Source of the DNA: Bacteroidales bacterium
GTDB taxonomy: Bacteria; Bacteroidota; Bacteroidia; Bacteroidales; WCHB1-69
Length of the DNA: 64,000 nucleotides
Direction of reading: 5' to 3'
NCBI GenBank assembly: GCA_045132235.1
Contig: JBGURX010000020.1
Span: 7,819-71,818, forward strand
Shown here: positions 1-64,000 of the stretch, one piece after another
How the letters are laid out: each line of letters begins with the position of its first letter
How positions within the stretch are numbered: position 1 is the stretch's first letter
Made by a program: the position numbers and the translations under genes
The notes under the pieces: generated by a model
Told to the model about the DNA's origin: nothing
The model's input: only the letters and a program-made list of their open reading frames with translations
Databases searched by the model: none

Positions 1-52
1 GCAAAGCCGATGCGAAAGCGATGAAGTGACAGGCAGTTGCCCCCTCAGAACC

Positions 53-946
53 TCAATACAAGGTGAAGGTGATGGGCAGCTGGAAATAGGAGCGGCACGG
101 CTGGCCATTGTTCTCCCCGGGCTTCCATTTCGGCATGGCTTTCACCACGCGGATGGCTTCTTCGTCAAGAAAGGAAACGACACTTCTCAACACCTTGATA
201 CAAGAAATTCTGCCGTCTGTTTCCACCACGAATTCAAGCATCACCACGCCTTGCCAACTACCCTCCCGAGCGTTTGGCGGATAATGGCAGTTGGTGGCAA
301 GGAATTCCTTTAATGCAGTCATGCCGCCGGGAAATTCAGCACGGGTTTCAGGAATACGGACAATGGGGGTCTTTATACCCTCACAATCATCATCTAAATC
401 ATTTTCCTCAGAGTCCGATTCAACCCATTCTTCTGGATCTGTTATAAGAAGTTCTTCCACAGTGTACCAAAGCACTTTCTGCGTACGCTTATCTATAAGT
501 TTTGTTGTCACTATCATCAAGGTCATTGTTGAATCCTCAATAATCTCTCCCCCCACTTGATAGAAAGGGTGGTCATCCGCAACTTTCACATCATAAATGC
601 CGGTCTCTCCGTCATCTCCAAATGCACTTTCATCAATGGTTGTGATAGAATTGGGAATGGTGACAGTTTGCACCTCATAGCATCCCACAAATGTCCGTTT
701 CCCGATGGCAGTAACGGGATAACTCTGACCTTTGTAAGTGACTTTCTCTGGAATGACTAAGTCTCCGGTAAAGTCTTCGTCATCAGTGTTTTGGAGAGCA
801 ACGCCCACCAATGCCACAGTTTTCTGGTCGGCTTGGATTTGATATCTGAGTTCTATCCCAGGGCAGCACATTTGTCCAAAAGTCTGCGCCTGCGCGCCTA
901 TGGCGACGGTGGCCAGCAAAATGAAGAAAAGGAACAGTTTTTTCAT
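53..946 (-). CDS. Secreted protein with BspA-type LRR-like segment and C-terminal TonB-C (energy transducer) domain
   Basis: Track ORF 53..994 trimmed to the internal ATG (cat at 944-946) that begins a signal peptide MKKLFLFFILLATVAIGAQA. The C-terminal ~90 aa (EFPGGMTALKEFL...GVVMLEFVVETDGRISCIKVLRS...EAIRVVKAMPKWKPG) fit the TonB C-terminal domain pattern. Confidence 0.6.
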   Translation of the reverse strand: MKKLFLFFILLATVAIGAQAQTFGQMCCPGIELRYQIQADQKTVALVGVALQNTDDEDFTGDLVIPEKVTYKGQSYPVTAIGKRTFVGCYEVQTVTIPNSITTIDESAFGDDGETGIYDVKVADDHPFYQVGGEIIEDSTMTLMIVTTKLIDKRTQKVLWYTVEELLITDPEEWVESDSEENDLDDDCEGIKTPIVRIPETRAEFPGGMTALKEFLATNCHYPPNAREGSWQGVVMLEFVVETDGRISCIKVLRSVVSFLDEEAIRVVKAMPKWKPGENNGQPCRSYFQLPITFTLY

Positions 947-1094
947 AATGTGGTCTATTACTGGTTTCACAAAATCTGAAAAACAACAGTGCAAAAATAC
1001 ATATTATTTTCTGATTTCCAAATGTTTGTTGTGGTTTTTTGCTTCATTCAGGCAACAAAACAACCGATAATCTGTTTTCTTCAAAAATATTTTT

Positions 1095-2150
1095 ATGAAA
1101 AGAATCCTATCTCTGACGCTGCTCTTGGTGGCAGGCATCCTGTTGGCAAATGCACAAAGCTCTCGAAAAGTGCTATTCATTGGCAATAGCTACATCTATA
1201 CCAACGACTTGCCGAACATGATCAAGACGTTGGCCCTTGGCTGCGGCGACACTCTCGACTACAGCCAGAGCACGCCGGGCGGCTGCACCTTCCAGAACCA
1301 CCTGTCGAACAGCACCACCATGGGCTATATCAACGCCGGCGGGTGGGACCATGTGGTATTACAGGAGCAGAGCCAGCTGCCGTCGTTTCCGTACAGCCAA
1401 GTGCAGAGCGAATGCTTCCCGTATGCGACACAGCTCTGCGAGGCCATCCGCGGGGCAGCACCGCAGGCAGGGATTGTGTTTTTTATGACATGGGGGCGCG
1501 AGAACGGCGACGCCAGCAACTGCGCCAACTACCCGCCGCTGTGCACCTACGAGGGCATGGACAGTCTGCTCTGTGCCCGCTACACCGAGATGGCCGAGCA
1601 GAACCATGCCGCGCTATCGCCGGTGGGACGGGTATGGCACCATCTCCGCGACGAGCAGCCCTCGCTGGAGCTGTACAGCTCCGACGGCAGCCATCCCTCT
1701 GTGGCAGGCAGTTACGCCGCGGCGGTCACCTTCTACACCATCCTGTTCCGCAAAAGTCCGGCCTGCATCAGCAACGACCTTTCCGTTGACCCTGCTGTGG
1801 CCCAGCAGATACGGGAGACGGTACAGCAGGTGGTTTACGACAGCTTGGACTACTGGTACCGTTTCGTGGACACCACGCAGGGTGTTGCGGACGTGGCGGG
1901 CGGCGGTGCGCTGCGCGTGTGGCCCAACCCGGCGGGCAGCTATGTGGAGGTAGATTTCGGCGGCGCAGCGATACAGGAAGCGGTGGAGCTGACGTTGTAC
2001 GACGGGTTGGGCCGGGCCGTGCGGCGGGTGGCGGTGAGTGAAGTGCCGGCACGCATCGAGTTGACGGGCTGTCCGGCAGGACTCTATCTGCTGCGTGCCA
2101 CGGCGGGCGGCCGTGCGGTAGGAAGCGCGAAGATCGTGCGGGGGGAATAG
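1095..2150 (+). CDS. SGNH/GDSL-like hydrolase with T9SS (Por) C-terminal sorting domain
   Basis: Signal peptide MKRILSLTLLLVAGILLANA. SGNH block I-like FIGNSY and block V-like DGSHPS. The C-terminal ~80 aa (LRVWPNPAGSYVEVDF...LTLYDGLGRAV...GLYLLRATAGG) match the T9SS CTD pattern. Confidence 0.7.
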   Translation: MKRILSLTLLLVAGILLANAQSSRKVLFIGNSYIYTNDLPNMIKTLALGCGDTLDYSQSTPGGCTFQNHLSNSTTMGYINAGGWDHVVLQEQSQLPSFPYSQVQSECFPYATQLCEAIRGAAPQAGIVFFMTWGRENGDASNCANYPPLCTYEGMDSLLCARYTEMAEQNHAALSPVGRVWHHLRDEQPSLELYSSDGSHPSVAGSYAAAVTFYTILFRKSPACISNDLSVDPAVAQQIRETVQQVVYDSLDYWYRFVDTTQGVADVAGGGALRVWPNPAGSYVEVDFGGAAIQEAVELTLYDGLGRAVRRVAVSEVPARIELTGCPAGLYLLRATAGGRAVGSAKIVRGE

Positions 2151-2211
2151 CCTTCCATTATCCACCACGCTCATTTTTCAGTTTTCAATTCTCAATTTTC
2201 AGTTTTTATCG

Positions 2212-2219
2212 TATCTTTG
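2212..2219 (+). promoter_or_regulatory. Bacteroidetes -7 box (TATCTTTG) upstream of deoC
   Basis: Matches the TAnnTTTG consensus 33 nt upstream of the deoC ATG. It is preceded by a heptad-repeat motif (see findings). Confidence 0.45.
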
Positions 2220-2252
2220 CAAACTGAATTCTTGATACTAATATTTTAAATT

Positions 2253-3098
2253 ATGGCATACACAACTCCAAAAACCTATCCTTATACGGATGAACAGATT
2301 CAGGCCAGACTTGCCGAATACCAGAACGGCAATCTGCGCTATTTCGACTTTCCGAAAGCCTATCGTTTCATTCTGAGTGTCATCGACCTCACCACGCTGG
2401 AGGGCTCCGACAATGCCGCCCGCGTGCAACAGCTGTGCGAGAAGGCGATAGCTTTCCGCGACGATGCCAATGGCATTCCGTCAACGGCCGCCGTGTGCGT
2501 CTATCCGCCCTTTGCGGCGCAGGCCAAATCCATTTTGAAAGACACTGACATTCACGTGGCTTGTGTGGCAGGCGCTTTCCCCGCCGGACAGTCGCCCATC
2601 GAAATCAAGATAGCCGAAGTGGCCTATGCGGTGGCACAGGGCGCCGATGAAATCGACATGGTGATTTCGCGCGGCAAGTTCCTCGAAGGCGACTACCAGA
2701 CCGTGTATGACGAGATCGCCGCCATCAAGGCCGCCTGCGGGCACGCCCACCTGAAGGTGATTCTCGAGACCGGCGAGCTGGGCAGCGCTGACAATATATA
2801 TAAAGCCTCCCAGATTGCCATCGCCGCCGGTGCCGACTTCATCAAAACCTCCACGGGCAAAATCAAGGTCAATGCCACGCCCGAGTCGTTCCTCGTGATG
2901 CTCGACGCCATCAAGGACCACTATGAGGCAACCGGAAAGATGGTCGGCATGAAACCCGCCGGCGGCATCGCCGACGCTCCCACCGCCATCGCCTTTCTGA
3001 AAATTCTGGAAAATGTGCTGGGCGAAAAATGGCTCTCCAACCGCTATTTCAGGATAGGCGCAAGCCGCCTCGCAGACAAGATTAGAGCGGAAATTTAA
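2253..3098 (+). CDS. deoC: Deoxyribose-phosphate aldolase
   Basis: 281 aa. Contains DLTTLEG, IDMVISRG, LKVILETGEL and the Schiff-base lysine context FIKTSTGK, typical of the long-form DeoC/LacD aldolase family. Confidence 0.88.
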   Translation: MAYTTPKTYPYTDEQIQARLAEYQNGNLRYFDFPKAYRFILSVIDLTTLEGSDNAARVQQLCEKAIAFRDDANGIPSTAAVCVYPPFAAQAKSILKDTDIHVACVAGAFPAGQSPIEIKIAEVAYAVAQGADEIDMVISRGKFLEGDYQTVYDEIAAIKAACGHAHLKVILETGELGSADNIYKASQIAIAAGADFIKTSTGKIKVNATPESFLVMLDAIKDHYEATGKMVGMKPAGGIADAPTAIAFLKILENVLGEKWLSNRYFRIGASRLADKIRAEI

Positions 3099-3149
3099 TT
3101 TTTTTTCAAAAATTTTCTAAATAGATGATTTAGAATAAAATAAAAGTTG

Positions 3150-3157
3150 TATTTTTG
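3150..3157 (+). promoter_or_regulatory. -7 box (TATTTTTG) upstream of HU gene
   Basis: TAnnTTTG match 64 nt upstream of the ATG at 3221. Confidence 0.4.
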
Positions 3158-3220
3158 CACGCTTAAAAATCAGACCTATAAACCATTACATTTTATAACC
3201 AATTTTAATACATTTCAATT

Positions 3221-3496
3221 ATGACTAAAGCAGAAATCGTAAACGAAATCGCCAACAAGACCAACCTTGACAAGAGCACTGTTCAGGCTGTAGTAGAAAA
3301 ATTTATGGATACCGTTAAGATGTCTCTGTCCAACGACGAACCCGTCTATCTGAGAGGCTTCGGTAGCTTCATCATCAAAGAGCGCGCCCAGAAGACCGCC
3401 CGCAATATCTCCAAAGGCACTACCATCACTATCCCCGCTCACAAGATCCCCGCATTCAAACCCTGCAAGACTTTCTCCAACTCCGTAAAGAAATAA
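3221..3496 (+). CDS. hup: HU family DNA-binding protein
   Basis: 91 aa. MTKAEIVNEIA...VYLRGFGSFIIKERAQKTARNI...IPAHKIPAFKP is the canonical HU/IHF fold signature. Confidence 0.9.
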   Translation: MTKAEIVNEIANKTNLDKSTVQAVVEKFMDTVKMSLSNDEPVYLRGFGSFIIKERAQKTARNISKGTTITIPAHKIPAFKPCKTFSNSVKK

Positions 3497-3524
3497 TTTT
3501 TCATAACCTTAAATAATCACTACT

Positions 3525-3614
3525 ATGCCTAGCGGTAAAAAAAGAAAAAGACACAAGATGTCTACCCACAAGCGTAAAAAACGCCTCAGAAAGAACAGAC
3601 ACAAGAAGAAATAA
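3525..3614 (+). CDS. 29-aa Lys/Arg-rich peptide, possible bS22/mS38 (AURKAIP1/COX24)-like small ribosomal protein
   Basis: Hand-translated ATG..TAA gives MPSGKKRKRHKMSTHKRKKRLRKNRHKKK. It is below the ORF-track size cut-off. It lies between HU and rng and is followed 22 nt later by a perfect 15-bp hairpin plus T-run. The pattern KRxRxKM..HKxKKxLRKxR resembles bS22/mS38. Confidence 0.5.
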   Translation: MPSGKKRKRHKMSTHKRKKRLRKNRHKKK

Positions 3615-3636
3615 TGCTTCTTGTGTAACCTTACAG

Positions 3637-3679
3637 AAACTAAATTGCAGTCCGAATCGACTGCAATTTAGTTTTTTCT
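3637..3679 (+). terminator. Rho-independent terminator
   Basis: AAACTAAATTGCAGT (3637-3651), 8-nt loop, ACTGCAATTTAGTTT (3660-3674), then TTTT. Confidence 0.75.
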
Positions 3680-3702
3680 ATTTATTCTCCTAAATCTATT
3701 CT

Positions 3703-5298
3703 ATGGCTGAACTAACGAAAGAATTAATCATCACCACCCATCCGGGTGAAGTGCAGATCGCGCTTCTTGAAAACAAGCGTCTGGTCGAGCTTCATCAGGA
3801 AAAAGCCACTGAGCAGTTCAGTGTCGGGAACATCTACGTGGGGAAGGTGCGCAAAATCATGCCGGGGCTCAACGCCGCATTCGTCAACATCGGCTGCGAC
3901 AAAGATGCCTTCCTCCATTACCTTGACATCGGCCCCAACACCCTTACCCTTAACGAATTTGTGAAAGGCGTCATCGCCGGCGGCAAACGCTCGCTCGGCG
4001 CTGTCACCCGCCAGCCCGCACTCGAAAAGTCGGGCAAAATCAGCGATGTGCTCTCCACCGGACAGCCGGTGCTGGTGCAGATTGCCAAAGAGTGCATCTC
4101 CACCAAGGGTCCCCGCATCACCACCGAGATATCTTTCGCCGGACGCTACTCCGTTCTGGTGCCCTACGGCGATAAAGTATTTGTGTCTCAGAAGATTAAA
4201 GCCTCCGCCGAACGCAAACGCCTCCGCCAGATTCTGTCGGGCTTCAAGCCGCGCAACTTCGGCGTCATCGTGCGTACCGTCGCCGAAGGCAAGACCGCCG
4301 AAGACCTCGAGAAAGACATCAACCAGCTGGTCAAAAAATGGCAGGCCATGATCGAGAAGCTGGTCGGCGCCGTGCCACCTGTCAAAGTGGCCTCCGAACT
4401 CGACCGCACCTCCTCGCTCATCCGCGACATCGTCAACGACTCCTTCCACGCCATCCATGTTGACAACAAGGACCTCTATGATGAGGTCAAGAATTATATG
4501 CACTCCTTCTCCGATGGGAAGGACATCCCCGACATTGTCAAGTTCTATAAGGACAAAACGCCCATTTTCGAGCATTTCAATGTCGCCAAACAGATCAAAT
4601 CCTCCTTCGGGAAGGTGGTCACCATCAAAAACGGCATCTACCTCGTCATCGAGCAGACCGAAGCGCTGTGCGTCATCGATGTCAACAGCGGCAACCGCGT
4701 GAAATCCTCCAACTCACAGGAGGAAAACGCACTGCAGGTCAATCTTGCCGCCGCAGAGGAGATCGCCCGCCAGATGCGCCTCCGCGATATCGGCGGCATC
4801 ATCGTGGTCGATTTCATCGACATGGCCACCGCCGCCAACCGCACCCAGCTCTACAAGCACATGAGTGAGCTGATGACCGCCGACCGCGCCCGCCATACCG
4901 TACTGCCCCTCAGCAAGTTCGGACTGATGCAGATCACGCGCCAGCGCATCCGCCCCGTCACCACCATCGACATCCTCGAACGCTGTCCCGTGTGCCAGGG
5001 TACCGGCAAAATCAAACCGGCCATCCTCATCGAAGAGAACCTTGAGAATGTCATCGACTTCCTCTTCCAAGAGCAGCGCGAACGCAAGATCACCATCGAC
5101 CTGCACCCGATTTTGTATGCCTATTTTACTAAAGGATTGATCAGCAAGCAGGTGAAGTGGTATTTTAAATACAAGAAGTGGATTCGCCTGCGCCAGAACC
5201 CCGACTGCCACATGCTGCAGTACAAGTTCTACAATCAGGATATGGAGGAGATTGTGCTGTGGGACACGCAGCCGAAAACGAATAAAAACGACAATTAG
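3703..5298 (+). CDS. rng: Rne/Rng family ribonuclease (RNase G-like)
   Basis: 531 aa. N-terminal S1 domain (GNIYVGKVRKIMPGLNAAFVNIG), catalytic core VIDVNSG, and a Zn-link-like CPVCQGTG. Confidence 0.85.
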   Translation: MAELTKELIITTHPGEVQIALLENKRLVELHQEKATEQFSVGNIYVGKVRKIMPGLNAAFVNIGCDKDAFLHYLDIGPNTLTLNEFVKGVIAGGKRSLGAVTRQPALEKSGKISDVLSTGQPVLVQIAKECISTKGPRITTEISFAGRYSVLVPYGDKVFVSQKIKASAERKRLRQILSGFKPRNFGVIVRTVAEGKTAEDLEKDINQLVKKWQAMIEKLVGAVPPVKVASELDRTSSLIRDIVNDSFHAIHVDNKDLYDEVKNYMHSFSDGKDIPDIVKFYKDKTPIFEHFNVAKQIKSSFGKVVTIKNGIYLVIEQTEALCVIDVNSGNRVKSSNSQEENALQVNLAAAEEIARQMRLRDIGGIIVVDFIDMATAANRTQLYKHMSELMTADRARHTVLPLSKFGLMQITRQRIRPVTTIDILERCPVCQGTGKIKPAILIEENLENVIDFLFQEQRERKITIDLHPILYAYFTKGLISKQVKWYFKYKKWIRLRQNPDCHMLQYKFYNQDMEEIVLWDTQPKTNKNDN

Positions 5299-5304
5299 CG
5301 GGTT

Positions 5305-6066
5305 ATGATTCTCATTACCAACGACGATGGTTACGCCTCCAAAGGCCTCCACGCCCTTGTGGCGGTTGCCAAGGAATTTGGGAAGGTGGCAGTGGTGACC
5401 CCCGACGGTCCCCGCTCCGCCACCAGTCACGCCATTACCATGAACACCCCGCTCCGACTCCACCATTACCATACCGACGACGATGGGACCCGCTATTTCC
5501 GCACTAACGGCACTCCCTGCGACTGCGTGAAACTCGGACTCCGCGTTGTGCTGAAAGACCAGCCGGTGGACATGGTGCTCTCTGGCATCAACCACGGCTC
5601 CAACTCCTCCGTCAGCCTGCTCTATTCCGGCACGATGGGAGCCGCCATGGAAGCCAGCCTCGCCCGCGTGCCCGCTATCGGTTTCTCGTTGCTTGACTAC
5701 TCTCCCGATGCGGACTTCTCCGCCGCCAGTCACTATGTAAGGGCTATTCTGCAAGAGATGTTGCGACGGCCTTTTGCCGATGATACATCGCTGAATGTCA
5801 ACATCCCCAACCTGCCGCTTGAGGCCATTAAGGGCATCAAGGTGACGCGGCAGGCCAAAGGCTACTGGCAGGAGGAGCTGGATGAGTGTATAGACCCTTA
5901 CGGCGGCACCTACTATTGGCTTGCCGGCCGCCTCATCATCACCGACGATGGCGACGATACCTGCGAGTGGGCGCTCCATCACGGCTATGTCTCTGTACAA
6001 CCCGTGCAGAATGACTTCACCCACCATCAAATCATCCCTCAGCTTAAATTTTTGGAAGAAATATGA
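5305..6066 (+). CDS. surE: 5'/3'-nucleotidase SurE
   Basis: 253 aa. N-terminal ILITNDDGYASKG and GINHGSN, SGTMGAAMEA motifs. Confidence 0.9.
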   Translation: MILITNDDGYASKGLHALVAVAKEFGKVAVVTPDGPRSATSHAITMNTPLRLHHYHTDDDGTRYFRTNGTPCDCVKLGLRVVLKDQPVDMVLSGINHGSNSSVSLLYSGTMGAAMEASLARVPAIGFSLLDYSPDADFSAASHYVRAILQEMLRRPFADDTSLNVNIPNLPLEAIKGIKVTRQAKGYWQEELDECIDPYGGTYYWLAGRLIITDDGDDTCEWALHHGYVSVQPVQNDFTHHQIIPQLKFLEEI

Positions 6067-6380
6067 AAAAGTTAATTGAAAAACTGCGTCGCGACTCTTG
6101 GGGAATGGGCATTTTCCTCGGCACCGTCGTGCCCGCCCTCACCTTTGGTGTGCTGCTGGGACTTTTTGCCGCCGCCCTCGCCGCCGCCCCCCGCACCGAA
6201 GCCCGCGATGTCTTCGACATCAACACCATCTGTAAAATCGTGCTGCTCAGTATGGTACCCAGCGTCTTCGTGATGCGCCACTACCTGCTGAAACTGAAAT
6301 ACGACTATACCGGACGCGGCATTCTCCTGATGACCTTCATCATCGCCGTCATCTTTACCATACTCAACTTCGTGTTCTAA
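6063..6380 (+). CDS. Small integral membrane protein, unknown function
   Basis: 105 aa. Its ATG overlaps the surE stop (ATGA). About three hydrophobic helices. Confidence 0.5.
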   Translation: MKKLIEKLRRDSWGMGIFLGTVVPALTFGVLLGLFAAALAAAPRTEARDVFDINTICKIVLLSMVPSVFVMRHYLLKLKYDYTGRGILLMTFIIAVIFTILNFVF

Positions 6381-6382
6381 AT

Positions 6383-6964
6383 CTATTTTTGGAACCCCTG
6401 CATAATCTCCTCCGCCGACTTCTCATAGCCGCCGGCTTGCAAGTACGCAGCAATGTTTTTCGCTAACTCCGTGTCAGGAAATCTTTCCACCAAGTTGCGA
6501 TAGGTCTTCGCAGCCTCTTCCCTCTTTCCCAAATTCTCATAAATCTGCGCCTTATAATAATAGGCATAGATAAGGTTTTGATAGTCAGGGTAATTCTGAC
6601 GCAGCTTTTCCAAAATATTGATAGCCTCTTCCGCCTGTTGTGTCCGCTGCTGTTCGTTGGCATTGCTGAACGCCACCTGCATCTGCATGACACCGGCATA
6701 GAGCAGGAAATGCGGACTGAGTGTGTCAGAAGGAACGCTCTTCGCATATTCAACAGCCTCATCCACAAATTGTTGCATCTTCTTTCGGTCCATACTGCCC
6801 ACGCGTGTCAAAGAATCCACCTCTTTGTATAACGAAATGATTTCCTGCGAATTAAGTACTTGCACGGGTTGCGGTTCCGTTTGGCTTTCAGGAGTTGCAG
6901 GCTCTGAGTGGCAGCTGACAAGCAACATCGCGATGCTGGCGAGTAAAAGAAGCTTTTTTTTCAT
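6383..6964 (-). CDS. TPR-like lipoprotein
   Basis: Track ORF 6383..7033 trimmed to the ATG at 6964, giving MKKKLLLLASIAMLLVSCHS (lipobox). This removes the overlap with def. The C-terminal part has TPR-like repeats (YYYKAQIYENLGKREEAAKTYRNLVERFP). Confidence 0.6.
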   Translation of the reverse strand: MKKKLLLLASIAMLLVSCHSEPATPESQTEPQPVQVLNSQEIISLYKEVDSLTRVGSMDRKKMQQFVDEAVEYAKSVPSDTLSPHFLLYAGVMQMQVAFSNANEQQRTQQAEEAINILEKLRQNYPDYQNLIYAYYYKAQIYENLGKREEAAKTYRNLVERFPDTELAKNIAAYLQAGGYEKSAEEIMQGFQK

Positions 6965-6986
6965 CTTGGAGATTATGAATAGGCTG

Positions 6987-7538
6987 TTATTTGCGGGCAG
7001 TTTTGTAGCTCGGACGCACTTTTCCGCCGGCAATGTCGGTGAGCTTGCGCTTGATAATCATTTTTTTAAGGTTGGAAAGATGATCGGTAAACACCTGTCC
7101 TTCAATATGATCGTACTCATGCTGGATGATACGCGCAACACAGCCCGAAATGGTCTCGTGCTTCTCCTCCAAATCCTCTGTAAGATAGGTGATCTCAATG
7201 GAAGTGGGACGATAAACATCCTCGTGGATGTCGGGCAGACTCAGACAGCCTTCGTTAAAAGGCTCCTCTTCGCCAAAACGCTTGGTGATGACGGGATTGA
7301 TGAAGGCTAATTTGCGGATTTCCTCGTTGGGATAACTCTCTTTGAAAGGAGCGGAATCGATGACAAAAATGCGCAGCGACTTGCCCACCTGCGGACCGGC
7401 AAGTCCCACACCATTAGCGTTATACATCGTTTCAAACATGTCGGAAACCAGCTGCTTGAGCTCCTCTTTTCCCATTTCTACGTCAACGGCCTGTTTTCTC
7501 AAAACGGGCTGTCCATAAAGATAAATCGGTAATATCAT
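6987..7538 (-). CDS. def: Peptide deformylase
   Basis: GVGLAGPQVG, EGCLSLP and QHEYDHIEG motifs. Confidence 0.92.
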   Translation of the reverse strand: MILPIYLYGQPVLRKQAVDVEMGKEELKQLVSDMFETMYNANGVGLAGPQVGKSLRIFVIDSAPFKESYPNEEIRKLAFINPVITKRFGEEEPFNEGCLSLPDIHEDVYRPTSIEITYLTEDLEEKHETISGCVARIIQHEYDHIEGQVFTDHLSNLKKMIIKRKLTDIAGGKVRPSYKTARK

Positions 7539-7978
7539 GGTTCTAAATTATTTCTACTGTTCTCAATTTCAATCTGTTGCAAATAAGTTTGCAGGATAAT
7601 AGTGGCGCTGATGGTATCCACCAAAGCCTTGTTCTGCCTCTCTTTTTTCTTTAATCCTGAATCAATCATCGTTTGGAAGGCCATCCGCGAGGTGAAACGC
7701 TCGTCCATGCGGGCAATGGGAATATCAGGGAAACTCTTCTTCACGCGGTTCACAAACGGTTCTATGTAGCGGGTGGAGTCGGAAGGCTCGTTCTTCAAAG
7801 TTTTGGGTTCGCCAATGACGATGATGTCAACTTTTTCTTTTTCAATGTATTGCTTAAGATAGTCGAAGGCTTGGCTGACGTGTACGGTCTCCAACGGGTG
7901 CGCGCAGATGCGCAACTCATCGGTGGCCGCGAAGCCCACCCGTTTCTGTCCGTAGTCAATGGCGACAATCCTTCCCAT
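7535..7978 (-). CDS. ruvX: Holliday junction resolvase-like RuvX (YqgF)
   Basis: 147 aa. N-terminal IVAIDYGQKRVGFA and DERFTS motif. 4-nt overlaps with both neighbours. Confidence 0.85.
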   Translation of the reverse strand: MGRIVAIDYGQKRVGFAATDELRICAHPLETVHVSQAFDYLKQYIEKEKVDIIVIGEPKTLKNEPSDSTRYIEPFVNRVKKSFPDIPIARMDERFTSRMAFQTMIDSGLKKKERQNKALVDTISATIILQTYLQQIEIENSRNNLEP

Positions 7979-8727
7979 CAGAATCCTTGTTCAGTGATTG
8001 TTTTCTGCAGAAGATCCGAGAAATATTCGTTGTCTTCCTTTTTGTATCGCCGCAGCACCCAGTCTTCCGCCAAATTGTTGAAGTGGTTGTCCTTCACTAT
8101 GTTGATATTGTTGGGATGCTGTTCCATCAATGCGTATGCACGGTTGATTTCCTCGTCGGAATATTCGCGGTAGGTCTCTTGGTGAATGAGAATGTCAGGT
8201 TGCACCTTGGGAGTGAGGGGCGTGTCAGGGTGGGCGGGATAGCCCATCGGGATACAGGCGACGGGAATGACGTGCTTGGGAAGTTGCAGGATGTCAATAA
8301 ATTGCGGTGTATTATAGGTAATGGTCCCTAACCAGCAGATGCCAAGTCCAAGCGATTCGGCGGCCACGCAGGCATTCTGGGCGGCGATGAGCGCGTCGGT
8401 GACGGCCCACTGGTAGGCCTGCAGGTTGTGGTAGGCGTCGGTGGGGGTGTTGCGGCACTCGCAGTAGCGGTCGAAGCGGTGGAAGTCGGCGCAGAAGGTA
8501 AAGATGACAGGCGCCGTGGTGGCGATGGGCTGGTTGAAATGTGCCGGCGCCATCTTGCGCATCATCTCCTTGTCGCGCGTCACAACAATGCTGAAAAGCT
8601 GCATGCCACCCATGGTGGAACCGTTGCACGCAGCGGCCAGTATCTTATCAAGCGTCTCTTTGTCAACAGGTTGCTCCGAAAATTCGCGGATGCTGCGATG
8701 CCGGAGCATGGTATCAATTGCGTTCAT
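7978..8727 (-). CDS. Nitroreductase family (NfsA-like) oxidoreductase
   Basis: 249 aa. RHRSIREF N-terminus, and the S..GGMQ and GICWLG patterns typical of the nitroreductase fold. Confidence 0.7.
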   Translation of the reverse strand: MNAIDTMLRHRSIREFSEQPVDKETLDKILAAACNGSTMGGMQLFSIVVTRDKEMMRKMAPAHFNQPIATTAPVIFTFCADFHRFDRYCECRNTPTDAYHNLQAYQWAVTDALIAAQNACVAAESLGLGICWLGTITYNTPQFIDILQLPKHVIPVACIPMGYPAHPDTPLTPKVQPDILIHQETYREYSDEEINRAYALMEQHPNNINIVKDNHFNNLAEDWVLRRYKKEDNEYFSDLLQKTITEQGF

Positions 8728-8736
8728 GTCCGTGGA

Positions 8737-9732
8737 TTACAGTTTCTTGATTCCGATGATTTCGCGCACGTCGCGCACGGTGGGGGCTGCACTGGCATGG
8801 GCTCTTTCCGCACCCCGCTCGATGACCTTGCGCAGGTAGTCGTCGTTGCTGCGCAGTTCAAGGATGCGCTCGTAGATGGGCGCATTGAACGCCGTGATGT
8901 CGGCGGCCAGCTGCTTCTTCATGTCGCCGTAGCGGATGCTGCATTTGTTGTACTCCTCTTCGAAGAACTTTACGGTCTCTTCGCTGGAGACGGCTTTCAT
9001 CAGCATGAAAAGGTTCTCGATGGCCTGCGGTTTCGGCTGTCCGGGTTCGGTCGGACCGCTGTCGGTCACCGCCTTCATCACTTTCTTCTTGATTACTTCA
9101 GGAGCATCGGAGAGATAGATGCAGGAATTCTCGTTGTCGGATTTCGACATCTTGGTGCTGCCGTCCAGTCCGGGAATCTTCACCAATGCCTGTCCGAAGT
9201 TATAGGCCACGGGCAGTTTGAAATACTCCACGCCGTAGAAGTTGTTGAACCGCTGGGCGAAATCGCGCGTCATCTCCAAATGCTGCTCTTGATCCTTGCC
9301 CACCGGCACTTTGTCGGCACGATGCACGAGAATGTCGGCAGCCATCAGGATAGGATATGATAGAAGACCGGCGTTGACATTGTTGGGTTGACGGCGCACC
9401 TTTTCCTTAAAGGAACTAACACGCTGCAATTCACCCACATACACATTCATCGAAAGCAACAGGCTCAGCTCGCAAACTTCCGGCAGGTCGCTCTGGATGT
9501 AGATGGTGGCCTTCTCGGGGTCCAACCCTGCCGCCAGATAGTCGATCAGCACGTTCTTCACATTCGTGCGCAGGTCGGCGGGATGGGGATGTGTGGTGAG
9601 GGAATGATAGTCGGCAATGAAGAAATAGCAGTCGTTTTCTTCCTGCATTTTGATGAAATTCCGCAGGGCGCCGAAGTAATTTCCGAGGTGGAGGAACCCT
9701 GTGGGTCTGATACCGCTTAATACTTTATCCAT
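8737..9732 (-). CDS. trpS: Tryptophan--tRNA ligase
   Basis: Track ORF trimmed to the ATG at 9732 (MDKVLSGIRPTGFLHLGNY). HIGH-like HLGN and KMSKS present. Confidence 0.92.
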   Translation of the reverse strand: MDKVLSGIRPTGFLHLGNYFGALRNFIKMQEENDCYFFIADYHSLTTHPHPADLRTNVKNVLIDYLAAGLDPEKATIYIQSDLPEVCELSLLLSMNVYVGELQRVSSFKEKVRRQPNNVNAGLLSYPILMAADILVHRADKVPVGKDQEQHLEMTRDFAQRFNNFYGVEYFKLPVAYNFGQALVKIPGLDGSTKMSKSDNENSCIYLSDAPEVIKKKVMKAVTDSGPTEPGQPKPQAIENLFMLMKAVSSEETVKFFEEEYNKCSIRYGDMKKQLAADITAFNAPIYERILELRSNDDYLRKVIERGAERAHASAAPTVRDVREIIGIKKL

Positions 9733-9795
9733 AATGAAAATTTGAGGGTGCAAAGATACAAAAATGTTAGCTTATAGGGGCAGATTTTGGTAAAA

Positions 9796-11631
9796 TCATT
9801 CTGCCGATGTGCCATCACTTTGCAGAGCGCAATACCGGGCATACTCGCCGCCCAAAGCTATCAACTCGTCATGCGAGCCCCGCTCCACGATGCGGCCGCC
9901 CCGCACAAACAGAATTTCATCCGCCCGCCGGATGGTGGAGAGCCGGTGCGCCACCACAATGGTGGTACGTCCTTCCATCAGCCGCTGCAGCGACTGCTGC
10001 ACCATGTATTCCGATTCGGTATCCAACGCGGAGGTAGCCTCGTCCAAGATGAGCACTTGCGGGTTCTGCAGTACTGCCCGCGCAATGCTCAGCCGTTGCC
10101 GCTGCCCGCCCGACAGCATCATGCCCCTATCGCCAATCACCGTGTCATACCCATTTTCCATCTCCATGATGAAGTCGTGCGCCAAAGCCGTCTTCGCCGC
10201 CGCCTCCACCATCTCGCGCGTCACGCCCTCCTTGCCGAAGGCAATGTTGTTATATACCGTGTCGTTGAACAGCGTAATGTCTTGGTTGACGATGCCGAAA
10301 ATACCGCGCAAATCGCTGATTTTGATCTCCCTGATGTCGGTTCCGTCAATGCGAATGCAGCCGCTTTTTACATCGTAAAACCTTGGCAATAAATCCACAA
10401 TGGTCGATTTGCCACTCCCCGATGCGCCCACCAAAGCCATGCTCTTCCCCTTCTGCAACGTGAAACAGATGTCGTTCAGCACCTCCGCACCATTTGTTTG
10501 ATATGCAAAATGTACATGGTCGTACTCAATCTGTCCGTCGAAACGCTTCTTTTCAATCGGTTTCGGCGCCTCTTCGATCACCTCCTCCGCATCGATCACT
10601 TGGAAAATACGGTCTGCCGATGCCATTCCTTTCTGAATCGTATAGTACGATGACACAATGGATTGCGCCGGCGGGATGATACGGGCAAAAATCACAATGA
10701 ACATGATGAGTTTCTCGCCCGTCATGGCCGCATCGGACAATACAAAGTTGCCGCCCAACAGCAGCACAATCACCAGCGCGAGGATGCACAGAAATTCCAC
10801 CAGCGGCGCCCCGATTTCAGTTTTGCGGAAAATACGACGGTTCAGTACATAGAAACGGTCGTTCATCTTCCGGAATCTTTTATCTGCATAATCCACCGCC
10901 GTGTGCCCCTTGATGATGCGCAACCCGCTGATGGCCTCGTCAAACGCAGAGGTCATCCGCCCCAGTATCTGCTGCGCCTCCGACGAATTTTTCTTGATGC
11001 TCTTCCCAATTTTCGCAATCAATAGTCCCGCTGGCGGAAGGATAATCAGGGTAAGGAATGTTAATTTATAACTTATTGAAAATAAAGTTATTAAAAAGAC
11101 AATCACCAAAATAGGATCTCTGAAAAACATCTGCAGACTGCAGACCACCGACCACTCCACCTCCTGCACATCCGACCCGATACGGTTCATGATGTCGCCT
11201 TTTTTCTGTTCATGGTAGAAAGATAAAGGCAGAATGAGCAGTCTGTGATACACATCGCGCCGCAACCCTTGGGAGATGCCTGCCCGTATCGACGCATTGG
11301 CATACAGCCCCAAATATCTAAAGAGGTTGGAAAACAAAGTACTGACAATCATTGTGATGGCAATGAATACGAGCGCTTGGAACTGCCCATGGTCGCGGAT
11401 GATGATACCCATGTAGTAGTAGAAAGTGTCCAAGATGGAACTGGCATTCAGCGTCAGATCCGGCCGCTCGGTCACCGCCGTGCCGTTGCCGAAGAGCACC
11501 GACAGGAAGGGCGCCACCATCGAGAGCGAAAACACCGAGAAAACTGCATAGCAGAGGTTGAAGACAAATATCAGTACGATGTTGGCCTTGAAAGGGGTGA
11601 GGTAACGGAGAATGCGCCGGAACTGCTTCAT
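9796..11631 (-). CDS. ABC transporter permease/ATP-binding protein (MsbA-like exporter)
   Basis: 611 aa. Six-TM N-terminal half, Walker A GASGSGKST, signature LSGGQRQR, Walker B ILILDEATSALD. Confidence 0.85.
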   Translation of the reverse strand: MKQFRRILRYLTPFKANIVLIFVFNLCYAVFSVFSLSMVAPFLSVLFGNGTAVTERPDLTLNASSILDTFYYYMGIIIRDHGQFQALVFIAITMIVSTLFSNLFRYLGLYANASIRAGISQGLRRDVYHRLLILPLSFYHEQKKGDIMNRIGSDVQEVEWSVVCSLQMFFRDPILVIVFLITLFSISYKLTFLTLIILPPAGLLIAKIGKSIKKNSSEAQQILGRMTSAFDEAISGLRIIKGHTAVDYADKRFRKMNDRFYVLNRRIFRKTEIGAPLVEFLCILALVIVLLLGGNFVLSDAAMTGEKLIMFIVIFARIIPPAQSIVSSYYTIQKGMASADRIFQVIDAEEVIEEAPKPIEKKRFDGQIEYDHVHFAYQTNGAEVLNDICFTLQKGKSMALVGASGSGKSTIVDLLPRFYDVKSGCIRIDGTDIREIKISDLRGIFGIVNQDITLFNDTVYNNIAFGKEGVTREMVEAAAKTALAHDFIMEMENGYDTVIGDRGMMLSGGQRQRLSIARAVLQNPQVLILDEATSALDTESEYMVQQSLQRLMEGRTTIVVAHRLSTIRRADEILFVRGGRIVERGSHDELIALGGEYARYCALQSDGTSAE

Positions 11632-12584
11632 AATGGCAGATTTAGAATTTTCTGTAGAGCAATGTCCGCGTGCCGTTGCTCGGCCTCAAAGGTCTGTCCC
11701 GCAAGGTGGGGTGTCAGCACCACATTACGGAAATGCGTCAGTTCTTCAAGTGCTGCCGCCCACTCTTCTTTCGGCGGAATTTGCAACCGCACCGACTCGT
11801 ATTCCAGCACATCCAGACAGGCGTAGCCCACCTTCCCGCTTCGAAGGGCACGAACCAGCGCAGCCGTATCCACCACATTGCCGCGACAGGTGTTGAGGAG
11901 GATCGCGCCATCCTGTACTTTTTTCAGAAAATCATCATTTACCAAATGATGATTTTCTGAAAAATAATTGATATGCAAAGAAATGACATTACATTCCCGC
12001 TGAATCTCTTCCAAAGTGGCCACATGTACAAAATCATCAGGAATTTCACTTCTGAATTTGTCATAAACATAAATCTCGCAGCCAAAATGGCGGAGTATTT
12101 TGGCAAACGCCGGACCGGTATGTCCGTACCCGATAATGCCGATTTTCTGCGCACCGATTTCATGTCCCTTGTTGGCTTCCCGCTGCCACTCCCCTTGCCG
12201 CACCTCGCGGTCAGCTTTCGAGAGGTTCTTCAACGCACACAGCAGCAGTCCGAGCGCATGCTCCGCCACCGACTGCGCGTTGCCTTCCGGCGTGCTCAGA
12301 CAGGTGATGCCGCATTTTTCCGCGTAGGCCGTGTCGATGTTCTCCACCCCGGAGCCCAAGCGCACGATGAAACGCAGCTGCCGCTTGGTGTCGAGCAGGT
12401 GCGCATCCACCGGGAAACGGCTGCGGATAATGAGCCCGCAATAATCATCCTCCAGCTGGCAGAACTCATCGTAGGTAAGGCCCATACGGGTCTCGCAGTC
12501 GTAGCCGTGCGCAAGCAGCCCCGCCTGCAGCGAGGGTGCGGCACGGTCCACAATGATAACTTTCGGTTTTGCAGTACCAGCCAT
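11628..12584 (-). CDS. D-isomer-specific 2-hydroxyacid dehydrogenase (PGDH-like)
   Basis: The track start at 12587 is GTG; the ATG is at 12584. NAD-binding GIIGYGHTGPAFA. The C-terminal NVVLTPHLAG motif is typical of this family. Its stop overlaps the ABC gene start (ATGA). Confidence 0.8.
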   Translation of the reverse strand: MAGTAKPKVIIVDRAAPSLQAGLLAHGYDCETRMGLTYDEFCQLEDDYCGLIIRSRFPVDAHLLDTKRQLRFIVRLGSGVENIDTAYAEKCGITCLSTPEGNAQSVAEHALGLLLCALKNLSKADREVRQGEWQREANKGHEIGAQKIGIIGYGHTGPAFAKILRHFGCEIYVYDKFRSEIPDDFVHVATLEEIQRECNVISLHINYFSENHHLVNDDFLKKVQDGAILLNTCRGNVVDTAALVRALRSGKVGYACLDVLEYESVRLQIPPKEEWAAALEELTHFRNVVLTPHLAGQTFEAEQRHADIALQKILNLPL

Positions 12585-12586
12585 CA

Positions 12587-12880
12587 CTACGACATTTGTT
12601 CAACGGGCATCACAAATGCGCGGATACCTTGCTGCGGCGCGCTGGCATCCAACTTGTGGATTTCATCCATCAACGGCTGTACCTTCTCATCCGGAATGAA
12701 AGTGATAATGGCGGAGTTGAGAGTCGGCCATGCGTGGGTGCCGTAATGCGGCTCGCCAGTCTCATTGCCACGCCCCTGCACCTCTTCCCAGAAGGTGAAT
12801 CCACGGATTTCCAACCGGTCAAGTGCCTCAATCATTTCTCCATAAAATGCTTTGTAAAAAGAGATGAATACTGCTTTCAT
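12587..12880 (-). CDS. Small conserved cytosolic protein (P-II-like size/pattern), function unknown
   Basis: 97 aa, tightly abutting the dehydrogenase gene. No catalytic motif recognised. Confidence 0.5.
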   Translation of the reverse strand: MKAVFISFYKAFYGEMIEALDRLEIRGFTFWEEVQGRGNETGEPHYGTHAWPTLNSAIITFIPDEKVQPLMDEIHKLDASAPQQGIRAFVMPVEQMS

Positions 12881-12898
12881 ATTGTTATACTTGTTTTA

Positions 12899-13318
12899 TT
12901 ATCGTGTTGAATCAAACTCATCATAATCAAAATTATCCTCCCAAATTTCGTAGTCAAAATCATCCTGCGGAATTACCCCATCTCCATTCGATGGCGAGAA
13001 CGATACATCCCAAATGTTGTCAAAATAACGGCAGCCACAATATTTGCGCGCCTTCCGGTTCATTTTCCGCTCTAGAAAATTGGTGGTGCGGTTGTATTCC
13101 TTCCAATCGCTTGCCGTGATATGTCCATCTAAGGCCACAAGTCGTTTGCAATAGGCCATATACACGGAATGTATCTGCTCGCAGTTCTGTGATGCGTCGA
13201 TTGCTTTCTCATAGGGGGACCACGGATTGTCTGTACGCAAATAAGCCTCCTGCGATATTCTGCAGGAGGCTAAGGTAGTGATTGACAATGTGATGATACA
13301 GAAAATCCGTGTATTCAT
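12899..13318 (-). CDS. Hypothetical lipoprotein
   Basis: 139 aa. MNTRIFCIITLSITTLASC lipobox-type signal. No recognisable domain. Confidence 0.5.
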   Translation of the reverse strand: MNTRIFCIITLSITTLASCRISQEAYLRTDNPWSPYEKAIDASQNCEQIHSVYMAYCKRLVALDGHITASDWKEYNRTTNFLERKMNRKARKYCGCRYFDNIWDVSFSPSNGDGVIPQDDFDYEIWEDNFDYDEFDSTR

Positions 13319-13327
13319 TCGGTGGGA

Positions 13328-15592
13328 TTATCTTCTGGAAGAGGATGAGCTGCTGGAGTGAGAACCGCTGGAATGTGAGCTACTTGAGGAGTGTGAACTG
13401 CCGCTGTAGCTGCTTCCCGAACGAGATGAAGAGGAACCCGAGTAGGAAGAACTGCTACGGCTTGAGCTACTGGAAGAGCTGGAGGGTCTGCTATAGCTGG
13501 ATGAGCTGCGTGAAGAAGAACTGCTGCTGTTGGACGGTCTGCTGTAACTCGATGAACTGTTAGAGGAATTTGAAGGTCTGCTGTAGCTTGATGAGCTGCT
13601 GGAGGAAGAACTGCTGTTGGAAGGTCTGCTATAGCTGCTGGAAGAATTAGTCGTTCTGTTACTGTTAGAAGGATTGTAGGGATGGCTCAAGCTCGAGTTG
13701 CTACTGCTGTTAGCCGGTCTATTGTAAGAATTGTTGGAGTTGTTGGAAGGACTGCTGTAGCTGGATGAACTATTGTTATTGGCCGGTCTGTTGTAGGAAT
13801 TGCTGGAGTTATTGGAAGGACTGCTGTAGTTGGATGAACTACTGTTATTGGCCGGTCTGTTGTAAGAATTACTGGAGTTGTTGGAAGGATTGCTGTAGCT
13901 GGATGAACTATTGGTATTGGCCGGTCTGTTGTAAGAATTGTTGGAGTTGTTGTAGGAGTTAGCCGGTCTGGCACTGCTATTGTTGTAGTTAGAGGGCAGC
14001 GGGGTGCGGTTATTGTTGCTGGGAGCCGGAGCCGTTACGCTGCTCGGTCGGTTGGAGTTGTTGTTATAGTTGTTCGTGCTGGGAGAGGTTACACGGTTGT
14101 CATTATTGCTCGGAGCAACCATACTGTTGCTGTTAACCCGGCTGGAGTTATTGTCAAGGTTGGGGTTCGTCACACGACTGGCACCATTATTATAGTTCGG
14201 GGTGACCGTGCTGTTGTTGTTCACATTGGGATTGTTCACACGACTGTCGGCGTTGTTGTTGGTCGTCGGAGTGGACGGTTTGTCAACCTTGTTGGAATTG
14301 TTGTTCACGCTGGGATTGTTCACGCGGTTGTCAGCGTTGTTGTTGGTCGTCGTAGTGGACGGCTTGTCAACCCTATTGGTATTGTTGTTCACGCTGGGAT
14401 TGTCCACGCGGCTGTTAGCATTGTTGTTGGTCGTCGTAGTGGACGGCTTGTCAACCCTGTTGGTATTGTTGTTCACGCTGGGATTGTCCACGCGGCTGTT
14501 GGAGTTGTTGTTCGATGTTCTGGAGTAGGGGTTGACATCCTTATTGGAGGAGTTGCTGGAGGCAGTGGAGGCGATGGCATCGTAGCGTTCGTTGAAGCTG
14601 ACAGGTGTCATCGTGCGGGTGGAGGCGATGCTGTTGTGATCGCGGTTGTTATTGTTCACTCCGCCCGTGTTGCCGTAGCCACTGGGACGTTCACCTCTTC
14701 CATTACTACCCGAGTTGGTGGAGGAAGCCGACTCTCTGTGTCCGATATAGAAGGAACCGTTGTGGTCGTAGTTGTTGTGGTAGTAGTTTGCATGACTGGC
14801 GGCGTAGTATCCATCGTGGAATCCATTAAGGTAGCCGTTGTGATATCCGTGGTGGTAGCCGTGGTAATAGCCATGTCCATAGTGGTAACCGTAGTGATAC
14901 GGATGGTGATACCAACCGTAGTGATACGGATTGTAGGGATGATGGCAGCTCCAGCCCCAACCGTAATTGAAACCGTAGTGATAGTAGCCATAATCGTAGT
15001 AGTACGGACGATAGTAGTAGGTCGGCCACCACCAGCTGTAACCGAGGTAAATGCTCACGCCCCAGCATGCAGGATCGTAGCTGTACCAGTAGTTGTTGGT
15101 GAAGTACGGATCATAGTAGCTCCAGCCGTAGTTGCAGCAGGAGTGGAAGCGGCGGATACGGGATGAGTAGTAGTAGTCGTAGTAGCTGTCGTCATCATAG
15201 TAGTAGTTGTTGGTGATGTACGTGTTGCCGTTACCATCAGAATATGAGCTGGAGTTGGAAGAAGTGCCAGCATAATAATTGCCGGTGTTCGGATCATAAT
15301 ACGTGTTGCTGTTGGCATCGTAATACAACCCTGTTTCTTCATCGTAATAATACGTTACATTATTACTATTGTTGGAAGAATTGTTGTAATTCGCCGCATT
15401 GTTATAGTTGCTGGACGAATTATTGGCCGTAGCATTCGAGTTGGAATAACTGGAAGTTACAGGAGCCGGCCTTGTGTATTGAGCATCATTCGAATTGCTA
15501 TAGATGTCATCATAGTAGGTCAATGACTCTAATTTACAAGAAGTTGCCAGTACGGCCAACATAAGGGCGGAAAAATACACTAACTTTTTCAT
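13328..15592 (-). CDS. Extreme low-complexity Ser/Asn/Tyr/His-rich repeat lipoprotein
   Basis: An uninterrupted 754-codon frame starts with MKKLVYFSALMLAVLATSC (lipobox). It continues with N/S/Y-rich sequence, a Tyr/His/Gly/Trp block, 28-aa and 23-aa tandem repeats, and a near poly-Ser tail. Only this frame carries a signal peptide. Confidence 0.6.
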   Translation of the reverse strand: MKKLVYFSALMLAVLATSCKLESLTYYDDIYSNSNDAQYTRPAPVTSSYSNSNATANNSSSNYNNAANYNNSSNNSNNVTYYYDEETGLYYDANSNTYYDPNTGNYYAGTSSNSSSYSDGNGNTYITNNYYYDDDSYYDYYYSSRIRRFHSCCNYGWSYYDPYFTNNYWYSYDPACWGVSIYLGYSWWWPTYYYRPYYYDYGYYHYGFNYGWGWSCHHPYNPYHYGWYHHPYHYGYHYGHGYYHGYHHGYHNGYLNGFHDGYYAASHANYYHNNYDHNGSFYIGHRESASSTNSGSNGRGERPSGYGNTGGVNNNNRDHNSIASTRTMTPVSFNERYDAIASTASSNSSNKDVNPYSRTSNNNSNSRVDNPSVNNNTNRVDKPSTTTTNNNANSRVDNPSVNNNTNRVDKPSTTTTNNNADNRVNNPSVNNNSNKVDKPSTPTTNNNADSRVNNPNVNNNSTVTPNYNNGASRVTNPNLDNNSSRVNSNSMVAPSNNDNRVTSPSTNNYNNNSNRPSSVTAPAPSNNNRTPLPSNYNNSSARPANSYNNSNNSYNRPANTNSSSSYSNPSNNSSNSYNRPANNSSSSNYSSPSNNSSNSYNRPANNNSSSSYSSPSNNSNNSYNRPANSSSNSSLSHPYNPSNSNRTTNSSSSYSRPSNSSSSSSSSSSYSRPSNSSNSSSSYSRPSNSSSSSSRSSSSYSRPSSSSSSSSRSSSSYSGSSSSRSGSSYSGSSHSSSSSHSSGSHSSSSSSSRR
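13712..13972. repeat. 69-bp in-frame tandem repeat, ~3.7 copies
   Basis: Units start at 13712, 13781, 13850, 13919 and (13961) with (A/G)GCCGGTCT. Each encodes SYNRPANNSSSSNYSSPSNNSSN-type 23-aa repeats. Confidence 0.85.
14168..14503. repeat. 84-bp in-frame tandem repeat, 3 near-identical copies plus 1 degenerate copy
   Basis: Units at 14252-14335, 14336-14419 and 14420-14503 differ at only a few positions. Each encodes NSRVDNPSVNNNTNRVDKPSTTTTNNNA-type 28-aa repeats. Confidence 0.85.
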
Positions 15593-15636
15593 AACTTAAT
15601 CTCCTTTCTGTTTGCGGCTGGGTGATATTATTTTTG

Positions 15637-15644
15637 TATTTTTG
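15637..15644 (+). promoter_or_regulatory. -7 box (TATTTTTG) upstream of proS
   Basis: TAnnTTTG match 58 nt upstream of the ATG at 15702. Confidence 0.4.
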
Positions 15645-15701
15645 CAAACTTGATTTTAAGACCACAAAAATACTAAAAAGTTCAAATAGAAAAGGAAAAA
15701 A

Positions 15702-17177
15702 ATGGCAAAAAATTTCACTACACGGGCAGAGAATTATTCGCAATGGTACAATGACATTGTAAAAAAAGCTGACTTGGCAGAAAATTCCGCCGTCAGAGGA
15801 TGTATGGTCATCAAGCCGTACGGTTATGCAATATGGGAGAAAATGCACGACGCATTGGACAAGATGTTCAAGGAGACGGGGCATGTAAACGCCTACTTCC
15901 CGCTTTTCATCCCCAAGTCGTTCCTCAGCCGTGAGGCCGACCATGTGGAGGGCTTTGCGAAGGAGTGCGCGGTCATCACCCACTACCGTCTGAAAAACTC
16001 TCCTGACGGCTCCGGTGTCGTGGTGGACCCTGAGGCCAAATTGGAGGAGGAGCTGATTGTGCGCCCCACTTCCGAGACCATCATCTGGAGTACCTATAAA
16101 AACTGGATCCAGTCGTACCGCGACCTGCCGCTGCTCTGCAACCAGTGGGCCAACGTGGTGCGCTGGGAGATGCGTACCCGTCTGTTCCTCCGTACGGCCG
16201 AGTTCTTGTGGCAGGAAGGCCATACCGCCCATGCCACCGAACAGGAGGCGCGCGAGGAGACCGCCAAGATGCTGAATGTGTATGCTGATTTCGCCGAGAA
16301 TTACATGGCCATGCCGGTGCTTCGCGGCGTGAAGTCCCCCAACGAACGTTTCGCAGGGGCTATCGACACCTACTGCATCGAGGCCATGATGCAGGACGGC
16401 AAAGCATTGCAGGCAGGCACTTCGCACTTCCTCGGTCAGAATTTCGCCAAGGCCTTCGACGTGCAGTTCCTCAACAAGAACAACAATCTCGAATATGTAT
16501 GGGCCACCTCGTGGGGCGTTTCCACCCGACTGATCGGTGCCCTCATCATGACCCACTCCGACGACAACGGACTGGTGCTTCCTCCGAAGCTGGCTCCGAT
16601 TCAGGTGGTGATTATTCCTATTTATAAAAATGATGAGCAGAAAGCCGCTATCGGTGAGAAAGTTCAGGTGCTGATGAACAAGTTGAAGGCAAAGGGCATT
16701 TCTGTGAAATACGACGATGACGATTCACAGCGTTCGGGCTGGAAGTTCAACGAGTATGAGCTGAAGGGCGTTCCGGTGCGCGTGGCCATCGGTCCCCGTG
16801 ATTTGGAGAACAACCAAGCCGAGGTGGCCCGCCGCGACACCCTCGAAAAGGCCAACTATCCGTTGGATACTTTGGATGCAACCATCGAAGGACTGTTGGA
16901 AGAGATCCAGAAGAACCTGTTCCAGCGTTCGCTGGAGTTCCGCGACAGTAATATCCGCAAGGCCGACACTTGGGAGGAATTTGTGGATATTTTGGACAAC
17001 AAGTCTGGGTTTGTGTATGCCCATTGGGACGGTACCACAGAGACCGAAGAAAAGATCAAAGAGCTGGCGAAGGCCACGATCCGTTGCATCCCGTTCAACA
17101 ACCCGCTGGAGGATGGCAAGTGCATCTTGACGGGCAAGCCCTCCAAACAGCGTGTGGTGTTCGCAAGAGCATACTAA
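15702..17177 (+). CDS. proS: Proline--tRNA ligase (archaeal/eukaryote-like class II form)
   Basis: 491 aa. The N-terminus [22 protein letters not shown], the class II motifs ([15 protein letters not shown]) and the C-terminal ...RVVFARAY are typical of the short ProRS form. Confidence 0.9.
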
Positions 17178-17191
17178 TCAATGTCTTGTTG

Positions 17192-17237
17192 AAAAAAAAG
17201 AGAGGCTGTTTCAATAGAAACAGCCTCTCTTTTTTTA
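17192..17237. terminator. Bidirectional rho-independent terminator between proS and secA
   Basis: Perfect 14-bp stem AGAGAGGCTGTTTC / GAAACAGCCTCTCT with loop AATA, flanked by A8 on one side and T7 on the other. Confidence 0.8.
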
Positions 17238-17248
17238 TGGCAAACGGA

Positions 17249-20200
17249 CTATTCTTCGCGTCCGTGGCAGTTTTTGTATTTCTTGCCGCTGCCGCAGGGA
17301 CAGGGATCGTTTCTTCCCACTTTTTTCTCCACGCGGATGGGGGCGCTGCCTTTGCCACCTTGGGCCACCTGCCGTCCGCTGCCCACCTCGCTGCGACTGG
17401 TCTGCAACTTCTTGGCATCTGATTCGGGCAGTTTGGCCTCCTTGATCTGGGGCTGCTCCTGCTGGAATTCAGGCAGGGCGCCTCTCGTGAGGAAGGAAAC
17501 GATCTCGCGGTTGATGCGGCGGTTCAGGGTGTCGAATAGTCCAAACGACTCGAGTTTATAGATGAGGAGCGGATCCTTGTGCTCGTAGGAGGCATTCTGC
17601 ACCTCGGTCTTCAAATCGTCGAGGTCGCGGAGGTGTTCTTTCCATGCCTCATCAATGGCAGCGAGGGTGATGCTCTTTTCAATGGAGAGCTTGATGCCGT
17701 AGTTCTTGGTCTCATAGCAGTATTTCAGCGGGGCGACCACGTTCAGCATCTTGGTGCCGTCGGTGATGGGCAGGGCGATGTTGATGTAGCGGTGACCGTC
17801 GTTGAGGAAGACGCGTTCCACGATGGGGTATATTCTATCGCAAAGGCTTTCCATACGGCTGTTGTAGTTGTCGATGACCAGCTGACGCACCTCTTCTTTC
17901 ATTTTCTCAGGACGGCCTTCAAGGAAGTCATTGTCTGTTGCGTATGGTGATTCGCAGCCGCAGATGGTCAGCAGGTCTTCACAGAATCCTTCATAATCCT
18001 TGGCATCCCAGTTTTCGAAAACAATATCGTCGGCCACTTTGTTGAATATCTCGGCGAGGTCAATGGGAAGACGGTCGCCGAAGAGGGCGTTGCGACGTTT
18101 CTTGTAAATACTGTCGCGCTGTGAGTTCATCACGTCATCGTATTCAAGCAAGCGCTTACGGATGCCGAAGTTGTTCTCCTCCACCTTCTTCTGTGCGCGC
18201 TCGATGGACTTGGAAATCATGCCGTGCTGGATGACTTCGCCGTCCTGCAGTCCGAGGCGGTCCATAACGCTGGCGATACGCTCGGAGCCGAAGAGACGCA
18301 TGAGGTTGTCTTCGAGAGAGACGTAGAACTGGGAGCTACCCTCGTCGCCCTGACGGCCCGCACGGCCTCGCAGCTGGCGGTCCACACGGCGGGAGTCGTG
18401 CCGCTCGGTGCCGATGATGGCGAGACCGCCCATCTCCTTCACACCGGGTCCCAGCTTGATATCGGTACCACGACCGGCCATGTTGGTGGAGATGGTGACC
18501 GTGCCCGGCTGTCCAGCTTCGGCCACGATGTCAGCCTCCTTTTGGTGCAACTTGGCATTCAACACATTGTGCTCGATATGCCTCATCTTCAAAATCTTGG
18601 AAAGAAGCTCTGAGTCTTCCACCGAAGTGGTACCCACAAGCACGGGACGACCCTGTTCGTGCAGTGCGATAATCTCCTTGACCACTGCATCGTACTTCTC
18701 GCGTTTGGTTTTATACACCTTGTCGTCGTAGTCGATACGGGCGATGGGTTTGTTGGTGGGGATGACCACCACTTCGAGTTTGTAGATGTTCCAGAACTCG
18801 CCGGCTTCGGTCTCGGCGGTACCGGTCATACCGGCCAGCTTCTTGTACATACGGAAGTAGTTCTGGAGTGTGATGGTGGCGTAGGTCTGGGTGGCTGCCT
18901 CCACCTTCACATTCTCCTTGGCTTCAATAGCCTGATGCATGCCGTCGGAGTAGCGGCGGCCTTCCATGATACGGCCTGTCTGCTCATCCACAATTTTCAC
19001 CTTGTTGTCCATGATGACGTACTCCACATCCTTTTCGAACATGGTGTAGGCTTTGAGCAGCTGCTGTACGGTATGGGCACGCTCGGAGGCGATGGAGAAG
19101 TTGCGCAGGATTTCGCTCTTCTTGGCGGCTTTCTCCTTCGGCTCAAGGTTTTCAGCATCCAGCTGGGCGAGCTCGGTACCAATTTCGGGGAGCACGAACA
19201 ACTTGGCCTCCTCTGCATTCTTGGAAACAGCCTCGATACCTTTCTCCATGATGGTCACACTGTTGAGTTTTTCTTCAATGACAAAGTGAAGACCATATTT
19301 ACCGAAGGCAATTTCCTTCAGCATATCAAGCTGGGTATTGGAAGACGGTGCAGTGGCGCTGCTGAGGGCTTTGAGCATCTCGGCCAATTCTTTCTTGCGG
19401 TCGAGGTGCTGGCAGGAGGAGTGTTCGGCAGTAAGAGTAGCCGTCATCATGTCGCGGTAGTCGATGAAATTGTCAGCGTTTTCCTTGCCCAGAATACGGT
19501 CGAGGATGGCGAGGTTGCCATAGAGGCACGCGATGTTGGCGAGCGACTTGGCAAATTTGCCGGAGTCTTCCATGTCAACGGTCTGTGAGAGCTGTTTTTT
19601 GGCGTCGGCCAACAGATGCTCGCAGTTCTTGCGGGTGTCGGAAGCCTCTTTTCTAAGTTCTTCCACTACCGTTTTCTGTGCAGCTTCATCGAGGGCGTTG
19701 TACTGGTTAAGTGCGTAGTTGAAATCATCGAACTTCTTATTGCTCTTGTGGATTTTCTCGTTGATGTCGTCGTCGAGCTGGGTCAAGTCGTTGTCGATGA
19801 TGAACATGTTGCGGTTCTGTTCCGCCATGTAGAAGCCTTCAGTGCGCTGGAGAATGTTCTTGATGTTGGGTTCGCTGAGGAATTTGATGAGAGCTTTGTT
19901 TTTGGGAAGACCTCGCTGGCAGCGCAGCAGTTGCTGGGCACCGAACTCCTCGGGTTTGATGTTGGGATTTTCGGTGACGAGGCGTTTAGCTACAGGCAGA
20001 ATCTCCTGAATAAGAGTCTTTTGTGCGTTATAAAGTTTCTCTACAATGGGTTTGTAGCGGTCGAACTCCTGCTGGTCGCCGCGCGGGGTGGGGCCGGAGA
20101 TGATGAGCGGGGTACGGGCATCGTCGATGAGCACGGAGTCCACCTCATCCACGATGGCGAAGTTGTGCGGACGCTGCACCAGCTCGGTGAGGTTGCGGGC

Positions 20201-21043
20201 CATGTTGTCGCGGAGGTAGTCGAAACCGAACTCGTTGTTGGTACCGTAGGTGATGTCGGCGTCATAGGCTTTTTTACGTTCCGGAGTGTTAGGCTGGTGC
20301 TTGTCGATGCAGTCCACGGTAAGGCCGAGAAATTCGTAAAGGAGGCCCATCCACTCGCTGTCGCGCTTGGCGAGGTAGTCGTTGACGGTGACCACGTGGA
20401 CGCCTTTTCCCGGGAGAGCGTTGAGATAGACGGGAAGGGTGGCCACGAGAGTCTTACCTTCACCGGTAGCCATCTCGGCGATCTTGCCTTGGTGCAGCAC
20501 GGCGCCACCCATAAGCTGTACGTCGAAGTGACACATGTCCCAGCGGATCATGTTGCCGCCGGCCTTCCAGCTGGTCTGGTAGATGGCCTTGTCGCCTTCG
20601 ATGGTGACGCATTCGCGGTAGGCGGCGATCTCGCGATCGAGGTCGGTGGCGGTCACCTCGATGGTTTCGTTCTCCTTGAAGCGGCGGGCGGTCTCCTTCA
20701 TCACAGCGAAGGCCTCGGGCAGCAGGTCGTCGAGCACCTTCTGGGTGGTGTCGTAGCTCTTCTTCTCAAGATTTTCCATCTCCTTATAAAGAGACTCCTT
20801 CTCTGCTACAGGCATCTCATAGTGTTCCTCAAGACTCTTCTTGATTTCGGCGATGCGGTCTTCGTCTTCCTTGATGGCTTGGTGAATGATATCCTTGAAC
20901 TGTACCGTCTTGCCACGAAGTTCGTCGTTGGACAGTTTTTGCACATCGGCGAAAGCCTCTGCCACGTATGCTGCGATGGGTTTCAAAGCCTTTAAATCCC
21001 TATCGTATTTAGTTCCAAATAGTTTTGCTAAGAAATTTGCCAT
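17249..21043 (-). CDS. secA: Preprotein translocase ATPase SecA (unusually long, 1264 aa)
   Basis: Walker [15 protein letters not shown]-like [21 protein letters not shown], motif [13 protein letters not shown], and a C-terminal zinc finger [14 protein letters not shown]. Confidence 0.95.
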
Positions 21044-21168
21044 AATTTAATAATTATCCATTTTATAAAAAACGCGGCAAAGATACAAAAAAAGTGGGTA
21101 TGCTGGAGGGCGCATTGGCAGTTGGTGAAAAAAATGTAATTTTGCCCCGCAATTCAAATGGAGCGTAT

Positions 21169-21813
21169 ATGGGAAGTAAAATTAATCCTGAATTGGAGGC
21201 ATACGTGGAGCGTGAAATCATTCCGCGGTACGACCATTTCGACCCTGCACACCAGCGCGACCATGTACGGATGGTCATCCAGCAGGGCTTGCAGCTGGCC
21301 GACCAGCTGGATGTTGACCGCAACATGGTGTATGCCATTGCCGCTTACCACGACACTGGGCTGTGTGCGGGGCGGGAGCGGCATCATATTGTGTCGGCGG
21401 AAATCATCCGCGCCGACCAGAAGCTGCGGCAGTGGTTTACGGAGGAGCAGATTGCCGTGATGGCGGATGCTGCCGAGGATCATCGTGCCTCCGCAGACCA
21501 TGAGCCACGTACATTGTATGGCCGCATCGTGGCCGAAGCCGACCGTTTCATTGAGCCGAACACCATTATCCGGCGGACGGTGCAGTACGGGCTGGAACAC
21601 TATCCCGAGCTGGACCGCGAGCAGCATTTCCAACGCACGCTGACGCATTTGCACGAAAAATACGGCCGTAATGGTTATCTGAAACTCTGGTTCCCCGACT
21701 CACCGAATGCGCAACGATTAGCGCAGCTGTGGCAGCTGATGGAGGATGAAGCTGCGTTGAGGCGGATTTTCGAAAAATATTTCTATCCGCAAAAATGCAG
21801 CATGCTATATTAA
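21169..21813 (+). CDS. HD domain-containing phosphohydrolase
   Basis: Track ORF 21094..21813; the ATG at 21169 is preferred (start uncertain). H...HD pattern (AAYHDTGL, EDHRAS). Confidence 0.65.
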   Translation: MGSKINPELEAYVEREIIPRYDHFDPAHQRDHVRMVIQQGLQLADQLDVDRNMVYAIAAYHDTGLCAGRERHHIVSAEIIRADQKLRQWFTEEQIAVMADAAEDHRASADHEPRTLYGRIVAEADRFIEPNTIIRRTVQYGLEHYPELDREQHFQRTLTHLHEKYGRNGYLKLWFPDSPNAQRLAQLWQLMEDEAALRRIFEKYFYPQKCSMLY

Positions 21814-22806
21814 ACTTTGTAATTTTCGTGCATTTTCAATACGCTGACTAATGTTTTTTTTAAGCGATTCGGGAGAAAGCACTTTGATTTTGTCGGAGTG
21901 GCCGAATAGATAAGTCTCTAATTCATAATTAGGTATAACCTTCAGGGTAAAAATGTTATCAGGACGCTTCTTCATTGAACCGTGAATGGGCTTAGTCAGA
22001 AAATAGCCTAAATAATCTTCTTCAACCTTTAGTATTACAGTTTCTTCCTTGGCATTTTCGGGGTGTGTTACGCCGACGATATCATCAAAATACTCTGTGA
22101 AATCAATGTCGGTGTTTTCTCGGAAGCTACCCTTGGTCTCTTTGACAGAGTTCATCCTGTCAAGGGCAGGATTGATGACCTTGTTAAAGCCATCATGCCA
22201 GCAGAAAAGAAACCACCTATTGTTGTATTGCTTGAGATAGTAGGGTGATACCACCATTTCCTGTTCCTCTTTGCCAAAAGGTGTGTATCTGATCTTCACC
22301 TTTTTTTTCGCCACAATAGCGTCAAATAAAGGCGAAAAGAATCTCAGTCCCTTGAGGTCGATGTTTTGGTCGAAACCCACGGCACCGACAGAATTACTGT
22401 TGATTTCAAAAGTGCTTTCGAGCTTGCCAATAACCTCTTCCATCCATTCGAAGTTCGGGAGCCCTTTGAATCGCCCAAGCATAGCGATGGCATCAGCCAG
22501 CTGCTGGGTTTCCGTAGCGTTAATTGGTTGTTTGCGGATAGAGAAATCCGGATCGGCGTAGCGGTAATAGATTTGCCGTCCATCACGGATTCGCTCAATG
22601 GGTGCATCATAACCATCGGGACTTTCCATAAACTGAATGTCGTAAAAAATCTGCCGCCGTTGCACACCGGAGGTTCCGGGGTCATTTTCTTCCAGCGCTT
22701 CGTTGCAGGCATCAATCAAGTTTTCAATGGTGTAAGCCTTATGCACGTTGCTCAGGCATCGGTCAATGGTCATGTAACGGATTACAGCATTTTTATTGGT
22801 TGGCAT
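21805..22806 (-). CDS. WYL domain transcriptional regulator (BrxR/CapW-like architecture)
   Basis: 333 aa. N-terminal wHTH-like region (NKNAVIRYMTIDRCL...), central WYL-type segment (VVSPYYLKQYNNRWFLFCWHDG) and a C-terminal extension. It sits 32 nt downstream of the McrC-like gene. Confidence 0.65.
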   Translation of the reverse strand: MPTNKNAVIRYMTIDRCLSNVHKAYTIENLIDACNEALEENDPGTSGVQRRQIFYDIQFMESPDGYDAPIERIRDGRQIYYRYADPDFSIRKQPINATETQQLADAIAMLGRFKGLPNFEWMEEVIGKLESTFEINSNSVGAVGFDQNIDLKGLRFFSPLFDAIVAKKKVKIRYTPFGKEEQEMVVSPYYLKQYNNRWFLFCWHDGFNKVINPALDRMNSVKETKGSFRENTDIDFTEYFDDIVGVTHPENAKEETVILKVEEDYLGYFLTKPIHGSMKKRPDNIFTLKVIPNYELETYLFGHSDKIKVLSPESLKKNISQRIENARKLQSLI

Positions 22807-22838
22807 GTGACAGTTTTTTTTTATCAGTTTACATCAGA

Positions 22839-24647
22839 TTATACATCATCCAGGGCAAAGTCCAAAAAATCCATGCCCCATTCGTTTTCGCTTATGTCTT
22901 GGTATTTTTCATTTTTATTTCGGAATGCAATTCTCCTGCTTTCCTCCCGATAATCAAATACAAAATGACAAGAGCTACACAGAAGATAATTCAGATTTTT
23001 TACTCCTCTCCCGAGACTGCCTTCACAATTTATGCATAACATACTCTTTTTCAGTCTCTCCCCATTTTCACCAAGTTCTTTTCTTAGTTTTTCTACTTCA
23101 TTTTTGATGGCCTCCCTATCCAATCGGCCACGTTTTTTGAAATGTTCATCGGCTTGCAGCTTGTCGAAGTCAAATCCAATGTTCGAATCTGGGTAGCGGA
23201 GAAAACGATAATGGTATTTTTCGTCAAATGAAAGGGTGGACGATTGAAAGTACTGGACATACTCCTTCAGTTTTTGCGGGTAAGTGTAGGTATAGTGTGT
23301 CTGATAGAAATACTGCACCAGCAGCAGTTTCCGAAGGAAACCACCCACGCGTTCCGCACTGTCCGCATCCAGAGGATTGATATCGACAATTCTACCGGAG
23401 CGTTTGCCTTGCTCGGAATACGAGAAAACATACAAATCCTCTTTCTTTAATTCAGACTCTGCCGTTTGTGTCTCATTGCCCACCACCACAATGCGTTTTT
23501 TCAGGCTTTCGCCCACTTTGAGTTCGAATATCCCATGCTCCGTTATGTTTAATTCCATCGAAGTCCAGTGCGGGTGTGTCGCCTTCCAGCCAGAATAAGT
23601 GCCTTCTATCGTATATTTCCAATATTCCTTCAAGACATACACAATCAATGCTTCTGCATAGCCTCGGATTCCGATCATCACGAGCTGTTCTGTCCGAAGC
23701 TTTTCCTCTTCGGCAGCTGTCGGATTCACATTGCACAGCTTGTCCCATAATGCGCTCAAATACCGGTAATGCTTGTGATTGACCATGACATTGGTGTCCC
23801 TGTATTCAATGCTTTGCACCGTATATTGGTTCACAAGCCCGAACAATTCATTCTTTTGCAGCTGTGACAACTGCTTGTATAGTTGGACCAGCACTTCTTC
23901 CGTCTCATTCAGTGTTTTGGAATACTTGCTGTCAGCAGAATAATATTCATCAGAATAGGTGCTCCCTATAAGTTTCAGATTCCTATCAATCTTTTCATGC
24001 CATCCCTTTTCATACTCCTTGTCCTGCAGCAGTTGTCTATATTGTTTCAAAAACTCCTTGATATCCTGTACCTCCTTGACTCTGCCCGACAAATAGACCA
24101 GCGTCCGTTTCACGAACGCAACCGCAATCTGGTTTTCATACACATTATAATTGAGCTCCAACTCCTCATTCAGGATTTTACGGGGCTTGAAATCGACAAT
24201 GCTCTTCGAAATCCAATCCTCCGTGTGCGAGGCAAGATGCTGATAGCTCCTGTTCGGCAGTCTTTTGGCTCTAACGACATTCACTTTTTCAATGGTTCTC
24301 TCCAAAAGATAATGCGGATTTCTGAAAATTTCTTTAATATGGGAAACATTTTCGTTCAATTCTTTCTCAAAATCGTTGAGGAACAGCTTTCTTTTAATCC
24401 GCTGGATAATCGGGTTAACGGCAAATTCATTGGAAGGAGATTTTTCAATAGAGGCATACAACTCAAGAAAAAGTTCCTGCACACTCTTGTTTTCCTCCAA
24501 AAGGATTTCCTGACGGATAACCTTTTTTGTGGGAAAAGTGGCGTAGGTCAAATCGCGTCCCTCGCAGGTGAATCTTCCGAAATCCATCACTTCCGGAAGA
24601 TCCTTTTCCTCAAGAAATTGCCCCTTGTACCGGTCAAATACTTTCAT
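22839..24647 (-). CDS. McrC/DUF2357-like protein with C-terminal zinc ribbon (CnuC-like candidate)
   Basis: 602 aa. Its ATG overlaps the stop of the upstream AAA+ gene (TAATG). The segment RNPHYLLERTIEKV...LNYNVYENQIAVAFVKRTL resembles the DUF2357/McrC N-region. There is a possible degenerate PD-(D/E)xK core (E365...E375-L-K377) and a CxxC-15-CxxC (C538/C541/C557/C560). The assignment rests largely on synteny with the McrB-like ATPase. Confidence 0.5.
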   Translation of the reverse strand: MKVFDRYKGQFLEEKDLPEVMDFGRFTCEGRDLTYATFPTKKVIRQEILLEENKSVQELFLELYASIEKSPSNEFAVNPIIQRIKRKLFLNDFEKELNENVSHIKEIFRNPHYLLERTIEKVNVVRAKRLPNRSYQHLASHTEDWISKSIVDFKPRKILNEELELNYNVYENQIAVAFVKRTLVYLSGRVKEVQDIKEFLKQYRQLLQDKEYEKGWHEKIDRNLKLIGSTYSDEYYSADSKYSKTLNETEEVLVQLYKQLSQLQKNELFGLVNQYTVQSIEYRDTNVMVNHKHYRYLSALWDKLCNVNPTAAEEEKLRTEQLVMIGIRGYAEALIVYVLKEYWKYTIEGTYSGWKATHPHWTSMELNITEHGIFELKVGESLKKRIVVVGNETQTAESELKKEDLYVFSYSEQGKRSGRIVDINPLDADSAERVGGFLRKLLLVQYFYQTHYTYTYPQKLKEYVQYFQSSTLSFDEKYHYRFLRYPDSNIGFDFDKLQADEHFKKRGRLDREAIKNEVEKLRKELGENGERLKKSMLCINCEGSLGRGVKNLNYLLCSSCHFVFDYREESRRIAFRNKNEKYQDISENEWGMDFLDFALDDV

Positions 24648-26962
24648 TACTTTTCTTTTTTCTGGATTTCCTCATCAAGAAAACCAAGAGCTATTTGGGG
24701 CTCTTCTTTATTAAATCCATTCTTAAACAACTCTTTATACTTCTCCTTGAAAGCTGTCAGGCTGCCTTTATCCAAATCATACCTGTTTTTCAAGGTTCTG
24801 AAAAGGCGGCTGGTAACCAAATGGTCAGCTGCTTCGGCAAGTTTCCCGCCACAAGCACGATAGGCGCAAATAAACCGTTCCGCCTGGTTCTCAAAACGAT
24901 TACCTATGCCGATACCCTTGGCTGCCAACATATCCTTCAATTCAGCATTGTCAATAAAATTCTTAAATGTTGTGAATTCCCCTTTATGAGCATTAGAGGA
25001 GTCCTTGAATTTTTCTTCCAACCAAGAATAGGTGACTACATAGTCATTAATTTTACCATTTCCCACCTTGGCATAATTCTTGGGCATCTCCATCAAGTTG
25101 GAGCGATCGTAGGTCTTCGGAGCGAACTCAAGCGTGGTTTCATCGTGATTTGCCGTGCCGATGAACCGCACATTTTTGGGGACGCGCAATTTTCCTGTCC
25201 CATCATCTTTATTAACTAACCTTGGAAGAGTATCAAGGGGGGCATTTATCCTGATATACCGTTCTTGCTCCGACTGCTCCAGAAGGGAGAGGAAATCGGC
25301 GAAGTAGTGCTCCGGACGGGAAAGGTTCATCTCATCAAGGATAATCAAGAAGAGGGTATCCTTGTATTTGGGCTGATTGGCCGCATACAGCGCCTGGAAG
25401 AAATCTGTCTCATTGTACTTGTGGTCAAACGAATTGTAGTAGCCCATAAGGTCCATGTTGTCGCGCCAACCGGATTGTACCGCACAAATCCGGTAGGGCT
25501 CCCCGTTTTTCCCTTGAAATTCCGATATGTCTGTCAGTGCTTTGGCAAATTCACGCGGCAGACTGGTTTTTCCGGTACCGCTGATGCCCTGCAGGATCGT
25601 GATGGGTGACATATACAGTCCGGCAATGAAGGTCCGGATGGTTCTTTCATCATAGTAGAAATTTTTGCCTGCCATCTTTATTTGGACGAATTGCACCAAC
25701 TTCTCAAGGTCATCCGGGGCGTTCCCTTCTATCATTGTGTTCTGCATTGCAGCATCATTGTCCATTTTGTTGGCGGTTTCAAACGCTTCACCCGTCTTGT
25801 CCCGTTCCCCCTTCAGTTGGTCAATGGTGACATGCAGATCGTCAATTGTTCTGCGCAATGATGCCTCACGAGCTTCCGCCGATTCGATTTTGTTTTTATA
25901 GGATTCCAATTCGATAATATACGAATCATTATTGTGAAGCAATGCCTTAAGTTGCATGATTTCTTTCTCGTCAACTTGATTTTTAAGTTCTTGCACCTTT
26001 TGCTGAAGTATTTGCTTTTCCTTCTGCAATTGATCCACTTCCCGTTGTTCGGGTCGTTCGTTCAACTCATTTTCAAGTTTTTCCAAACGATCTTTCATCG
26101 CCTGGTATTCAGGGAGCATTTGATCAAGTTCAACATCCATAAATGCCGCTTGGATAGCTTCGATTTTTCCTTGAAGATTGTCATTTGTTTGAACAAGTCG
26201 CTTATTCTTTGACTGCTCCATTTCAAGCGACCTTCTTGTCTGTTCCAACACTCCTTCATACTTTTCCTCATACTTTTCCCTAAGATCCTCTTCGAATAAT
26301 TCCTTACCTGCCTCAAACTTTTTCTGTTCCCTTTCCAGTTCCATCTGCTGTTTTTTCAGCTCGGACGCTTCATCCACCTTACTGAAAATATCCTCCAAGT
26401 TTTTTTGGTGCAATTCATTCAACTTTGTCAAATACGCTTCTGTGTCGGTGAACACCTTTTCGCCAGACTCCCGCAGAGTGCCTATAAGATGGTTTATTAC
26501 CTCGGTGTATTCTCCGTTGTCGAGGGCTAATTCCCGCTCGAGGACATTTTTTTCCCTTTTGTTAAGTACATACAGTTTGTCCTTCATCTTATTTTTTGCT
26601 TCATCCACACTTTCCCGGTCAGATTGAAGTGCAGTTTCCTCTGTCTGCTTCTTTTCATTCCATTTTGATTGCTCATCCTCAATTTTCTTCTGCAGGCTTT
26701 GCAGCTGACTGCGTATTCCCAGCAACTTTCTCCAGTAGTCATCAACAGCATTTTTTTCTTTCGCTCTATCGAACTCCTCCTGATCTTTTTGTGGCAGCGA
26801 TTCAACCACATCGACCTTATTCTCCTCACACTCTTGTTGCAATTCGCGCTGCAATTCATCAGCATTCTGAATCTGCTCTTCATTCGGTGCAGCAACCTTT
26901 GCCATATTTTGCGTTTTTTGCGAGGCACTCTGTTTCTTGTTGTGATTGTTTTTTTTACCCAT
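24647..26962 (-). CDS. Coiled-coil N-terminal domain fused to McrB-type AAA+ NTPase (CnuB-like candidate)
   Basis: 771 aa. Residues ~25-395 are E/K/Q/L-rich heptad-like sequence. Walker A GISGTGKTS (459-467; nt 25562-25588), Walker B LFLIILDEMNL (nt ~25322-25356), and a McrB-like FIGTANHDETT segment (compare the MNxxD motif of McrB). Confidence 0.75.
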   Translation of the reverse strand: MGKKNNHNKKQSASQKTQNMAKVAAPNEEQIQNADELQRELQQECEENKVDVVESLPQKDQEEFDRAKEKNAVDDYWRKLLGIRSQLQSLQKKIEDEQSKWNEKKQTEETALQSDRESVDEAKNKMKDKLYVLNKREKNVLERELALDNGEYTEVINHLIGTLRESGEKVFTDTEAYLTKLNELHQKNLEDIFSKVDEASELKKQQMELEREQKKFEAGKELFEEDLREKYEEKYEGVLEQTRRSLEMEQSKNKRLVQTNDNLQGKIEAIQAAFMDVELDQMLPEYQAMKDRLEKLENELNERPEQREVDQLQKEKQILQQKVQELKNQVDEKEIMQLKALLHNNDSYIIELESYKNKIESAEAREASLRRTIDDLHVTIDQLKGERDKTGEAFETANKMDNDAAMQNTMIEGNAPDDLEKLVQFVQIKMAGKNFYYDERTIRTFIAGLYMSPITILQGISGTGKTSLPREFAKALTDISEFQGKNGEPYRICAVQSGWRDNMDLMGYYNSFDHKYNETDFFQALYAANQPKYKDTLFLIILDEMNLSRPEHYFADFLSLLEQSEQERYIRINAPLDTLPRLVNKDDGTGKLRVPKNVRFIGTANHDETTLEFAPKTYDRSNLMEMPKNYAKVGNGKINDYVVTYSWLEEKFKDSSNAHKGEFTTFKNFIDNAELKDMLAAKGIGIGNRFENQAERFICAYRACGGKLAEAADHLVTSRLFRTLKNRYDLDKGSLTAFKEKYKELFKNGFNKEEPQIALGFLDEEIQKKEK

Positions 26963-26967
26963 GGTGA

Positions 26968-28485
26968 TTATTGTTTGGTGATATATTCATTTATAAATTC
27001 TATGATAAAGTCGTAGTAAGATTTAGCCTTTTCCTTTGTAAGGTTTTCGTCAGGGCCATGTGTCTGCCGCCCGCCTATTGTTCCATGTGCACAGGTGTTG
27101 TTCCTCCAGTGTGCTATTTCAATCAGAAGTTCAATTTTCCCGTTCAGCATGGAAAACAGTGGGGAGTTTTTGTCCAATTCATATGTTAGGGCAAAGGCAG
27201 CCAAATGCTGGATGATGCCTTGAGGATTTTTTATCTTCCCTTTCATCGCATTCAGCAATTGATTCGGCACAGAAGTCTCCCTTGAGAACAATTTGGATTT
27301 GTAAATATTCTTTATGGCTTGCTTCTTGTCGTTTGTTGAATCCGTATTGTCATCGGGATAGCGGTTTACCAACTCTTCATAAACGGATTGCCTATTGTCC
27401 CTATCGTGCTTGAATACATTCTCGAAGGCAGAACAGATGTACAAAATCATTTCCTTTGCAGAATTTTCCCATTTTTGTGGGTTGTCTTGGATGTGAAGAT
27501 GCTTCTCTATAATCTGCTCACAGTAGCCTTGTAGATTTTTATCCAAATTATAAAAATCAGTAGAAAAACTATCGCACACGACCTCATCAATCCTGTTTTT
27601 CAGATCCTGGTTATATTCCTCCAATCTCTTATTACGGGAGGTCTGTGCATCCTCGAACCTTTTCTCAATCTCACTGAGCAACGTTTTGTTTTCCTTTGTG
27701 TTAAGATAAAATTTCAGTTGCACATTGTCGCCATAGCCAAAGGGATCCAGCACTTTCCAGTCCGGATTGTAGATTCCGTCTTCACCCTCCAGATAGATAT
27801 AGGTACACACCCAAACCTTTTCGGGACGATTGGTCGGGATGTAGCGGATGCTTAGTTTCGGAATCGTTGTTTCCACGGTGTCCTCCGACATCGAGTCAAA
27901 CTGTTTGCTGTAGGTGTCTTTTATGATTTCCGCAATTTGTTTTTCCGACAAGGCGGATTTAGTTTTTTGCCGGAAGACGATCTCGTCCAAATAGAACACG
28001 GAGTCATCCCGTTCATCACCATCCCCCTTTTCGCCTCTGATGATGCGTGGCTTTGGATCGGACGTGACATCCGGGCGGACGATATTTTCCACATAGTAGG
28101 GATAGTATCCCTCGGTGTCAATATACTGAAACAGGTAGCCTATCCTTCGTTCATTCGGGTTGATGACCAGTCCGTCTATTTCCGACAATTTATTCTTTCC
28201 TTCCTCAGAGAGGGCGCCATACTGGGTGAGTAACCCTTTTCGCTGCAGGGCATTCGCCACTATCTCGATGAGTTTTTCATCCAGCCCTGTCATTTCCGCT
28301 ATTCTTTGTGTTGCCATCCCCGGTTTCGCCTTGAACCGCAGGACGGTCTTTTCAAAGAAATCCAATCCCGAAGAAAACGCACATGTTTCAATACGGTACA
28401 TGTACATGGGTATCGCCACCCTCAGAAATCTGCGGGATGGGCTTGCCGTAGTATTGCAAATAATGTTATTGTATTCTATTTCCAT
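26968..28485 (-). CDS. wHTH-containing protein with C-terminal HEPN-like RNase domain
   Basis: Track ORF 26968..28575. I prefer the ATG at 28485 (MEIEYNN..., a 20-nt overlap with the helicase gene end); alternative ATGs are at 28407 and 28401. The wHTH-like segment is MATQRIAEMTGLDEKLIEIVANALQRKGLL. The C-terminal WRNNTCAHG (nt 27085-27105) fits the HEPN Rx4-6H motif with the common RN...AHG flavour. Confidence 0.55.
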   Translation of the reverse strand: MEIEYNNIICNTTASPSRRFLRVAIPMYMYRIETCAFSSGLDFFEKTVLRFKAKPGMATQRIAEMTGLDEKLIEIVANALQRKGLLTQYGALSEEGKNKLSEIDGLVINPNERRIGYLFQYIDTEGYYPYYVENIVRPDVTSDPKPRIIRGEKGDGDERDDSVFYLDEIVFRQKTKSALSEKQIAEIIKDTYSKQFDSMSEDTVETTIPKLSIRYIPTNRPEKVWVCTYIYLEGEDGIYNPDWKVLDPFGYGDNVQLKFYLNTKENKTLLSEIEKRFEDAQTSRNKRLEEYNQDLKNRIDEVVCDSFSTDFYNLDKNLQGYCEQIIEKHLHIQDNPQKWENSAKEMILYICSAFENVFKHDRDNRQSVYEELVNRYPDDNTDSTNDKKQAIKNIYKSKLFSRETSVPNQLLNAMKGKIKNPQGIIQHLAAFALTYELDKNSPLFSMLNGKIELLIEIAHWRNNTCAHGTIGGRQTHGPDENLTKEKAKSYYDFIIEFINEYITKQ

Positions 28486-31400
28486 ATTTTGAGCTTGGAT
28501 CTGAAAACGTCTTGTAAAATTCAAAAAGGCCTTCCACGTATTTTTGGGCGAATTCGTCTTCAAACATTTGGGCATCGCCCACCACGATGATCATTTTCCG
28601 AGCGCGGGAAAAAGCGACATTCAGCCTGTTTTCCACTGTCAGGAACCCGAAAACCTTGCCGGGGTTTTCGTCCGTCCTCTGGATCTCATTGGAGCGCACC
28701 GTACTCAGGATTACGATGTCAAATTCCTTGCCCTGGAAGGAGTCCACGGAACCGATCCTCAATTTTTCGCGGCCATCCGCTGTCTCTTTGTATTTATCGG
28801 CAATGTCGTATTCTCCTGTTGCCGTTTTCTTCGCATATCCAGCATCAGATGCTTCTTTATACAGGGATGTGACCTGTTGAGCGTAAAACGTGATGATGCC
28901 TACACTCAGGTTCTCGAACTCAGGGTCTTTCTCCATTTCCTTCAGCAAGGCGAAAACCCGTTTGGCTTCGGCAGGCCGGCTCTTGCTTTTTCCTCCGAGC
29001 TCTTTCCCCGACTGTTTCGGCACATTGCAGAACACTCCCACCTTGTCCTTTGCCCATTTGAGCTGGAGACGATGCTGTTTTGCCTCAGCCTGCTCATTCC
29101 ATCCCATTCCCGGCTGAAGTTCCCCATTGTAGTACAGCCTGCTGATAAAATCGCCGATGGCTGGATGCATACGGAACTGCGCTTTCAATGTGATGCAGCG
29201 GGGGATGCCACTTTTTTCCATGTTTCTGAAAATGATTCCGAAAAGGGATTCCTGCAGTTTTTTCTTTGCTTCCGCCTGCCTCATCTCTTCGGAATAGGTG
29301 GCGGCCGTCTCTTTGGCGATAGACTCTTCCAAAAGATGAGGCAGCTGTTTCTGGTCACCGACAAGGATAATGCGCTCTGTCGCCTTGGTCATTGGTATGA
29401 GGAGGTCCAGGGGGTTCGAGCGGGCCGCCTCTTCCAGAACGACATTGTCGAAATAACTGTACTCTCTCATAGTATAGCTGCCCGACACCTGGTTGGTGGC
29501 TGCAATACTTTCCCCGTAATTCACAATCGACTCCCTGATGTAGCCGGCATCTGCCAGGTCTCCCAAAATCTCTTCCAAGACAGAGGTAAGGAACGTATCT
29601 TCGTCCTCGTAGTCCAAAGACTCCTTTTTCCGTGCCCACGAAATCGCCTCATCCATCCAGCACTTCAAGGAAGCATTGTCGCTGATGTCAATCTCATTAC
29701 TCTCCTCGAGTATGCGTGCCAAGTACTTGTTTTTCATCTCCTCCAAACGAGGAAGGAAGTCAGGCTCCGCATACTTCATTTCCGGCGGTGCCGATTCGAT
29801 AAATGCACGGTCATTGTCATCAATATCCATTTTCTTGCTGAAACGAAGGAGGTTTTTGTATCCGTCATCATCGTAGGCTTCCGGCGTGGTGCGGAGACTT
29901 TTGACAAGGCCTTCCACCTTGTCCCGTTCGGAGTCCTTAAAGCCCGATGGTGCAAAATTGCTTTTCCATGTGCTGACGAGCGCATCATTCTCAATAATAC
30001 CCGCACGAACCCAATCGTCTATTTGCTTGGTTATATCCGATTTGTTATTCTCTTTTTCAAGAATTTGCTTGAGTTCCACCAGCTTTTTGGACAAGCGCGA
30101 CGACTCAGTTTTAGGGGCAAGTCTTTGAAAAGAATCATTCACATGGTTCCTTATGTCCTCGACCAGCTTATCTTCAGGTTTGAAGCTATTCTGCGTTTCC
30201 TTGCCGACTTTTATCGTGGGGAGCCCTAGTGTAGAAACTTTGGAGGCGATATGTTCAACCGTATCGTTTTGGAAAGCCGAGACGAGGATGAGTTTCCGGT
30301 CAGCGCATTTCTTCTTGGAGTCGCGTTCTGCAATCTCCAATAACCGGTCGCAGATTGCCGCCACCACTGTTGTCTTGCCTGTCCCGGGAGGGCCTTGTAT
30401 GATGGCAATGTCCGGTGTGTTGACCGCAATTCTGACCGCCTCTTCCTGGTCGGGGGTCAACCCGTCGATACCGAACTTTTTCCTGAGAAAGGAGCGGGTG
30501 CGCTCAGTCAGCGTCTTTTCCGAGCGGGACTTTTTCCCCATACTTTCAACCTTGTTTTCAATAGCGAAAAGAAGGTTGGTGGTCAGAAACCTCCTTTGGT
30601 TACGGAGGAGCGAGACCGCCCTCTCCCTTCGTTTGAACACGACCTCATCCCCTTTTGTCGAAAGGACAAGCCTGCCTTCCGATGGAAGGGTGTATGTATC
30701 GTCATCAAACTCCACCTCGTCGTTGGATCCTAATAACCTTGTCTGCTCTTCGTTCAATTTAACCCGATACAGTTTTGCATCACCCTTTTGTTCCTCTGCT
30801 CCCTCTTTCACCAATTCAAACGAGGCATATCGAAGTTCATCCCTGTGTTCCTTAAACACAGCTCTCTGCTCTTCGGACAAATCCAACTTGACTCTTGATG
30901 TCCCATTTTTCAGGAATCGCCGATCCCTGAATTTCACCTCTCCCAGATCCGATTTCAAATTTTCCACACAATCCCGCTCAATTTTCGAATATCGCTCCCA
31001 TAAGTTGATAAGTGTTTCCCCTTTGGTTTCGCTTTCGCGTATGCTCTCGTAGGTCTGCCGCATTTGAGATGCCTCAACAAAACGGATCTCGTTGTAGAAG
31101 ACAATCTGAAGGTCTGCTAAATCGTCGATGTTTTTGGGCAAACCCTTCTTTGCCTTCTTCTTTTTCACCACCCACTTCTCATTCTCCACTGCCACATCAA
31201 TGGAGCCATGGAGTCCGTACAATGTGAATGTAGTTGACCCGTTTATGTAGGTCTTCACAAGCAGAGCCTCCATTGCACCTGCATCCCACACAAATTCCCT
31301 ATGGAGTTGTTCCGGTATTTTCTCAATCTTTTCACTCCGGTTGGATTGGATGTACTGATCCCCAAAACCGATTTCAAAATCGCTTTCAAAATTTATTATC

Positions 31401-31735
31401 TTGCTGCATGGAAGAAATTGGATTTTCGCGCTTTGTGTATTTTCGTCGAAAAAGTCAATCCAGAACAGATAGGAGTTCAGTTCTTCGTTTGGTGATGGCG
31501 TGACGGATGATAGTTTATCCGGGTCATCCATCTTCATCCGCATAGGCATCGTCTTCCTGTTATTTCCTTCTTCAAGAATGTCAGCGGAGAACAAAATCTC
31601 GCTTCCTTCAATTTTGATGAAAGAAAGAAGCTGGGGCGGCTTTAGCCAACTGACATCATCTGAAATCAGCTGACCCGTGAGGAAGTTGCGGTAATTTTCC
31701 TCTGGAAAATGTTTGAAAATATCTGCTATTACCAT
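28466..31735 (-). CDS. Upf1/DNA2-like superfamily 1B helicase with ~440-aa uncharacterised N-terminal region (CnuH-like candidate)
   Basis: 1089 aa. Motif I IQGPPGTGKTT (nt 30368-30394), motif II ILVGDQKQLPH, then FRMHPAIGDFISRLYY, VDSFQGKEFDIVILS and NVAFSRARKMIIVVGD. This is the AAA_11/AAA_12 pattern. Confidence 0.85.
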   Translation of the reverse strand: MVIADIFKHFPEENYRNFLTGQLISDDVSWLKPPQLLSFIKIEGSEILFSADILEEGNNRKTMPMRMKMDDPDKLSSVTPSPNEELNSYLFWIDFFDENTQSAKIQFLPCSKIINFESDFEIGFGDQYIQSNRSEKIEKIPEQLHREFVWDAGAMEALLVKTYINGSTTFTLYGLHGSIDVAVENEKWVVKKKKAKKGLPKNIDDLADLQIVFYNEIRFVEASQMRQTYESIRESETKGETLINLWERYSKIERDCVENLKSDLGEVKFRDRRFLKNGTSRVKLDLSEEQRAVFKEHRDELRYASFELVKEGAEEQKGDAKLYRVKLNEEQTRLLGSNDEVEFDDDTYTLPSEGRLVLSTKGDEVVFKRRERAVSLLRNQRRFLTTNLLFAIENKVESMGKKSRSEKTLTERTRSFLRKKFGIDGLTPDQEEAVRIAVNTPDIAIIQGPPGTGKTTVVAAICDRLLEIAERDSKKKCADRKLILVSAFQNDTVEHIASKVSTLGLPTIKVGKETQNSFKPEDKLVEDIRNHVNDSFQRLAPKTESSRLSKKLVELKQILEKENNKSDITKQIDDWVRAGIIENDALVSTWKSNFAPSGFKDSERDKVEGLVKSLRTTPEAYDDDGYKNLLRFSKKMDIDDNDRAFIESAPPEMKYAEPDFLPRLEEMKNKYLARILEESNEIDISDNASLKCWMDEAISWARKKESLDYEDEDTFLTSVLEEILGDLADAGYIRESIVNYGESIAATNQVSGSYTMREYSYFDNVVLEEAARSNPLDLLIPMTKATERIILVGDQKQLPHLLEESIAKETAATYSEEMRQAEAKKKLQESLFGIIFRNMEKSGIPRCITLKAQFRMHPAIGDFISRLYYNGELQPGMGWNEQAEAKQHRLQLKWAKDKVGVFCNVPKQSGKELGGKSKSRPAEAKRVFALLKEMEKDPEFENLSVGIITFYAQQVTSLYKEASDAGYAKKTATGEYDIADKYKETADGREKLRIGSVDSFQGKEFDIVILSTVRSNEIQRTDENPGKVFGFLTVENRLNVAFSRARKMIIVVGDAQMFEDEFAQKYVEGLFEFYKTFSDPSSKYGNRIQ

Positions 31736-31738
31736 ACG

Positions 31739-33133
31739 TTAGTCAATGGTTAAAACTCTTTGTGGTTGATCGCAATGTTCCACAGAAATCATCATTTTTT
31801 CCTTGGTCTCTTTCTTTGCGATGCGAATTCTGACGGGTCCGTTAAATTCTCTGACGTATTCTCCTGACCTTTTGTATATATAAAAACGATGATTGTCCTG
31901 CGGAGTCAATACAAGAATGTCTTCTCTATCACCCGATTCTACTGAAATGAGCAAGAAAGGTTCCGCAGGGTGTGACGGCGCGATAAAATGAGAGGCGTTG
32001 ACCATTCTGGGTGTGCTCGTGGTGACAACGAGTTCCTCATACACTTTCTGTTGCAGCTGGAAACTGCCTTTCCCGTTTTCACACATCTTGTGGGTAACCT
32101 CATCATAATATGGAATCTGCTCCCAACGTCTCATCTGGATTTTGTATGCCTTTTCAATTATCTGCCCGCATAATGGACACTCCGTCCTATGTCCATACAG
32201 GAAATCCATGTTGCATTCAGGATTCGGACAGTGCACTAATTCGTTAACGGCCCTGTGCAGTTCATCATACCATTCGCCCATAGAGGGTCTTTGTATCGGG
32301 TCGTTGAGCCCCTCCTCGAACGTCCGACGGAAAAGTTCGTGCACTCTTGGCGACATCATGATATCGGACGGGATAGCCCTAGTCAGAGCATTGCGAGTGT
32401 CGTTCCTATTATCCACCCACGGGAGCTTTCCAGCCAGAGCGTCCTCCTCAAGTTCCGGCTCTCCCTCGTCAACATAGTCCCCTATAAGTGGATGATTGGT
32501 GGTCAGCACCATAAATGCCAGCACGGCAAAGGAAAAACAGTCCGACGAGGGCGTATTGGGAGCCAATTTGTTCACAATCTCCGGGGCGCCGAACCGCGGC
32601 GTGTATATATTCTGGACCACGCTCGACTTATAGCGGAGGTTGTCCAAATCAATCAGGAAAATATTGTTTTTTTCCGGCCGTTGCGAGACAAACACGTTGT
32701 CAGACGACAGATCGCAATACGCCAGTCCTTTTGCGTGCAGTGAGCGCAACGCAGAGGCCAATTCTCTCAGCAACGCATACCGTTTGCGCAACCCTCCTGT
32801 CTCAAGAAACCATTTTTGAAAGTCACTGTCACATTGCCCACGATATATCCACTCGGTCAACGGTATCATTCCGGAAGCGAATTCGGCAATGTACCCGCTT
32901 CGTGGAGCGGTGATTTCCCATAATGGGCACGCGTATATGTTTTTGTCCAAATGCAAACTGATGAGGAACTGTATTTTCGACCTGAGGAGGAGATCATCAT
33001 GATTGCCAAAGAACAACTTGGCGATATACCGGCCGCCCTGAAGGAGGTATGTGCGTCCCTGACCACCTTCGGCAAGGGCTTTCTCAATCTGATATGTATT
33101 TCCTTTATTGTCAATTACTTCACCCATAATCAT
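31739..33133 (-). CDS. Ser/Thr protein kinase with zinc ribbon and C-terminal beta-rich extension (TerY-P kinase-like)
   Basis: 464 aa. G-loop-like EGGQGRTY, K39 (YIAKL), catalytic loop YCDLSSDN (D141, nt 32711-32713), DLD (162-164), APE (183-185), and CPNPEC...CPLCG (C302-C322). Its ATG overlaps the PP2C stop (ATGA). Confidence 0.8.
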   Translation of the reverse strand: MIMGEVIDNKGNTYQIEKALAEGGQGRTYLLQGGRYIAKLFFGNHDDLLLRSKIQFLISLHLDKNIYACPLWEITAPRSGYIAEFASGMIPLTEWIYRGQCDSDFQKWFLETGGLRKRYALLRELASALRSLHAKGLAYCDLSSDNVFVSQRPEKNNIFLIDLDNLRYKSSVVQNIYTPRFGAPEIVNKLAPNTPSSDCFSFAVLAFMVLTTNHPLIGDYVDEGEPELEEDALAGKLPWVDNRNDTRNALTRAIPSDIMMSPRVHELFRRTFEEGLNDPIQRPSMGEWYDELHRAVNELVHCPNPECNMDFLYGHRTECPLCGQIIEKAYKIQMRRWEQIPYYDEVTHKMCENGKGSFQLQQKVYEELVVTTSTPRMVNASHFIAPSHPAEPFLLISVESGDREDILVLTPQDNHRFYIYKRSGEYVREFNGPVRIRIAKKETKEKMMISVEHCDQPQRVLTID

Positions 33134-33846
33134 CTCAAATTACGCCACCCAAACACCAAAGTCTTGTCATCGCTGTTTTTGGTGGACATTATCTCCTGTA
33201 TTTCTTTCTTTAACGTATAGTTCCGATGCTTTCGTGCCATTGAACCATATTTTTTCTTAAAGTAGTCAAACAGCCCGTCAAGTTGTTCTGGCACAATCTC
33301 ATCGGCGAAACCGTCTGTGGCAATCATAAAATCGAACGTATCGTCAAAATACAGATCAACGAACTTGAAGTCGCTGATTTTGAAGCGATTCCCGAGACAG
33401 CATGTTTCATTGATGAATTCTTTGTCGGAAACGTGCACAAAGGTGGCTCGGTCGCCATCCTTCCTGTAGGCGACCATCGTGTCACCGAGCTGTCCAAGCA
33501 GAACATGCTTGCGGTGTTTATCAACCACCAGCAAGGAGAGAGTCGTGCTAAAGTCGCGCATACAGGAAGAAAGTTTTTTGACACGGGCCGCCCATGCGGA
33601 GGCGAGTGTACGACATATCTCGGACGATGAATGTTCATCTTCAAAATGACGCATGAAATACCTCACCGTCTCCTCACACGCAAACCGTGAGCCTGAATCA
33701 GAATGCGAGGCGGATCCCAATCCATCTGCCATTGCCACGATGAGCAAAGAATCCGTCTCGCATACCAGACGATGGTCCTGATAGGGAATGCCTTTCGTCT
33801 TCATTCCGCGATTGGCCGCCTGTAGGATATCAAACGTCACTGACAT
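33130..33846 (-). CDS. PP2C-family protein phosphatase
   Basis: 238 aa. VAMADGLGS, GQLGDT, MIATDGFADE and DDKT are metal-binding Asp motifs in PP2C order. Confidence 0.75.
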   Translation of the reverse strand: MSVTFDILQAANRGMKTKGIPYQDHRLVCETDSLLIVAMADGLGSASHSDSGSRFACEETVRYFMRHFEDEHSSSEICRTLASAWAARVKKLSSCMRDFSTTLSLLVVDKHRKHVLLGQLGDTMVAYRKDGDRATFVHVSDKEFINETCCLGNRFKISDFKFVDLYFDDTFDFMIATDGFADEIVPEQLDGLFDYFKKKYGSMARKHRNYTLKKEIQEIMSTKNSDDKTLVFGWRNLR

Positions 33847-33848
33847 GG

Positions 33849-34511
33849 TTAGAAGTCGATTATGTCGTCCGACGGAATAACCGGTGCAGCAATCTGATCC
33901 GGCGACTGGCTCTTCAGTCTTTGTGTCACCGACATCGTGACAAACCGGAAGAACTTATGGATGTCGCGGGCGTTCTCGCCCGAAACAAGATACTCCGGAT
34001 TACTGACAAACTGCATAAGCATCTCCTTGTCGGCATCTTCACCGATGGCCATTGCTATGCGGAAGGCCTTGGACGAACGGCCGTCGTTGATCAACTGAGC
34101 GAGCTTCGTCTCCCACTCATCATCATTGGGCTGTCCATCCGTCAACAAGACAATAGTCGGTCTATAGGCACGGGAGGGGACGCGTTCCCTGTCCTCAATC
34201 ATCTCCTTGATCAGTTGGAATGCCTCCCCCATAGGCGTGTTGCCTTGGGCAATAAATCCCGCAAATTGGAAATGCTCCAATGGAGTCAGCGGCATGTCGC
34301 AAGTGGCGCCATTTGCCCCGAAGCTAAACAGAGCCAATTGAATCTCCGCCACCGAGCTGGATTCCTTTTTCATGGAATCTACAAACTCGTTCAACGCATA
34401 ATTCAATGCAGTGATTTTACCATCGACACTCATACTGCCACTACGGTCAACAGCAATAATTACAGGGAGGGGTCTGGGTTTCTGGTGTGTGAAATTGTTT
34501 AAGGTTTCCAT
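33849..34511 (-). CDS. vWA domain protein, TerY-like
   Basis: 220 aa. MIDAS DRSGS (nt 34434-34448), GNTPMG and LLTDGQPND. Size and layout match TerY-type vWA proteins. Confidence 0.85.
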   Translation of the reverse strand: METLNNFTHQKPRPLPVIIAVDRSGSMSVDGKITALNYALNEFVDSMKKESSSVAEIQLALFSFGANGATCDMPLTPLEHFQFAGFIAQGNTPMGEAFQLIKEMIEDRERVPSRAYRPTIVLLTDGQPNDDEWETKLAQLINDGRSSKAFRIAMAIGEDADKEMLMQFVSNPEYLVSGENARDIHKFFRFVTMSVTQRLKSQSPDQIAAPVIPSDDIIDF

Positions 34512-34544
34512 AATGATTTGATTTTATTGGTTAATTATCGACAG

Positions 34545-34552
34545 CAAAAATA
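34545..34552 (-). promoter_or_regulatory. Candidate -7 box (TATTTTTG) of the island operon
   Basis: The minus-strand sequence GTGTATTTTTGCTG matches TAnnTTTG, 33 nt upstream of the vWA ATG (34511). Confidence 0.45.
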
Positions 34553-34581
34553 CACTATTTCTGTGCAACCATCCTGCACTC

Positions 34582-34603
34582 AAAAAAAAAAAAAAAAAAA
34601 AAA
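34582..34603. repeat. A22 (T22 on the operon strand) homopolymer
   Basis: Counted directly: 9+10+3 consecutive A at 34582-34603. It lies 29 nt upstream of the candidate -7 box. Confidence 0.95.
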
Positions 34604-34624
34604 CTGTAGAATACTTTAGAACAT

Positions 34625-34710
34625 CTTCCAAAACAAACAAAAACCGCCCCCATCTTGCGATGAAGGCGGTTTTTCGGTTCGTCGTAAAGACGCACGGCGG
34701 TGCGTCTTTA
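34625..34710 (-). terminator. Tandem hairpins terminating the hydrogenase operon
   Basis: The first hairpin is TAAAGACGCAC-GGCG-GTGCGTCTTTA (34685-34710, overlapping the stop codon). The second is AAAACCGCC...GGCGGTTTT (34640-34673), followed on the minus strand by TTTTTGTTTGTTTT. Confidence 0.7.
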
Positions 34711-35199
34711 CTCCATGTTGCGGTATTCGTCAACGATGCCCTTGATGTCGGCGGGGGTGAGACGGCCATAGACCTTGTCGCCAACCATGGCAACAGGTGC
34801 CAGACCGCAAGCGCCCACGCAACGCAGACAGGTCAGAGAGAACTTGCCGTCGGGAGTGGTCTGGCCCACCTCGAGGTTGAGTTCTTTCTTGAAGGCATCC
34901 AGAACCTTCTCAGCGCCACGCACGTAGCAAGCCGTGCCCAAGCATACGCTGATCGGGTATTTGCCCTTCGGGGTCATGGTGAAGAATGCGTAGAATGAAA
35001 CCACACCGTAAACCTTGGCGGTCGGAATGTGCAGACATTCAGCAATCAACTCCTGGACCTCAGCGGGAAGATAACCCAAGAAGTCCTGCGTCTGATGCAA
35101 CACGTTGATCAATTCACCGGGATCATTGTTGAATTTGTTGCAGATGTCAATGACTTTGGCTCTGACATCCTTGTTCAATTTGATGATAATCTTATCCAT
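34708..35199 (-). CDS. NuoE/HndA-like [2Fe-2S] thioredoxin-like ferredoxin subunit
   Basis: 163 aa. CLGTACYVRG...CLRCVGACGLAP cysteine pattern. Confidence 0.85.
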   Translation of the reverse strand: MDKIIIKLNKDVRAKVIDICNKFNNDPGELINVLHQTQDFLGYLPAEVQELIAECLHIPTAKVYGVVSFYAFFTMTPKGKYPISVCLGTACYVRGAEKVLDAFKKELNLEVGQTTPDGKFSLTCLRCVGACGLAPVAMVGDKVYGRLTPADIKGIVDEYRNME

Positions 35200-35225
35200 T
35201 TTTTGAAACTTTCTTGATTACTAAA

Positions 35226-37013
35226 TTATTTTTCCAAATCAACCTCAACCGTCGTCTGTCTGTCGAAGTAGTGCGTGTGCAACAGTTCGTGTGACTTGTG
35301 GCCGCACGGCTCGCCAAGATATTCTTTGTAAATAGCCTGGATAGACGGGTTTTCGTGAGATTTACGGATGGGCATTTCGCGGTCGGCGCGGTAGATGGCC
35401 TCCCAACGAGCCTTGATGATGTCGCTGTTACCGTGGTGCAGCGGCTGACCACCACCGTCGATACAACCGCCGGGGCAGGCCATGATCTCGATGGCGTGGA
35501 ACTGGCTCTTACCAGCCTTGATGTCCTCTAACAGCTTGCGGGCGTTGTGCAGACCGTGAGCGATACCGATGTTGAGTTTCAAGCCGTCAACGTCGATGGT
35601 AGCGCTACGCACACCTTCCAAACCACGGAGTTCCTCGAAGTCGATCTTCGGGAGCTGCTTCTTGGTGATGACTTCGTAAGCCGTACGGACGGCAGCCTCG
35701 ATCACACCGCCAGTGGTACCGAAGATGACAGCAGCACCGGTGGATTCGCCGAGCGGGCTGTCGAACGGGATGGGATCGAGGGAGTTGAAGTCGATGTTGG
35801 CCATCTTGATGAGGCGGGCCAGCTCACGGGTAGAGATGGAGTAGTCCACATCGGGATTGCCGTTGACTTTGAACTCGTCGCGGCTGCATTCATATTTCTT
35901 GGCCAAGCAGGGCATCACAGAAACGCTGATCATATCCTCGCGTTTGCAGTTGATCTTCTCAGCGAAGTATGATTTGGCAATGGCGCCGAACATCTGCTGC
36001 GGAGATTTAGCGGTGGACGGAAGGTCGCGCATTTCCGGGAATTGGTGCTCGAAGAAGTTAACCCAAGCGGGGCAGCAGGAGGTGAGGATCGGGAGCGGAA
36101 CGCTCTTGTCGCCACCCAAATATTTGGTCAGACGACCGATGAGCTCGGTACCCTCTTCCATAATGGTCAAGTCGGCGCTCCAGTCGGTGTCGAAAACGTA
36201 GTCGAAACCGAGAGCCTTGAGAGCGGCGGCCAGCTTGCCAGTGACGATGCTGCCGGGTTCCATGCCGAACTCTTCGCCGAGGGCTACACGCACGGCGGGA
36301 GCCACCTGGACGACGGTCTTCTTGGTCGGGTCGGCAATAGCGCGGATGATCTTGGGAGTGTGATCCACTTCCGTAAGGGCGCCCACGGGGCAAACGGCGA
36401 CACACTGACCGCAGAAGGTACAGGGTGAGAGTTCGAGGTGCTGGTTGAAAGCGGTGGAAACCACTGCCGGGAAGCCACGTTCGATAGCGGAAAGGGCACC
36501 CACGGTCTGCATTTCGTTACACATGGTCTCGCAACGACGGCACATCACGCACTTGTTCATATCGCGGATGATGGACGGAGAAACCTCAACCTGGTAGGTG
36601 GATTGTTCGTGACCTTCACCAACGAAGGGATTCTCGCGGATACCGAAGCGGATGGCCAGGGCCTGGAGCTCGCAGTTGCCGCTCTTGGCGCACTGGAGGC
36701 AATCGTTCGGGTGGTCGCTGAGGATGAGCTCAAGGACGGTTTTGCGGGCGTTGATCACGCGGATGGAGTTGGTGCGAACGACCATGCCTTCCATACATTC
36801 GGTGACGCAAGCGGGAGCGAGGTTTCTGCGCTTCTCAACTTCGACGACGCAGATACGGCATCCGCCGGGTTTGTTGTGGACATCCATGCCTTTGAATTCA
36901 AAGTGGCAAAGGGTCGGGATGTCGATGCCCATGCTTTGTGCGGCTTTAAGAATGGTAGTCCCTTTCGGAACTTCAACTTCTCTATTATCGATGGTTAATT
37001 TGATTGTATCCAT
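35226..37013 (-). CDS. hydA: [FeFe]-hydrogenase catalytic subunit (HydA/HndD-type)
   Basis: 595 aa. N-terminal 2Fe-2S and 4Fe-4S Cys clusters, and all three H-cluster signatures: TSCCPAW, VMPCLAKKYE and EIMACPGGCIDGGGQP. Confidence 0.92.
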   Translation of the reverse strand: MDTIKLTIDNREVEVPKGTTILKAAQSMGIDIPTLCHFEFKGMDVHNKPGGCRICVVEVEKRRNLAPACVTECMEGMVVRTNSIRVINARKTVLELILSDHPNDCLQCAKSGNCELQALAIRFGIRENPFVGEGHEQSTYQVEVSPSIIRDMNKCVMCRRCETMCNEMQTVGALSAIERGFPAVVSTAFNQHLELSPCTFCGQCVAVCPVGALTEVDHTPKIIRAIADPTKKTVVQVAPAVRVALGEEFGMEPGSIVTGKLAAALKALGFDYVFDTDWSADLTIMEEGTELIGRLTKYLGGDKSVPLPILTSCCPAWVNFFEHQFPEMRDLPSTAKSPQQMFGAIAKSYFAEKINCKREDMISVSVMPCLAKKYECSRDEFKVNGNPDVDYSISTRELARLIKMANIDFNSLDPIPFDSPLGESTGAAVIFGTTGGVIEAAVRTAYEVITKKQLPKIDFEELRGLEGVRSATIDVDGLKLNIGIAHGLHNARKLLEDIKAGKSQFHAIEIMACPGGCIDGGGQPLHHGNSDIIKARWEAIYRADREMPIRKSHENPSIQAIYKEYLGEPCGHKSHELLHTHYFDRQTTVEVDLEK

Positions 37014-37028
37014 TTATCTAATACTTTA

Positions 37029-38822
37029 TTATTTAATACTAATTGCGTTAAACTTACATTTTTCGTAGCAAGTGCCGCACTTGATACAGGCGTTCTGGTC
37101 GATTTCGTGCGGGTTCTTGACGGTGCCGTGGATAGCGCCAACCGGACATGCTCTTGCGCAGGCGGTGCAACCCTTACACTTGTCAGGATCGATGACATAC
37201 TGTTTGAGGGCCTTGCACTGACCGGCAGGACATTTCTTATCGACAACGTGTGCCACGTACTCATCCCAGAAGTTGTCGATGGTGGACAACACCGGGTTCG
37301 GGGAGGTCTGACCCAAGCCGCAGAGAGCAGTGTCTTTGATGACGTGGGCGAGGTTACGCAATTCTTCAAGGTCTTCCATCGTGCCCTTGCCTTCGGTGAT
37401 CTTCACGAGGATTTCGTGGAGACGCTTGTTACCGATACGGCAGGGTGAGCACTTACCGCAGGATTCTTCCACGGTGAATTCGAGGTAGAACTTGGCGACG
37501 GAAACCATACAGGAGGTTTCGTCCATCACAATCATACCACCGGAACCCATCATAGAGCCGGCAGCGATGAGGTTTTCGTAATCGATCGGGGTGTCGAGGA
37601 ACTTCTCGGTCAAGCAGCCACCGGAGGGGCCACCAGTCTGGACGGCTTTGAACTTTCTGCCGTTCTTGATACCGCCACCGATTTCGTAGATGACTTCGCG
37701 AAGGGTGATACCCATCGGAACCTCGATCAAACCGACGTTGTTAATCTGGCCTGCCAATGCGAACACCTTCGTACCTTTGGATTTCTCGGTACCGATGGAA
37801 GAGAACCATTCCCAACCCTTGTTGATGATAACCGGAATGTTGGCGAGGGTCTCGACGTTGTTCACGTTGGAGGGTTTCTTCATGTAACCTTCAACGGCCG
37901 GGAACGGCGGTTTGAAGGTGGGTTCGCCGCGGAGACCTTCCATGGAGTGGATGAGGGCGGTCTCTTCACCGCAGACGAAAGCGCCGGCACCGTAGCGGAG
38001 TTCGATGTCGAAATCGAAGTCGGTGCCGAAGATGTTCTTGCCGAGGAGGCCGTATTCACGGGCCTGGGCGATAGCGACCTGCAGGCGGTGGATAGCCAGC
38101 GGGTACTCAGCGCGGATGTAAACCAAACCCTTGGTGGCGCCGATGCAGAAACCGCCGATAGCCATAGCTTCGATGACGGTGTGCGGGTCACCTTCGAGGA
38201 TGGAACGATCCATGAACGCGCCCGGGTCACCCTCGTCGGCGTTGCAGATCATATATTTCTGGTCGGCCTTGTTGGGACGGCAGAGGCTCCACTTCATACC
38301 GGTGGGAAAGCCAGCGCCGCCACGACCACGGAGGCCTGATTTCTTGATATCCTCGATGGTAGCTTCGGGATCATTTCTCTCCAGAACGCTGGCGAGAGCT
38401 TTGTAACCGTCGCGGGCGATGTACTCGTCGATGTTCTCGGGGTTGATGAAACCGCAGTTACGCAAAGCGATACGCATCTGTTTTTTGTAGAAGCCCATGT
38501 GTTTGGAGTCGGCTTTGTGCTCCTGGCTCTTCGGGTCGAGATAGAGGAGGCGTTCGACTTTTCTACCCTTGATGATGTGCTCGTCGATGATTTCGCGGCA
38601 ATCTTCGGGTTTCACCTGGGTGTAGAACGTGTTGTCGGGCAGCATTTTCACGATGGGGCCCTTTTCGCAGAAACCGAAACAGCCGGTACCCACGATCTGA
38701 ACATCGTTCTCTAAATTTTTCTCCTTGAGGAGCTGTTCGAAATTCTCTTTAATCTTGGCGCTTTGGGAGGCGTGGCAACCCGTACCGCCGCAAATCAAGA
38801 TATGGTATTTGTAATTAGCCAT
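37029..38822 (-). CDS. NuoF/HndC-like NAD(P)H- and FMN-binding hydrogenase subunit
   Basis: 597 aa. GRGGAGFPTGMKW, ESCGKCSPCR and two C-terminal CxxCxxCxxxC ferredoxin motifs. Confidence 0.9.
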   Translation of the reverse strand: MANYKYHILICGGTGCHASQSAKIKENFEQLLKEKNLENDVQIVGTGCFGFCEKGPIVKMLPDNTFYTQVKPEDCREIIDEHIIKGRKVERLLYLDPKSQEHKADSKHMGFYKKQMRIALRNCGFINPENIDEYIARDGYKALASVLERNDPEATIEDIKKSGLRGRGGAGFPTGMKWSLCRPNKADQKYMICNADEGDPGAFMDRSILEGDPHTVIEAMAIGGFCIGATKGLVYIRAEYPLAIHRLQVAIAQAREYGLLGKNIFGTDFDFDIELRYGAGAFVCGEETALIHSMEGLRGEPTFKPPFPAVEGYMKKPSNVNNVETLANIPVIINKGWEWFSSIGTEKSKGTKVFALAGQINNVGLIEVPMGITLREVIYEIGGGIKNGRKFKAVQTGGPSGGCLTEKFLDTPIDYENLIAAGSMMGSGGMIVMDETSCMVSVAKFYLEFTVEESCGKCSPCRIGNKRLHEILVKITEGKGTMEDLEELRNLAHVIKDTALCGLGQTSPNPVLSTIDNFWDEYVAHVVDKKCPAGQCKALKQYVIDPDKCKGCTACARACPVGAIHGTVKNPHEIDQNACIKCGTCYEKCKFNAISIK

Positions 38823-38841
38823 TCTGTAAATATTTTATGGG

Positions 38842-39237
38842 TTATTTATCGATTTTTTCATAGTTAACGGGGATGATGCCGTCGAGCAGCTCGTTGCCCA
38901 CGAGGTATTTCTCCACCAATTCGGTAGCCTTGGCAGGGGTGATGTAGCCGAAAACGACGGGATCCATGCCGGGTTTCTTCACCTCCACGGTGGGTTCGGC
39001 GTAGCAGTAGCCCATGCAGCCGGTCTGGGTGACCACAACGGGAAGTTTGCGGCTGTTGCACTCGTTGATGATGGTTTCCATCACCTGCTTGGCACCGGAG
39101 GCGATACCGCAGGTGGCCATGGCGACCTTGACCTGGATCATGTTGTCAACATTGTCGCCCATTTCGCGCAACTGCAAATTGGATTGAAGCTCTTCTCTTT
39201 TCTTCTTCAAATCCGCTAATGACTTGATTTTTTCCAT
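38842..39237 (-). CDS. HndB-like thioredoxin-fold [2Fe-2S] ferredoxin
   Basis: 131 aa. MATCGIASGA...GCMGYCYAEP pattern. First gene of the hydrogenase cluster. Confidence 0.7.
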   Translation of the reverse strand: MEKIKSLADLKKKREELQSNLQLREMGDNVDNMIQVKVAMATCGIASGAKQVMETIINECNSRKLPVVVTQTGCMGYCYAEPTVEVKKPGMDPVVFGYITPAKATELVEKYLVGNELLDGIIPVNYEKIDK

Positions 39238-39335
39238 AGTTACCTTGTTTTTGTTTATAATTTATATGGTAAAATTTGATATTCCAAATCCGCGGCAAAT
39301 TTAAGAAATAAAATGATATGAAATGGGGATAGTTG

Positions 39336-39364
39336 AAAAAAAAATCCCCTCTTTTGGGGAGGGG
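39336..39364 (-). terminator. Rho-independent terminator after fumC
   Basis: Minus strand: CCCCTC-CCCAAAA-GAGGGG followed by A-T9. Confidence 0.65.
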
Positions 39365-39376
39365 GGAAGAATGCTC

Positions 39377-40762
<1,386 letters not shown>

Positions 40763-40852
40763 ATCTTTTCTCAACAATTATGACTTGCAAAAATACGGAT
40801 TTTTCTTTTATATCATTTTTTTATTTAATTTTGCCCAGCAAATTTTATCACA

Positions 40853-42388
40853 ATGAAACACTTCACCCTTGTCCTCATTTCCATCGTCATGATGGTGGTA
40901 CTCATGCCGTCGCTGCAAGCACAGAGCACCCCCTCCGGCCCCATTGTCATGAATTTCTCGAAAGAGCACTACAGCCATGCCGTACTGGCTAACAACGACC
41001 AGCAGCTGGTGGCCTACTGCAGTCCGATATGGCAGAAACTGAAGAAGTGTTACCACTCCATCGTAACCTACGACAAGACCACGAACATCACCTCCTCGTG
41101 CGTGCTGAACCTCTCATCGGATTACAAGCGGCTGGTCGCCTTCGATGCCGGCGACTCCTACTTTGTGGCCTACTCGCGTTATGCGAAAGCCACCGAATAT
41201 GAATTCTCCACCGCCTCCATCCCCAAAGACTGCGCCAACGACTATACGGTAACCCCGCGCACCGTGCTTGCCCTCGACATCGACCGCAACGGCTATGTGC
41301 AGTCGTTCGTGGCCGAATCGGCCGACCACACCAAACACGCCATCGTGCTGGTGGGCATCAACAAGAAGGAGATGGCCGACAAATTTTACTTTTATGTATA
41401 TGATGATGCCGGGCGGGAGGTGCTCTCCAAAATTCTCGCCCCCGAAATCAACGGGGACAGCTTTTCCATTGAGGATCTGGAGGTTACCAACGATGGCGAT
41501 GCGCTGCTGTTGATGCGCACCGGCCGGAAAGACAAGACTGGCAGCTCCTCCATCCACCTGCTCACCTGCACCCAGCAGGGTGGCAAAAGCTATGTGGAGC
41601 CGGTCCGTTTCGGTGAGATCCAATCCATGCGGCTGCTGGTGCTGAACAACGGCAACTACTTTGTGGGCGGCTACTGTGCGGAAGAGCAAGAAAAGCCCAC
41701 GTCGGAGTATTTTTCCTGCATCTTCAACAAAAAATTATGGAACTTCGAACCCGCCAAGCACTTCAAACTTCCTGAAAATCAGCAACCCAAGCACGAATAT
41801 ATGCTGCTCTATTTCATCCGCTACTACACCCATTGCGCAGCCCTCCATGAGTTAGACAATGGTGAGGTGGTCATGCTCGGCGAACACCGCGCCATGGTGG
41901 TTGAGACCGGACAAGGCACCACCTACTACCACTATGCTCGCGACATTGTGTATCAGCACTTTGACGCCGACGGCGGGTCGATGCACGCCAAAAGACTCGC
42001 AAAATACCAGGCCACCCAATTCGAGAAAGGTGCCGTAAACTTTAATGCAGAGTGGTACACCTACGACAAGTTGGGCATCTCCTTCAGTTCGTTTGTATCC
42101 GGCAATTCCGTGTACGTTCTGTATCAGGACCATCAGGATAATTTCAACAAGAAAGACGGTTCCACCATGTACTCCACCATCACCACCCGCGCCAAGAGCT
42201 GTACCGTGCTGGCACGGTTAGATGACGACGGGCCGACTATGAAACTGTTGATGATGCCCGGCAAGGCGAAACGGACGCTCCACAACCTCTGGCTGTTTGA
42301 CGGGAAAGAGTTCTGGTATGGCATGTACAACCTGAAGGATTATTCATTGGAGCGCAGCACATTAAACGACATTTTTTCAGAAAAATAA
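40853..42388 (+). CDS. Secreted hypothetical protein
   Basis: 511 aa. Signal peptide MKHFTLVLISIVMMVVLMPSLQA. No recognised domain; the beta-rich composition suggests a propeller or beta-sandwich. Confidence 0.5.
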   Translation: MKHFTLVLISIVMMVVLMPSLQAQSTPSGPIVMNFSKEHYSHAVLANNDQQLVAYCSPIWQKLKKCYHSIVTYDKTTNITSSCVLNLSSDYKRLVAFDAGDSYFVAYSRYAKATEYEFSTASIPKDCANDYTVTPRTVLALDIDRNGYVQSFVAESADHTKHAIVLVGINKKEMADKFYFYVYDDAGREVLSKILAPEINGDSFSIEDLEVTNDGDALLLMRTGRKDKTGSSSIHLLTCTQQGGKSYVEPVRFGEIQSMRLLVLNNGNYFVGGYCAEEQEKPTSEYFSCIFNKKLWNFEPAKHFKLPENQQPKHEYMLLYFIRYYTHCAALHELDNGEVVMLGEHRAMVVETGQGTTYYHYARDIVYQHFDADGGSMHAKRLAKYQATQFEKGAVNFNAEWYTYDKLGISFSSFVSGNSVYVLYQDHQDNFNKKDGSTMYSTITTRAKSCTVLARLDDDGPTMKLLMMPGKAKRTLHNLWLFDGKEFWYGMYNLKDYSLERSTLNDIFSEK

Positions 42389-42397
42389 TAAAAAACC

Positions 42398-43681
42398 ATG
42401 ACTCCCCTCCCCTTTATGACTGCCGAAGAGGCCGTGCGCCTTGTGAAATCGGGCGACCACCTGCACTGGCCCTGTGTGGCCGCCGCTCCCGAGCACCTCA
42501 TCCGTGCCCTCGTGGCCCGCGCCAGCGAGTTGGAAAATGTTACCATCACCCATCTCTATACCGAAGGGTATGCCGACTACGTGCTGCCCCAGTATGCCCG
42601 GAACTTCCACCTCGACTCGTTCTTCATCGGCGGGAATGTGCGCAAGGCTACCCAAGCCGGCTATGCCGACTACATCCCCTGCTCGCTGTCCGACACCGCC
42701 CGCATCATCCGTGAGGGGCACCAGCCCGTGAACGGCGTGTTCATCATGGTGAGCGAGCCCGACGAGGAGGGTTTCGTGTCGCTCGGCACGTCAGTAGATT
42801 GCACGCTGGCGGCCATCGAGCGGGCGGAGTATGTCATCGCGCAGGTCAACCGCTACATGCCGTTTTGTTACGGCGACGCCCGCATCCCGATGTCGAAAAT
42901 CACGGCATGGGTGCGGCACGACGTGCCGTTGGCGGAGGCCGAATTCCCGGCGCTGAGCGAGCAGGACATCGCCATCGGCAAACATGCGGCGGCCTTGGTA
43001 CCCGACGGCGCCACGCTGCAAATCGGCATCGGCAACATCCCCAACGCGGTACTGGCACAGCTCGGCGGCCACCAGCATTTAGGCATCCACTCGGAGATGT
43101 TCTCCGACGGTGTGCTGCCCCTGATCGAGCGCGGCGTGATTGACGGCAGCCGCAAGCAGGTTGACCCCGGTAAGCACGTGGCCACCTTCTTGAAAGGAAC
43201 GCAGAAACTATATGATTTTGTGGACCATAACCCCGACGTGCTGATGCACGATGTGGCCTACACCAACAATCCGGCGGTGATTGCCCGCAACCCCAAGGTG
43301 GTGGCCCTCAACTCGGCCATCCAGATCGACCTCACGGGGCAGGTGTGCGCCGACTCCATCGGCACCACTATGTTCAGCGGGTCGGGCGGGCAGCTCGACT
43401 TCATGCTGGGGGCAGGTGCGAGCGAGGGCGGTGTGCCCATCATCGCCATGCCTGCCGCCACCGGCAAAGGGGTGAGCAAGATTGTGCCCACGCTGACCGA
43501 AGGCGCCGGCGTGGTGACGCCACGCACGGTGGTACACTGGGTGATTACCGAGTACGGGGCAGTGAATCTCTTCGGAAAACCGATGCGCGAGCGCGCCAAA
43601 CTGCTGATTTCCATCGCCCATCCTGCCGCACGGGAAACGCTGGAGCGGGCAGCATTTGAACGATTTGGGGGAAACAATTAA
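42398..43681 (+). CDS. Acetyl-CoA hydrolase/transferase family protein (4-hydroxybutyrate CoA-transferase-like)
   Basis: 427 aa. The size and the motifs SEMFSDG and GSGGQLDF are typical of this CoA-transferase family. Confidence 0.75.
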   Translation: MTPLPFMTAEEAVRLVKSGDHLHWPCVAAAPEHLIRALVARASELENVTITHLYTEGYADYVLPQYARNFHLDSFFIGGNVRKATQAGYADYIPCSLSDTARIIREGHQPVNGVFIMVSEPDEEGFVSLGTSVDCTLAAIERAEYVIAQVNRYMPFCYGDARIPMSKITAWVRHDVPLAEAEFPALSEQDIAIGKHAAALVPDGATLQIGIGNIPNAVLAQLGGHQHLGIHSEMFSDGVLPLIERGVIDGSRKQVDPGKHVATFLKGTQKLYDFVDHNPDVLMHDVAYTNNPAVIARNPKVVALNSAIQIDLTGQVCADSIGTTMFSGSGGQLDFMLGAGASEGGVPIIAMPAATGKGVSKIVPTLTEGAGVVTPRTVVHWVITEYGAVNLFGKPMRERAKLLISIAHPAARETLERAAFERFGGNN

Positions 43682-44703
43682 AACCTATCCATACAGGTTT
43701 TCAATTTCGTGGAAACGGCGGTTTCTTTGTCGGCGGCGATGAGGAAATGGTCGGCGATGGTGTCCACTTCGGCGCGGCGGGTGTCGGCGTCCACCTGACG
43801 TGTGGCGAGGTGGGCGGAGGAGAGAGCCACCACGCGCCAGTCACTGCACACGTCGCGCAGCATGGCGGCGGCCTCTTTCAGCTCGTCGCACTGCAGGATG
43901 GGGGCGGCTTCATCGAGGAAGTCGGCATAGAGGAAGCGGTAGCCCGCGCCGCCGGAGCCGATTTCAAGCATACGGTAGATGTGGATGAAGAACTTGCGGT
44001 CGTGGTCGTCGAGCTCCTTTTCCCTATAGGCGCGCACCACATCGGCCATGCTGCGCATGGCGCGGATGCCCTCGAAGGAGAGCGGATGATGGAGCATCTT
44101 CCAGCACACTTTGCGGATGCTCTTCACAATCGCCTTTTTGATGTCAAATTGCTGTGAAGGCTTCTGTTTCAGATAATAGATGTTGCCGATGATCGGCGGG
44201 ATATGGAGGTTGAAGCGCGATTTCTGCAAATCCTGTGCGCTGATGGTCTTGAGTACCTCGCGGGGCTCAAAATTGTCCATCACCAGATAGTCGTCGTCCT
44301 GCTTGCCGGCCACGAGCACGCTGTGACCGTTGAAGAAGAACCGCTGGTCTTCGGCGATGAAAGAGAGAGAGGATACTTCTGTGAGGATGCCGACAGGGAT
44401 GCCTTTTTCGAGCAGGGCGTCCATATCGCGCATCGCCTTCCGCTTGTTGAGGAGCCAGTAACGCCTGTAGCACACGGGGGCGCCGATGCGCTTGAAAAAG
44501 GTGGTCATGATGGTGCCTTGCCAGCAGCGGCAGGCGATGACGCGGATGCCGCTGAACTTCACAAACCGCGGTGCGCCGAAATCCATTCCCGCTCCCAGAC
44601 CGAAAATCATCGCTTCGCTGTAATCCACTCCAAAAAAATGGAGAATGTTGCGTACCGTGCCGGTTTCGCAATGGATGGGAGGGAGGATTTCAAAATTATT
44701 CAT
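43678..44703 (-). CDS. BtrH-N / DUF4872-like (peptidase C39-like fold) protein
   Basis: The track start at 44709 is TTG; the ATG is at 44703 (MNNFEILPPIHCETGTVRNILHFFG...GLGAGMDF), matching the BtrH N-terminal domain pattern. Confidence 0.6.
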   Translation of the reverse strand: MNNFEILPPIHCETGTVRNILHFFGVDYSEAMIFGLGAGMDFGAPRFVKFSGIRVIACRCWQGTIMTTFFKRIGAPVCYRRYWLLNKRKAMRDMDALLEKGIPVGILTEVSSLSFIAEDQRFFFNGHSVLVAGKQDDDYLVMDNFEPREVLKTISAQDLQKSRFNLHIPPIIGNIYYLKQKPSQQFDIKKAIVKSIRKVCWKMLHHPLSFEGIRAMRSMADVVRAYREKELDDHDRKFFIHIYRMLEIGSGGAGYRFLYADFLDEAAPILQCDELKEAAAMLRDVCSDWRVVALSSAHLATRQVDADTRRAEVDTIADHFLIAADKETAVSTKLKTCMDRF

Positions 44704-44865
44704 TATCAATAAAATAAAAGAAGAAACGATTGCATCGGCAAACGCGGATTTCCTTTTTCAAAAATAATTTGCAAATATAGCACATTTTTCATTGCCTCCC
44801 CCACCCTTTCACCATTTCCAAAAAAAAATTGTATATTTGCCGCGAAAAACAAAATCCCATCCAAA

Positions 44866-46449
44866 ATGAAAAAACTTCTTTTTACCCTCCTCTGCATCTT
44901 TATCCTGCCGGCGATGTTCGCGCAGAAAACATCCGAAGCCTTTGAGAGAGGCCTCAACCTATTCCAAAACGGAAAATACGAAAAGGCACTTCCTTTTTTT
45001 GAAGAAGACCTTGCCCAGCAGCCCAAATCCGGCTATTCGAATTTCGCTGCAGGAGCCTGTCTGATGAAGATGGAACGCTATTCGGAAGCCATCCCCTACT
45101 TGGACCAAGCCATCAAATACATGCCGAAAGGGGAACGACCGCTCGTATATATGCAGAAGGCGAGCGCCTATTACGGCATTGACAACAATGCCGCCGCGCT
45201 GGAAGTGCTGAACGAAGCCATCAAAAAGTACCCGAAACTGCCGGATCTCTACATCACCCGCGCCAGCCTCTACCAAGCAATGGAGTACTATCCATCAGCG
45301 ATAAACGACTGCGACAAAGCCCTCGCGCTCGACCCTGCCAACGGCCAAGCGATGTTTCTAAAGAGCCAGCTGCTGTTGGACAAGGAACAGTATGTTGAAG
45401 CGCTGACCTTGGCGGAGCAGGTGCTGGCGCAGGAGCGCAACAGCGCCTATCTGCGCCTCTACATCTCCATAGTACACTGCGCGCTCGAACAATACGAGGA
45501 AGCCCTCGACAACTTCATCAACTACCTCACCCACGAGGAGTACTATGAAGAGTCATTCGAAGTGATGAAAATTCTGGCCGACACGATTCCGGAGCAGCTG
45601 TTCGAGCGTTTGGATGCGCAAGCCATCAAATACCCTTCCAGTGCCACATGGCCCTACATGGCTCTCAACGCCTGCCACTACATCAACGAATACCACCGGG
45701 GCATCAGCTACGCCCAAAAGTTGCATGCCATTGCCAACGATTCCACCTCTTACGAATACCTTATATCCACGATCACACGAGCCGATGAGTACGAAAAGGT
45801 GCTGGAGCTTTTGAAAGAAGCCCCCCAGTGGGGTTACAGCGACGAAGAATGCATGACTATGACTTTCAATACCCTTTTCAATACAGTACACTACGACGAA
45901 CTGTTGGCTCTGTACGACTCCCTTTTCCCCGACCCGACCCTTGACACCAACTACACCCATTTCCCTTTCGGCTGCTATGCCAATACCCAGCAATGGCAGA
46001 AAGCCCTTGACTGGCTGGAACGCATTTTGCCACAAAATAAAGACAACGAAGATTTCCCCGTTTTTTATTACAACGCCATCGCCAAAATCAAATTATTGCA
46101 ACACGACACCCTCGCCGCACAAGCCGCCGCACACAAAGCCATTGAAACCGACCCCGACCGGATCATCGCCTACTATTTTATCGGCGACAAAGAAAAAGCA
46201 TACCAGCAATTGGCAAAAAAATACGATTTCGACAGCGAAGATGGTTACGAATTATATAATATTGCGACCTGCTACGCCATGATGGACGACCCCACCAACG
46301 CACTCATCTATCTCCGAAAATCCTTCGAAGCCGGCTACTATTACGGTATGGGCCGGAGCATCGCCATCGACTGCGAGCTGTACAACCTCCGCAACCTGCC
46401 CGAATTCAAGGCCCTGCTGGAGGAATTTGCCGAAAAGCAGAAAAAGTAA
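44866..46449 (+). CDS. TPR repeat protein, secreted
   Basis: 527 aa. Signal peptide MKKLLFTLLCIFILPAMFA and multiple TPR-like 34-aa repeats. Confidence 0.65.
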   Translation: MKKLLFTLLCIFILPAMFAQKTSEAFERGLNLFQNGKYEKALPFFEEDLAQQPKSGYSNFAAGACLMKMERYSEAIPYLDQAIKYMPKGERPLVYMQKASAYYGIDNNAAALEVLNEAIKKYPKLPDLYITRASLYQAMEYYPSAINDCDKALALDPANGQAMFLKSQLLLDKEQYVEALTLAEQVLAQERNSAYLRLYISIVHCALEQYEEALDNFINYLTHEEYYEESFEVMKILADTIPEQLFERLDAQAIKYPSSATWPYMALNACHYINEYHRGISYAQKLHAIANDSTSYEYLISTITRADEYEKVLELLKEAPQWGYSDEECMTMTFNTLFNTVHYDELLALYDSLFPDPTLDTNYTHFPFGCYANTQQWQKALDWLERILPQNKDNEDFPVFYYNAIAKIKLLQHDTLAAQAAAHKAIETDPDRIIAYYFIGDKEKAYQQLAKKYDFDSEDGYELYNIATCYAMMDDPTNALIYLRKSFEAGYYYGMGRSIAIDCELYNLRNLPEFKALLEEFAEKQKK

Positions 46450-47172
46450 TTATTCGAAAATAAAGGAGACCTGCAGCATCTTCGAGCGGAGCGACTGCAC
46501 GCTCTGCGCGTACATGTTGTCCTCTTTCACCAGCAGGTTCATCAGTCCGAACGACATCTTGAACTCGGTGGTGAATTTGAAATAGGTGCAGTAGAAGTCG
46601 ATGCCCACACCCACCTGTGCCTGCACGTCGTGCGGGTAGAGTTTGAGCATGATTTCGTTGGGATTGCTGTTCTTTTTCTTCGCCGCCGATATGAGGTCGA
46701 GGCTGTATTGTGCGCCGCCAATGACGTACGCACGCACGTTGTGCATACGCGACGACTTGAACTTCACCAGCAAAGGCAGATCCAGATACACCGACTCGAT
46801 GCGTTTCTTGGTAATCAGCTGCGAGGCATCGGGGTAAAGGATGGTGTAGCGCACCACGCGGTCGCCGAAGGAGAGTCCGGGGATGAAACGCAGGTCGAAA
46901 TACTTGCCGAGACGAAGGTTGGTGACGATGCCGAGGTTGAAACCGCTCATGGCGGCAGTGTTGATGACCATGAGGGAATCGTACTGGCTGAGGTCGTTGT
47001 CGGAGCGGATGGAGAAGTCGAACTGGTTGTAGCCGAGAAGGAAGCCGAAATGGAACAGCTGGTTGTCGTATTTCTGGAGGTTCGGCACGCCAAAGTTGAA
47101 TTTTTGTGCGTGCCCGGGAATGGACAACGCCAACACCATCAGGAGTATGAGAAGAGCTTTACACTTTTTCAC
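46450..47172 (-). CDS. PorT/SprT-like outer-membrane beta-barrel protein
   Basis: 240 aa with a GTG start (cac at 47170-47172). Signal peptide, N-terminal NLQKYDNQLFHFGFLLGYNQFDF and a C-terminal aromatic-rich end, typical of OMP_b-brl_2/PorT-family proteins. The family call comes from pattern memory only. Confidence 0.5.
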   Translation of the reverse strand: MKKCKALLILLMVLALSIPGHAQKFNFGVPNLQKYDNQLFHFGFLLGYNQFDFSIRSDNDLSQYDSLMVINTAAMSGFNLGIVTNLRLGKYFDLRFIPGLSFGDRVVRYTILYPDASQLITKKRIESVYLDLPLLVKFKSSRMHNVRAYVIGGAQYSLDLISAAKKKNSNPNEIMLKLYPHDVQAQVGVGIDFYCTYFKFTTEFKMSFGLMNLLVKEDNMYAQSVQSLRSKMLQVSFIFE

Positions 47173-47237
47173 TTTAAAAAATTTAGAAAGATGTAACGAC
47201 AGAAAGCGTCAAATATTGCACGGGAAGAAAATCAATA

Positions 47238-48044
47238 TTATTCCAGATCCCATGCCTCTTTGATGCCCTTGTAGTCGATGCGCACCTGACCGTTGCCGAT
47301 ATACTCGGCCCCCACTTGGATGTCCTCCCTGTTTTCCATAATGGCGGTCATGCTCACCTTTCCGTCCGTCCAATCGATGGCACCCTTCTGGTTGGCCGCC
47401 TGACGGATGGGGGTGTCAATCTGGTAATTCAACAATGCACAGCCTAAGCAATAGATGCCCGAACCCTCCAGCTGATAGGCCGACTCGCCGAGCTTAACCG
47501 GTGTGGCTGCGGCAGTCAGACGCAAATTCCACGATACCGTATCGCCAGCCATAGGGTAATACTCCAACTCCGGAGAGATAAACAAATCAGAGGTTATTTC
47601 CCAACAGCCTGCCTCCACACAACTGACGTTCAAACTGCCACATGGGAATCCGTATTTTCCCATCAAATAATCATCATCCACATAACTAAGCACTTCCCAT
47701 GCGCTCCCCATGTCGGAAAGCAGAGTCTGGTGGGTATTGATGGATTTTTGCAGCTGTTCACCTTTGTAAATCAAATAATTGCCGTTCTCATCCACACGGA
47801 TGCGCTCATTGGGAAAATATTTATCCTCAATCTCAATACGGCCCAGACTGTCGGCGGCGAGCCATGCGTTGAGGTAGAAGGCCGTCTGCACGGGACTTTT
47901 CAACACGTAGTTTGTAATGTTGAACCAACATTCGTGGATCTCCTTGCCGCGCTGGGTGGGACGACGGTCCTTGTCGCCACACTCCCAGATGCAACTGGTG
48001 AAAAATACTGAAAGAATGCAGAAAGTGAAGATATACTTTTTCAT
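47238..48044 (-). CDS. Hypothetical lipoprotein
   Basis: 268 aa. MKKYIFTFCILSVFFTSC lipobox. No recognised domain. Confidence 0.5.
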   Translation of the reverse strand: MKKYIFTFCILSVFFTSCIWECGDKDRRPTQRGKEIHECWFNITNYVLKSPVQTAFYLNAWLAADSLGRIEIEDKYFPNERIRVDENGNYLIYKGEQLQKSINTHQTLLSDMGSAWEVLSYVDDDYLMGKYGFPCGSLNVSCVEAGCWEITSDLFISPELEYYPMAGDTVSWNLRLTAAATPVKLGESAYQLEGSGIYCLGCALLNYQIDTPIRQAANQKGAIDWTDGKVSMTAIMENREDIQVGAEYIGNGQVRIDYKGIKEAWDLE

Positions 48045-48046
48045 GA

Positions 48047-48709
48047 CTAATTATTTTTTTGACCATTAAAACGATAACCGAAGCCCAATCTAAAGATGCC
48101 CATCGGGCCGACACCAAACTCGGCACTGCCGTACCACTTGTAGCCCACCTGCACGCCCACGAAGGTGAGCTGACCGGCGAACTGGGCGAAGGTGCTTTCC
48201 GTATTCCTGTTGAAGTTCACCACGCTGAAGCCGAGACCGATTTCAGAGTAGCAAGTCACGATGGGTTTGTTGACCCACGAAAAGCGGACAGTGGGGATGA
48301 CGGAGAAGATGTGCGTGTACTCGTAGTGGTCGCGCAGGCCGGTGGGACGGTCATACACCGGCTTGTAGAACCCGCAGTAGCTGACGTTACCGCCCACCCA
48401 GAACCACTTGGCCACACGGTAGGAGTAGCCCGCATTGAGGGCGAACGACGACCACGTGATGCCATCGTACTGGTCGGGGGTGAACCAATACCACGGATTG
48501 TAATCCTCCCACGGATCACTGATCATTCTAAAGAACGGCAAATTGTCGGTGGTGGCAGCGGCGATCACCGGGTCGCCGATGGTGAAATGCGCCTCATGGC
48601 GGGGCAGCAGCTGCTTCCAAGAGGACTTGCTTTGAACCGTGTCGCTCTGGGCCCACCCGGTGGTGGCGACCAGCGACAGCAGCAGGATGATGAGGGTTGT
48701 TTTTTTCAT
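48047..48709 (-). CDS. Small outer-membrane beta-barrel protein
   Basis: Track ORF trimmed to the ATG at 48709 (MKKTTLIILLLSLVATTGWA). Alternating aromatic/Gly strands and a C-terminal F/Y-rich end. Confidence 0.55.
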   Translation of the reverse strand: MKKTTLIILLLSLVATTGWAQSDTVQSKSSWKQLLPRHEAHFTIGDPVIAAATTDNLPFFRMISDPWEDYNPWYWFTPDQYDGITWSSFALNAGYSYRVAKWFWVGGNVSYCGFYKPVYDRPTGLRDHYEYTHIFSVIPTVRFSWVNKPIVTCYSEIGLGFSVVNFNRNTESTFAQFAGQLTFVGVQVGYKWYGSAEFGVGPMGIFRLGFGYRFNGQKNN

Positions 48710-48732
48710 GATGATATTTTTTAGGAGATGGT

Positions 48733-48789
48733 GCATGCATTTTGTTGAGACAACGCATGCATTTTGTTGAGACAACGCATGCGTTGTCT
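48733..48789. repeat. 22-bp direct repeat x2 ending in a 20-bp perfect palindrome
   Basis: GCATGCATTTTGTTGAGACAAC occurs at 48733-48754 and 48755-48776. AGACAACGCATGCGTTGTCT (48770-48789) is self-complementary and abuts the MFS gene stop (48790). Confidence 0.85.
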
Positions 48790-50160
48790 TTACTTTTCAG
48801 TTTTCAGTTCCTTTGTGCATTTGATGCCGAAGAAGACCAAGTAGGCGTATGCGAGTATCGGCACGAGGTAGGTATAGTGGTAGCCGTGCATCGCATCGGC
48901 GAGGAAGCCTTGCAGCAGCGGGAGCAGCGCGCCGCCCACGATGGCCATGACCAGCAGCGAGGAGCCCTGCGCCTTGTACTGGCCCAGCCGTGCGATGGCG
49001 CTGGAGAAGATGTTGCCCCACATCACCGAGTTGAACAGTCCCGTGCCCACCAGCAGCCAGATGGCGGGATAGCCCGTCACCACCATGGCGCAGATGAGGA
49101 AGATGATGTTGACCCCCGAGAAGACGGCGATGAGCTTGGTGGAATGCGACTGTCCAGCCATGAAGGCGAAGATGTTGATGACGATGAACGCCAAGTAGGG
49201 CAGCATGTCTTTGGGAGAGAAGGTGTGGGGATGGAGGAAGTAGGTGATGCCCAGCAAAGCGGCGAAGGTGGCCAGCGACACCACGGTCATCAGTCCGTAC
49301 TTGGCGAATTTGTTGCGGAAATTGACGAGCGACAGCGAGCCGAGGAAACGGCCGATCATGAGTCCGCCCCAGTAGAAGGCGAGCAGGATGTTGGATTTTT
49401 CTTCGGGGATGTCGGGGATGAGCTGTTTGGCGCAGTTCTTGAAGCTGCTGCCGATGCACACCTCGGCGCCGACATAGCAGAAGATGGCGAGGATGCCGAA
49501 CAGCAGCAGCGGGTCTTTGAGAGCCTGGGCGCCCATCTTGACCTTCTCTTCGTTCTTGAAGGAGGGCAGCGGCACCACGGCAATCATTACGGCCAACAGC
49601 AGGAACATGCCGCAGAGAATCAGGTAGGGAATGTGGATGTGGGCGGCGTCGCTGAGACGGGCGAGCATGATGCCGCCGACCATCGGGGCGAGGGTGGTGC
49701 CTAAAGAGTTGAATGCCTGCGACAGGTTGAGCCGCCCGGAGGCCCCGTCCGGCTCACCGAGGATGGTGACATACGGGTTGGCCGCTATCTGCAAGAGGGT
49801 GACACCCAGACCGATAACGAACAGTCCGACCAGAAACAGCACATACGAGTGGCTGACCGACGCGGGATAGAACAGCGCGCAGCCGCCCGCCGCCACAACC
49901 AGTCCGGCGAGGATGCCGTACTTGTAGCCCAACTTGCTGATGGGGTCGCCGGCCACCACCGAGATGATGAAATAGACCAACGAGCCGATGAAGTAGGCAC
50001 CGAAGAAAGAGAACTGCACGAACATCGACGCGCCATAGCTGAGCTCGAACATATCCTTGAACTTCGGTATCAGAAGGTCGTTCATGCAGGTGATGAAGCC
50101 CCACATGAAGAAGAGCAGCACGATAACTGCGAATGAGATGAGTTGGGTGCCTTTTTTCAT
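48790..50160 (-). CDS. Sugar MFS transporter (FucP/GluP family)
   Basis: Track ORF trimmed to the ATG at 50160 (MKKGTQLISFAVIVLLFFMWGFITCMNDLLIPKFK...), an N-terminus typical of glucose/galactose and fucose:H+ symporters. 12-TM-like hydrophobicity. Confidence 0.8.
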   Translation of the reverse strand: MKKGTQLISFAVIVLLFFMWGFITCMNDLLIPKFKDMFELSYGASMFVQFSFFGAYFIGSLVYFIISVVAGDPISKLGYKYGILAGLVVAAGGCALFYPASVSHSYVLFLVGLFVIGLGVTLLQIAANPYVTILGEPDGASGRLNLSQAFNSLGTTLAPMVGGIMLARLSDAAHIHIPYLILCGMFLLLAVMIAVVPLPSFKNEEKVKMGAQALKDPLLLFGILAIFCYVGAEVCIGSSFKNCAKQLIPDIPEEKSNILLAFYWGGLMIGRFLGSLSLVNFRNKFAKYGLMTVVSLATFAALLGITYFLHPHTFSPKDMLPYLAFIVINIFAFMAGQSHSTKLIAVFSGVNIIFLICAMVVTGYPAIWLLVGTGLFNSVMWGNIFSSAIARLGQYKAQGSSLLVMAIVGGALLPLLQGFLADAMHGYHYTYLVPILAYAYLVFFGIKCTKELKTEK

Positions 50161-50178
50161 ATCATTTAAAATGGGCTG

Positions 50179-50186
50179 CAAAATTA
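50179..50186 (-). promoter_or_regulatory. -7 box (TAATTTTG) upstream of MFS transporter gene
   Basis: TAnnTTTG on the minus strand, 18 nt upstream of the ATG and 11 nt downstream of the shared 19-nt heptad motif. Confidence 0.45.
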
Positions 50187-50277
50187 CTATTTTAAATTGA
50201 AAATTGAGAATTGAAAGGTGAAAAATCTGAAGAACGTCACCGCACACCTGTATCATCACACACTCACAATAAAATTG

Positions 50278-50285
50278 TATCTTTG
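50278..50285 (+). promoter_or_regulatory. -7 box (TATCTTTG) upstream of mfd
   Basis: TAnnTTTG 20 nt upstream of the ATG at 50306. Confidence 0.4.
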
Positions 50286-50305
50286 CACCCCAAATTTCAG
50301 AGACG

Positions 50306-53300
50306 ATGACCGAAGATGAAATGATGCATTTGCTGCACTCCCCACATCAGGGAAATCTGAATGATTTTTTTGTAAATCAAGAACATAGACTGCACCTCTC
50401 GGGGCTGTCCGGCTCGTCGCTGGCCTTGGCGGTGGTCCCGCTGCTGGAGCCGCTCACCCGCAACCATCTCTTCATCTTCCCCGACCGCGAAAGCTCCGCC
50501 TTCTTCTACCACGACCTCGAAAAACTCCTTTCAGATGTCAACCGACCGCTGGAGCAGAAACAGGTACACTACTTCCCCGCCTCCTACCGCCGTCCCTACG
50601 ACTTGGAGGAGGTGGACAACGCCAACATCAAACTTCGCTCCGAAATCATCAACAAGCTTTTATATGAAGAGAGCCGGAGCGTCATCGTCACCTACCCCGA
50701 GGCCATCGCCGAAAAGCTCACCTCCACCCGCTTCCTCAAAGCCAACTCCTACACGGTGAAAAAGGGCGAAATGCTTCCCCTCGACATCTTCATCAACTTC
50801 CTTTACGAATACCAATACCAGCAGGAAGATTTCGTGTTCGAGCCCGGCCAGTTTGCCTGGCGCGGTGCCATCTTCGACATCTTCTCCTACTCAGAAGAAT
50901 ATCCCTATCGCATTGAGCTGTCGGGCGATACGGTGGAATCCATCCGTCTGTTCGACACCAACACGCAGCTCTCCATCCGCGAGGTGGACCAGCTGCACAT
51001 CATGCCGCTGGCCTCGTCGCTCGAAACGGAAGAGCAACGGGTGAGTTTCTTCGAGTTCCTGCAGCCCAACGACCTTTTCTGGGTGAAAAAGTGCGGCGAC
51101 GTGAAGACCACCATCCAGCGCAACTACAAAAAGGTAGTGGAGGAATTTGAGAAGAACGACTCCCCTATCGGCCACGTGCTGCCCGAAGAGCTGTACATCG
51201 ACGGCAACGCCTTCATCGACCGCTTCCAAGAGCACGACTTCGTGGAAATCGACTCCACCTTCTTCCACGAATACGACCGCAATGTGGATTTCTACATCCA
51301 GCCGCAGAACGCCTTCAGCAAGAATTTCGACCTGCTGCTGAACGAGTGGATCGACAACCTCGAGCACGGCTACGAAACCGTGTTCCTGACCGAGAACGAG
51401 CAACAGCGGGCGCGCATGTCGCACATTATGAACGACATGCTGACGGCCTACAACCTCCAGAACAAGACCGAATACACCGTGGAGCAGCTTTTCCACTCAT
51501 ACCCTTTCATTCTGCACGAAGGCTTCCGCGACGAGGAGGGCAAGCTGTGTGTTTACACCGACCATCAGATTTTCGAGAAATACCACCGCTTCGTCATCCG
51601 CGACCGCTACAAACGCAGCGAGGCCTTCACCCTGAAGGAGATTTACGACCTGCAGCCCGGCGACTACGTGGTGCACATCGACCACGGTATCGGCGTGTAC
51701 GAGGGTCTGGCCAAGATGGAGGTGAACGGTGTGGAGCAGGAGGCCATCCAGCTGCGCTATAAGGATGGCGACCAGCTGTTTATCAGCATCCACTCTTTAC
51801 ATAAGATTACCAAATACGTCGGTAAGGACGGCACGCCGCCCACCCTGCACCGCCTTGGCTCGGGCACGTGGGAGAAGATGAAAGAGCGCACCAAACGGCG
51901 CGTGAAGGAGCTGGCGGTGGATCTTATCAAGCTGTATGCCAAGCGGAAAGCGCAGAAAGGTTTCGCCTTCTCGGCCGACAACTACCTGCAGACCGAGCTG
52001 GAGGCCTCCTTCATCTACGAGGACACGCCGGACCAGGTGAAGGCCATGCACGATATCAAAAACGATATGGAGGCCGACTGTCCCATGGACCGCCTGCTGT
52101 GCGGCGATGTGGGGTTCGGCAAGACCGAGCTGGCCATCCGTGCCGCCTTCAAGGCTGTGTGCGACAGCAAGCAGGTGGCCGTGCTGGTGCCCACCACCGT
52201 GCTGGCGCTGCAGCACTTCACCACCTTTTCCGAACGACTCCACAACATGCCCTGCCGCGTGGGCTACATCAACCGGTTCCGTACCGCCAAACAGATCCGT
52301 GAGACGCTGAAAGATCTGAAAGAAGGGAAATTGGATATTCTGATCGGCACGCACCGCATTTTGGGTAAAGATGTGGTTTTTAAGGATTTGGGATTGTTGA
52401 TTATTGATGAAGAGCAAAAGTTCGGTGTGGGGGCGAAAGAGAAACTGCGCGAGCTGAAGGTGACGGTGGACACGCTCACCATGTCGGCGACGCCGATACC
52501 GCGCACGCTGCAGTTCTCGATGATGGGTGCCCGCGACATCTCGGTCATCATGACGCCGCCGGCCAACCGCTACCCGATACAGACCGAGGTGCACACCTTC
52601 GACGAGGAGATCATCCGCGACGCCATCCGCTACGAGATGCAGCGCGGCGGGCAGGTGTTTGTGGTACACAACAAGGTGCAGAACATCATGGAGGTGGCGG
52701 GACTGGTGAAGCGGCTTGTGCCCGACGCGCGGGTGGCAGTCGGTCACGGCCAGATGGAGGGCAAGGAGCTGGAGCAGGTGATGATGGACTTCATCGACGG
52801 ACGCTACGACGTGCTGGTGGCGACCACCATTGTGGAGTCGGGGCTCGACATCACCAACGCCAACACCATGATTATCAACGATGCACAGAATTTCGCGCTC
52901 AACGTGCTGCACCAGTTGCGCGGCCGTGTGGGACGAAACAACAAGAAGGCCTTCTGCTATATGCTCACGAAGCCGATGGATACCCTCAACGACCAGGCCC
53001 GGAAGCGCCTGAAGGCCATCGAGGACTTCTCCGAAATCGGCAGCGGCTTCCAAATCGCCATGCGCGACATGGACATCCGCGGGGCGGGCGACGTGCTGGG
53101 CGCCGACCAGAGCGGATTCATCTCCGACATCGGATTCGAGACCTACCAGAAGATCCTCAACGAGGCCATCCTCGAGCTGCAGGACCAGAACTCGCTGGAC
53201 GATGCGCCAGACCAGCCGTTGGTGCAGCGCGAGTGCATGCTCGAAACCGACCTCGGCCTCCTCTTCCCCAGCGACTACATCGCCAGTCTGAGCGAAAGGA

Positions 53301-53695
53301 TGAGCCTTTACAAAGAGCTCGACCACATCCGCACCGACGAGGAGTTAGAGAAATTCCGCAGCAAGCTGTTGGACATGTTCGGTGCGCTGCCGAAAGCTAC
53401 GCAGGAGTTGCTGAAAACCATCCCGTTGCGCCGCATCGCCGCCGGCCTTTTCTTCGACAAAATCGTGCTGAAGCAGAAAATGATGGTGTGCCATTTCATC
53501 GACAACAGCGAGTCGCCCTTCTACCAGTCGGCGCTTTTCGGCAACATTCTTTCCTTCATGCAGCGCAATTTCCCGAAGACACAAATCAAGGAAACGAACA
53601 AAAAACTGACGCTTGTCATCCAAAATGTGCCCACCATCGAGCAGGCATTGATATGGATAGAGCGTATCGACCGCGAATGCAACACAGCGCAATAA
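50306..53695 (+). CDS. mfd: Transcription-repair coupling factor
   Basis: 1129 aa. CarD-like GDYVVHIDHGIGVYEGL, SF2 motifs GDVGFGKTE and LLIIDEEQKFG, and RGRVGR. Confidence 0.93.
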   Translation: MTEDEMMHLLHSPHQGNLNDFFVNQEHRLHLSGLSGSSLALAVVPLLEPLTRNHLFIFPDRESSAFFYHDLEKLLSDVNRPLEQKQVHYFPASYRRPYDLEEVDNANIKLRSEIINKLLYEESRSVIVTYPEAIAEKLTSTRFLKANSYTVKKGEMLPLDIFINFLYEYQYQQEDFVFEPGQFAWRGAIFDIFSYSEEYPYRIELSGDTVESIRLFDTNTQLSIREVDQLHIMPLASSLETEEQRVSFFEFLQPNDLFWVKKCGDVKTTIQRNYKKVVEEFEKNDSPIGHVLPEELYIDGNAFIDRFQEHDFVEIDSTFFHEYDRNVDFYIQPQNAFSKNFDLLLNEWIDNLEHGYETVFLTENEQQRARMSHIMNDMLTAYNLQNKTEYTVEQLFHSYPFILHEGFRDEEGKLCVYTDHQIFEKYHRFVIRDRYKRSEAFTLKEIYDLQPGDYVVHIDHGIGVYEGLAKMEVNGVEQEAIQLRYKDGDQLFISIHSLHKITKYVGKDGTPPTLHRLGSGTWEKMKERTKRRVKELAVDLIKLYAKRKAQKGFAFSADNYLQTELEASFIYEDTPDQVKAMHDIKNDMEADCPMDRLLCGDVGFGKTELAIRAAFKAVCDSKQVAVLVPTTVLALQHFTTFSERLHNMPCRVGYINRFRTAKQIRETLKDLKEGKLDILIGTHRILGKDVVFKDLGLLIIDEEQKFGVGAKEKLRELKVTVDTLTMSATPIPRTLQFSMMGARDISVIMTPPANRYPIQTEVHTFDEEIIRDAIRYEMQRGGQVFVVHNKVQNIMEVAGLVKRLVPDARVAVGHGQMEGKELEQVMMDFIDGRYDVLVATTIVESGLDITNANTMIINDAQNFALNVLHQLRGRVGRNNKKAFCYMLTKPMDTLNDQARKRLKAIEDFSEIGSGFQIAMRDMDIRGAGDVLGADQSGFISDIGFETYQKILNEAILELQDQNSLDDAPDQPLVQRECMLETDLGLLFPSDYIASLSERMSLYKELDHIRTDEELEKFRSKLLDMFGALPKATQELLKTIPLRRIAAGLFFDKIVLKQKMMVCHFIDNSESPFYQSALFGNILSFMQRNFPKTQIKETNKKLTLVIQNVPTIEQALIWIERIDRECNTAQ

Positions 53696-53776
53696 ATTAT
53701 CCATCAATATTTTATAAAAAATTTTAGATAAAAATAAAAATTTGAGAAAGAATGCTGTGCGAAACGAAAAAAGTTG

Positions 53777-53784
53777 TAATTTTG
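53777..53784 (+). promoter_or_regulatory. -7 box (TAATTTTG) upstream of tRNA-Lys
   Basis: TAnnTTTG 22 nt upstream of the mature tRNA 5' end. Confidence 0.45.
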
Positions 53785-53806
53785 CACCCTCTTTCAGCGA
53801 GAGAAT

Positions 53807-53882
53807 GTCTCCTTAGCTCAGCTGGTAGAGCAATTGACTCTTAATCAATGGGCCCAGGGTTCGAGTCCCTGAGGGGACACCA
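53807..53882 (+). tRNA. tRNA-Lys (anticodon CUU), CCA encoded
   Basis: Hand-folded 76 nt. Acceptor GTCTCCT/AGGGGAC, D-arm GCTC-AGCTGGTA-GAGC, anticodon arm ATTGA-CTCTTAA-TCAAT, T-arm CAGGG-TTCGAGT-CCCTG, then ACCA. Confidence 0.9.
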
Positions 53883-53912
53883 GAAGCCGCCAAATGGCGG
53901 CTTCTTTATTTA
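53883..53912 (+). terminator. Rho-independent terminator after tRNA-Lys
   Basis: GAAGCCGCC-AAAT-GGCGGCTTC followed by TTTATTTATT. Confidence 0.75.
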
Positions 53913-53994
53913 TTGGTTTTCAAATACTTACAAATATCTCTTCCTGAGTTTATGTACCAATCACCCTATCGTTGGACATACTTTTTATTTTCCA

Positions 53995-54279
53995 TCAACA
54001 GACTTTCCAAAACCACACCAGCAGGGCAATCTGTATCAACAACATAACCGGCACACCATAGCGAAATTTCTTGTGCTGGGTTTTATGGTGCCAAATCCCC
54101 ATCCCCAGCCACGCGCCGACGCTGCCGCCAATGGCCGCCAGTCCCAACAGCACACTCTCGGGAATCCGCCACCGCGCCCGCTTTGCCCTCCACTTGTCGA
54201 TGCCGTAAAGGAGGAAGGTGACCACGTTGATGGCGAGGAGGTAGAGAGTGAGGAGAGCGGTAAGGGAAATATTCTGCAT
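53995..54279 (-). CDS. DUF1294 family membrane protein
   Basis: 94 aa. YGIDKWRAKRARWRIPE...GGSVGAWLGM...HKTQHKKF is the characteristic DUF1294 pattern. Confidence 0.75.
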   Translation of the reverse strand: MQNISLTALLTLYLLAINVVTFLLYGIDKWRAKRARWRIPESVLLGLAAIGGSVGAWLGMGIWHHKTQHKKFRYGVPVMLLIQIALLVWFWKVC

Positions 54280-54349
54280 GGCTTAAATAACTTACTTTAT
54301 TATTAATCAGGTTGTTATATGGTTTTCTATCACATTCTCGGAAAAAAAA

Positions 54350-55000
54350 TCATCCCTCGCAAAGCGCTTCGGGTGTGCAACCGAGAACACGTGACAATGC
54401 TAATACGCTCTGCGCCTCTGCCTTACGGATGTCCTGATCTCTTTGTTCGTAGGCCTGGATCATTCTGAGTGTCACCCCCGACAGCACAGAGAGCTCTCGT
54501 TGCGTGATATGCTGCCGTTTGCGTATCGCCTTCAACCTGTTTTGACGAGTGTCTAACTGTCGTTGGAGGATACTGTCCGCAGTCTGAACGAACTTCGAGA
54601 GGTCTGCTTCGTGCAATGTAGGGTAAAGTGATAGTATCGTGTTGATATCCAATCCATTTCTTTGGATAAAGGAGAACGAATAGGCGGTGTGCCACTGGTA
54701 GTATGCCAGCGCCCAGCCCGTCCAATATTCGGGGGTGCGGTCTAACGGAATGTAGGTCGTGTCAGATATGGACCTGTCGGAGGATCTATCCATGACAATC
54801 TGCACCAGCTCCATTCCAGACAACCCCGAAATGTAACGGGGATTCCCCGACTCTATCTGCATGGCAACCCCGCTGGCCAAGAACAACTCATAGAAAACCG
54901 ATAGGTCGAGATGCAGGGCGTTGACGGCACAGTCAAGCATAGTGCCCATATTGTGCATGGCATCCTCAAGGTACAACTGATTATATGCGTGGGTCATCAT
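54350..55000 (-). CDS. XRE-type HTH protein with N-terminal unknown domain (partner of DUF3990 gene)
   Basis: The track start at 55027 is TTG; the ATG is at 55000 (MMTHAYNQ...). The C-terminal HTH is ITQRELSVLSGVTLRMIQAYEQRDQDI. It overlaps the upstream gene end by 20 nt. Confidence 0.65.
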   Translation of the reverse strand: MMTHAYNQLYLEDAMHNMGTMLDCAVNALHLDLSVFYELFLASGVAMQIESGNPRYISGLSGMELVQIVMDRSSDRSISDTTYIPLDRTPEYWTGWALAYYQWHTAYSFSFIQRNGLDINTILSLYPTLHEADLSKFVQTADSILQRQLDTRQNRLKAIRKRQHITQRELSVLSGVTLRMIQAYEQRDQDIRKAEAQSVLALSRVLGCTPEALCEG

Positions 55001-55658
55001 TAGTCCATTTTTGTCTAAGAATATCAATCATATAGAAGGCATCCATGGCAGTCGGTGTGGATTTCTCGTTCTGAAATTCATCCCGCGCTTGGCGGTCACG
55101 GGACTGCCTTTTCGGAAAATAGAGACTGCTGTCAACCGAAATGCTCTCCTTGAAAGTCAGGTGCGTGAAAGCCTTCTCGCTTTTAACCACCACCTGTTCC
55201 CCTAACTTCCCCAAAAACATCGCCTTACGAAGTTGTTCCAACGAAATGGTGTTGTTAAGGAAAGCATTGGCAAAAGCAAAATAGGAATCATCCGCACGAT
55301 AACCGACAATGAGGTCGTATTGCTCGTATTCGGGTAGAAAATGTTCCAAAAGATACGTTCTTGCCTCGACGGGCAAACCTTGCGAAAGTACGAAAGTTCT
55401 GTTTTTTAGCAAAATTGAGAGCCAATTCAGTATATGATACGGTTTGTCGTTCAAGTGCAGGATGCTTAATCCATCCAAATCCAATTCATAACAATTGGCA
55501 AAACCGTCGTTTTTTTCTGTACTGGCCCACTCTTTTGCAAGTTCCAGATTTTCAGTGCAGTAAAAACCAAGGCCATAGTCGTTTTTCAGGTTCCCGATAC
55601 CGAAAACAGGCTTTTCAATGACCTTCGTCGAACCGTGATACAAGATGATGTTTTTCAT
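54981..55658 (-). CDS. DUF3990 domain protein
   Basis: 225 aa. The N-terminus MKNIILYHGSTKVIEKPVFG...DYGLGFYCTENLELAKEWA matches my recollection of the DUF3990 family. Confidence 0.6.
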   Translation of the reverse strand: MKNIILYHGSTKVIEKPVFGIGNLKNDYGLGFYCTENLELAKEWASTEKNDGFANCYELDLDGLSILHLNDKPYHILNWLSILLKNRTFVLSQGLPVEARTYLLEHFLPEYEQYDLIVGYRADDSYFAFANAFLNNTISLEQLRKAMFLGKLGEQVVVKSEKAFTHLTFKESISVDSSLYFPKRQSRDRQARDEFQNEKSTPTAMDAFYMIDILRQKWTNDDPRI

Positions 55659-55754
55659 AAAACTATCGTTATAACGAGAGTTTGCAAAAATACAAAAATA
55701 TTTGATTGAGGATAATGATGAAAAAAAAATTCCTGAAAGCTAATATTTAAAACC

Positions 55755-55829
55755 GTAGGGCTGCCATATTATGACAGCCCTACATGGTTCCTAACGTTCT
55801 TTTGCAGAGACGTTTCATGAAACGTCTCT
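55755..55829 (-). terminator. Two hairpins downstream of leuS
   Basis: The first is a 24-nt perfect palindrome, AGAGACGTTTCATGAAACGTCTCT (55806-55829). The second is GTAGGGCTG...CAGCCCTAC (55755-55783), followed on the minus strand by a T-rich stretch. Confidence 0.55.
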
Positions 55830-55880
55830 ACGGATGACGACATAGATATTACCGTGTGAAATACAGTGACACCTTCCCTC

Positions 55881-58640
55881 CTAGCACACGATATTCACAA
55901 TCTTCTTCGGCACCACGATGACCTTCTTGGGTGTCTTGCCGTCGAGGTATTTCTGCACGTCGGGGTCGGCCATGATGGCGGCCTCGATCTCTTTCGGCTG
56001 CATGTCGGCGGGGAACACACGCTGCAGGCGCACCTTGCCGTTGAAGGAAATCGGATATTTGGCGCTGCTCTCCACCAAGTACGACTCGTCGAACTTCGGG
56101 AAGGCGGCGTCCACCACGCTGCCGGCATTGCCCAGCAGGTGCCACAACTCCTCGGCCACGTGCGGCGCGTAGGCGGCAATCAGCACGGCCAGCGGCTCCA
56201 CAATCTTCCGCTTGTGACACTTCTGGTCAGTGAGCTCATTCACGGCAATCATGAAGGTGCTGACAGCCGTGTTGAACGAGAAACGCTCGTTGTCTTCCGA
56301 CACCTTCTTGATGGCCTTGTGCAGCGACTTGTACTCCTCGCGCGTCGGCTCATCATCATAGACACAGAACTCGTTGTTGCTGTCGTGATACAGCTTCCAC
56401 AGTTTCTTCATGAAACGGAACACACCCTCGATGCCGTTGGTGTCCCACGGTTTCGACAGCTCGATGGGCCCGAGGAACATCTCGTACAGACGGAGCGTGT
56501 CGGCACCGTACTTCTCCACCAAATCGTCGGGGTTCTGCACGTTGTATTTCGACTTCGACATCTTTTCAATTTCCCATCCGCAGATATACTTACCCTCCTC
56601 CAACTCGAACTCCGCATCGGCATATTCGGGGCGCCATGCCTTGAACGCGTCAATATCCAGTACATCGTTGTGTACAATGTTGACATCCACACGGATAGGT
56701 GTCACTTCGTACTGTTTTCTGAGATTGAGCGACACGAACTTGTTGGTGCCGTTGACACGGTACACGAAGTTGGTGCGCCCCTGAATCATACCCTGGTTGA
56801 TGAGTTTCTTATAGGGTTCTTCCTTGCAAACGATGCCAAGGTCGAATAGGAACTTGTTCCAGAAACGGGAATAGATGAGGTGGCCGGTGGCGTGTTCGGA
56901 GCCGCCGACATACAAATCAACATCCTGCCAATACTGGTTTTTCTCCTTGGAAATGAATTCGTTATCGTTGTGCGGATCCATGTAGCGGAGGTAGTAACCG
57001 CTGGAACCGGCGAAACCGGGCATGGTGCTGTATTCCATCGGATAGCCCTGATAGGTCCAGTTGGCAGCACGGGCGAGCGGCGGCTCACCGGTGGCGGTGG
57101 GCTTGTACTCGTCGATTTCGGGCAGCAGCAGCGGAAGCTGTTCTTCCGGAATCATGTAAGGCATACCGTTTTTGTAATAAACCGGGAAGGGCTCGCCCCA
57201 GTAGCGCTGACGGCTGAAAATGGCATCGCGCAGACGGTAATTCACAGTGCCATAACCAATTCCCATCTCTTTCACCTTCTCAATGATGCACTTACCAGCC
57301 TCTTTCACCTTCATCCCGTTGATGAAGTCGGAGTTGACCACGATACCGTCTTTGGTTTCGAAAGCCTCTTTCTCGATGTCGCCGCCGGCAATCACCTCAC
57401 GGATGGGGAGGTTGAAATGCTTGGCGAAGGCGTAGTCGCGGCTGTCGTGGGCGGGCACTGCCATGATGCCGCCGGTACCGTAGCCAGCCAGCACATATTC
57501 GGCCACCCAGATGGGCACCTGCTCGTGGGTGAAGGGGTTGACGGCATACGCACCCGTGAACACACCGCTCACCTTGCGCACTTCAGTCTGGCGGTCGGTC
57601 TCCGAGCGGTTGCGCGCCCAGGTCACATACTTCTCCACCTCCTCTTTCCGGTCGGGAGTGGTAAGCTGCTCAATCAGAGAATGTTCCGGACAGAGCACCA
57701 TAAACGACACGCCGAAGATGGTATCGGGACGGGTGGTGAAAATGTCGAGAGTATTTTCGTTATTCACGATGGGGAAACGGATAAAGGCGCCTTCGCTGCG
57801 GCCGATCCAGTTGCGCTGCACCTCTTTGATGGAGTCGCTCCACTCGAGGGTTTCCAAACCTTTAAGGAGGCGTTCGGCGTAGGCCGACACACGCAGAATC
57901 CACTGTTTCATCAGTTTGCGCTCCACGGGGAAGCCGCCGCGCTCCGACACGCCGTTCACCACCTCATCGTTGGCGAGCACCGTGCCGAGTCCCGGGCACC
58001 AGTTCACCCATGTGTCGGCGATATAGGCGAGACGGTAGTTGAGCAGCACCTCCTGCCGGCGGGTTTCATCCATCGCGTTCCATTCGGCGGCGGTGAACTC
58101 CAGCGGCTTGGTCTGGGCCACGTCAAGACCTTCCGTACCGTTGGCGGCGAAGGCCTCCACCAGTTCCGAAATCGGTCGGGCTTGGTCGGCCTGATTGCAA
58201 TAGTAGGAGTTGAACAGCTGGATGAACACCCACTGGGTCCATTTGTAGTATTTGGGGTCGGCGGTGCGCACCTCGCGGTCCCAGTCGAACGAGAAGCCGA
58301 TTTTGTCGAGCTGCTCGCGGTAGCGGGCGATGTTCTGGCGGGTGGTCACGGCCGGGTGCTGGCCCGTCTGGATGGCATACTGCTCGGCGGGGAGGCCGAA
58401 AGCGTCGTAGCCCATCGGGTGAAGCACGTTGAAGCCCTGCTGCCGTTTGTAGCGGGCATAGATGTCGGAGGCGATGTAACCGAGGGGGTGTCCCACGTGC
58501 AGTCCCGCACCGGAGGGATAGGGGAACATGTCCAGCACATAGAACTTCGGCTTGGAGGGGTCTTCCTCTACATGGTAGATTTTTTGCTTGCGCCACTCAT
58601 CCTGCCAGCGTTTCTCAACTTCTCTAAAATTGTAATCCAT
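55881..58640 (-). CDS. leuS: Leucine--tRNA ligase
   Basis: 919 aa. HIGH motif (HVGHPLGY), KMSKS, and a CP1 editing domain of bacterial LeuRS length. Confidence 0.95.
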
Positions 58641-58733
58641 AATGATTTATGATAAAATAATCGATGTTTAAAAAAGAGAATGCAAAATTACACATTTTTT
58701 TTGGGAGAAAGGAGCAGTATGACATTTTTCACC

Positions 58734-58764
58734 ACAAAAAAAGGGAGACCTCCATCTCCCTTTT
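58734..58764 (-). terminator. Rho-independent terminator after the FISUMP lipoprotein gene
   Basis: AAGGGAGA-CCTCCA-TCTCCCTT, with a T7 run on the minus strand. Confidence 0.7.
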
Positions 58765-58789
58765 CACATTTATATAATATAGTATAAAA

Positions 58790-59494
58790 TCAGTCTTTCA
58801 CGCAGCGCACGGAGTAACCATGCCATTTCTGCACTTCGTGGCGTTTGAAATCGTTGTCATAGTAATGGGTGATACGGTTCCATGCGTATGACACGGATTT
58901 GCCGGTAGTGCTCCAGAAGGCGGCATCGAGAAGGAGATAGTCAGCATTGATGTCGAAATTCTTCCATGTGAAGCTGCCATATGCATCGCGCAAGCCAGCA
59001 CCCACCATGTTGAAATTATACTCATTGTTGACCTTGTCGGTAGCGGCTTTCCAGTGTGCGGTGCCGGTCTCTCTTAACTTGGCAGCTGCCTCGTCCTTGC
59101 CGACCTTGTCCTCAAGGGTGCTCCATTCAGCGTCTGACGGAACATGCCAGCCGGTGGGACAGAGCTTGCCGCTGCTGGCAGCGTACCAGTTGTACAGGGC
59201 GCCGTACTCATCCTTGTTGCTGCTGTTGTTCTCGTACCAGCAGTAGGCAGGAGTTTTGGTGGTGGACCACGATCCGTTGTCGGTCACGTTGCTGATGCTC
59301 TTGCCGTCGTTGAACTTGGTGGTCTTGAGGTTCTCGGCGAACCAGGTCTGCGAGCCGATGACGACCGTCTTGTATTCGTTGCCGTCGGCATCCTTAACAG
59401 TTTCTCCAGCCTTCTGGGCGGAGAGCGACATAGCGCAGCCTACCATAAAGATAAGGGCCATGGTCTTGACGATGTTCATGCTAAAATTTTTCAT
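58790..59494 (-). CDS. Fibrobacter succinogenes major paralogous (FISUMP) domain lipoprotein
   Basis: Trimmed to the ATG at 59494 (an alternative is at 59479). GSQTWFAENLKTTKFNDG, YGALYNWYAA and CPTGWHVPSDAEW are hallmarks of this domain. Confidence 0.75.
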   Translation of the reverse strand: MKNFSMNIVKTMALIFMVGCAMSLSAQKAGETVKDADGNEYKTVVIGSQTWFAENLKTTKFNDGKSISNVTDNGSWSTTKTPAYCWYENNSSNKDEYGALYNWYAASSGKLCPTGWHVPSDAEWSTLEDKVGKDEAAAKLRETGTAHWKAATDKVNNEYNFNMVGAGLRDAYGSFTWKNFDINADYLLLDAAFWSTTGKSVSYAWNRITHYYDNDFKRHEVQKWHGYSVRCVKD

Positions 59495-59517
59495 AACTAT
59501 AAGATTTAAATGATTAA

Positions 59518-61581
59518 TTACCAAATTCTTGCTCTTTTTTCAGGGGCGATATACATCTTGTCGCCCTCTTTGATGTTGAATGCTTTCACAAAGGCATCGA
59601 TATGGGGAAGCGTGCCGTTGACGCGCCATTTGCCCAGCGAGTGCGGATCCACCATCACGCGGCGGTTGATTTCGGCATCGGTGATGTTGTTGGCCCACAC
59701 GGCGGCGTAGGCGAGGAAGAAACGCTGGTCGGCGGTGAAACCGTCCATGGTCTCGGCGATGCCGCCTTCAGCCTTTGCGCGCTGCAAGGCGTCATAGGAG
59801 GTGTTCAGACCACCATTGTCGGCGATATTCTCGCCAAGGGTGAACTTGCCGTCGGCGAATATACCCGGCAGCACCTCGATGGCGTTGAAGTAGTCCACCA
59901 GTACCTGCGTGCGCTCTTGGAAATTCTTGCTGTCCTCTTCGGTCCACCAGTCGTTCACATTGCCCATCTTGTCGTACTTGCGGCCCTGGTCGTCGAAGCC
60001 ATGCGTCATCTCGTGGCCGATCACCACACCGATGGCACCGTAGTTGGCGGCCATGTCGGCATTCAGGTCGAAGAAAGGCGGCTGCAGGATGGCGGCGGGG
60101 AAGCAGATCTCGTTGGTGGTGGGCTCGTAATAGGCGTTCACCGTCTGCGGCGACATCTGCCATCTGTTCGGGTCAACAGGCTGTCCGATCATGGAGAGCT
60201 GGTAGTTGTTCTCGAATTTCATGATGGCGAGGATGTTCTTCATGTAGCCGCTCTGGTCGATGATGAGCTGCGAATAGTCGCGCCACTGGTCGGGATAGCC
60301 GACCTTGACGATGATGGCGTTGAGTTTCTCCTGCGCCTTTTTCTTGGTCTCCTCGGTCATCCAGCTGTTCTGGGCGATGCGGTCGCCGAGGGCAGCCTTG
60401 AGGTTCTTCACCAGATGAATCATCTGCTCCTTGGCTTCCGGCGGGAAGTACTGTTTCACATACAACTGTCCCACAGGTTCGCCAAGCAGTCCGCTGACGG
60501 AGGCCACCACGCGCTGCCAGCGCTCTTTGTTCTGCGTTTTGCCCGACAAGGTCTTGCCGTAGAAGTCGAACTGTGCATCCACAAAACCGCTGCTGAGGTA
60601 GGAGGCGCACTCGTTGATGACCTGTGCGGCCAGATAGGCCTTGATGGTTCCCAGATCCTTGCTCTTCAGCAGGCGGTCCATGCCTTTGAAGTAGCTGCTG
60701 AGCACCACGTTGATGGAGTCGGGCGTGGTGGGCACTGCGGAGGCGATATAGCTGTTGAAGTCGAAGGTCTGGAACAGTGCGGCGGTCTGGGCAGGGGTGA
60801 GCACGTTGTTGGTCTGGTCGGGGTCGCGCAGCACATCCTTGTCGATGAAGATGCGCGCCAACTCGGTCTCAAAAGCCCACACATTCTGTGCGGCGTTCTT
60901 GGCTTCCGCCTCAGTGGTGAAACCGGAAAGTGCAAGGTATTTCTGCACCATCGTGATGTAACCGTCCTTGAGGGCGGCCTTGGGCTGCAGGTAGTACTCG
61001 CGTTCGCCGAGGCCGAGACCGCTCTGCATCAGCCATGCGATGTTCATCATGCTGTTGTTGGGCGAGGCCATGCAGCCGACGCCGAACAGCGGAGTGAAGC
61101 CGTAGCTGTGCAGCTCGGTAATCACACCCGTCAGCTGGCTGCGGTCTTTCACCTGTGCAATCTTGTCCAGCAACGGCTTGATGGGGGTGACACCCTGTTC
61201 TTCGATGGTTTTCTCATCCATGCCGGCATTGAACAGGTCGGCGATTTTCTGCTCGTCGGTGCCGTTGGCGTTTTTCTTGGCGGCCACCTCGCTGATGAGC
61301 TTGTGCAGCTGTTTCTCCGTTGATTCGCCCAGCTGGTCGAAAGAGCCGTAGCGTGAGTAGGCGGGCGGCAGCGGGTTATTTTTCATCCAGCCGCCACAGG
61401 CATACTGGTAAAAGTCGTCTGCCGGATTGGCGCTGGTGTCGAGATTGTTCTTCGAGATGCCCGACACGAGGGCCTTCTTGCCCTCTTTGTCACCGTCATC
61501 CTTGTTTTTCTTACATCCACAAACTAACACACTGAGACACATCATCAGAACTATTACGGAGGTCGTTTTCTTATAATTCAT
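59518..61581 (-). CDS. pepO: M13 family zinc metallopeptidase (PepO / endothelin-converting-enzyme-like)
   Basis: 687 aa. Lipoprotein-type signal, VIGHEMTHGFD (HExxH), GENIADNGG and a C-terminal ...RARIW. Confidence 0.85.
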   Translation of the reverse strand: MNYKKTTSVIVLMMCLSVLVCGCKKNKDDGDKEGKKALVSGISKNNLDTSANPADDFYQYACGGWMKNNPLPPAYSRYGSFDQLGESTEKQLHKLISEVAAKKNANGTDEQKIADLFNAGMDEKTIEEQGVTPIKPLLDKIAQVKDRSQLTGVITELHSYGFTPLFGVGCMASPNNSMMNIAWLMQSGLGLGEREYYLQPKAALKDGYITMVQKYLALSGFTTEAEAKNAAQNVWAFETELARIFIDKDVLRDPDQTNNVLTPAQTAALFQTFDFNSYIASAVPTTPDSINVVLSSYFKGMDRLLKSKDLGTIKAYLAAQVINECASYLSSGFVDAQFDFYGKTLSGKTQNKERWQRVVASVSGLLGEPVGQLYVKQYFPPEAKEQMIHLVKNLKAALGDRIAQNSWMTEETKKKAQEKLNAIIVKVGYPDQWRDYSQLIIDQSGYMKNILAIMKFENNYQLSMIGQPVDPNRWQMSPQTVNAYYEPTTNEICFPAAILQPPFFDLNADMAANYGAIGVVIGHEMTHGFDDQGRKYDKMGNVNDWWTEEDSKNFQERTQVLVDYFNAIEVLPGIFADGKFTLGENIADNGGLNTSYDALQRAKAEGGIAETMDGFTADQRFFLAYAAVWANNITDAEINRRVMVDPHSLGKWRVNGTLPHIDAFVKAFNIKEGDKMYIAPEKRARIW

Positions 61582-61699
61582 TACCCAATTGTTATTTCAA
61601 AAAATAGAATACTACACAATATCGTTGCAAAAATACATGATTTTTATCATACAACAGGCATTATACCTTATATTTTTTAGAACTTTTCTCAAAAAAAAT

Positions 61700-62632
61700 C
61701 TATTTTTTCGACATTTCCAACATTCTCTCGATGGGACGACGGGAAGCATTCATCAGCTGCTCATCCATCACCAGCTCGGGCGTTTCGTTTTCCAATGCCG
61801 ATAAAATATTTTCCAAAGTATTGTATTTCATATATTTGCAATTGGCACACTCGCAGTCGCCGCCATCTTTTCCATTGGCATCCGACAGCGCATAGAATTT
61901 CTTGTCGGGGTTTTGGCGGCGGAGTTCGTACAAAATGCCCTTTTCAGTCACCACCACAAACTCCTGCTGCTCCGACTGGGCGACATGTTTCAGCATGGCG
62001 GCGGTGGAGCCCACAAAATCGGCCAATTGCAGCACATGCTCGGGGCATTCGGGGTGTGCGATGACCTGTGCGGAGGGGTAGAAACGGCGGAGCTGCTCCA
62101 CATCCTGCGCCTGAATTTGGTCGTGCACGTGGCAGGCGCCTTCCCACAGCACCATGTCGCGGCCCGTCATGCGGTTAATGTAACTACCTAAGTTCCAGTC
62201 GGGTGCAAAGACAATCTTCTCATCTGCCGGCAGGGCGTTGACAATCTGCAGGGCGTTGCCCGAGGTGACGATGATGTCGGACAAGGCCTTCACGCCCGCC
62301 GAGCAGTTGATGTAGCTCAGCACGGCATGGCCGGGGTACTGTTTCAGAAATTCGGCGAACTCCTGCTCCGGACAGCTGTCAGCCAGCGAGCACGAGGCGG
62401 TGAGGTCGGGAATCAGCACCTTCTTGGTGGGGTTGAGAATCTTGGCGGTTTCGGCCATGAAATGCACGCCCGCGAAGAGGATGATGTCGGCATCGGTGGA
62501 GGCCGCCTGCCGCGACAGGGCCAGACTGTCGCCGACGAAATCAGCTACTTCCTGTACCTCGGGACGGGTGTAATAATGGGCCAGAATGATGGCGTTTTTC
62601 TGCTTTTTCAGTTGGTTAATGCGTTCTTTCAT
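61700..62632 (-). CDS. nadA: Quinolinate synthase
   Basis: Track ORF trimmed to the ATG at 62632 (MKERINQLKKQKNAIILAHYYTRPEVQEVADFVGDS). HFMAETAKIL, IAHPECP and conserved Cys residues. Confidence 0.88.
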   Translation of the reverse strand: MKERINQLKKQKNAIILAHYYTRPEVQEVADFVGDSLALSRQAASTDADIILFAGVHFMAETAKILNPTKKVLIPDLTASCSLADSCPEQEFAEFLKQYPGHAVLSYINCSAGVKALSDIIVTSGNALQIVNALPADEKIVFAPDWNLGSYINRMTGRDMVLWEGACHVHDQIQAQDVEQLRRFYPSAQVIAHPECPEHVLQLADFVGSTAAMLKHVAQSEQQEFVVVTEKGILYELRRQNPDKKFYALSDANGKDGGDCECANCKYMKYNTLENILSALENETPELVMDEQLMNASRRPIERMLEMSKK

Positions 62633-62871
62633 TGTGGGTTGTTTATGATGAAATAACGTGGCAAAATTACGATTTAATTCGGAATCCATCATCCGCCAGC
62701 ACAACAATTTTATTGCTTTTTCACCAAAAATTCCGCAGAAATGGAAAGTTTTTTCAATAAAAAGATGAAGGTTTGCAAAAATCGTGTAAATTTGCAACCG
62801 CTTTTTCTGAAAGGTCATCCCTTCTTGTGAAAGTATAAATTTTTTATAATCAATATATTAAAAAAATTATT

Positions 62872-64000
62872 ATGAACAACGCGAATTACATTTTCAGAGA
62901 ACCGAAAAACGAACCCGTTTTCAGCTACGCTCCCGGCACTCCCGAACGCGCAGCCCTCAAAGCCGAACTTGACCGCCAGTACAAAAAGGTGGTGGAAATC
63001 CCGCTGATCATCAACGGCAAGGATGTGAAGACCGGCGATATGGGCACCGTGGTGATGCCGACCGAACACGGCCACGTTCTCGCTAAATATCACAAAGTCA
63101 ACAAGGAATGTGTGCAGATGGCTATCGACGCCGCCATGGCCGCCCGCGAGAAATGGGAGAGCATGCCGTGGATCCAGCGCGCTTCCATCATGATGAAGGC
63201 TGCCGAGCTGCTGGCTACCAAATGGCGTTATGTGCTGAATGCCGCCACCATGCTGGGTCAGGGCAAGAGCCCCATGCAGGCTGAGATCGACTGTCCCTGC
63301 GAGGCCATCGACTTCCTCCGTTTCAACACCTATTTCGCTTCCAAGATTTACAGCGAGCAACCCATCTCCGACCACACCATGCTCGACCGCAACGAGTACC
63401 GCGGCATGGAAGGTTTTGTGTATGCCATCACTCCTTTCAACTTCACCTCTATCGCCCTCAACCTCAACGTGGCTCCCGCGCTGATGGGTAACGTCACCAT
63501 CTGGAAGCCCTCTACCACCGCTATCCTTTCCAACTATTATATTATGAGACTGTTGCAGGAAGCCGGTCTTCCCGACGGTGTCATCAACTTCTTGCCCGGC
63601 AGCGGCTCCGTCATCAGCGAAGTGGCCTTCAAGTCACCCCACTTGGCAGGTATCCACTTCACCGGCAGCACCTCCACCTTCAAGAGCTTCTGGAAACTCA
63701 TCGGCCAGAACATCGACACCTACAGAACCTATCCGAAGATCGTGGGTGAGACCGGTGGCAAGGACTTCATCTTCGCTCACAAGAGCGCTCCCGCCCGCGA
63801 GCTGGCCGTGGCCATTCTGCGTGGTGCCTTCGAGTACCAAGGTCAGAAATGCTCTGCCGCTTCTCGCGCTTACGTTCCGAAATCCCTCTGGCCCAAGACT
63901 TTGAAACACATCCAGGAAATGATGAAGACCGTGAAGATGGGCGATGGCCGCGACTTCGGCAACCTCATCAACGCCGTCATCGACGAAAAATCCTTCGACA
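62872..64000 (+). CDS. pruA: L-glutamate gamma-semialdehyde (1-pyrroline-5-carboxylate) dehydrogenase, 3'-truncated by window edge
   Basis: Not in the ORF track because there is no stop before the edge. Hand translation from the ATG at 62872 gives MNNANYIFREPKNEPVFSYAPGTPERAALKAEL...FNFTSIALN...VGETGGKDF...QGQKCSAASRAYV. This is an aldehyde dehydrogenase with a catalytic Cys and a PruA-type N-terminus. Confidence 0.8.
   Translation, partial: MNNANYIFREPKNEPVFSYAPGTPERAALKAELDRQYKKVVEIPLIINGKDVKTGDMGTVVMPTEHGHVLAKYHKVNKECVQMAIDAAMAAREKWESMPWIQRASIMMKAAELLATKWRYVLNAATMLGQGKSPMQAEIDCPCEAIDFLRFNTYFASKIYSEQPISDHTMLDRNEYRGMEGFVYAITPFNFTSIALNLNVAPALMGNVTIWKPSTTAILSNYYIMRLLQEAGLPDGVINFLPGSGSVISEVAFKSPHLAGIHFTGSTSTFKSFWKLIGQNIDTYRTYPKIVGETGGKDFIFAHKSAPARELAVAILRGAFEYQGQKCSAASRAYVPKSLWPKTLKHIQEMMKTVKMGDGRDFGNLINAVIDEKSFD

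Follow-up and report, generated by a model that had tools for sequence, protein, structure and literature searches.

The question raised by this locus is whether a reading frame of such extreme composition is a gene at all and, if it is, what its product might do. The window, i.e., the whole 64-kb stretch of Bacteroidales DNA that was analyzed, carries a complete ORF for a 754-aa protein with the N-terminus MKKLVYFSALMLAVLATSC (from the ORF list), in which Ser (190 residues, 25.2%), Asn (147, 19.5%) and Tyr (87, 11.5%) are accompanied by 24 His and nine Trp, and in which Gln occurs once (0.1%). An earlier note on the same DNA described the product as a lipoprotein composed nearly throughout of low-complexity and repeated sequence, of a kind seen in prion-like or mucin-like proteins. 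Extreme low complexity and tandem repeats in the DNA would also be displayed by a spurious ORF over noncoding repeat DNA, and an exact look-up in a collection of 15 billion proteins returned no record of the 754-aa protein. However, hundreds of homologues have a common architecture, and the orthologues at loci L001 (854 aa) and L003 (869 aa) have the start, the frame and the ...SSRR end in common with the window ORF. The comparison of repeat numbers among relatives, proposed in the earlier note, showed that the window differs from both: the termini are conserved, and the differences in length consist solely of in-frame gains and losses of repeats. In its best aligned segment, within residues 1-476, the protein is 65% identical to L001, and dN/dS for residues 85-290 relative to L001 is 0.043, compared with 0.029 for the adjoining proS. 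Moreover, the codon usage of the gene is native, and the poly-Ser tail draws on all six Ser codons and is hence not a simple DNA microsatellite. Since the orthologues have the same start, frame, and end, the indels are in-frame only, and the core dN/dS is 0.043, sequence comparison identifies the ORF as a real, expressed-type gene and not junk repeat DNA. The spurious-ORF alternative, to which we assign a negligible probability, is already refuted by these comparative data. The features of the locus are collected in Table 1.

Table 1. Features of the lipoprotein gene and its immediate surroundings, in window coordinates.
Feature	Coordinates	Strand	Basis
Complete ORF, 754 aa + stop; lipoprotein of an unnamed Bacteroidota family	13328..15592	-	ORF list, homologues, dN/dS
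Signal peptide and lipobox, aa 1-19, MKKLVYFSALMLAVLATS followed by Cys	15536..15592	-	read from sequence
Post-anchor motif YYDDIY, aa 26-31	15500..15517	-	alignment A1, post-Cys position table
Variable N/S/Y-rich acidic spacer with YYD motifs, aa 32-111	15260..15499	-	alignment, charge
Conserved aromatic core, aa 112-290	14723..15259	-	alignments A1, A2, A3; dN/dS; profile search
Linker, aa 291-345, with the short conserved helix SFNERYD at its end (~aa 333-343)	14558..14722	-	consensus, AlphaFold
84-bp (28-aa) tandem repeat, x3.6	14214..14512	-	Tandem Repeats Finder, 91% matches
69-bp (23-aa) tandem repeat, x3.5	13713..13952	-	Tandem Repeats Finder, 91% matches
Poly-Ser/SYSRPS tail, aa 641-754, ending Arg-Arg, net charge +10	13331..13672	-	composition
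Putative lipoprotein, 139 aa, 9 bp downstream of the 754-aa ORF	12899..13318	-	ORF
Divergent intergenic region in common with proS, 109 bp	15593..15701	.	sequence, motif scan
proS (prolyl-tRNA synthetase), divergent neighbor	15702..17177	+	ORF; tblastn; Pfam on related loci

The protein belongs to a family that is apparently Bacteroidota-specific, large, and unnamed. The full-protein search gave 36 matches and the core-profile search 444, and a core-profile search of 1.84 billion proteins yielded 980 clusters at 50% identity, 603 of them at E ≤ 1e-10. Relatives occur in at least 440 GTDB species genomes. The 80 relative-bearing genomes that were listed are nearly all Bacteroidota metagenome-assembled genomes (MAGs), and the three titled otherwise look mis-binned. 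No cultured host is found among the listed matches, and look-ups of cluster members and contigs gave MAG or metagenome records only. Every homologue that bears a name is called "hypothetical". Scans of the window protein against Pfam-A 2025 and NCBIfam 20.0, which include models for the YXWGXW repeat, the glycine zipper, and the T9SS C-terminal domain, returned no family at E ≤ 1, in agreement with the earlier note, which had recognized no described family. The same holds for two distant family members compared with NCBIfam, and the precomputed Pfam field is empty ("-") for all 36 full-protein matches and for the best 120 of the 444 core-profile matches. In literature searches on Ser-rich, prion-like, or FadL-linked Bacteroidota lipoproteins, the family is nowhere described.

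Members of the family have a lipobox Cys, the motif (Y)YDD[IV]Y, an aromatic core, and a variable polar, basic tail with Y-S-x-P motifs that ends in Arg-Arg; the core is defined by the motifs DDYYDYxYxxR[IL][RK]RF ... [YF][YF]TNxYWY ... WGxSIYxGY ... YYxNSYD..YYG[HP]R. All of these elements, including the C-terminal RR, are present in the window protein (alignments A1, A2, and A3). Its signal, MKK-LVYFSALMLAVLA-TS-C, consists of a basic n-region, a hydrophobic h-region and the lipobox Cys, as identified by pattern match, which is what is expected of a bacterial lipoprotein, i.e., a predicted signal peptidase II substrate. Of 63 family proteins examined, namely the window copy and 62 from related loci, 56 have a Cys in lipobox-like surroundings; in alignment A1, C19 is nearly invariant. 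Hence, the lipoprotein-type ORF of the earlier note is borne out, and the signal is kept across the family. Beyond the anchor, alignment A1 has two invariant residues, D28 and Y31, and a third, D29, that is nearly so. The spacer that follows aligns poorly and varies in length across the family; the net charge of residues 20-111 is -7.

Bacteroidota lipoproteins destined for the cell surface carry acidic residues after the Cys (PMC12578637). Within the six positions that follow the Cys, no acidic surface-export signal of this kind was found in the window protein or in the family members examined. At most one acidic residue occupies these positions: the window protein, which reads C-KLESLT, has a single one, and in most members they are missing altogether (e.g., C-STANFA); the commonest residues from +2 to +7 are S/K, T/L, G/A, S, F, and A/T. 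The conserved DD follows only at +10/+11 after the Cys and could conceivably act as a displaced export signal.

The core itself comprises ~180 residues, of which 35% are Tyr, Trp, or Phe. It is net acidic and runs GNTYITNNYY..DSYYDYYYSSRIRRFH..YYDPYFTNNYWYSYDPACWGVSIYLGYSWWWP.. followed by (G-Y-x-x)n and YYHNNYDHNGSFYIGHR; the head as a whole (aa 20-290) has a net charge of -13. As judged from the substitution rates given above, the core is under strong purifying selection, similar to that acting on proS. The constraint is thus of the order seen for an aminoacyl-tRNA synthetase, yet two AlphaFold2 runs gave no confident fold for this one-third aromatic segment, with a pLDDT of 40.5 for a 24-sequence alignment and 49.2 for one of 64 sequences. 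This failure may stem from the odd composition instead of conditional folding. The core profile (A3) matched nothing in a PDB profile search, and the full-length profile (A1) gave only spurious low-complexity ribosomal and RYBP matches. The earlier note's statement that the protein has no ordinary globular segment therefore stands as far as AlphaFold fails to fold the core, while the 180-residue aromatic stretch, conserved phylum-wide and under proS-like selection, speaks against it. In the same way, composition and repeats agree with a protein that is largely of low complexity, but residues ~112-290 form a strongly conserved family core. In the linker, a short helix is predicted (pLDDT 60-77) at an SFxQxY consensus, in which Y337 is nearly invariant.

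The tail conserves its physical character, the Y-S-x-P motif, and the terminal Arg-Arg, and only these, which is unusual. Tandem Repeats Finder and composition confirm the two repeat arrays and the poly-Ser tail reported in the earlier note. The 28-aa unit is NSRVDNPSVNNNTNRVDKPSTTTTNNNA; its number in the window differs from that in L001 and L003, and it is a lineage-specific expansion of the tail. The 23-aa unit, SYNRPANNSSSS, bears Y-[SN]-x-P motifs (SYNRPA/YSSPS), which lie at positions 554-623 of the window protein. Per protein, 2.13 such motifs are observed vs 0.25 in shuffled tails, an 8.6-fold enrichment. The final ~110 residues are ~70% Ser with a periodic SYSRPS, and residues 291-754 together have a net charge of +23. 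Across the family, tails consist of 60-75% S/T/N/Q/G/P and are net basic (median K+R 14% vs D+E 7.6%), the C-terminal RR is present in 45 of 59 proteins from the related loci, and a basic C-terminal residue in 139 of 163 diverse members. Charge-hydropathy and composition predict that the tail is disordered. Its Asn content ranges from 4% to 24%, and some tails are instead rich in Thr, Gln, Pro, or Gly. The prion-like reading of the earlier note, which rests on Asn richness, is thus built on a lineage-specific trait. The note had also remarked that Bacteroidetes O-glycosylation sites are few. In fact, the 754 residues contain no D-[ST]-[AILVMT] sequon vs 1.4 expected from composition, and the family has a median of 0 and a maximum of 2, so that by the sequon the protein does not belong with the general Bacteroidota O-glycosylation substrates.

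The surroundings of the gene provide a second line of evidence. The earlier note had suggested a search for orthologues beside proS, and in 70 of 80 related loci (tblastn) proS is adjacent and divergent, the arrangement found in the window. The intergenic region has a median length of 112 bp over 67 loci. In the window, Bacteroidetes-type -7 motifs, TAnnTTTG, were found on both strands of this region (motif scan), among them a tandem TATTTTTG-TATTTTTG at 15629-15644 (Tandem Repeats Finder, 8-bp x2). A scan for sigma-70 promoters and terminators gave counts not above the shuffled expectation, its consensus being of the wrong type for Bacteroidota.

On the other side, a gene for a FadL/TodX-type barrel lies directly downstream in 63 of ~72 assessable loci; the protein is ~485 aa long and is encoded on the same strand, 16-192 bp downstream in 60 loci. 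The barrel of L007 scores 33 bits against Pfam PF03349 (Toluene_X; cut-off 29.7), and many barrel homologues carry a precomputed PF03349 assignment, with source names including "OmpP1/FadL family transporter". In a PDB search with the barrel profile (A4), TbuX is the best match (E 4.9e-5) and PorV reaches E 0.009; the similarity to NCBIfam PorV/PorQ is weak and sub-threshold (41 bits vs a cut-off of 90). We considered that the barrel might be BamG and rejected this, as a search with profile A4 brought up no BamG chain at E ≤ 10. A third conserved gene of the operon was likewise rejected, because L009 and L081 encode unrelated ~262-aa proteins behind the barrel. Nine assessable loci, including the window, have no adjacent barrel gene. 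Among them are the closest relatives L001-L003, L005, L006, L029, and L033, and tblastn found no match to the barrel anywhere in the 64-kb window. The slot occupied by the barrel gene in most other lineages is taken here by the gene for the 139-aa protein, which is probably co-transcribed with the 754-aa gene, is conserved only in L001-L003, and matched nothing in Pfam or NCBIfam.

The adjacency to proS, together with the FadL-type barrel that is usually encoded downstream, suggests an undescribed cell-envelope component rather than repeat junk or a mucin. Our preferred reading, which we hold tentatively and at somewhat less than an even chance, is that of an outer-membrane lipoprotein with its aromatic head at, or together with, a FadL-like barrel and its disordered tail acting as a periplasmic tether or spacer. 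The lipidated Cys would anchor the protein in the outer membrane. As the Bacteroidota surface-export signal is missing, the protein most likely faces the periplasm, an orientation for which the missing acidic signal is the sole basis. The aromatic head would sit at the membrane and dock on, or fold against, its cognate FadL-like barrel, by analogy with the N-terminus of BamH on the FadL-like BamG. The tail would point away from the membrane and, being flexible, serve as a tether or spacer, and the Y-S-x-P motifs and the basic end would make contact with a partner or with an anionic polymer of the envelope. In the window lineage, the tail has been lengthened through in-frame tandem duplications and has drifted toward Asn/Ser richness, with the barrel gene no longer adjacent.

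BamG-BamH and Bt1785-Bt1786 provide precedent both for the docking of a lipoprotein on a FadL-like barrel and for an operon that joins the two genes (PMC12578637, PMC12611786). BamG-BamH and BamG2-BamH2 correspond to Bt4367/Bt4306 and Bt1785/Bt1786, and to Fjoh_1412/Fjoh_0823. As in the family described here, a lipoprotein is paired with a 14-strand barrel of the FadL family, the paralogous pair BamG2-BamH2 is encoded in a putative operon, the docking element is the conserved BamH N-terminus beside the lipid anchor, a role proposed here for the aromatic head, and the distribution across Bacteroidota is wide. However, BamH is folded, surface-exposed, and equipped with an acidic export signal, whereas members of the present family have no such signal, no predicted fold, and a disordered tail of 200-500 residues, and profiles A1 and A3 matched none of the solved BamH chains in the PDB profile search. 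Cargo proteins of the T9SS with a PorP/SprF-like or PorV barrel are similar in gene order (a protein followed by its dedicated FadL-superfamily barrel), in a C-terminus that is conserved family-wide, and in the weak PorV/PorQ likeness of the barrel. They differ in that the present family has a lipoprotein-type signal peptide and no folded C-terminal sorting domain, and in that its barrel stays far short of the PorV/PorQ cut-offs.

Among Proteobacteria, LpoB, with its disordered linker, and Lpp, with its C-terminal Lys, are outer-membrane lipoproteins that span the periplasm. They resemble the present family in the N-terminal lipid anchor in the outer membrane, the extended or disordered reach, and the basic C-terminal end, which is functionally important in Lpp. 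There is no homology, though; here the tail is longer by a factor of 4-10, the linker leads to no folded effector domain, and the Lys needed by Lpp for covalent attachment to peptidoglycan is replaced by a terminal Arg-Arg. FUS-like phase-separating proteins and the His/Gly/Tyr-rich structural proteins of squid beak and Nereis jaw offer a further comparison, with their Tyr-rich polar low complexity and Arg region, the G-Y-x-x periodicity, and blocks rich in His, Gly, and Tyr, which in our case are found in the window lineage. The window protein, in contrast, is bacterial, secreted, and lipid-anchored, has almost no Gln, and is rich in Asn and His as a lineage-specific trait. Fap1, GspB, and SraP, the serine-rich repeat glycoproteins of Gram-positive bacteria, also have very long Ser-rich repeats in an envelope protein; unlike them, the window protein has no LPXTG anchor, its repeats are of another chemistry, and it comes from another phylum. 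Nor is there any sign of an accessory Sec or glycosyltransferase locus. The only SecA homologue seen in the window is encoded by a single 1,264-aa gene beyond proS, which is adjacent in only one related locus and which, from its size, we take to be the housekeeping copy.

Three other roles deserve consideration beside the proposed tether. The tail could form a mucin-like brush at the cell surface, either on a flipped lipoprotein or threaded through the barrel, giving an S/T/N-rich, possibly glycosylated coat. Its polar composition (60-75% S/T/N/Q/G/P) would suit such a role, Bacteroidota own hundreds of surface lipoproteins, the FadL-like barrels BamG and PorV hold surface proteins (PMC12578637, PMC12611786), and a FadL-like barrel gene lies directly downstream in most loci. 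We nevertheless regard a surface brush as unlikely: the post-Cys positions are poor in acidic residues, sequons are missing from the window protein and from the typical member, and no glycosyltransferase is conserved in the neighborhoods of the related loci. The missing export signal and sequons likewise contradict the surface-mucin reading offered in the earlier note. Somewhat less likely still is that the protein self-associates through Tyr-Arg stickers, between its Tyr-rich acidic head and its Arg-bearing basic tail, into a condensate, gel, or amyloid-like layer on the membrane; this is a refined form of the phase-separation idea of the earlier note. Tyr/Arg grammar drives phase separation in FUS-type proteins, and the aromatic head (35%, net -13), the oppositely charged tail (net +23), the basic bias of tails across the family, and a core that has no predicted autonomous fold despite a dN/dS of 0.04 are all consistent with such a matrix. 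On the other hand, neither conserved Asn richness nor more than a trace of Gln in the window protein is found, and a stoichiometric complex would fit the lipid anchor and the conserved neighboring barrel gene better than a bulk phase.

A divergent accessory of a known machine seems improbable to us, be it a BamH-like subunit on a BamG paralogue or a T9SS-style cargo with a PorP/SprF/PorV-like barrel downstream. The gene order mirrors the putative BamH2-BamG2 operon (PMC12578637), and the barrel does resemble PorV/PorQ weakly. But TbuX, and no BamG chain, heads the matches of the barrel profile, the lipoprotein profiles match no PDB chain beyond the spurious low-complexity ones, and the export signal carried by BamH-K (PMC12578637) is missing. 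Moreover, Pfam and NCBIfam detect no T9SS C-terminal domain, and the signal peptide is that of a lipoprotein.

The view of Bacteroidota envelope biology has recently been revised by the finding that in BAM and the T9SS lipoproteins dock on FadL-like barrels. To this the present family adds a further conserved gene pair of a lipoprotein and a FadL barrel, one that has never been named, comprises at least 600 well-supported clusters, and has no Pfam or NCBIfam model. A bolder extension of the preferred reading, which we consider quite doubtful, is that lipoprotein and barrel form an unrecognized phylum-wide module. The Tyr/Trp-rich head, folding conditionally, would be clamped at the barrel, and the long, basic, disordered tail would act as a periplasmic polymer brush or a condensate driven by Tyr-Arg contacts, by which the spacing of the envelope is set or the outer membrane is tied to peptidoglycan. 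In Proteobacteria these tasks are performed by Lpp, and we know of no equivalent in Bacteroidota. With a definition, a profile, and a synteny signature of the family available, the protein can be tested directly wherever a tractable host has the gene. In addition, the locus illustrates that ORFs of extreme low complexity in MAGs of Bacteroidales may well be true, conserved genes; many such ORFs are annotated as "partial" because assemblies break in repeats.

The Ser/Asn/Tyr-rich lipoprotein is encoded by an unbroken ORF of 754 codons, beginning MKKLVYFSALMLAVLATSC, and this ORF is a real, constrained gene. The earlier note described it accurately at 13328-15592 (-). Ser, Asn, and Tyr account for 25.2%, 19.5%, and 11.5% of the residues, respectively (24 His, 9 Trp, and 1 Gln), both repeat blocks reported from reading the sequence were recovered by Tandem Repeats Finder (see table), and the C-terminal ~110 residues are poly-Ser with SYSRPS interspersed. 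All six Ser codons are used in this tail; hence, the amino-acid composition seems to be maintained, rather than a DNA microsatellite. Codon usage shows the same preference for C-ending codons as in the core genes of the window.

The exact protein has no record in a collection of 15 billion proteins, in which relatives are present. The closest relative, L001, is a sheep-rumen Bacteroidales MAG that encodes an 854-aa orthologue and shares 96% and 94% identity with the window in the products of proS (prolyl-tRNA synthetase) and secA, respectively. A further close relative, L003, encodes an orthologue of 869 aa. The three proteins have a common start, near-identical N-terminal ~300 residues, and a common ...SSHSSGSHSSSSSSSRR end, and their tails differ only by in-frame gain or loss of repeats. 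Between the window and L001, dN/dS (Nei-Gojobori) is 0.043 for residues 85-290, compared with 0.029 for the adjacent proS. The frame is thus intact and the ORF is conserved in relatives, two of the points on which the earlier note had let the existence of the gene depend.

The gene belongs to a large, phylum-wide family that is undescribed in Pfam, NCBIfam, PDB, and the searched literature, in agreement with the earlier remark that no described family could be recognized. Scans against Pfam-A and NCBIfam gave no match at E<=1, family-profile searches of PDB returned nothing meaningful, and no description was found in the searched literature. Among the matches listed, no member carries a precomputed Pfam domain, and those that are named are all "hypothetical protein", often "partial". 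The full-length protein as query matched 36 proteins, while a profile of the aromatic core (aa ~112-290) matched 444. Filter-free HMMER with the core profile against 1.84 billion 50%-identity representatives gave 980 clusters at E<=1e-3, of which 603 also passed E<=1e-10 and 191 passed E<=1e-30. When one genome was searched for each GTDB species, at least 440 relatives were confirmed; nearly all of the best 80 loci come from Bacteroidota MAGs, namely Bacteroidales (rumen, gut, and termite), Lentimicrobiaceae, Flavobacteriales, and "Bacteroidota bacterium" (freshwater or soil). Three contigs titled Oscillospiraceae (L015 and L021) or Bifidobacterium (L050) have the typical Bacteroidota order of proS, lipoprotein, and FadL-type barrel genes and are probably mis-binned or mislabelled. 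The MAG UBA1205 carries two lipoprotein copies, L031 (DBXT01000030) and L032 (DBXT01000044), each with its own divergent proS about 75% identical to that of the window; either the gene pair is truly duplicated or the bin is mixed.

Family members start with a signal peptide closing at the lipobox Cys, followed 6-12 residues later by a (Y)YDD[IV]Y motif, in which D28 and Y31 are invariant, and by a variable acidic spacer. The conserved core then comprises, in order, GNTYITNNYY, DDYYDYxYxSRIRRFH, GYYDPYYTNxYWYDYxPxxWGxSIYLGYNWWxPSYY, three to five repeats of G-[YW]-x-x, and YYxNSYDxNSYYYG[HP]R. The window's copy of the core is 35% Y/W/F (46% with His included), and residues 20-290 of that protein have a net charge of -13. 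A short predicted helix, SFxQxY, follows the core and precedes a tail of 50 to >450 residues, about 60% of which are S/T/N/Q/G/P. The tail is net basic (median K+R 14% vs D+E 7.6%), and its leading residue depends on the lineage (N ranges from 4% to 24%, and tails can instead be rich in T, Q, P, or G), which makes the Asn/His richness in the window a local feature. A motif of the pattern Y-[SN]-x-P (consensus S-Y-S-[RKA]-P-S) is found mainly in the tail's distal half, at 2.13 occurrences per family protein vs 0.25 for composition-shuffled tails; the tail of the window protein contains 11. The C-terminal end is Ser/Gly-rich with a basic last residue: RR ends 45 of 59 proteins from the loci, and among 163 diverse members the last residue is R in 120 and R, K, or H in 139. 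None of these 163 exceeds 635 aa, and only the L001 and L003 proteins are longer than that of the window, in whose clade tandem duplication has lengthened the tail.

The core is not predicted to fold autonomously. AlphaFold2 gave a mean pLDDT of 40.5 and a pTM of 0.19 with a 24-sequence alignment, and 49.2 and 0.26 with 64 sequences. The recurring elements were beta-hairpins at about aa 114-128 and 165-181, a short helix at about aa 137-143, and the SFNERYD helix, and Foldseek with the better model against PDB returned only fragments at E>6. The earlier statement that the protein has no ordinary globular segment is therefore structurally uncontradicted, but the core is plainly functional. That it is strongly constrained yet unfoldable alone is most simply explained if it folds on a partner, on a membrane interface, or on itself.

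Orthologues beside proS, which the earlier note proposed to look for, are the rule: proS lies directly upstream and divergent in 70 of the 80 loci, and additional loci fetched by exact look-up have the same arrangement. The gap between the two genes is 109 bp in the window (median 112 bp across loci). Matches on both strands to TAnnTTTG, the -7 promoter motif of Bacteroidetes, suggest that this region holds promoters; in addition to the tandem on the proS side (see table), a single TATTTTTG is present on the opposite strand, 72 nt upstream of the lipoprotein start. Immediately beyond proS, on its far side, non-Bacteroidales loci (a cluster of 11) have a ~230-aa protein without Pfam match, whose gene may likewise be conserved beside the module.

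All-against-all clustering of ORFs around the loci identified one conserved gene besides proS. The gene, for a ~485-aa protein, lies on the lipoprotein's strand in 63 of the about 72 loci that could be assessed downstream (seven contigs do not reach far enough), and the gap to the lipoprotein gene is 16-192 bp in 60 of the 63 (median about 45 bp). This protein exceeds the Pfam threshold for Toluene_X (OMPP1/FadL/TodX) and is named "OmpP1/FadL family transporter" at source, while its similarity to PorV/PorQ is below threshold. Against PDB, a 40-sequence profile of this barrel matched TbuX (E 4.9e-5) and PorV (E 0.009) and no BamG chain. The barrel gene is absent in nine assessable loci, those of the window's clade (L001, L002, L003, L005, L006, L029, and L033) and those of a termite-gut clade (L012 and L028), whose downstream genes are unrelated; no FadL-like barrel lies within the 64-kb window. 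Its place is occupied here by the gene for a 139-aa putative lipoprotein, without Pfam or NCBIfam match, that is common only to the window and its closest relatives L001-L003.

Coordinates of features (window positions unless a locus is named)
Feature	Position	Strand	Remarks
84-bp (28-aa) tandem unit x3.6	14214-14512	(-)	within lipoprotein ORF; Tandem Repeats Finder
69-bp (23-aa) tandem unit x3.5	13713-13952	(-)	within lipoprotein ORF; Tandem Repeats Finder
Exact tandem TATTTTTG-TATTTTTG	15629-15644	(+)	fits TAnnTTTG; 57 and 65 nt upstream of proS start
139-aa putative lipoprotein	12899-13318	(-)	MNTRIFCIITLSITTLASC..., acidic DFDYEIWEDNFDYDEFD end; 9 bp downstream of the 754-aa lipoprotein gene
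~230-aa protein beyond proS	L081 3675-4367; L083 3668-4357; L086 2278-2970; L087 2716-3402
PG0541-family P-II-like "transporter-associated" protein, 97 aa	12587-12880	(-)	NCBIfam equivalog, 117 bits
ABC transporter, 611 aa	9796-11631	(-)	two genes downstream of PG0541-family gene
[FeFe]-hydrogenase large-subunit protein and adjacent NuoF-like flavoprotein	35226-38822	(-)

Export of Bacteroidota lipoproteins to the surface is signalled by acidic residues shortly after the lipobox Cys (PMC12578637). The window protein has one (C-KLESLT) and most members have none; on this basis, flipping to the surface is predicted not to occur in this family, with the caveat of a conserved DD at +10/+11. The O-glycosylation sequon D-(S/T)-(A/I/L/V/M/T), general in Bacteroidota, occurs 0 times in the window protein vs 1.4 expected by composition, where the earlier note had seen few sites. 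Lacking both the export signal and the sequons, the protein is less readily understood as the surface mucin-like protein considered there. Instead, it would be anchored in the outer membrane and probably face the periplasm, with the aromatic, acidic head placed at the membrane. In most lineages, the head's partner would be a dedicated FadL-like barrel from the same transcript. The disordered basic tail might serve as a tether or spacer projecting from the membrane, with its Y-S-x-P motifs and terminal Arg-Arg available for contact by a partner or by an anionic polymer of the envelope. The charge polarity of the protein, an acidic head vs a basic tail, also fits a compatible alternative, in which intermolecular contacts between Tyr-rich acidic heads and Arg-bearing basic tails could form a condensate or gel associated with the membrane.

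Pairing of a lipoprotein gene with one for a FadL-type barrel is a known kind of arrangement in Bacteroidota. In the BAM complex of this phylum, the lipoprotein BamH is held through its conserved N-terminus by BamG, a FadL-like barrel, and the paralogues BamG2 and BamH2 (Bt1785 and Bt1786) are encoded in a putative operon (PMC12578637, PMC12611786). This nearest documented precedent resembles the present family in organization, not in membership: neither partner is similar in sequence, and BamH is folded and surface-exposed. An organizational parallel is also provided by T9SS cargo genes followed by the gene for a cognate PorP/SprF-type barrel; the window protein has no T9SS sorting domain. 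What is new is the architecture, i.e., the unfoldable hyper-aromatic core, the tail conserved by its physics, the Y-S-x-P motif, the terminal RR, and the fixed linkage to proS.

Elsewhere in the window, five consecutive genes at 22839-33133 (-) have a GC3 of 0.50-0.57 compared with about 0.7-0.8 for most other genes examined. They encode proteins of 602, 771, and 535 aa without Pfam match, a 1089-aa AAA_11/AAA_12 helicase, and a 464-aa protein-kinase-like protein, and the block is possibly an island acquired by horizontal transfer or devoted to defence. A 319-aa ORF lies between the PG0541-family and ABC transporter genes, and the whole set is also present in L001. The [FeFe]-hydrogenase and NuoF-like pair fits an anaerobe of the gut or rumen.
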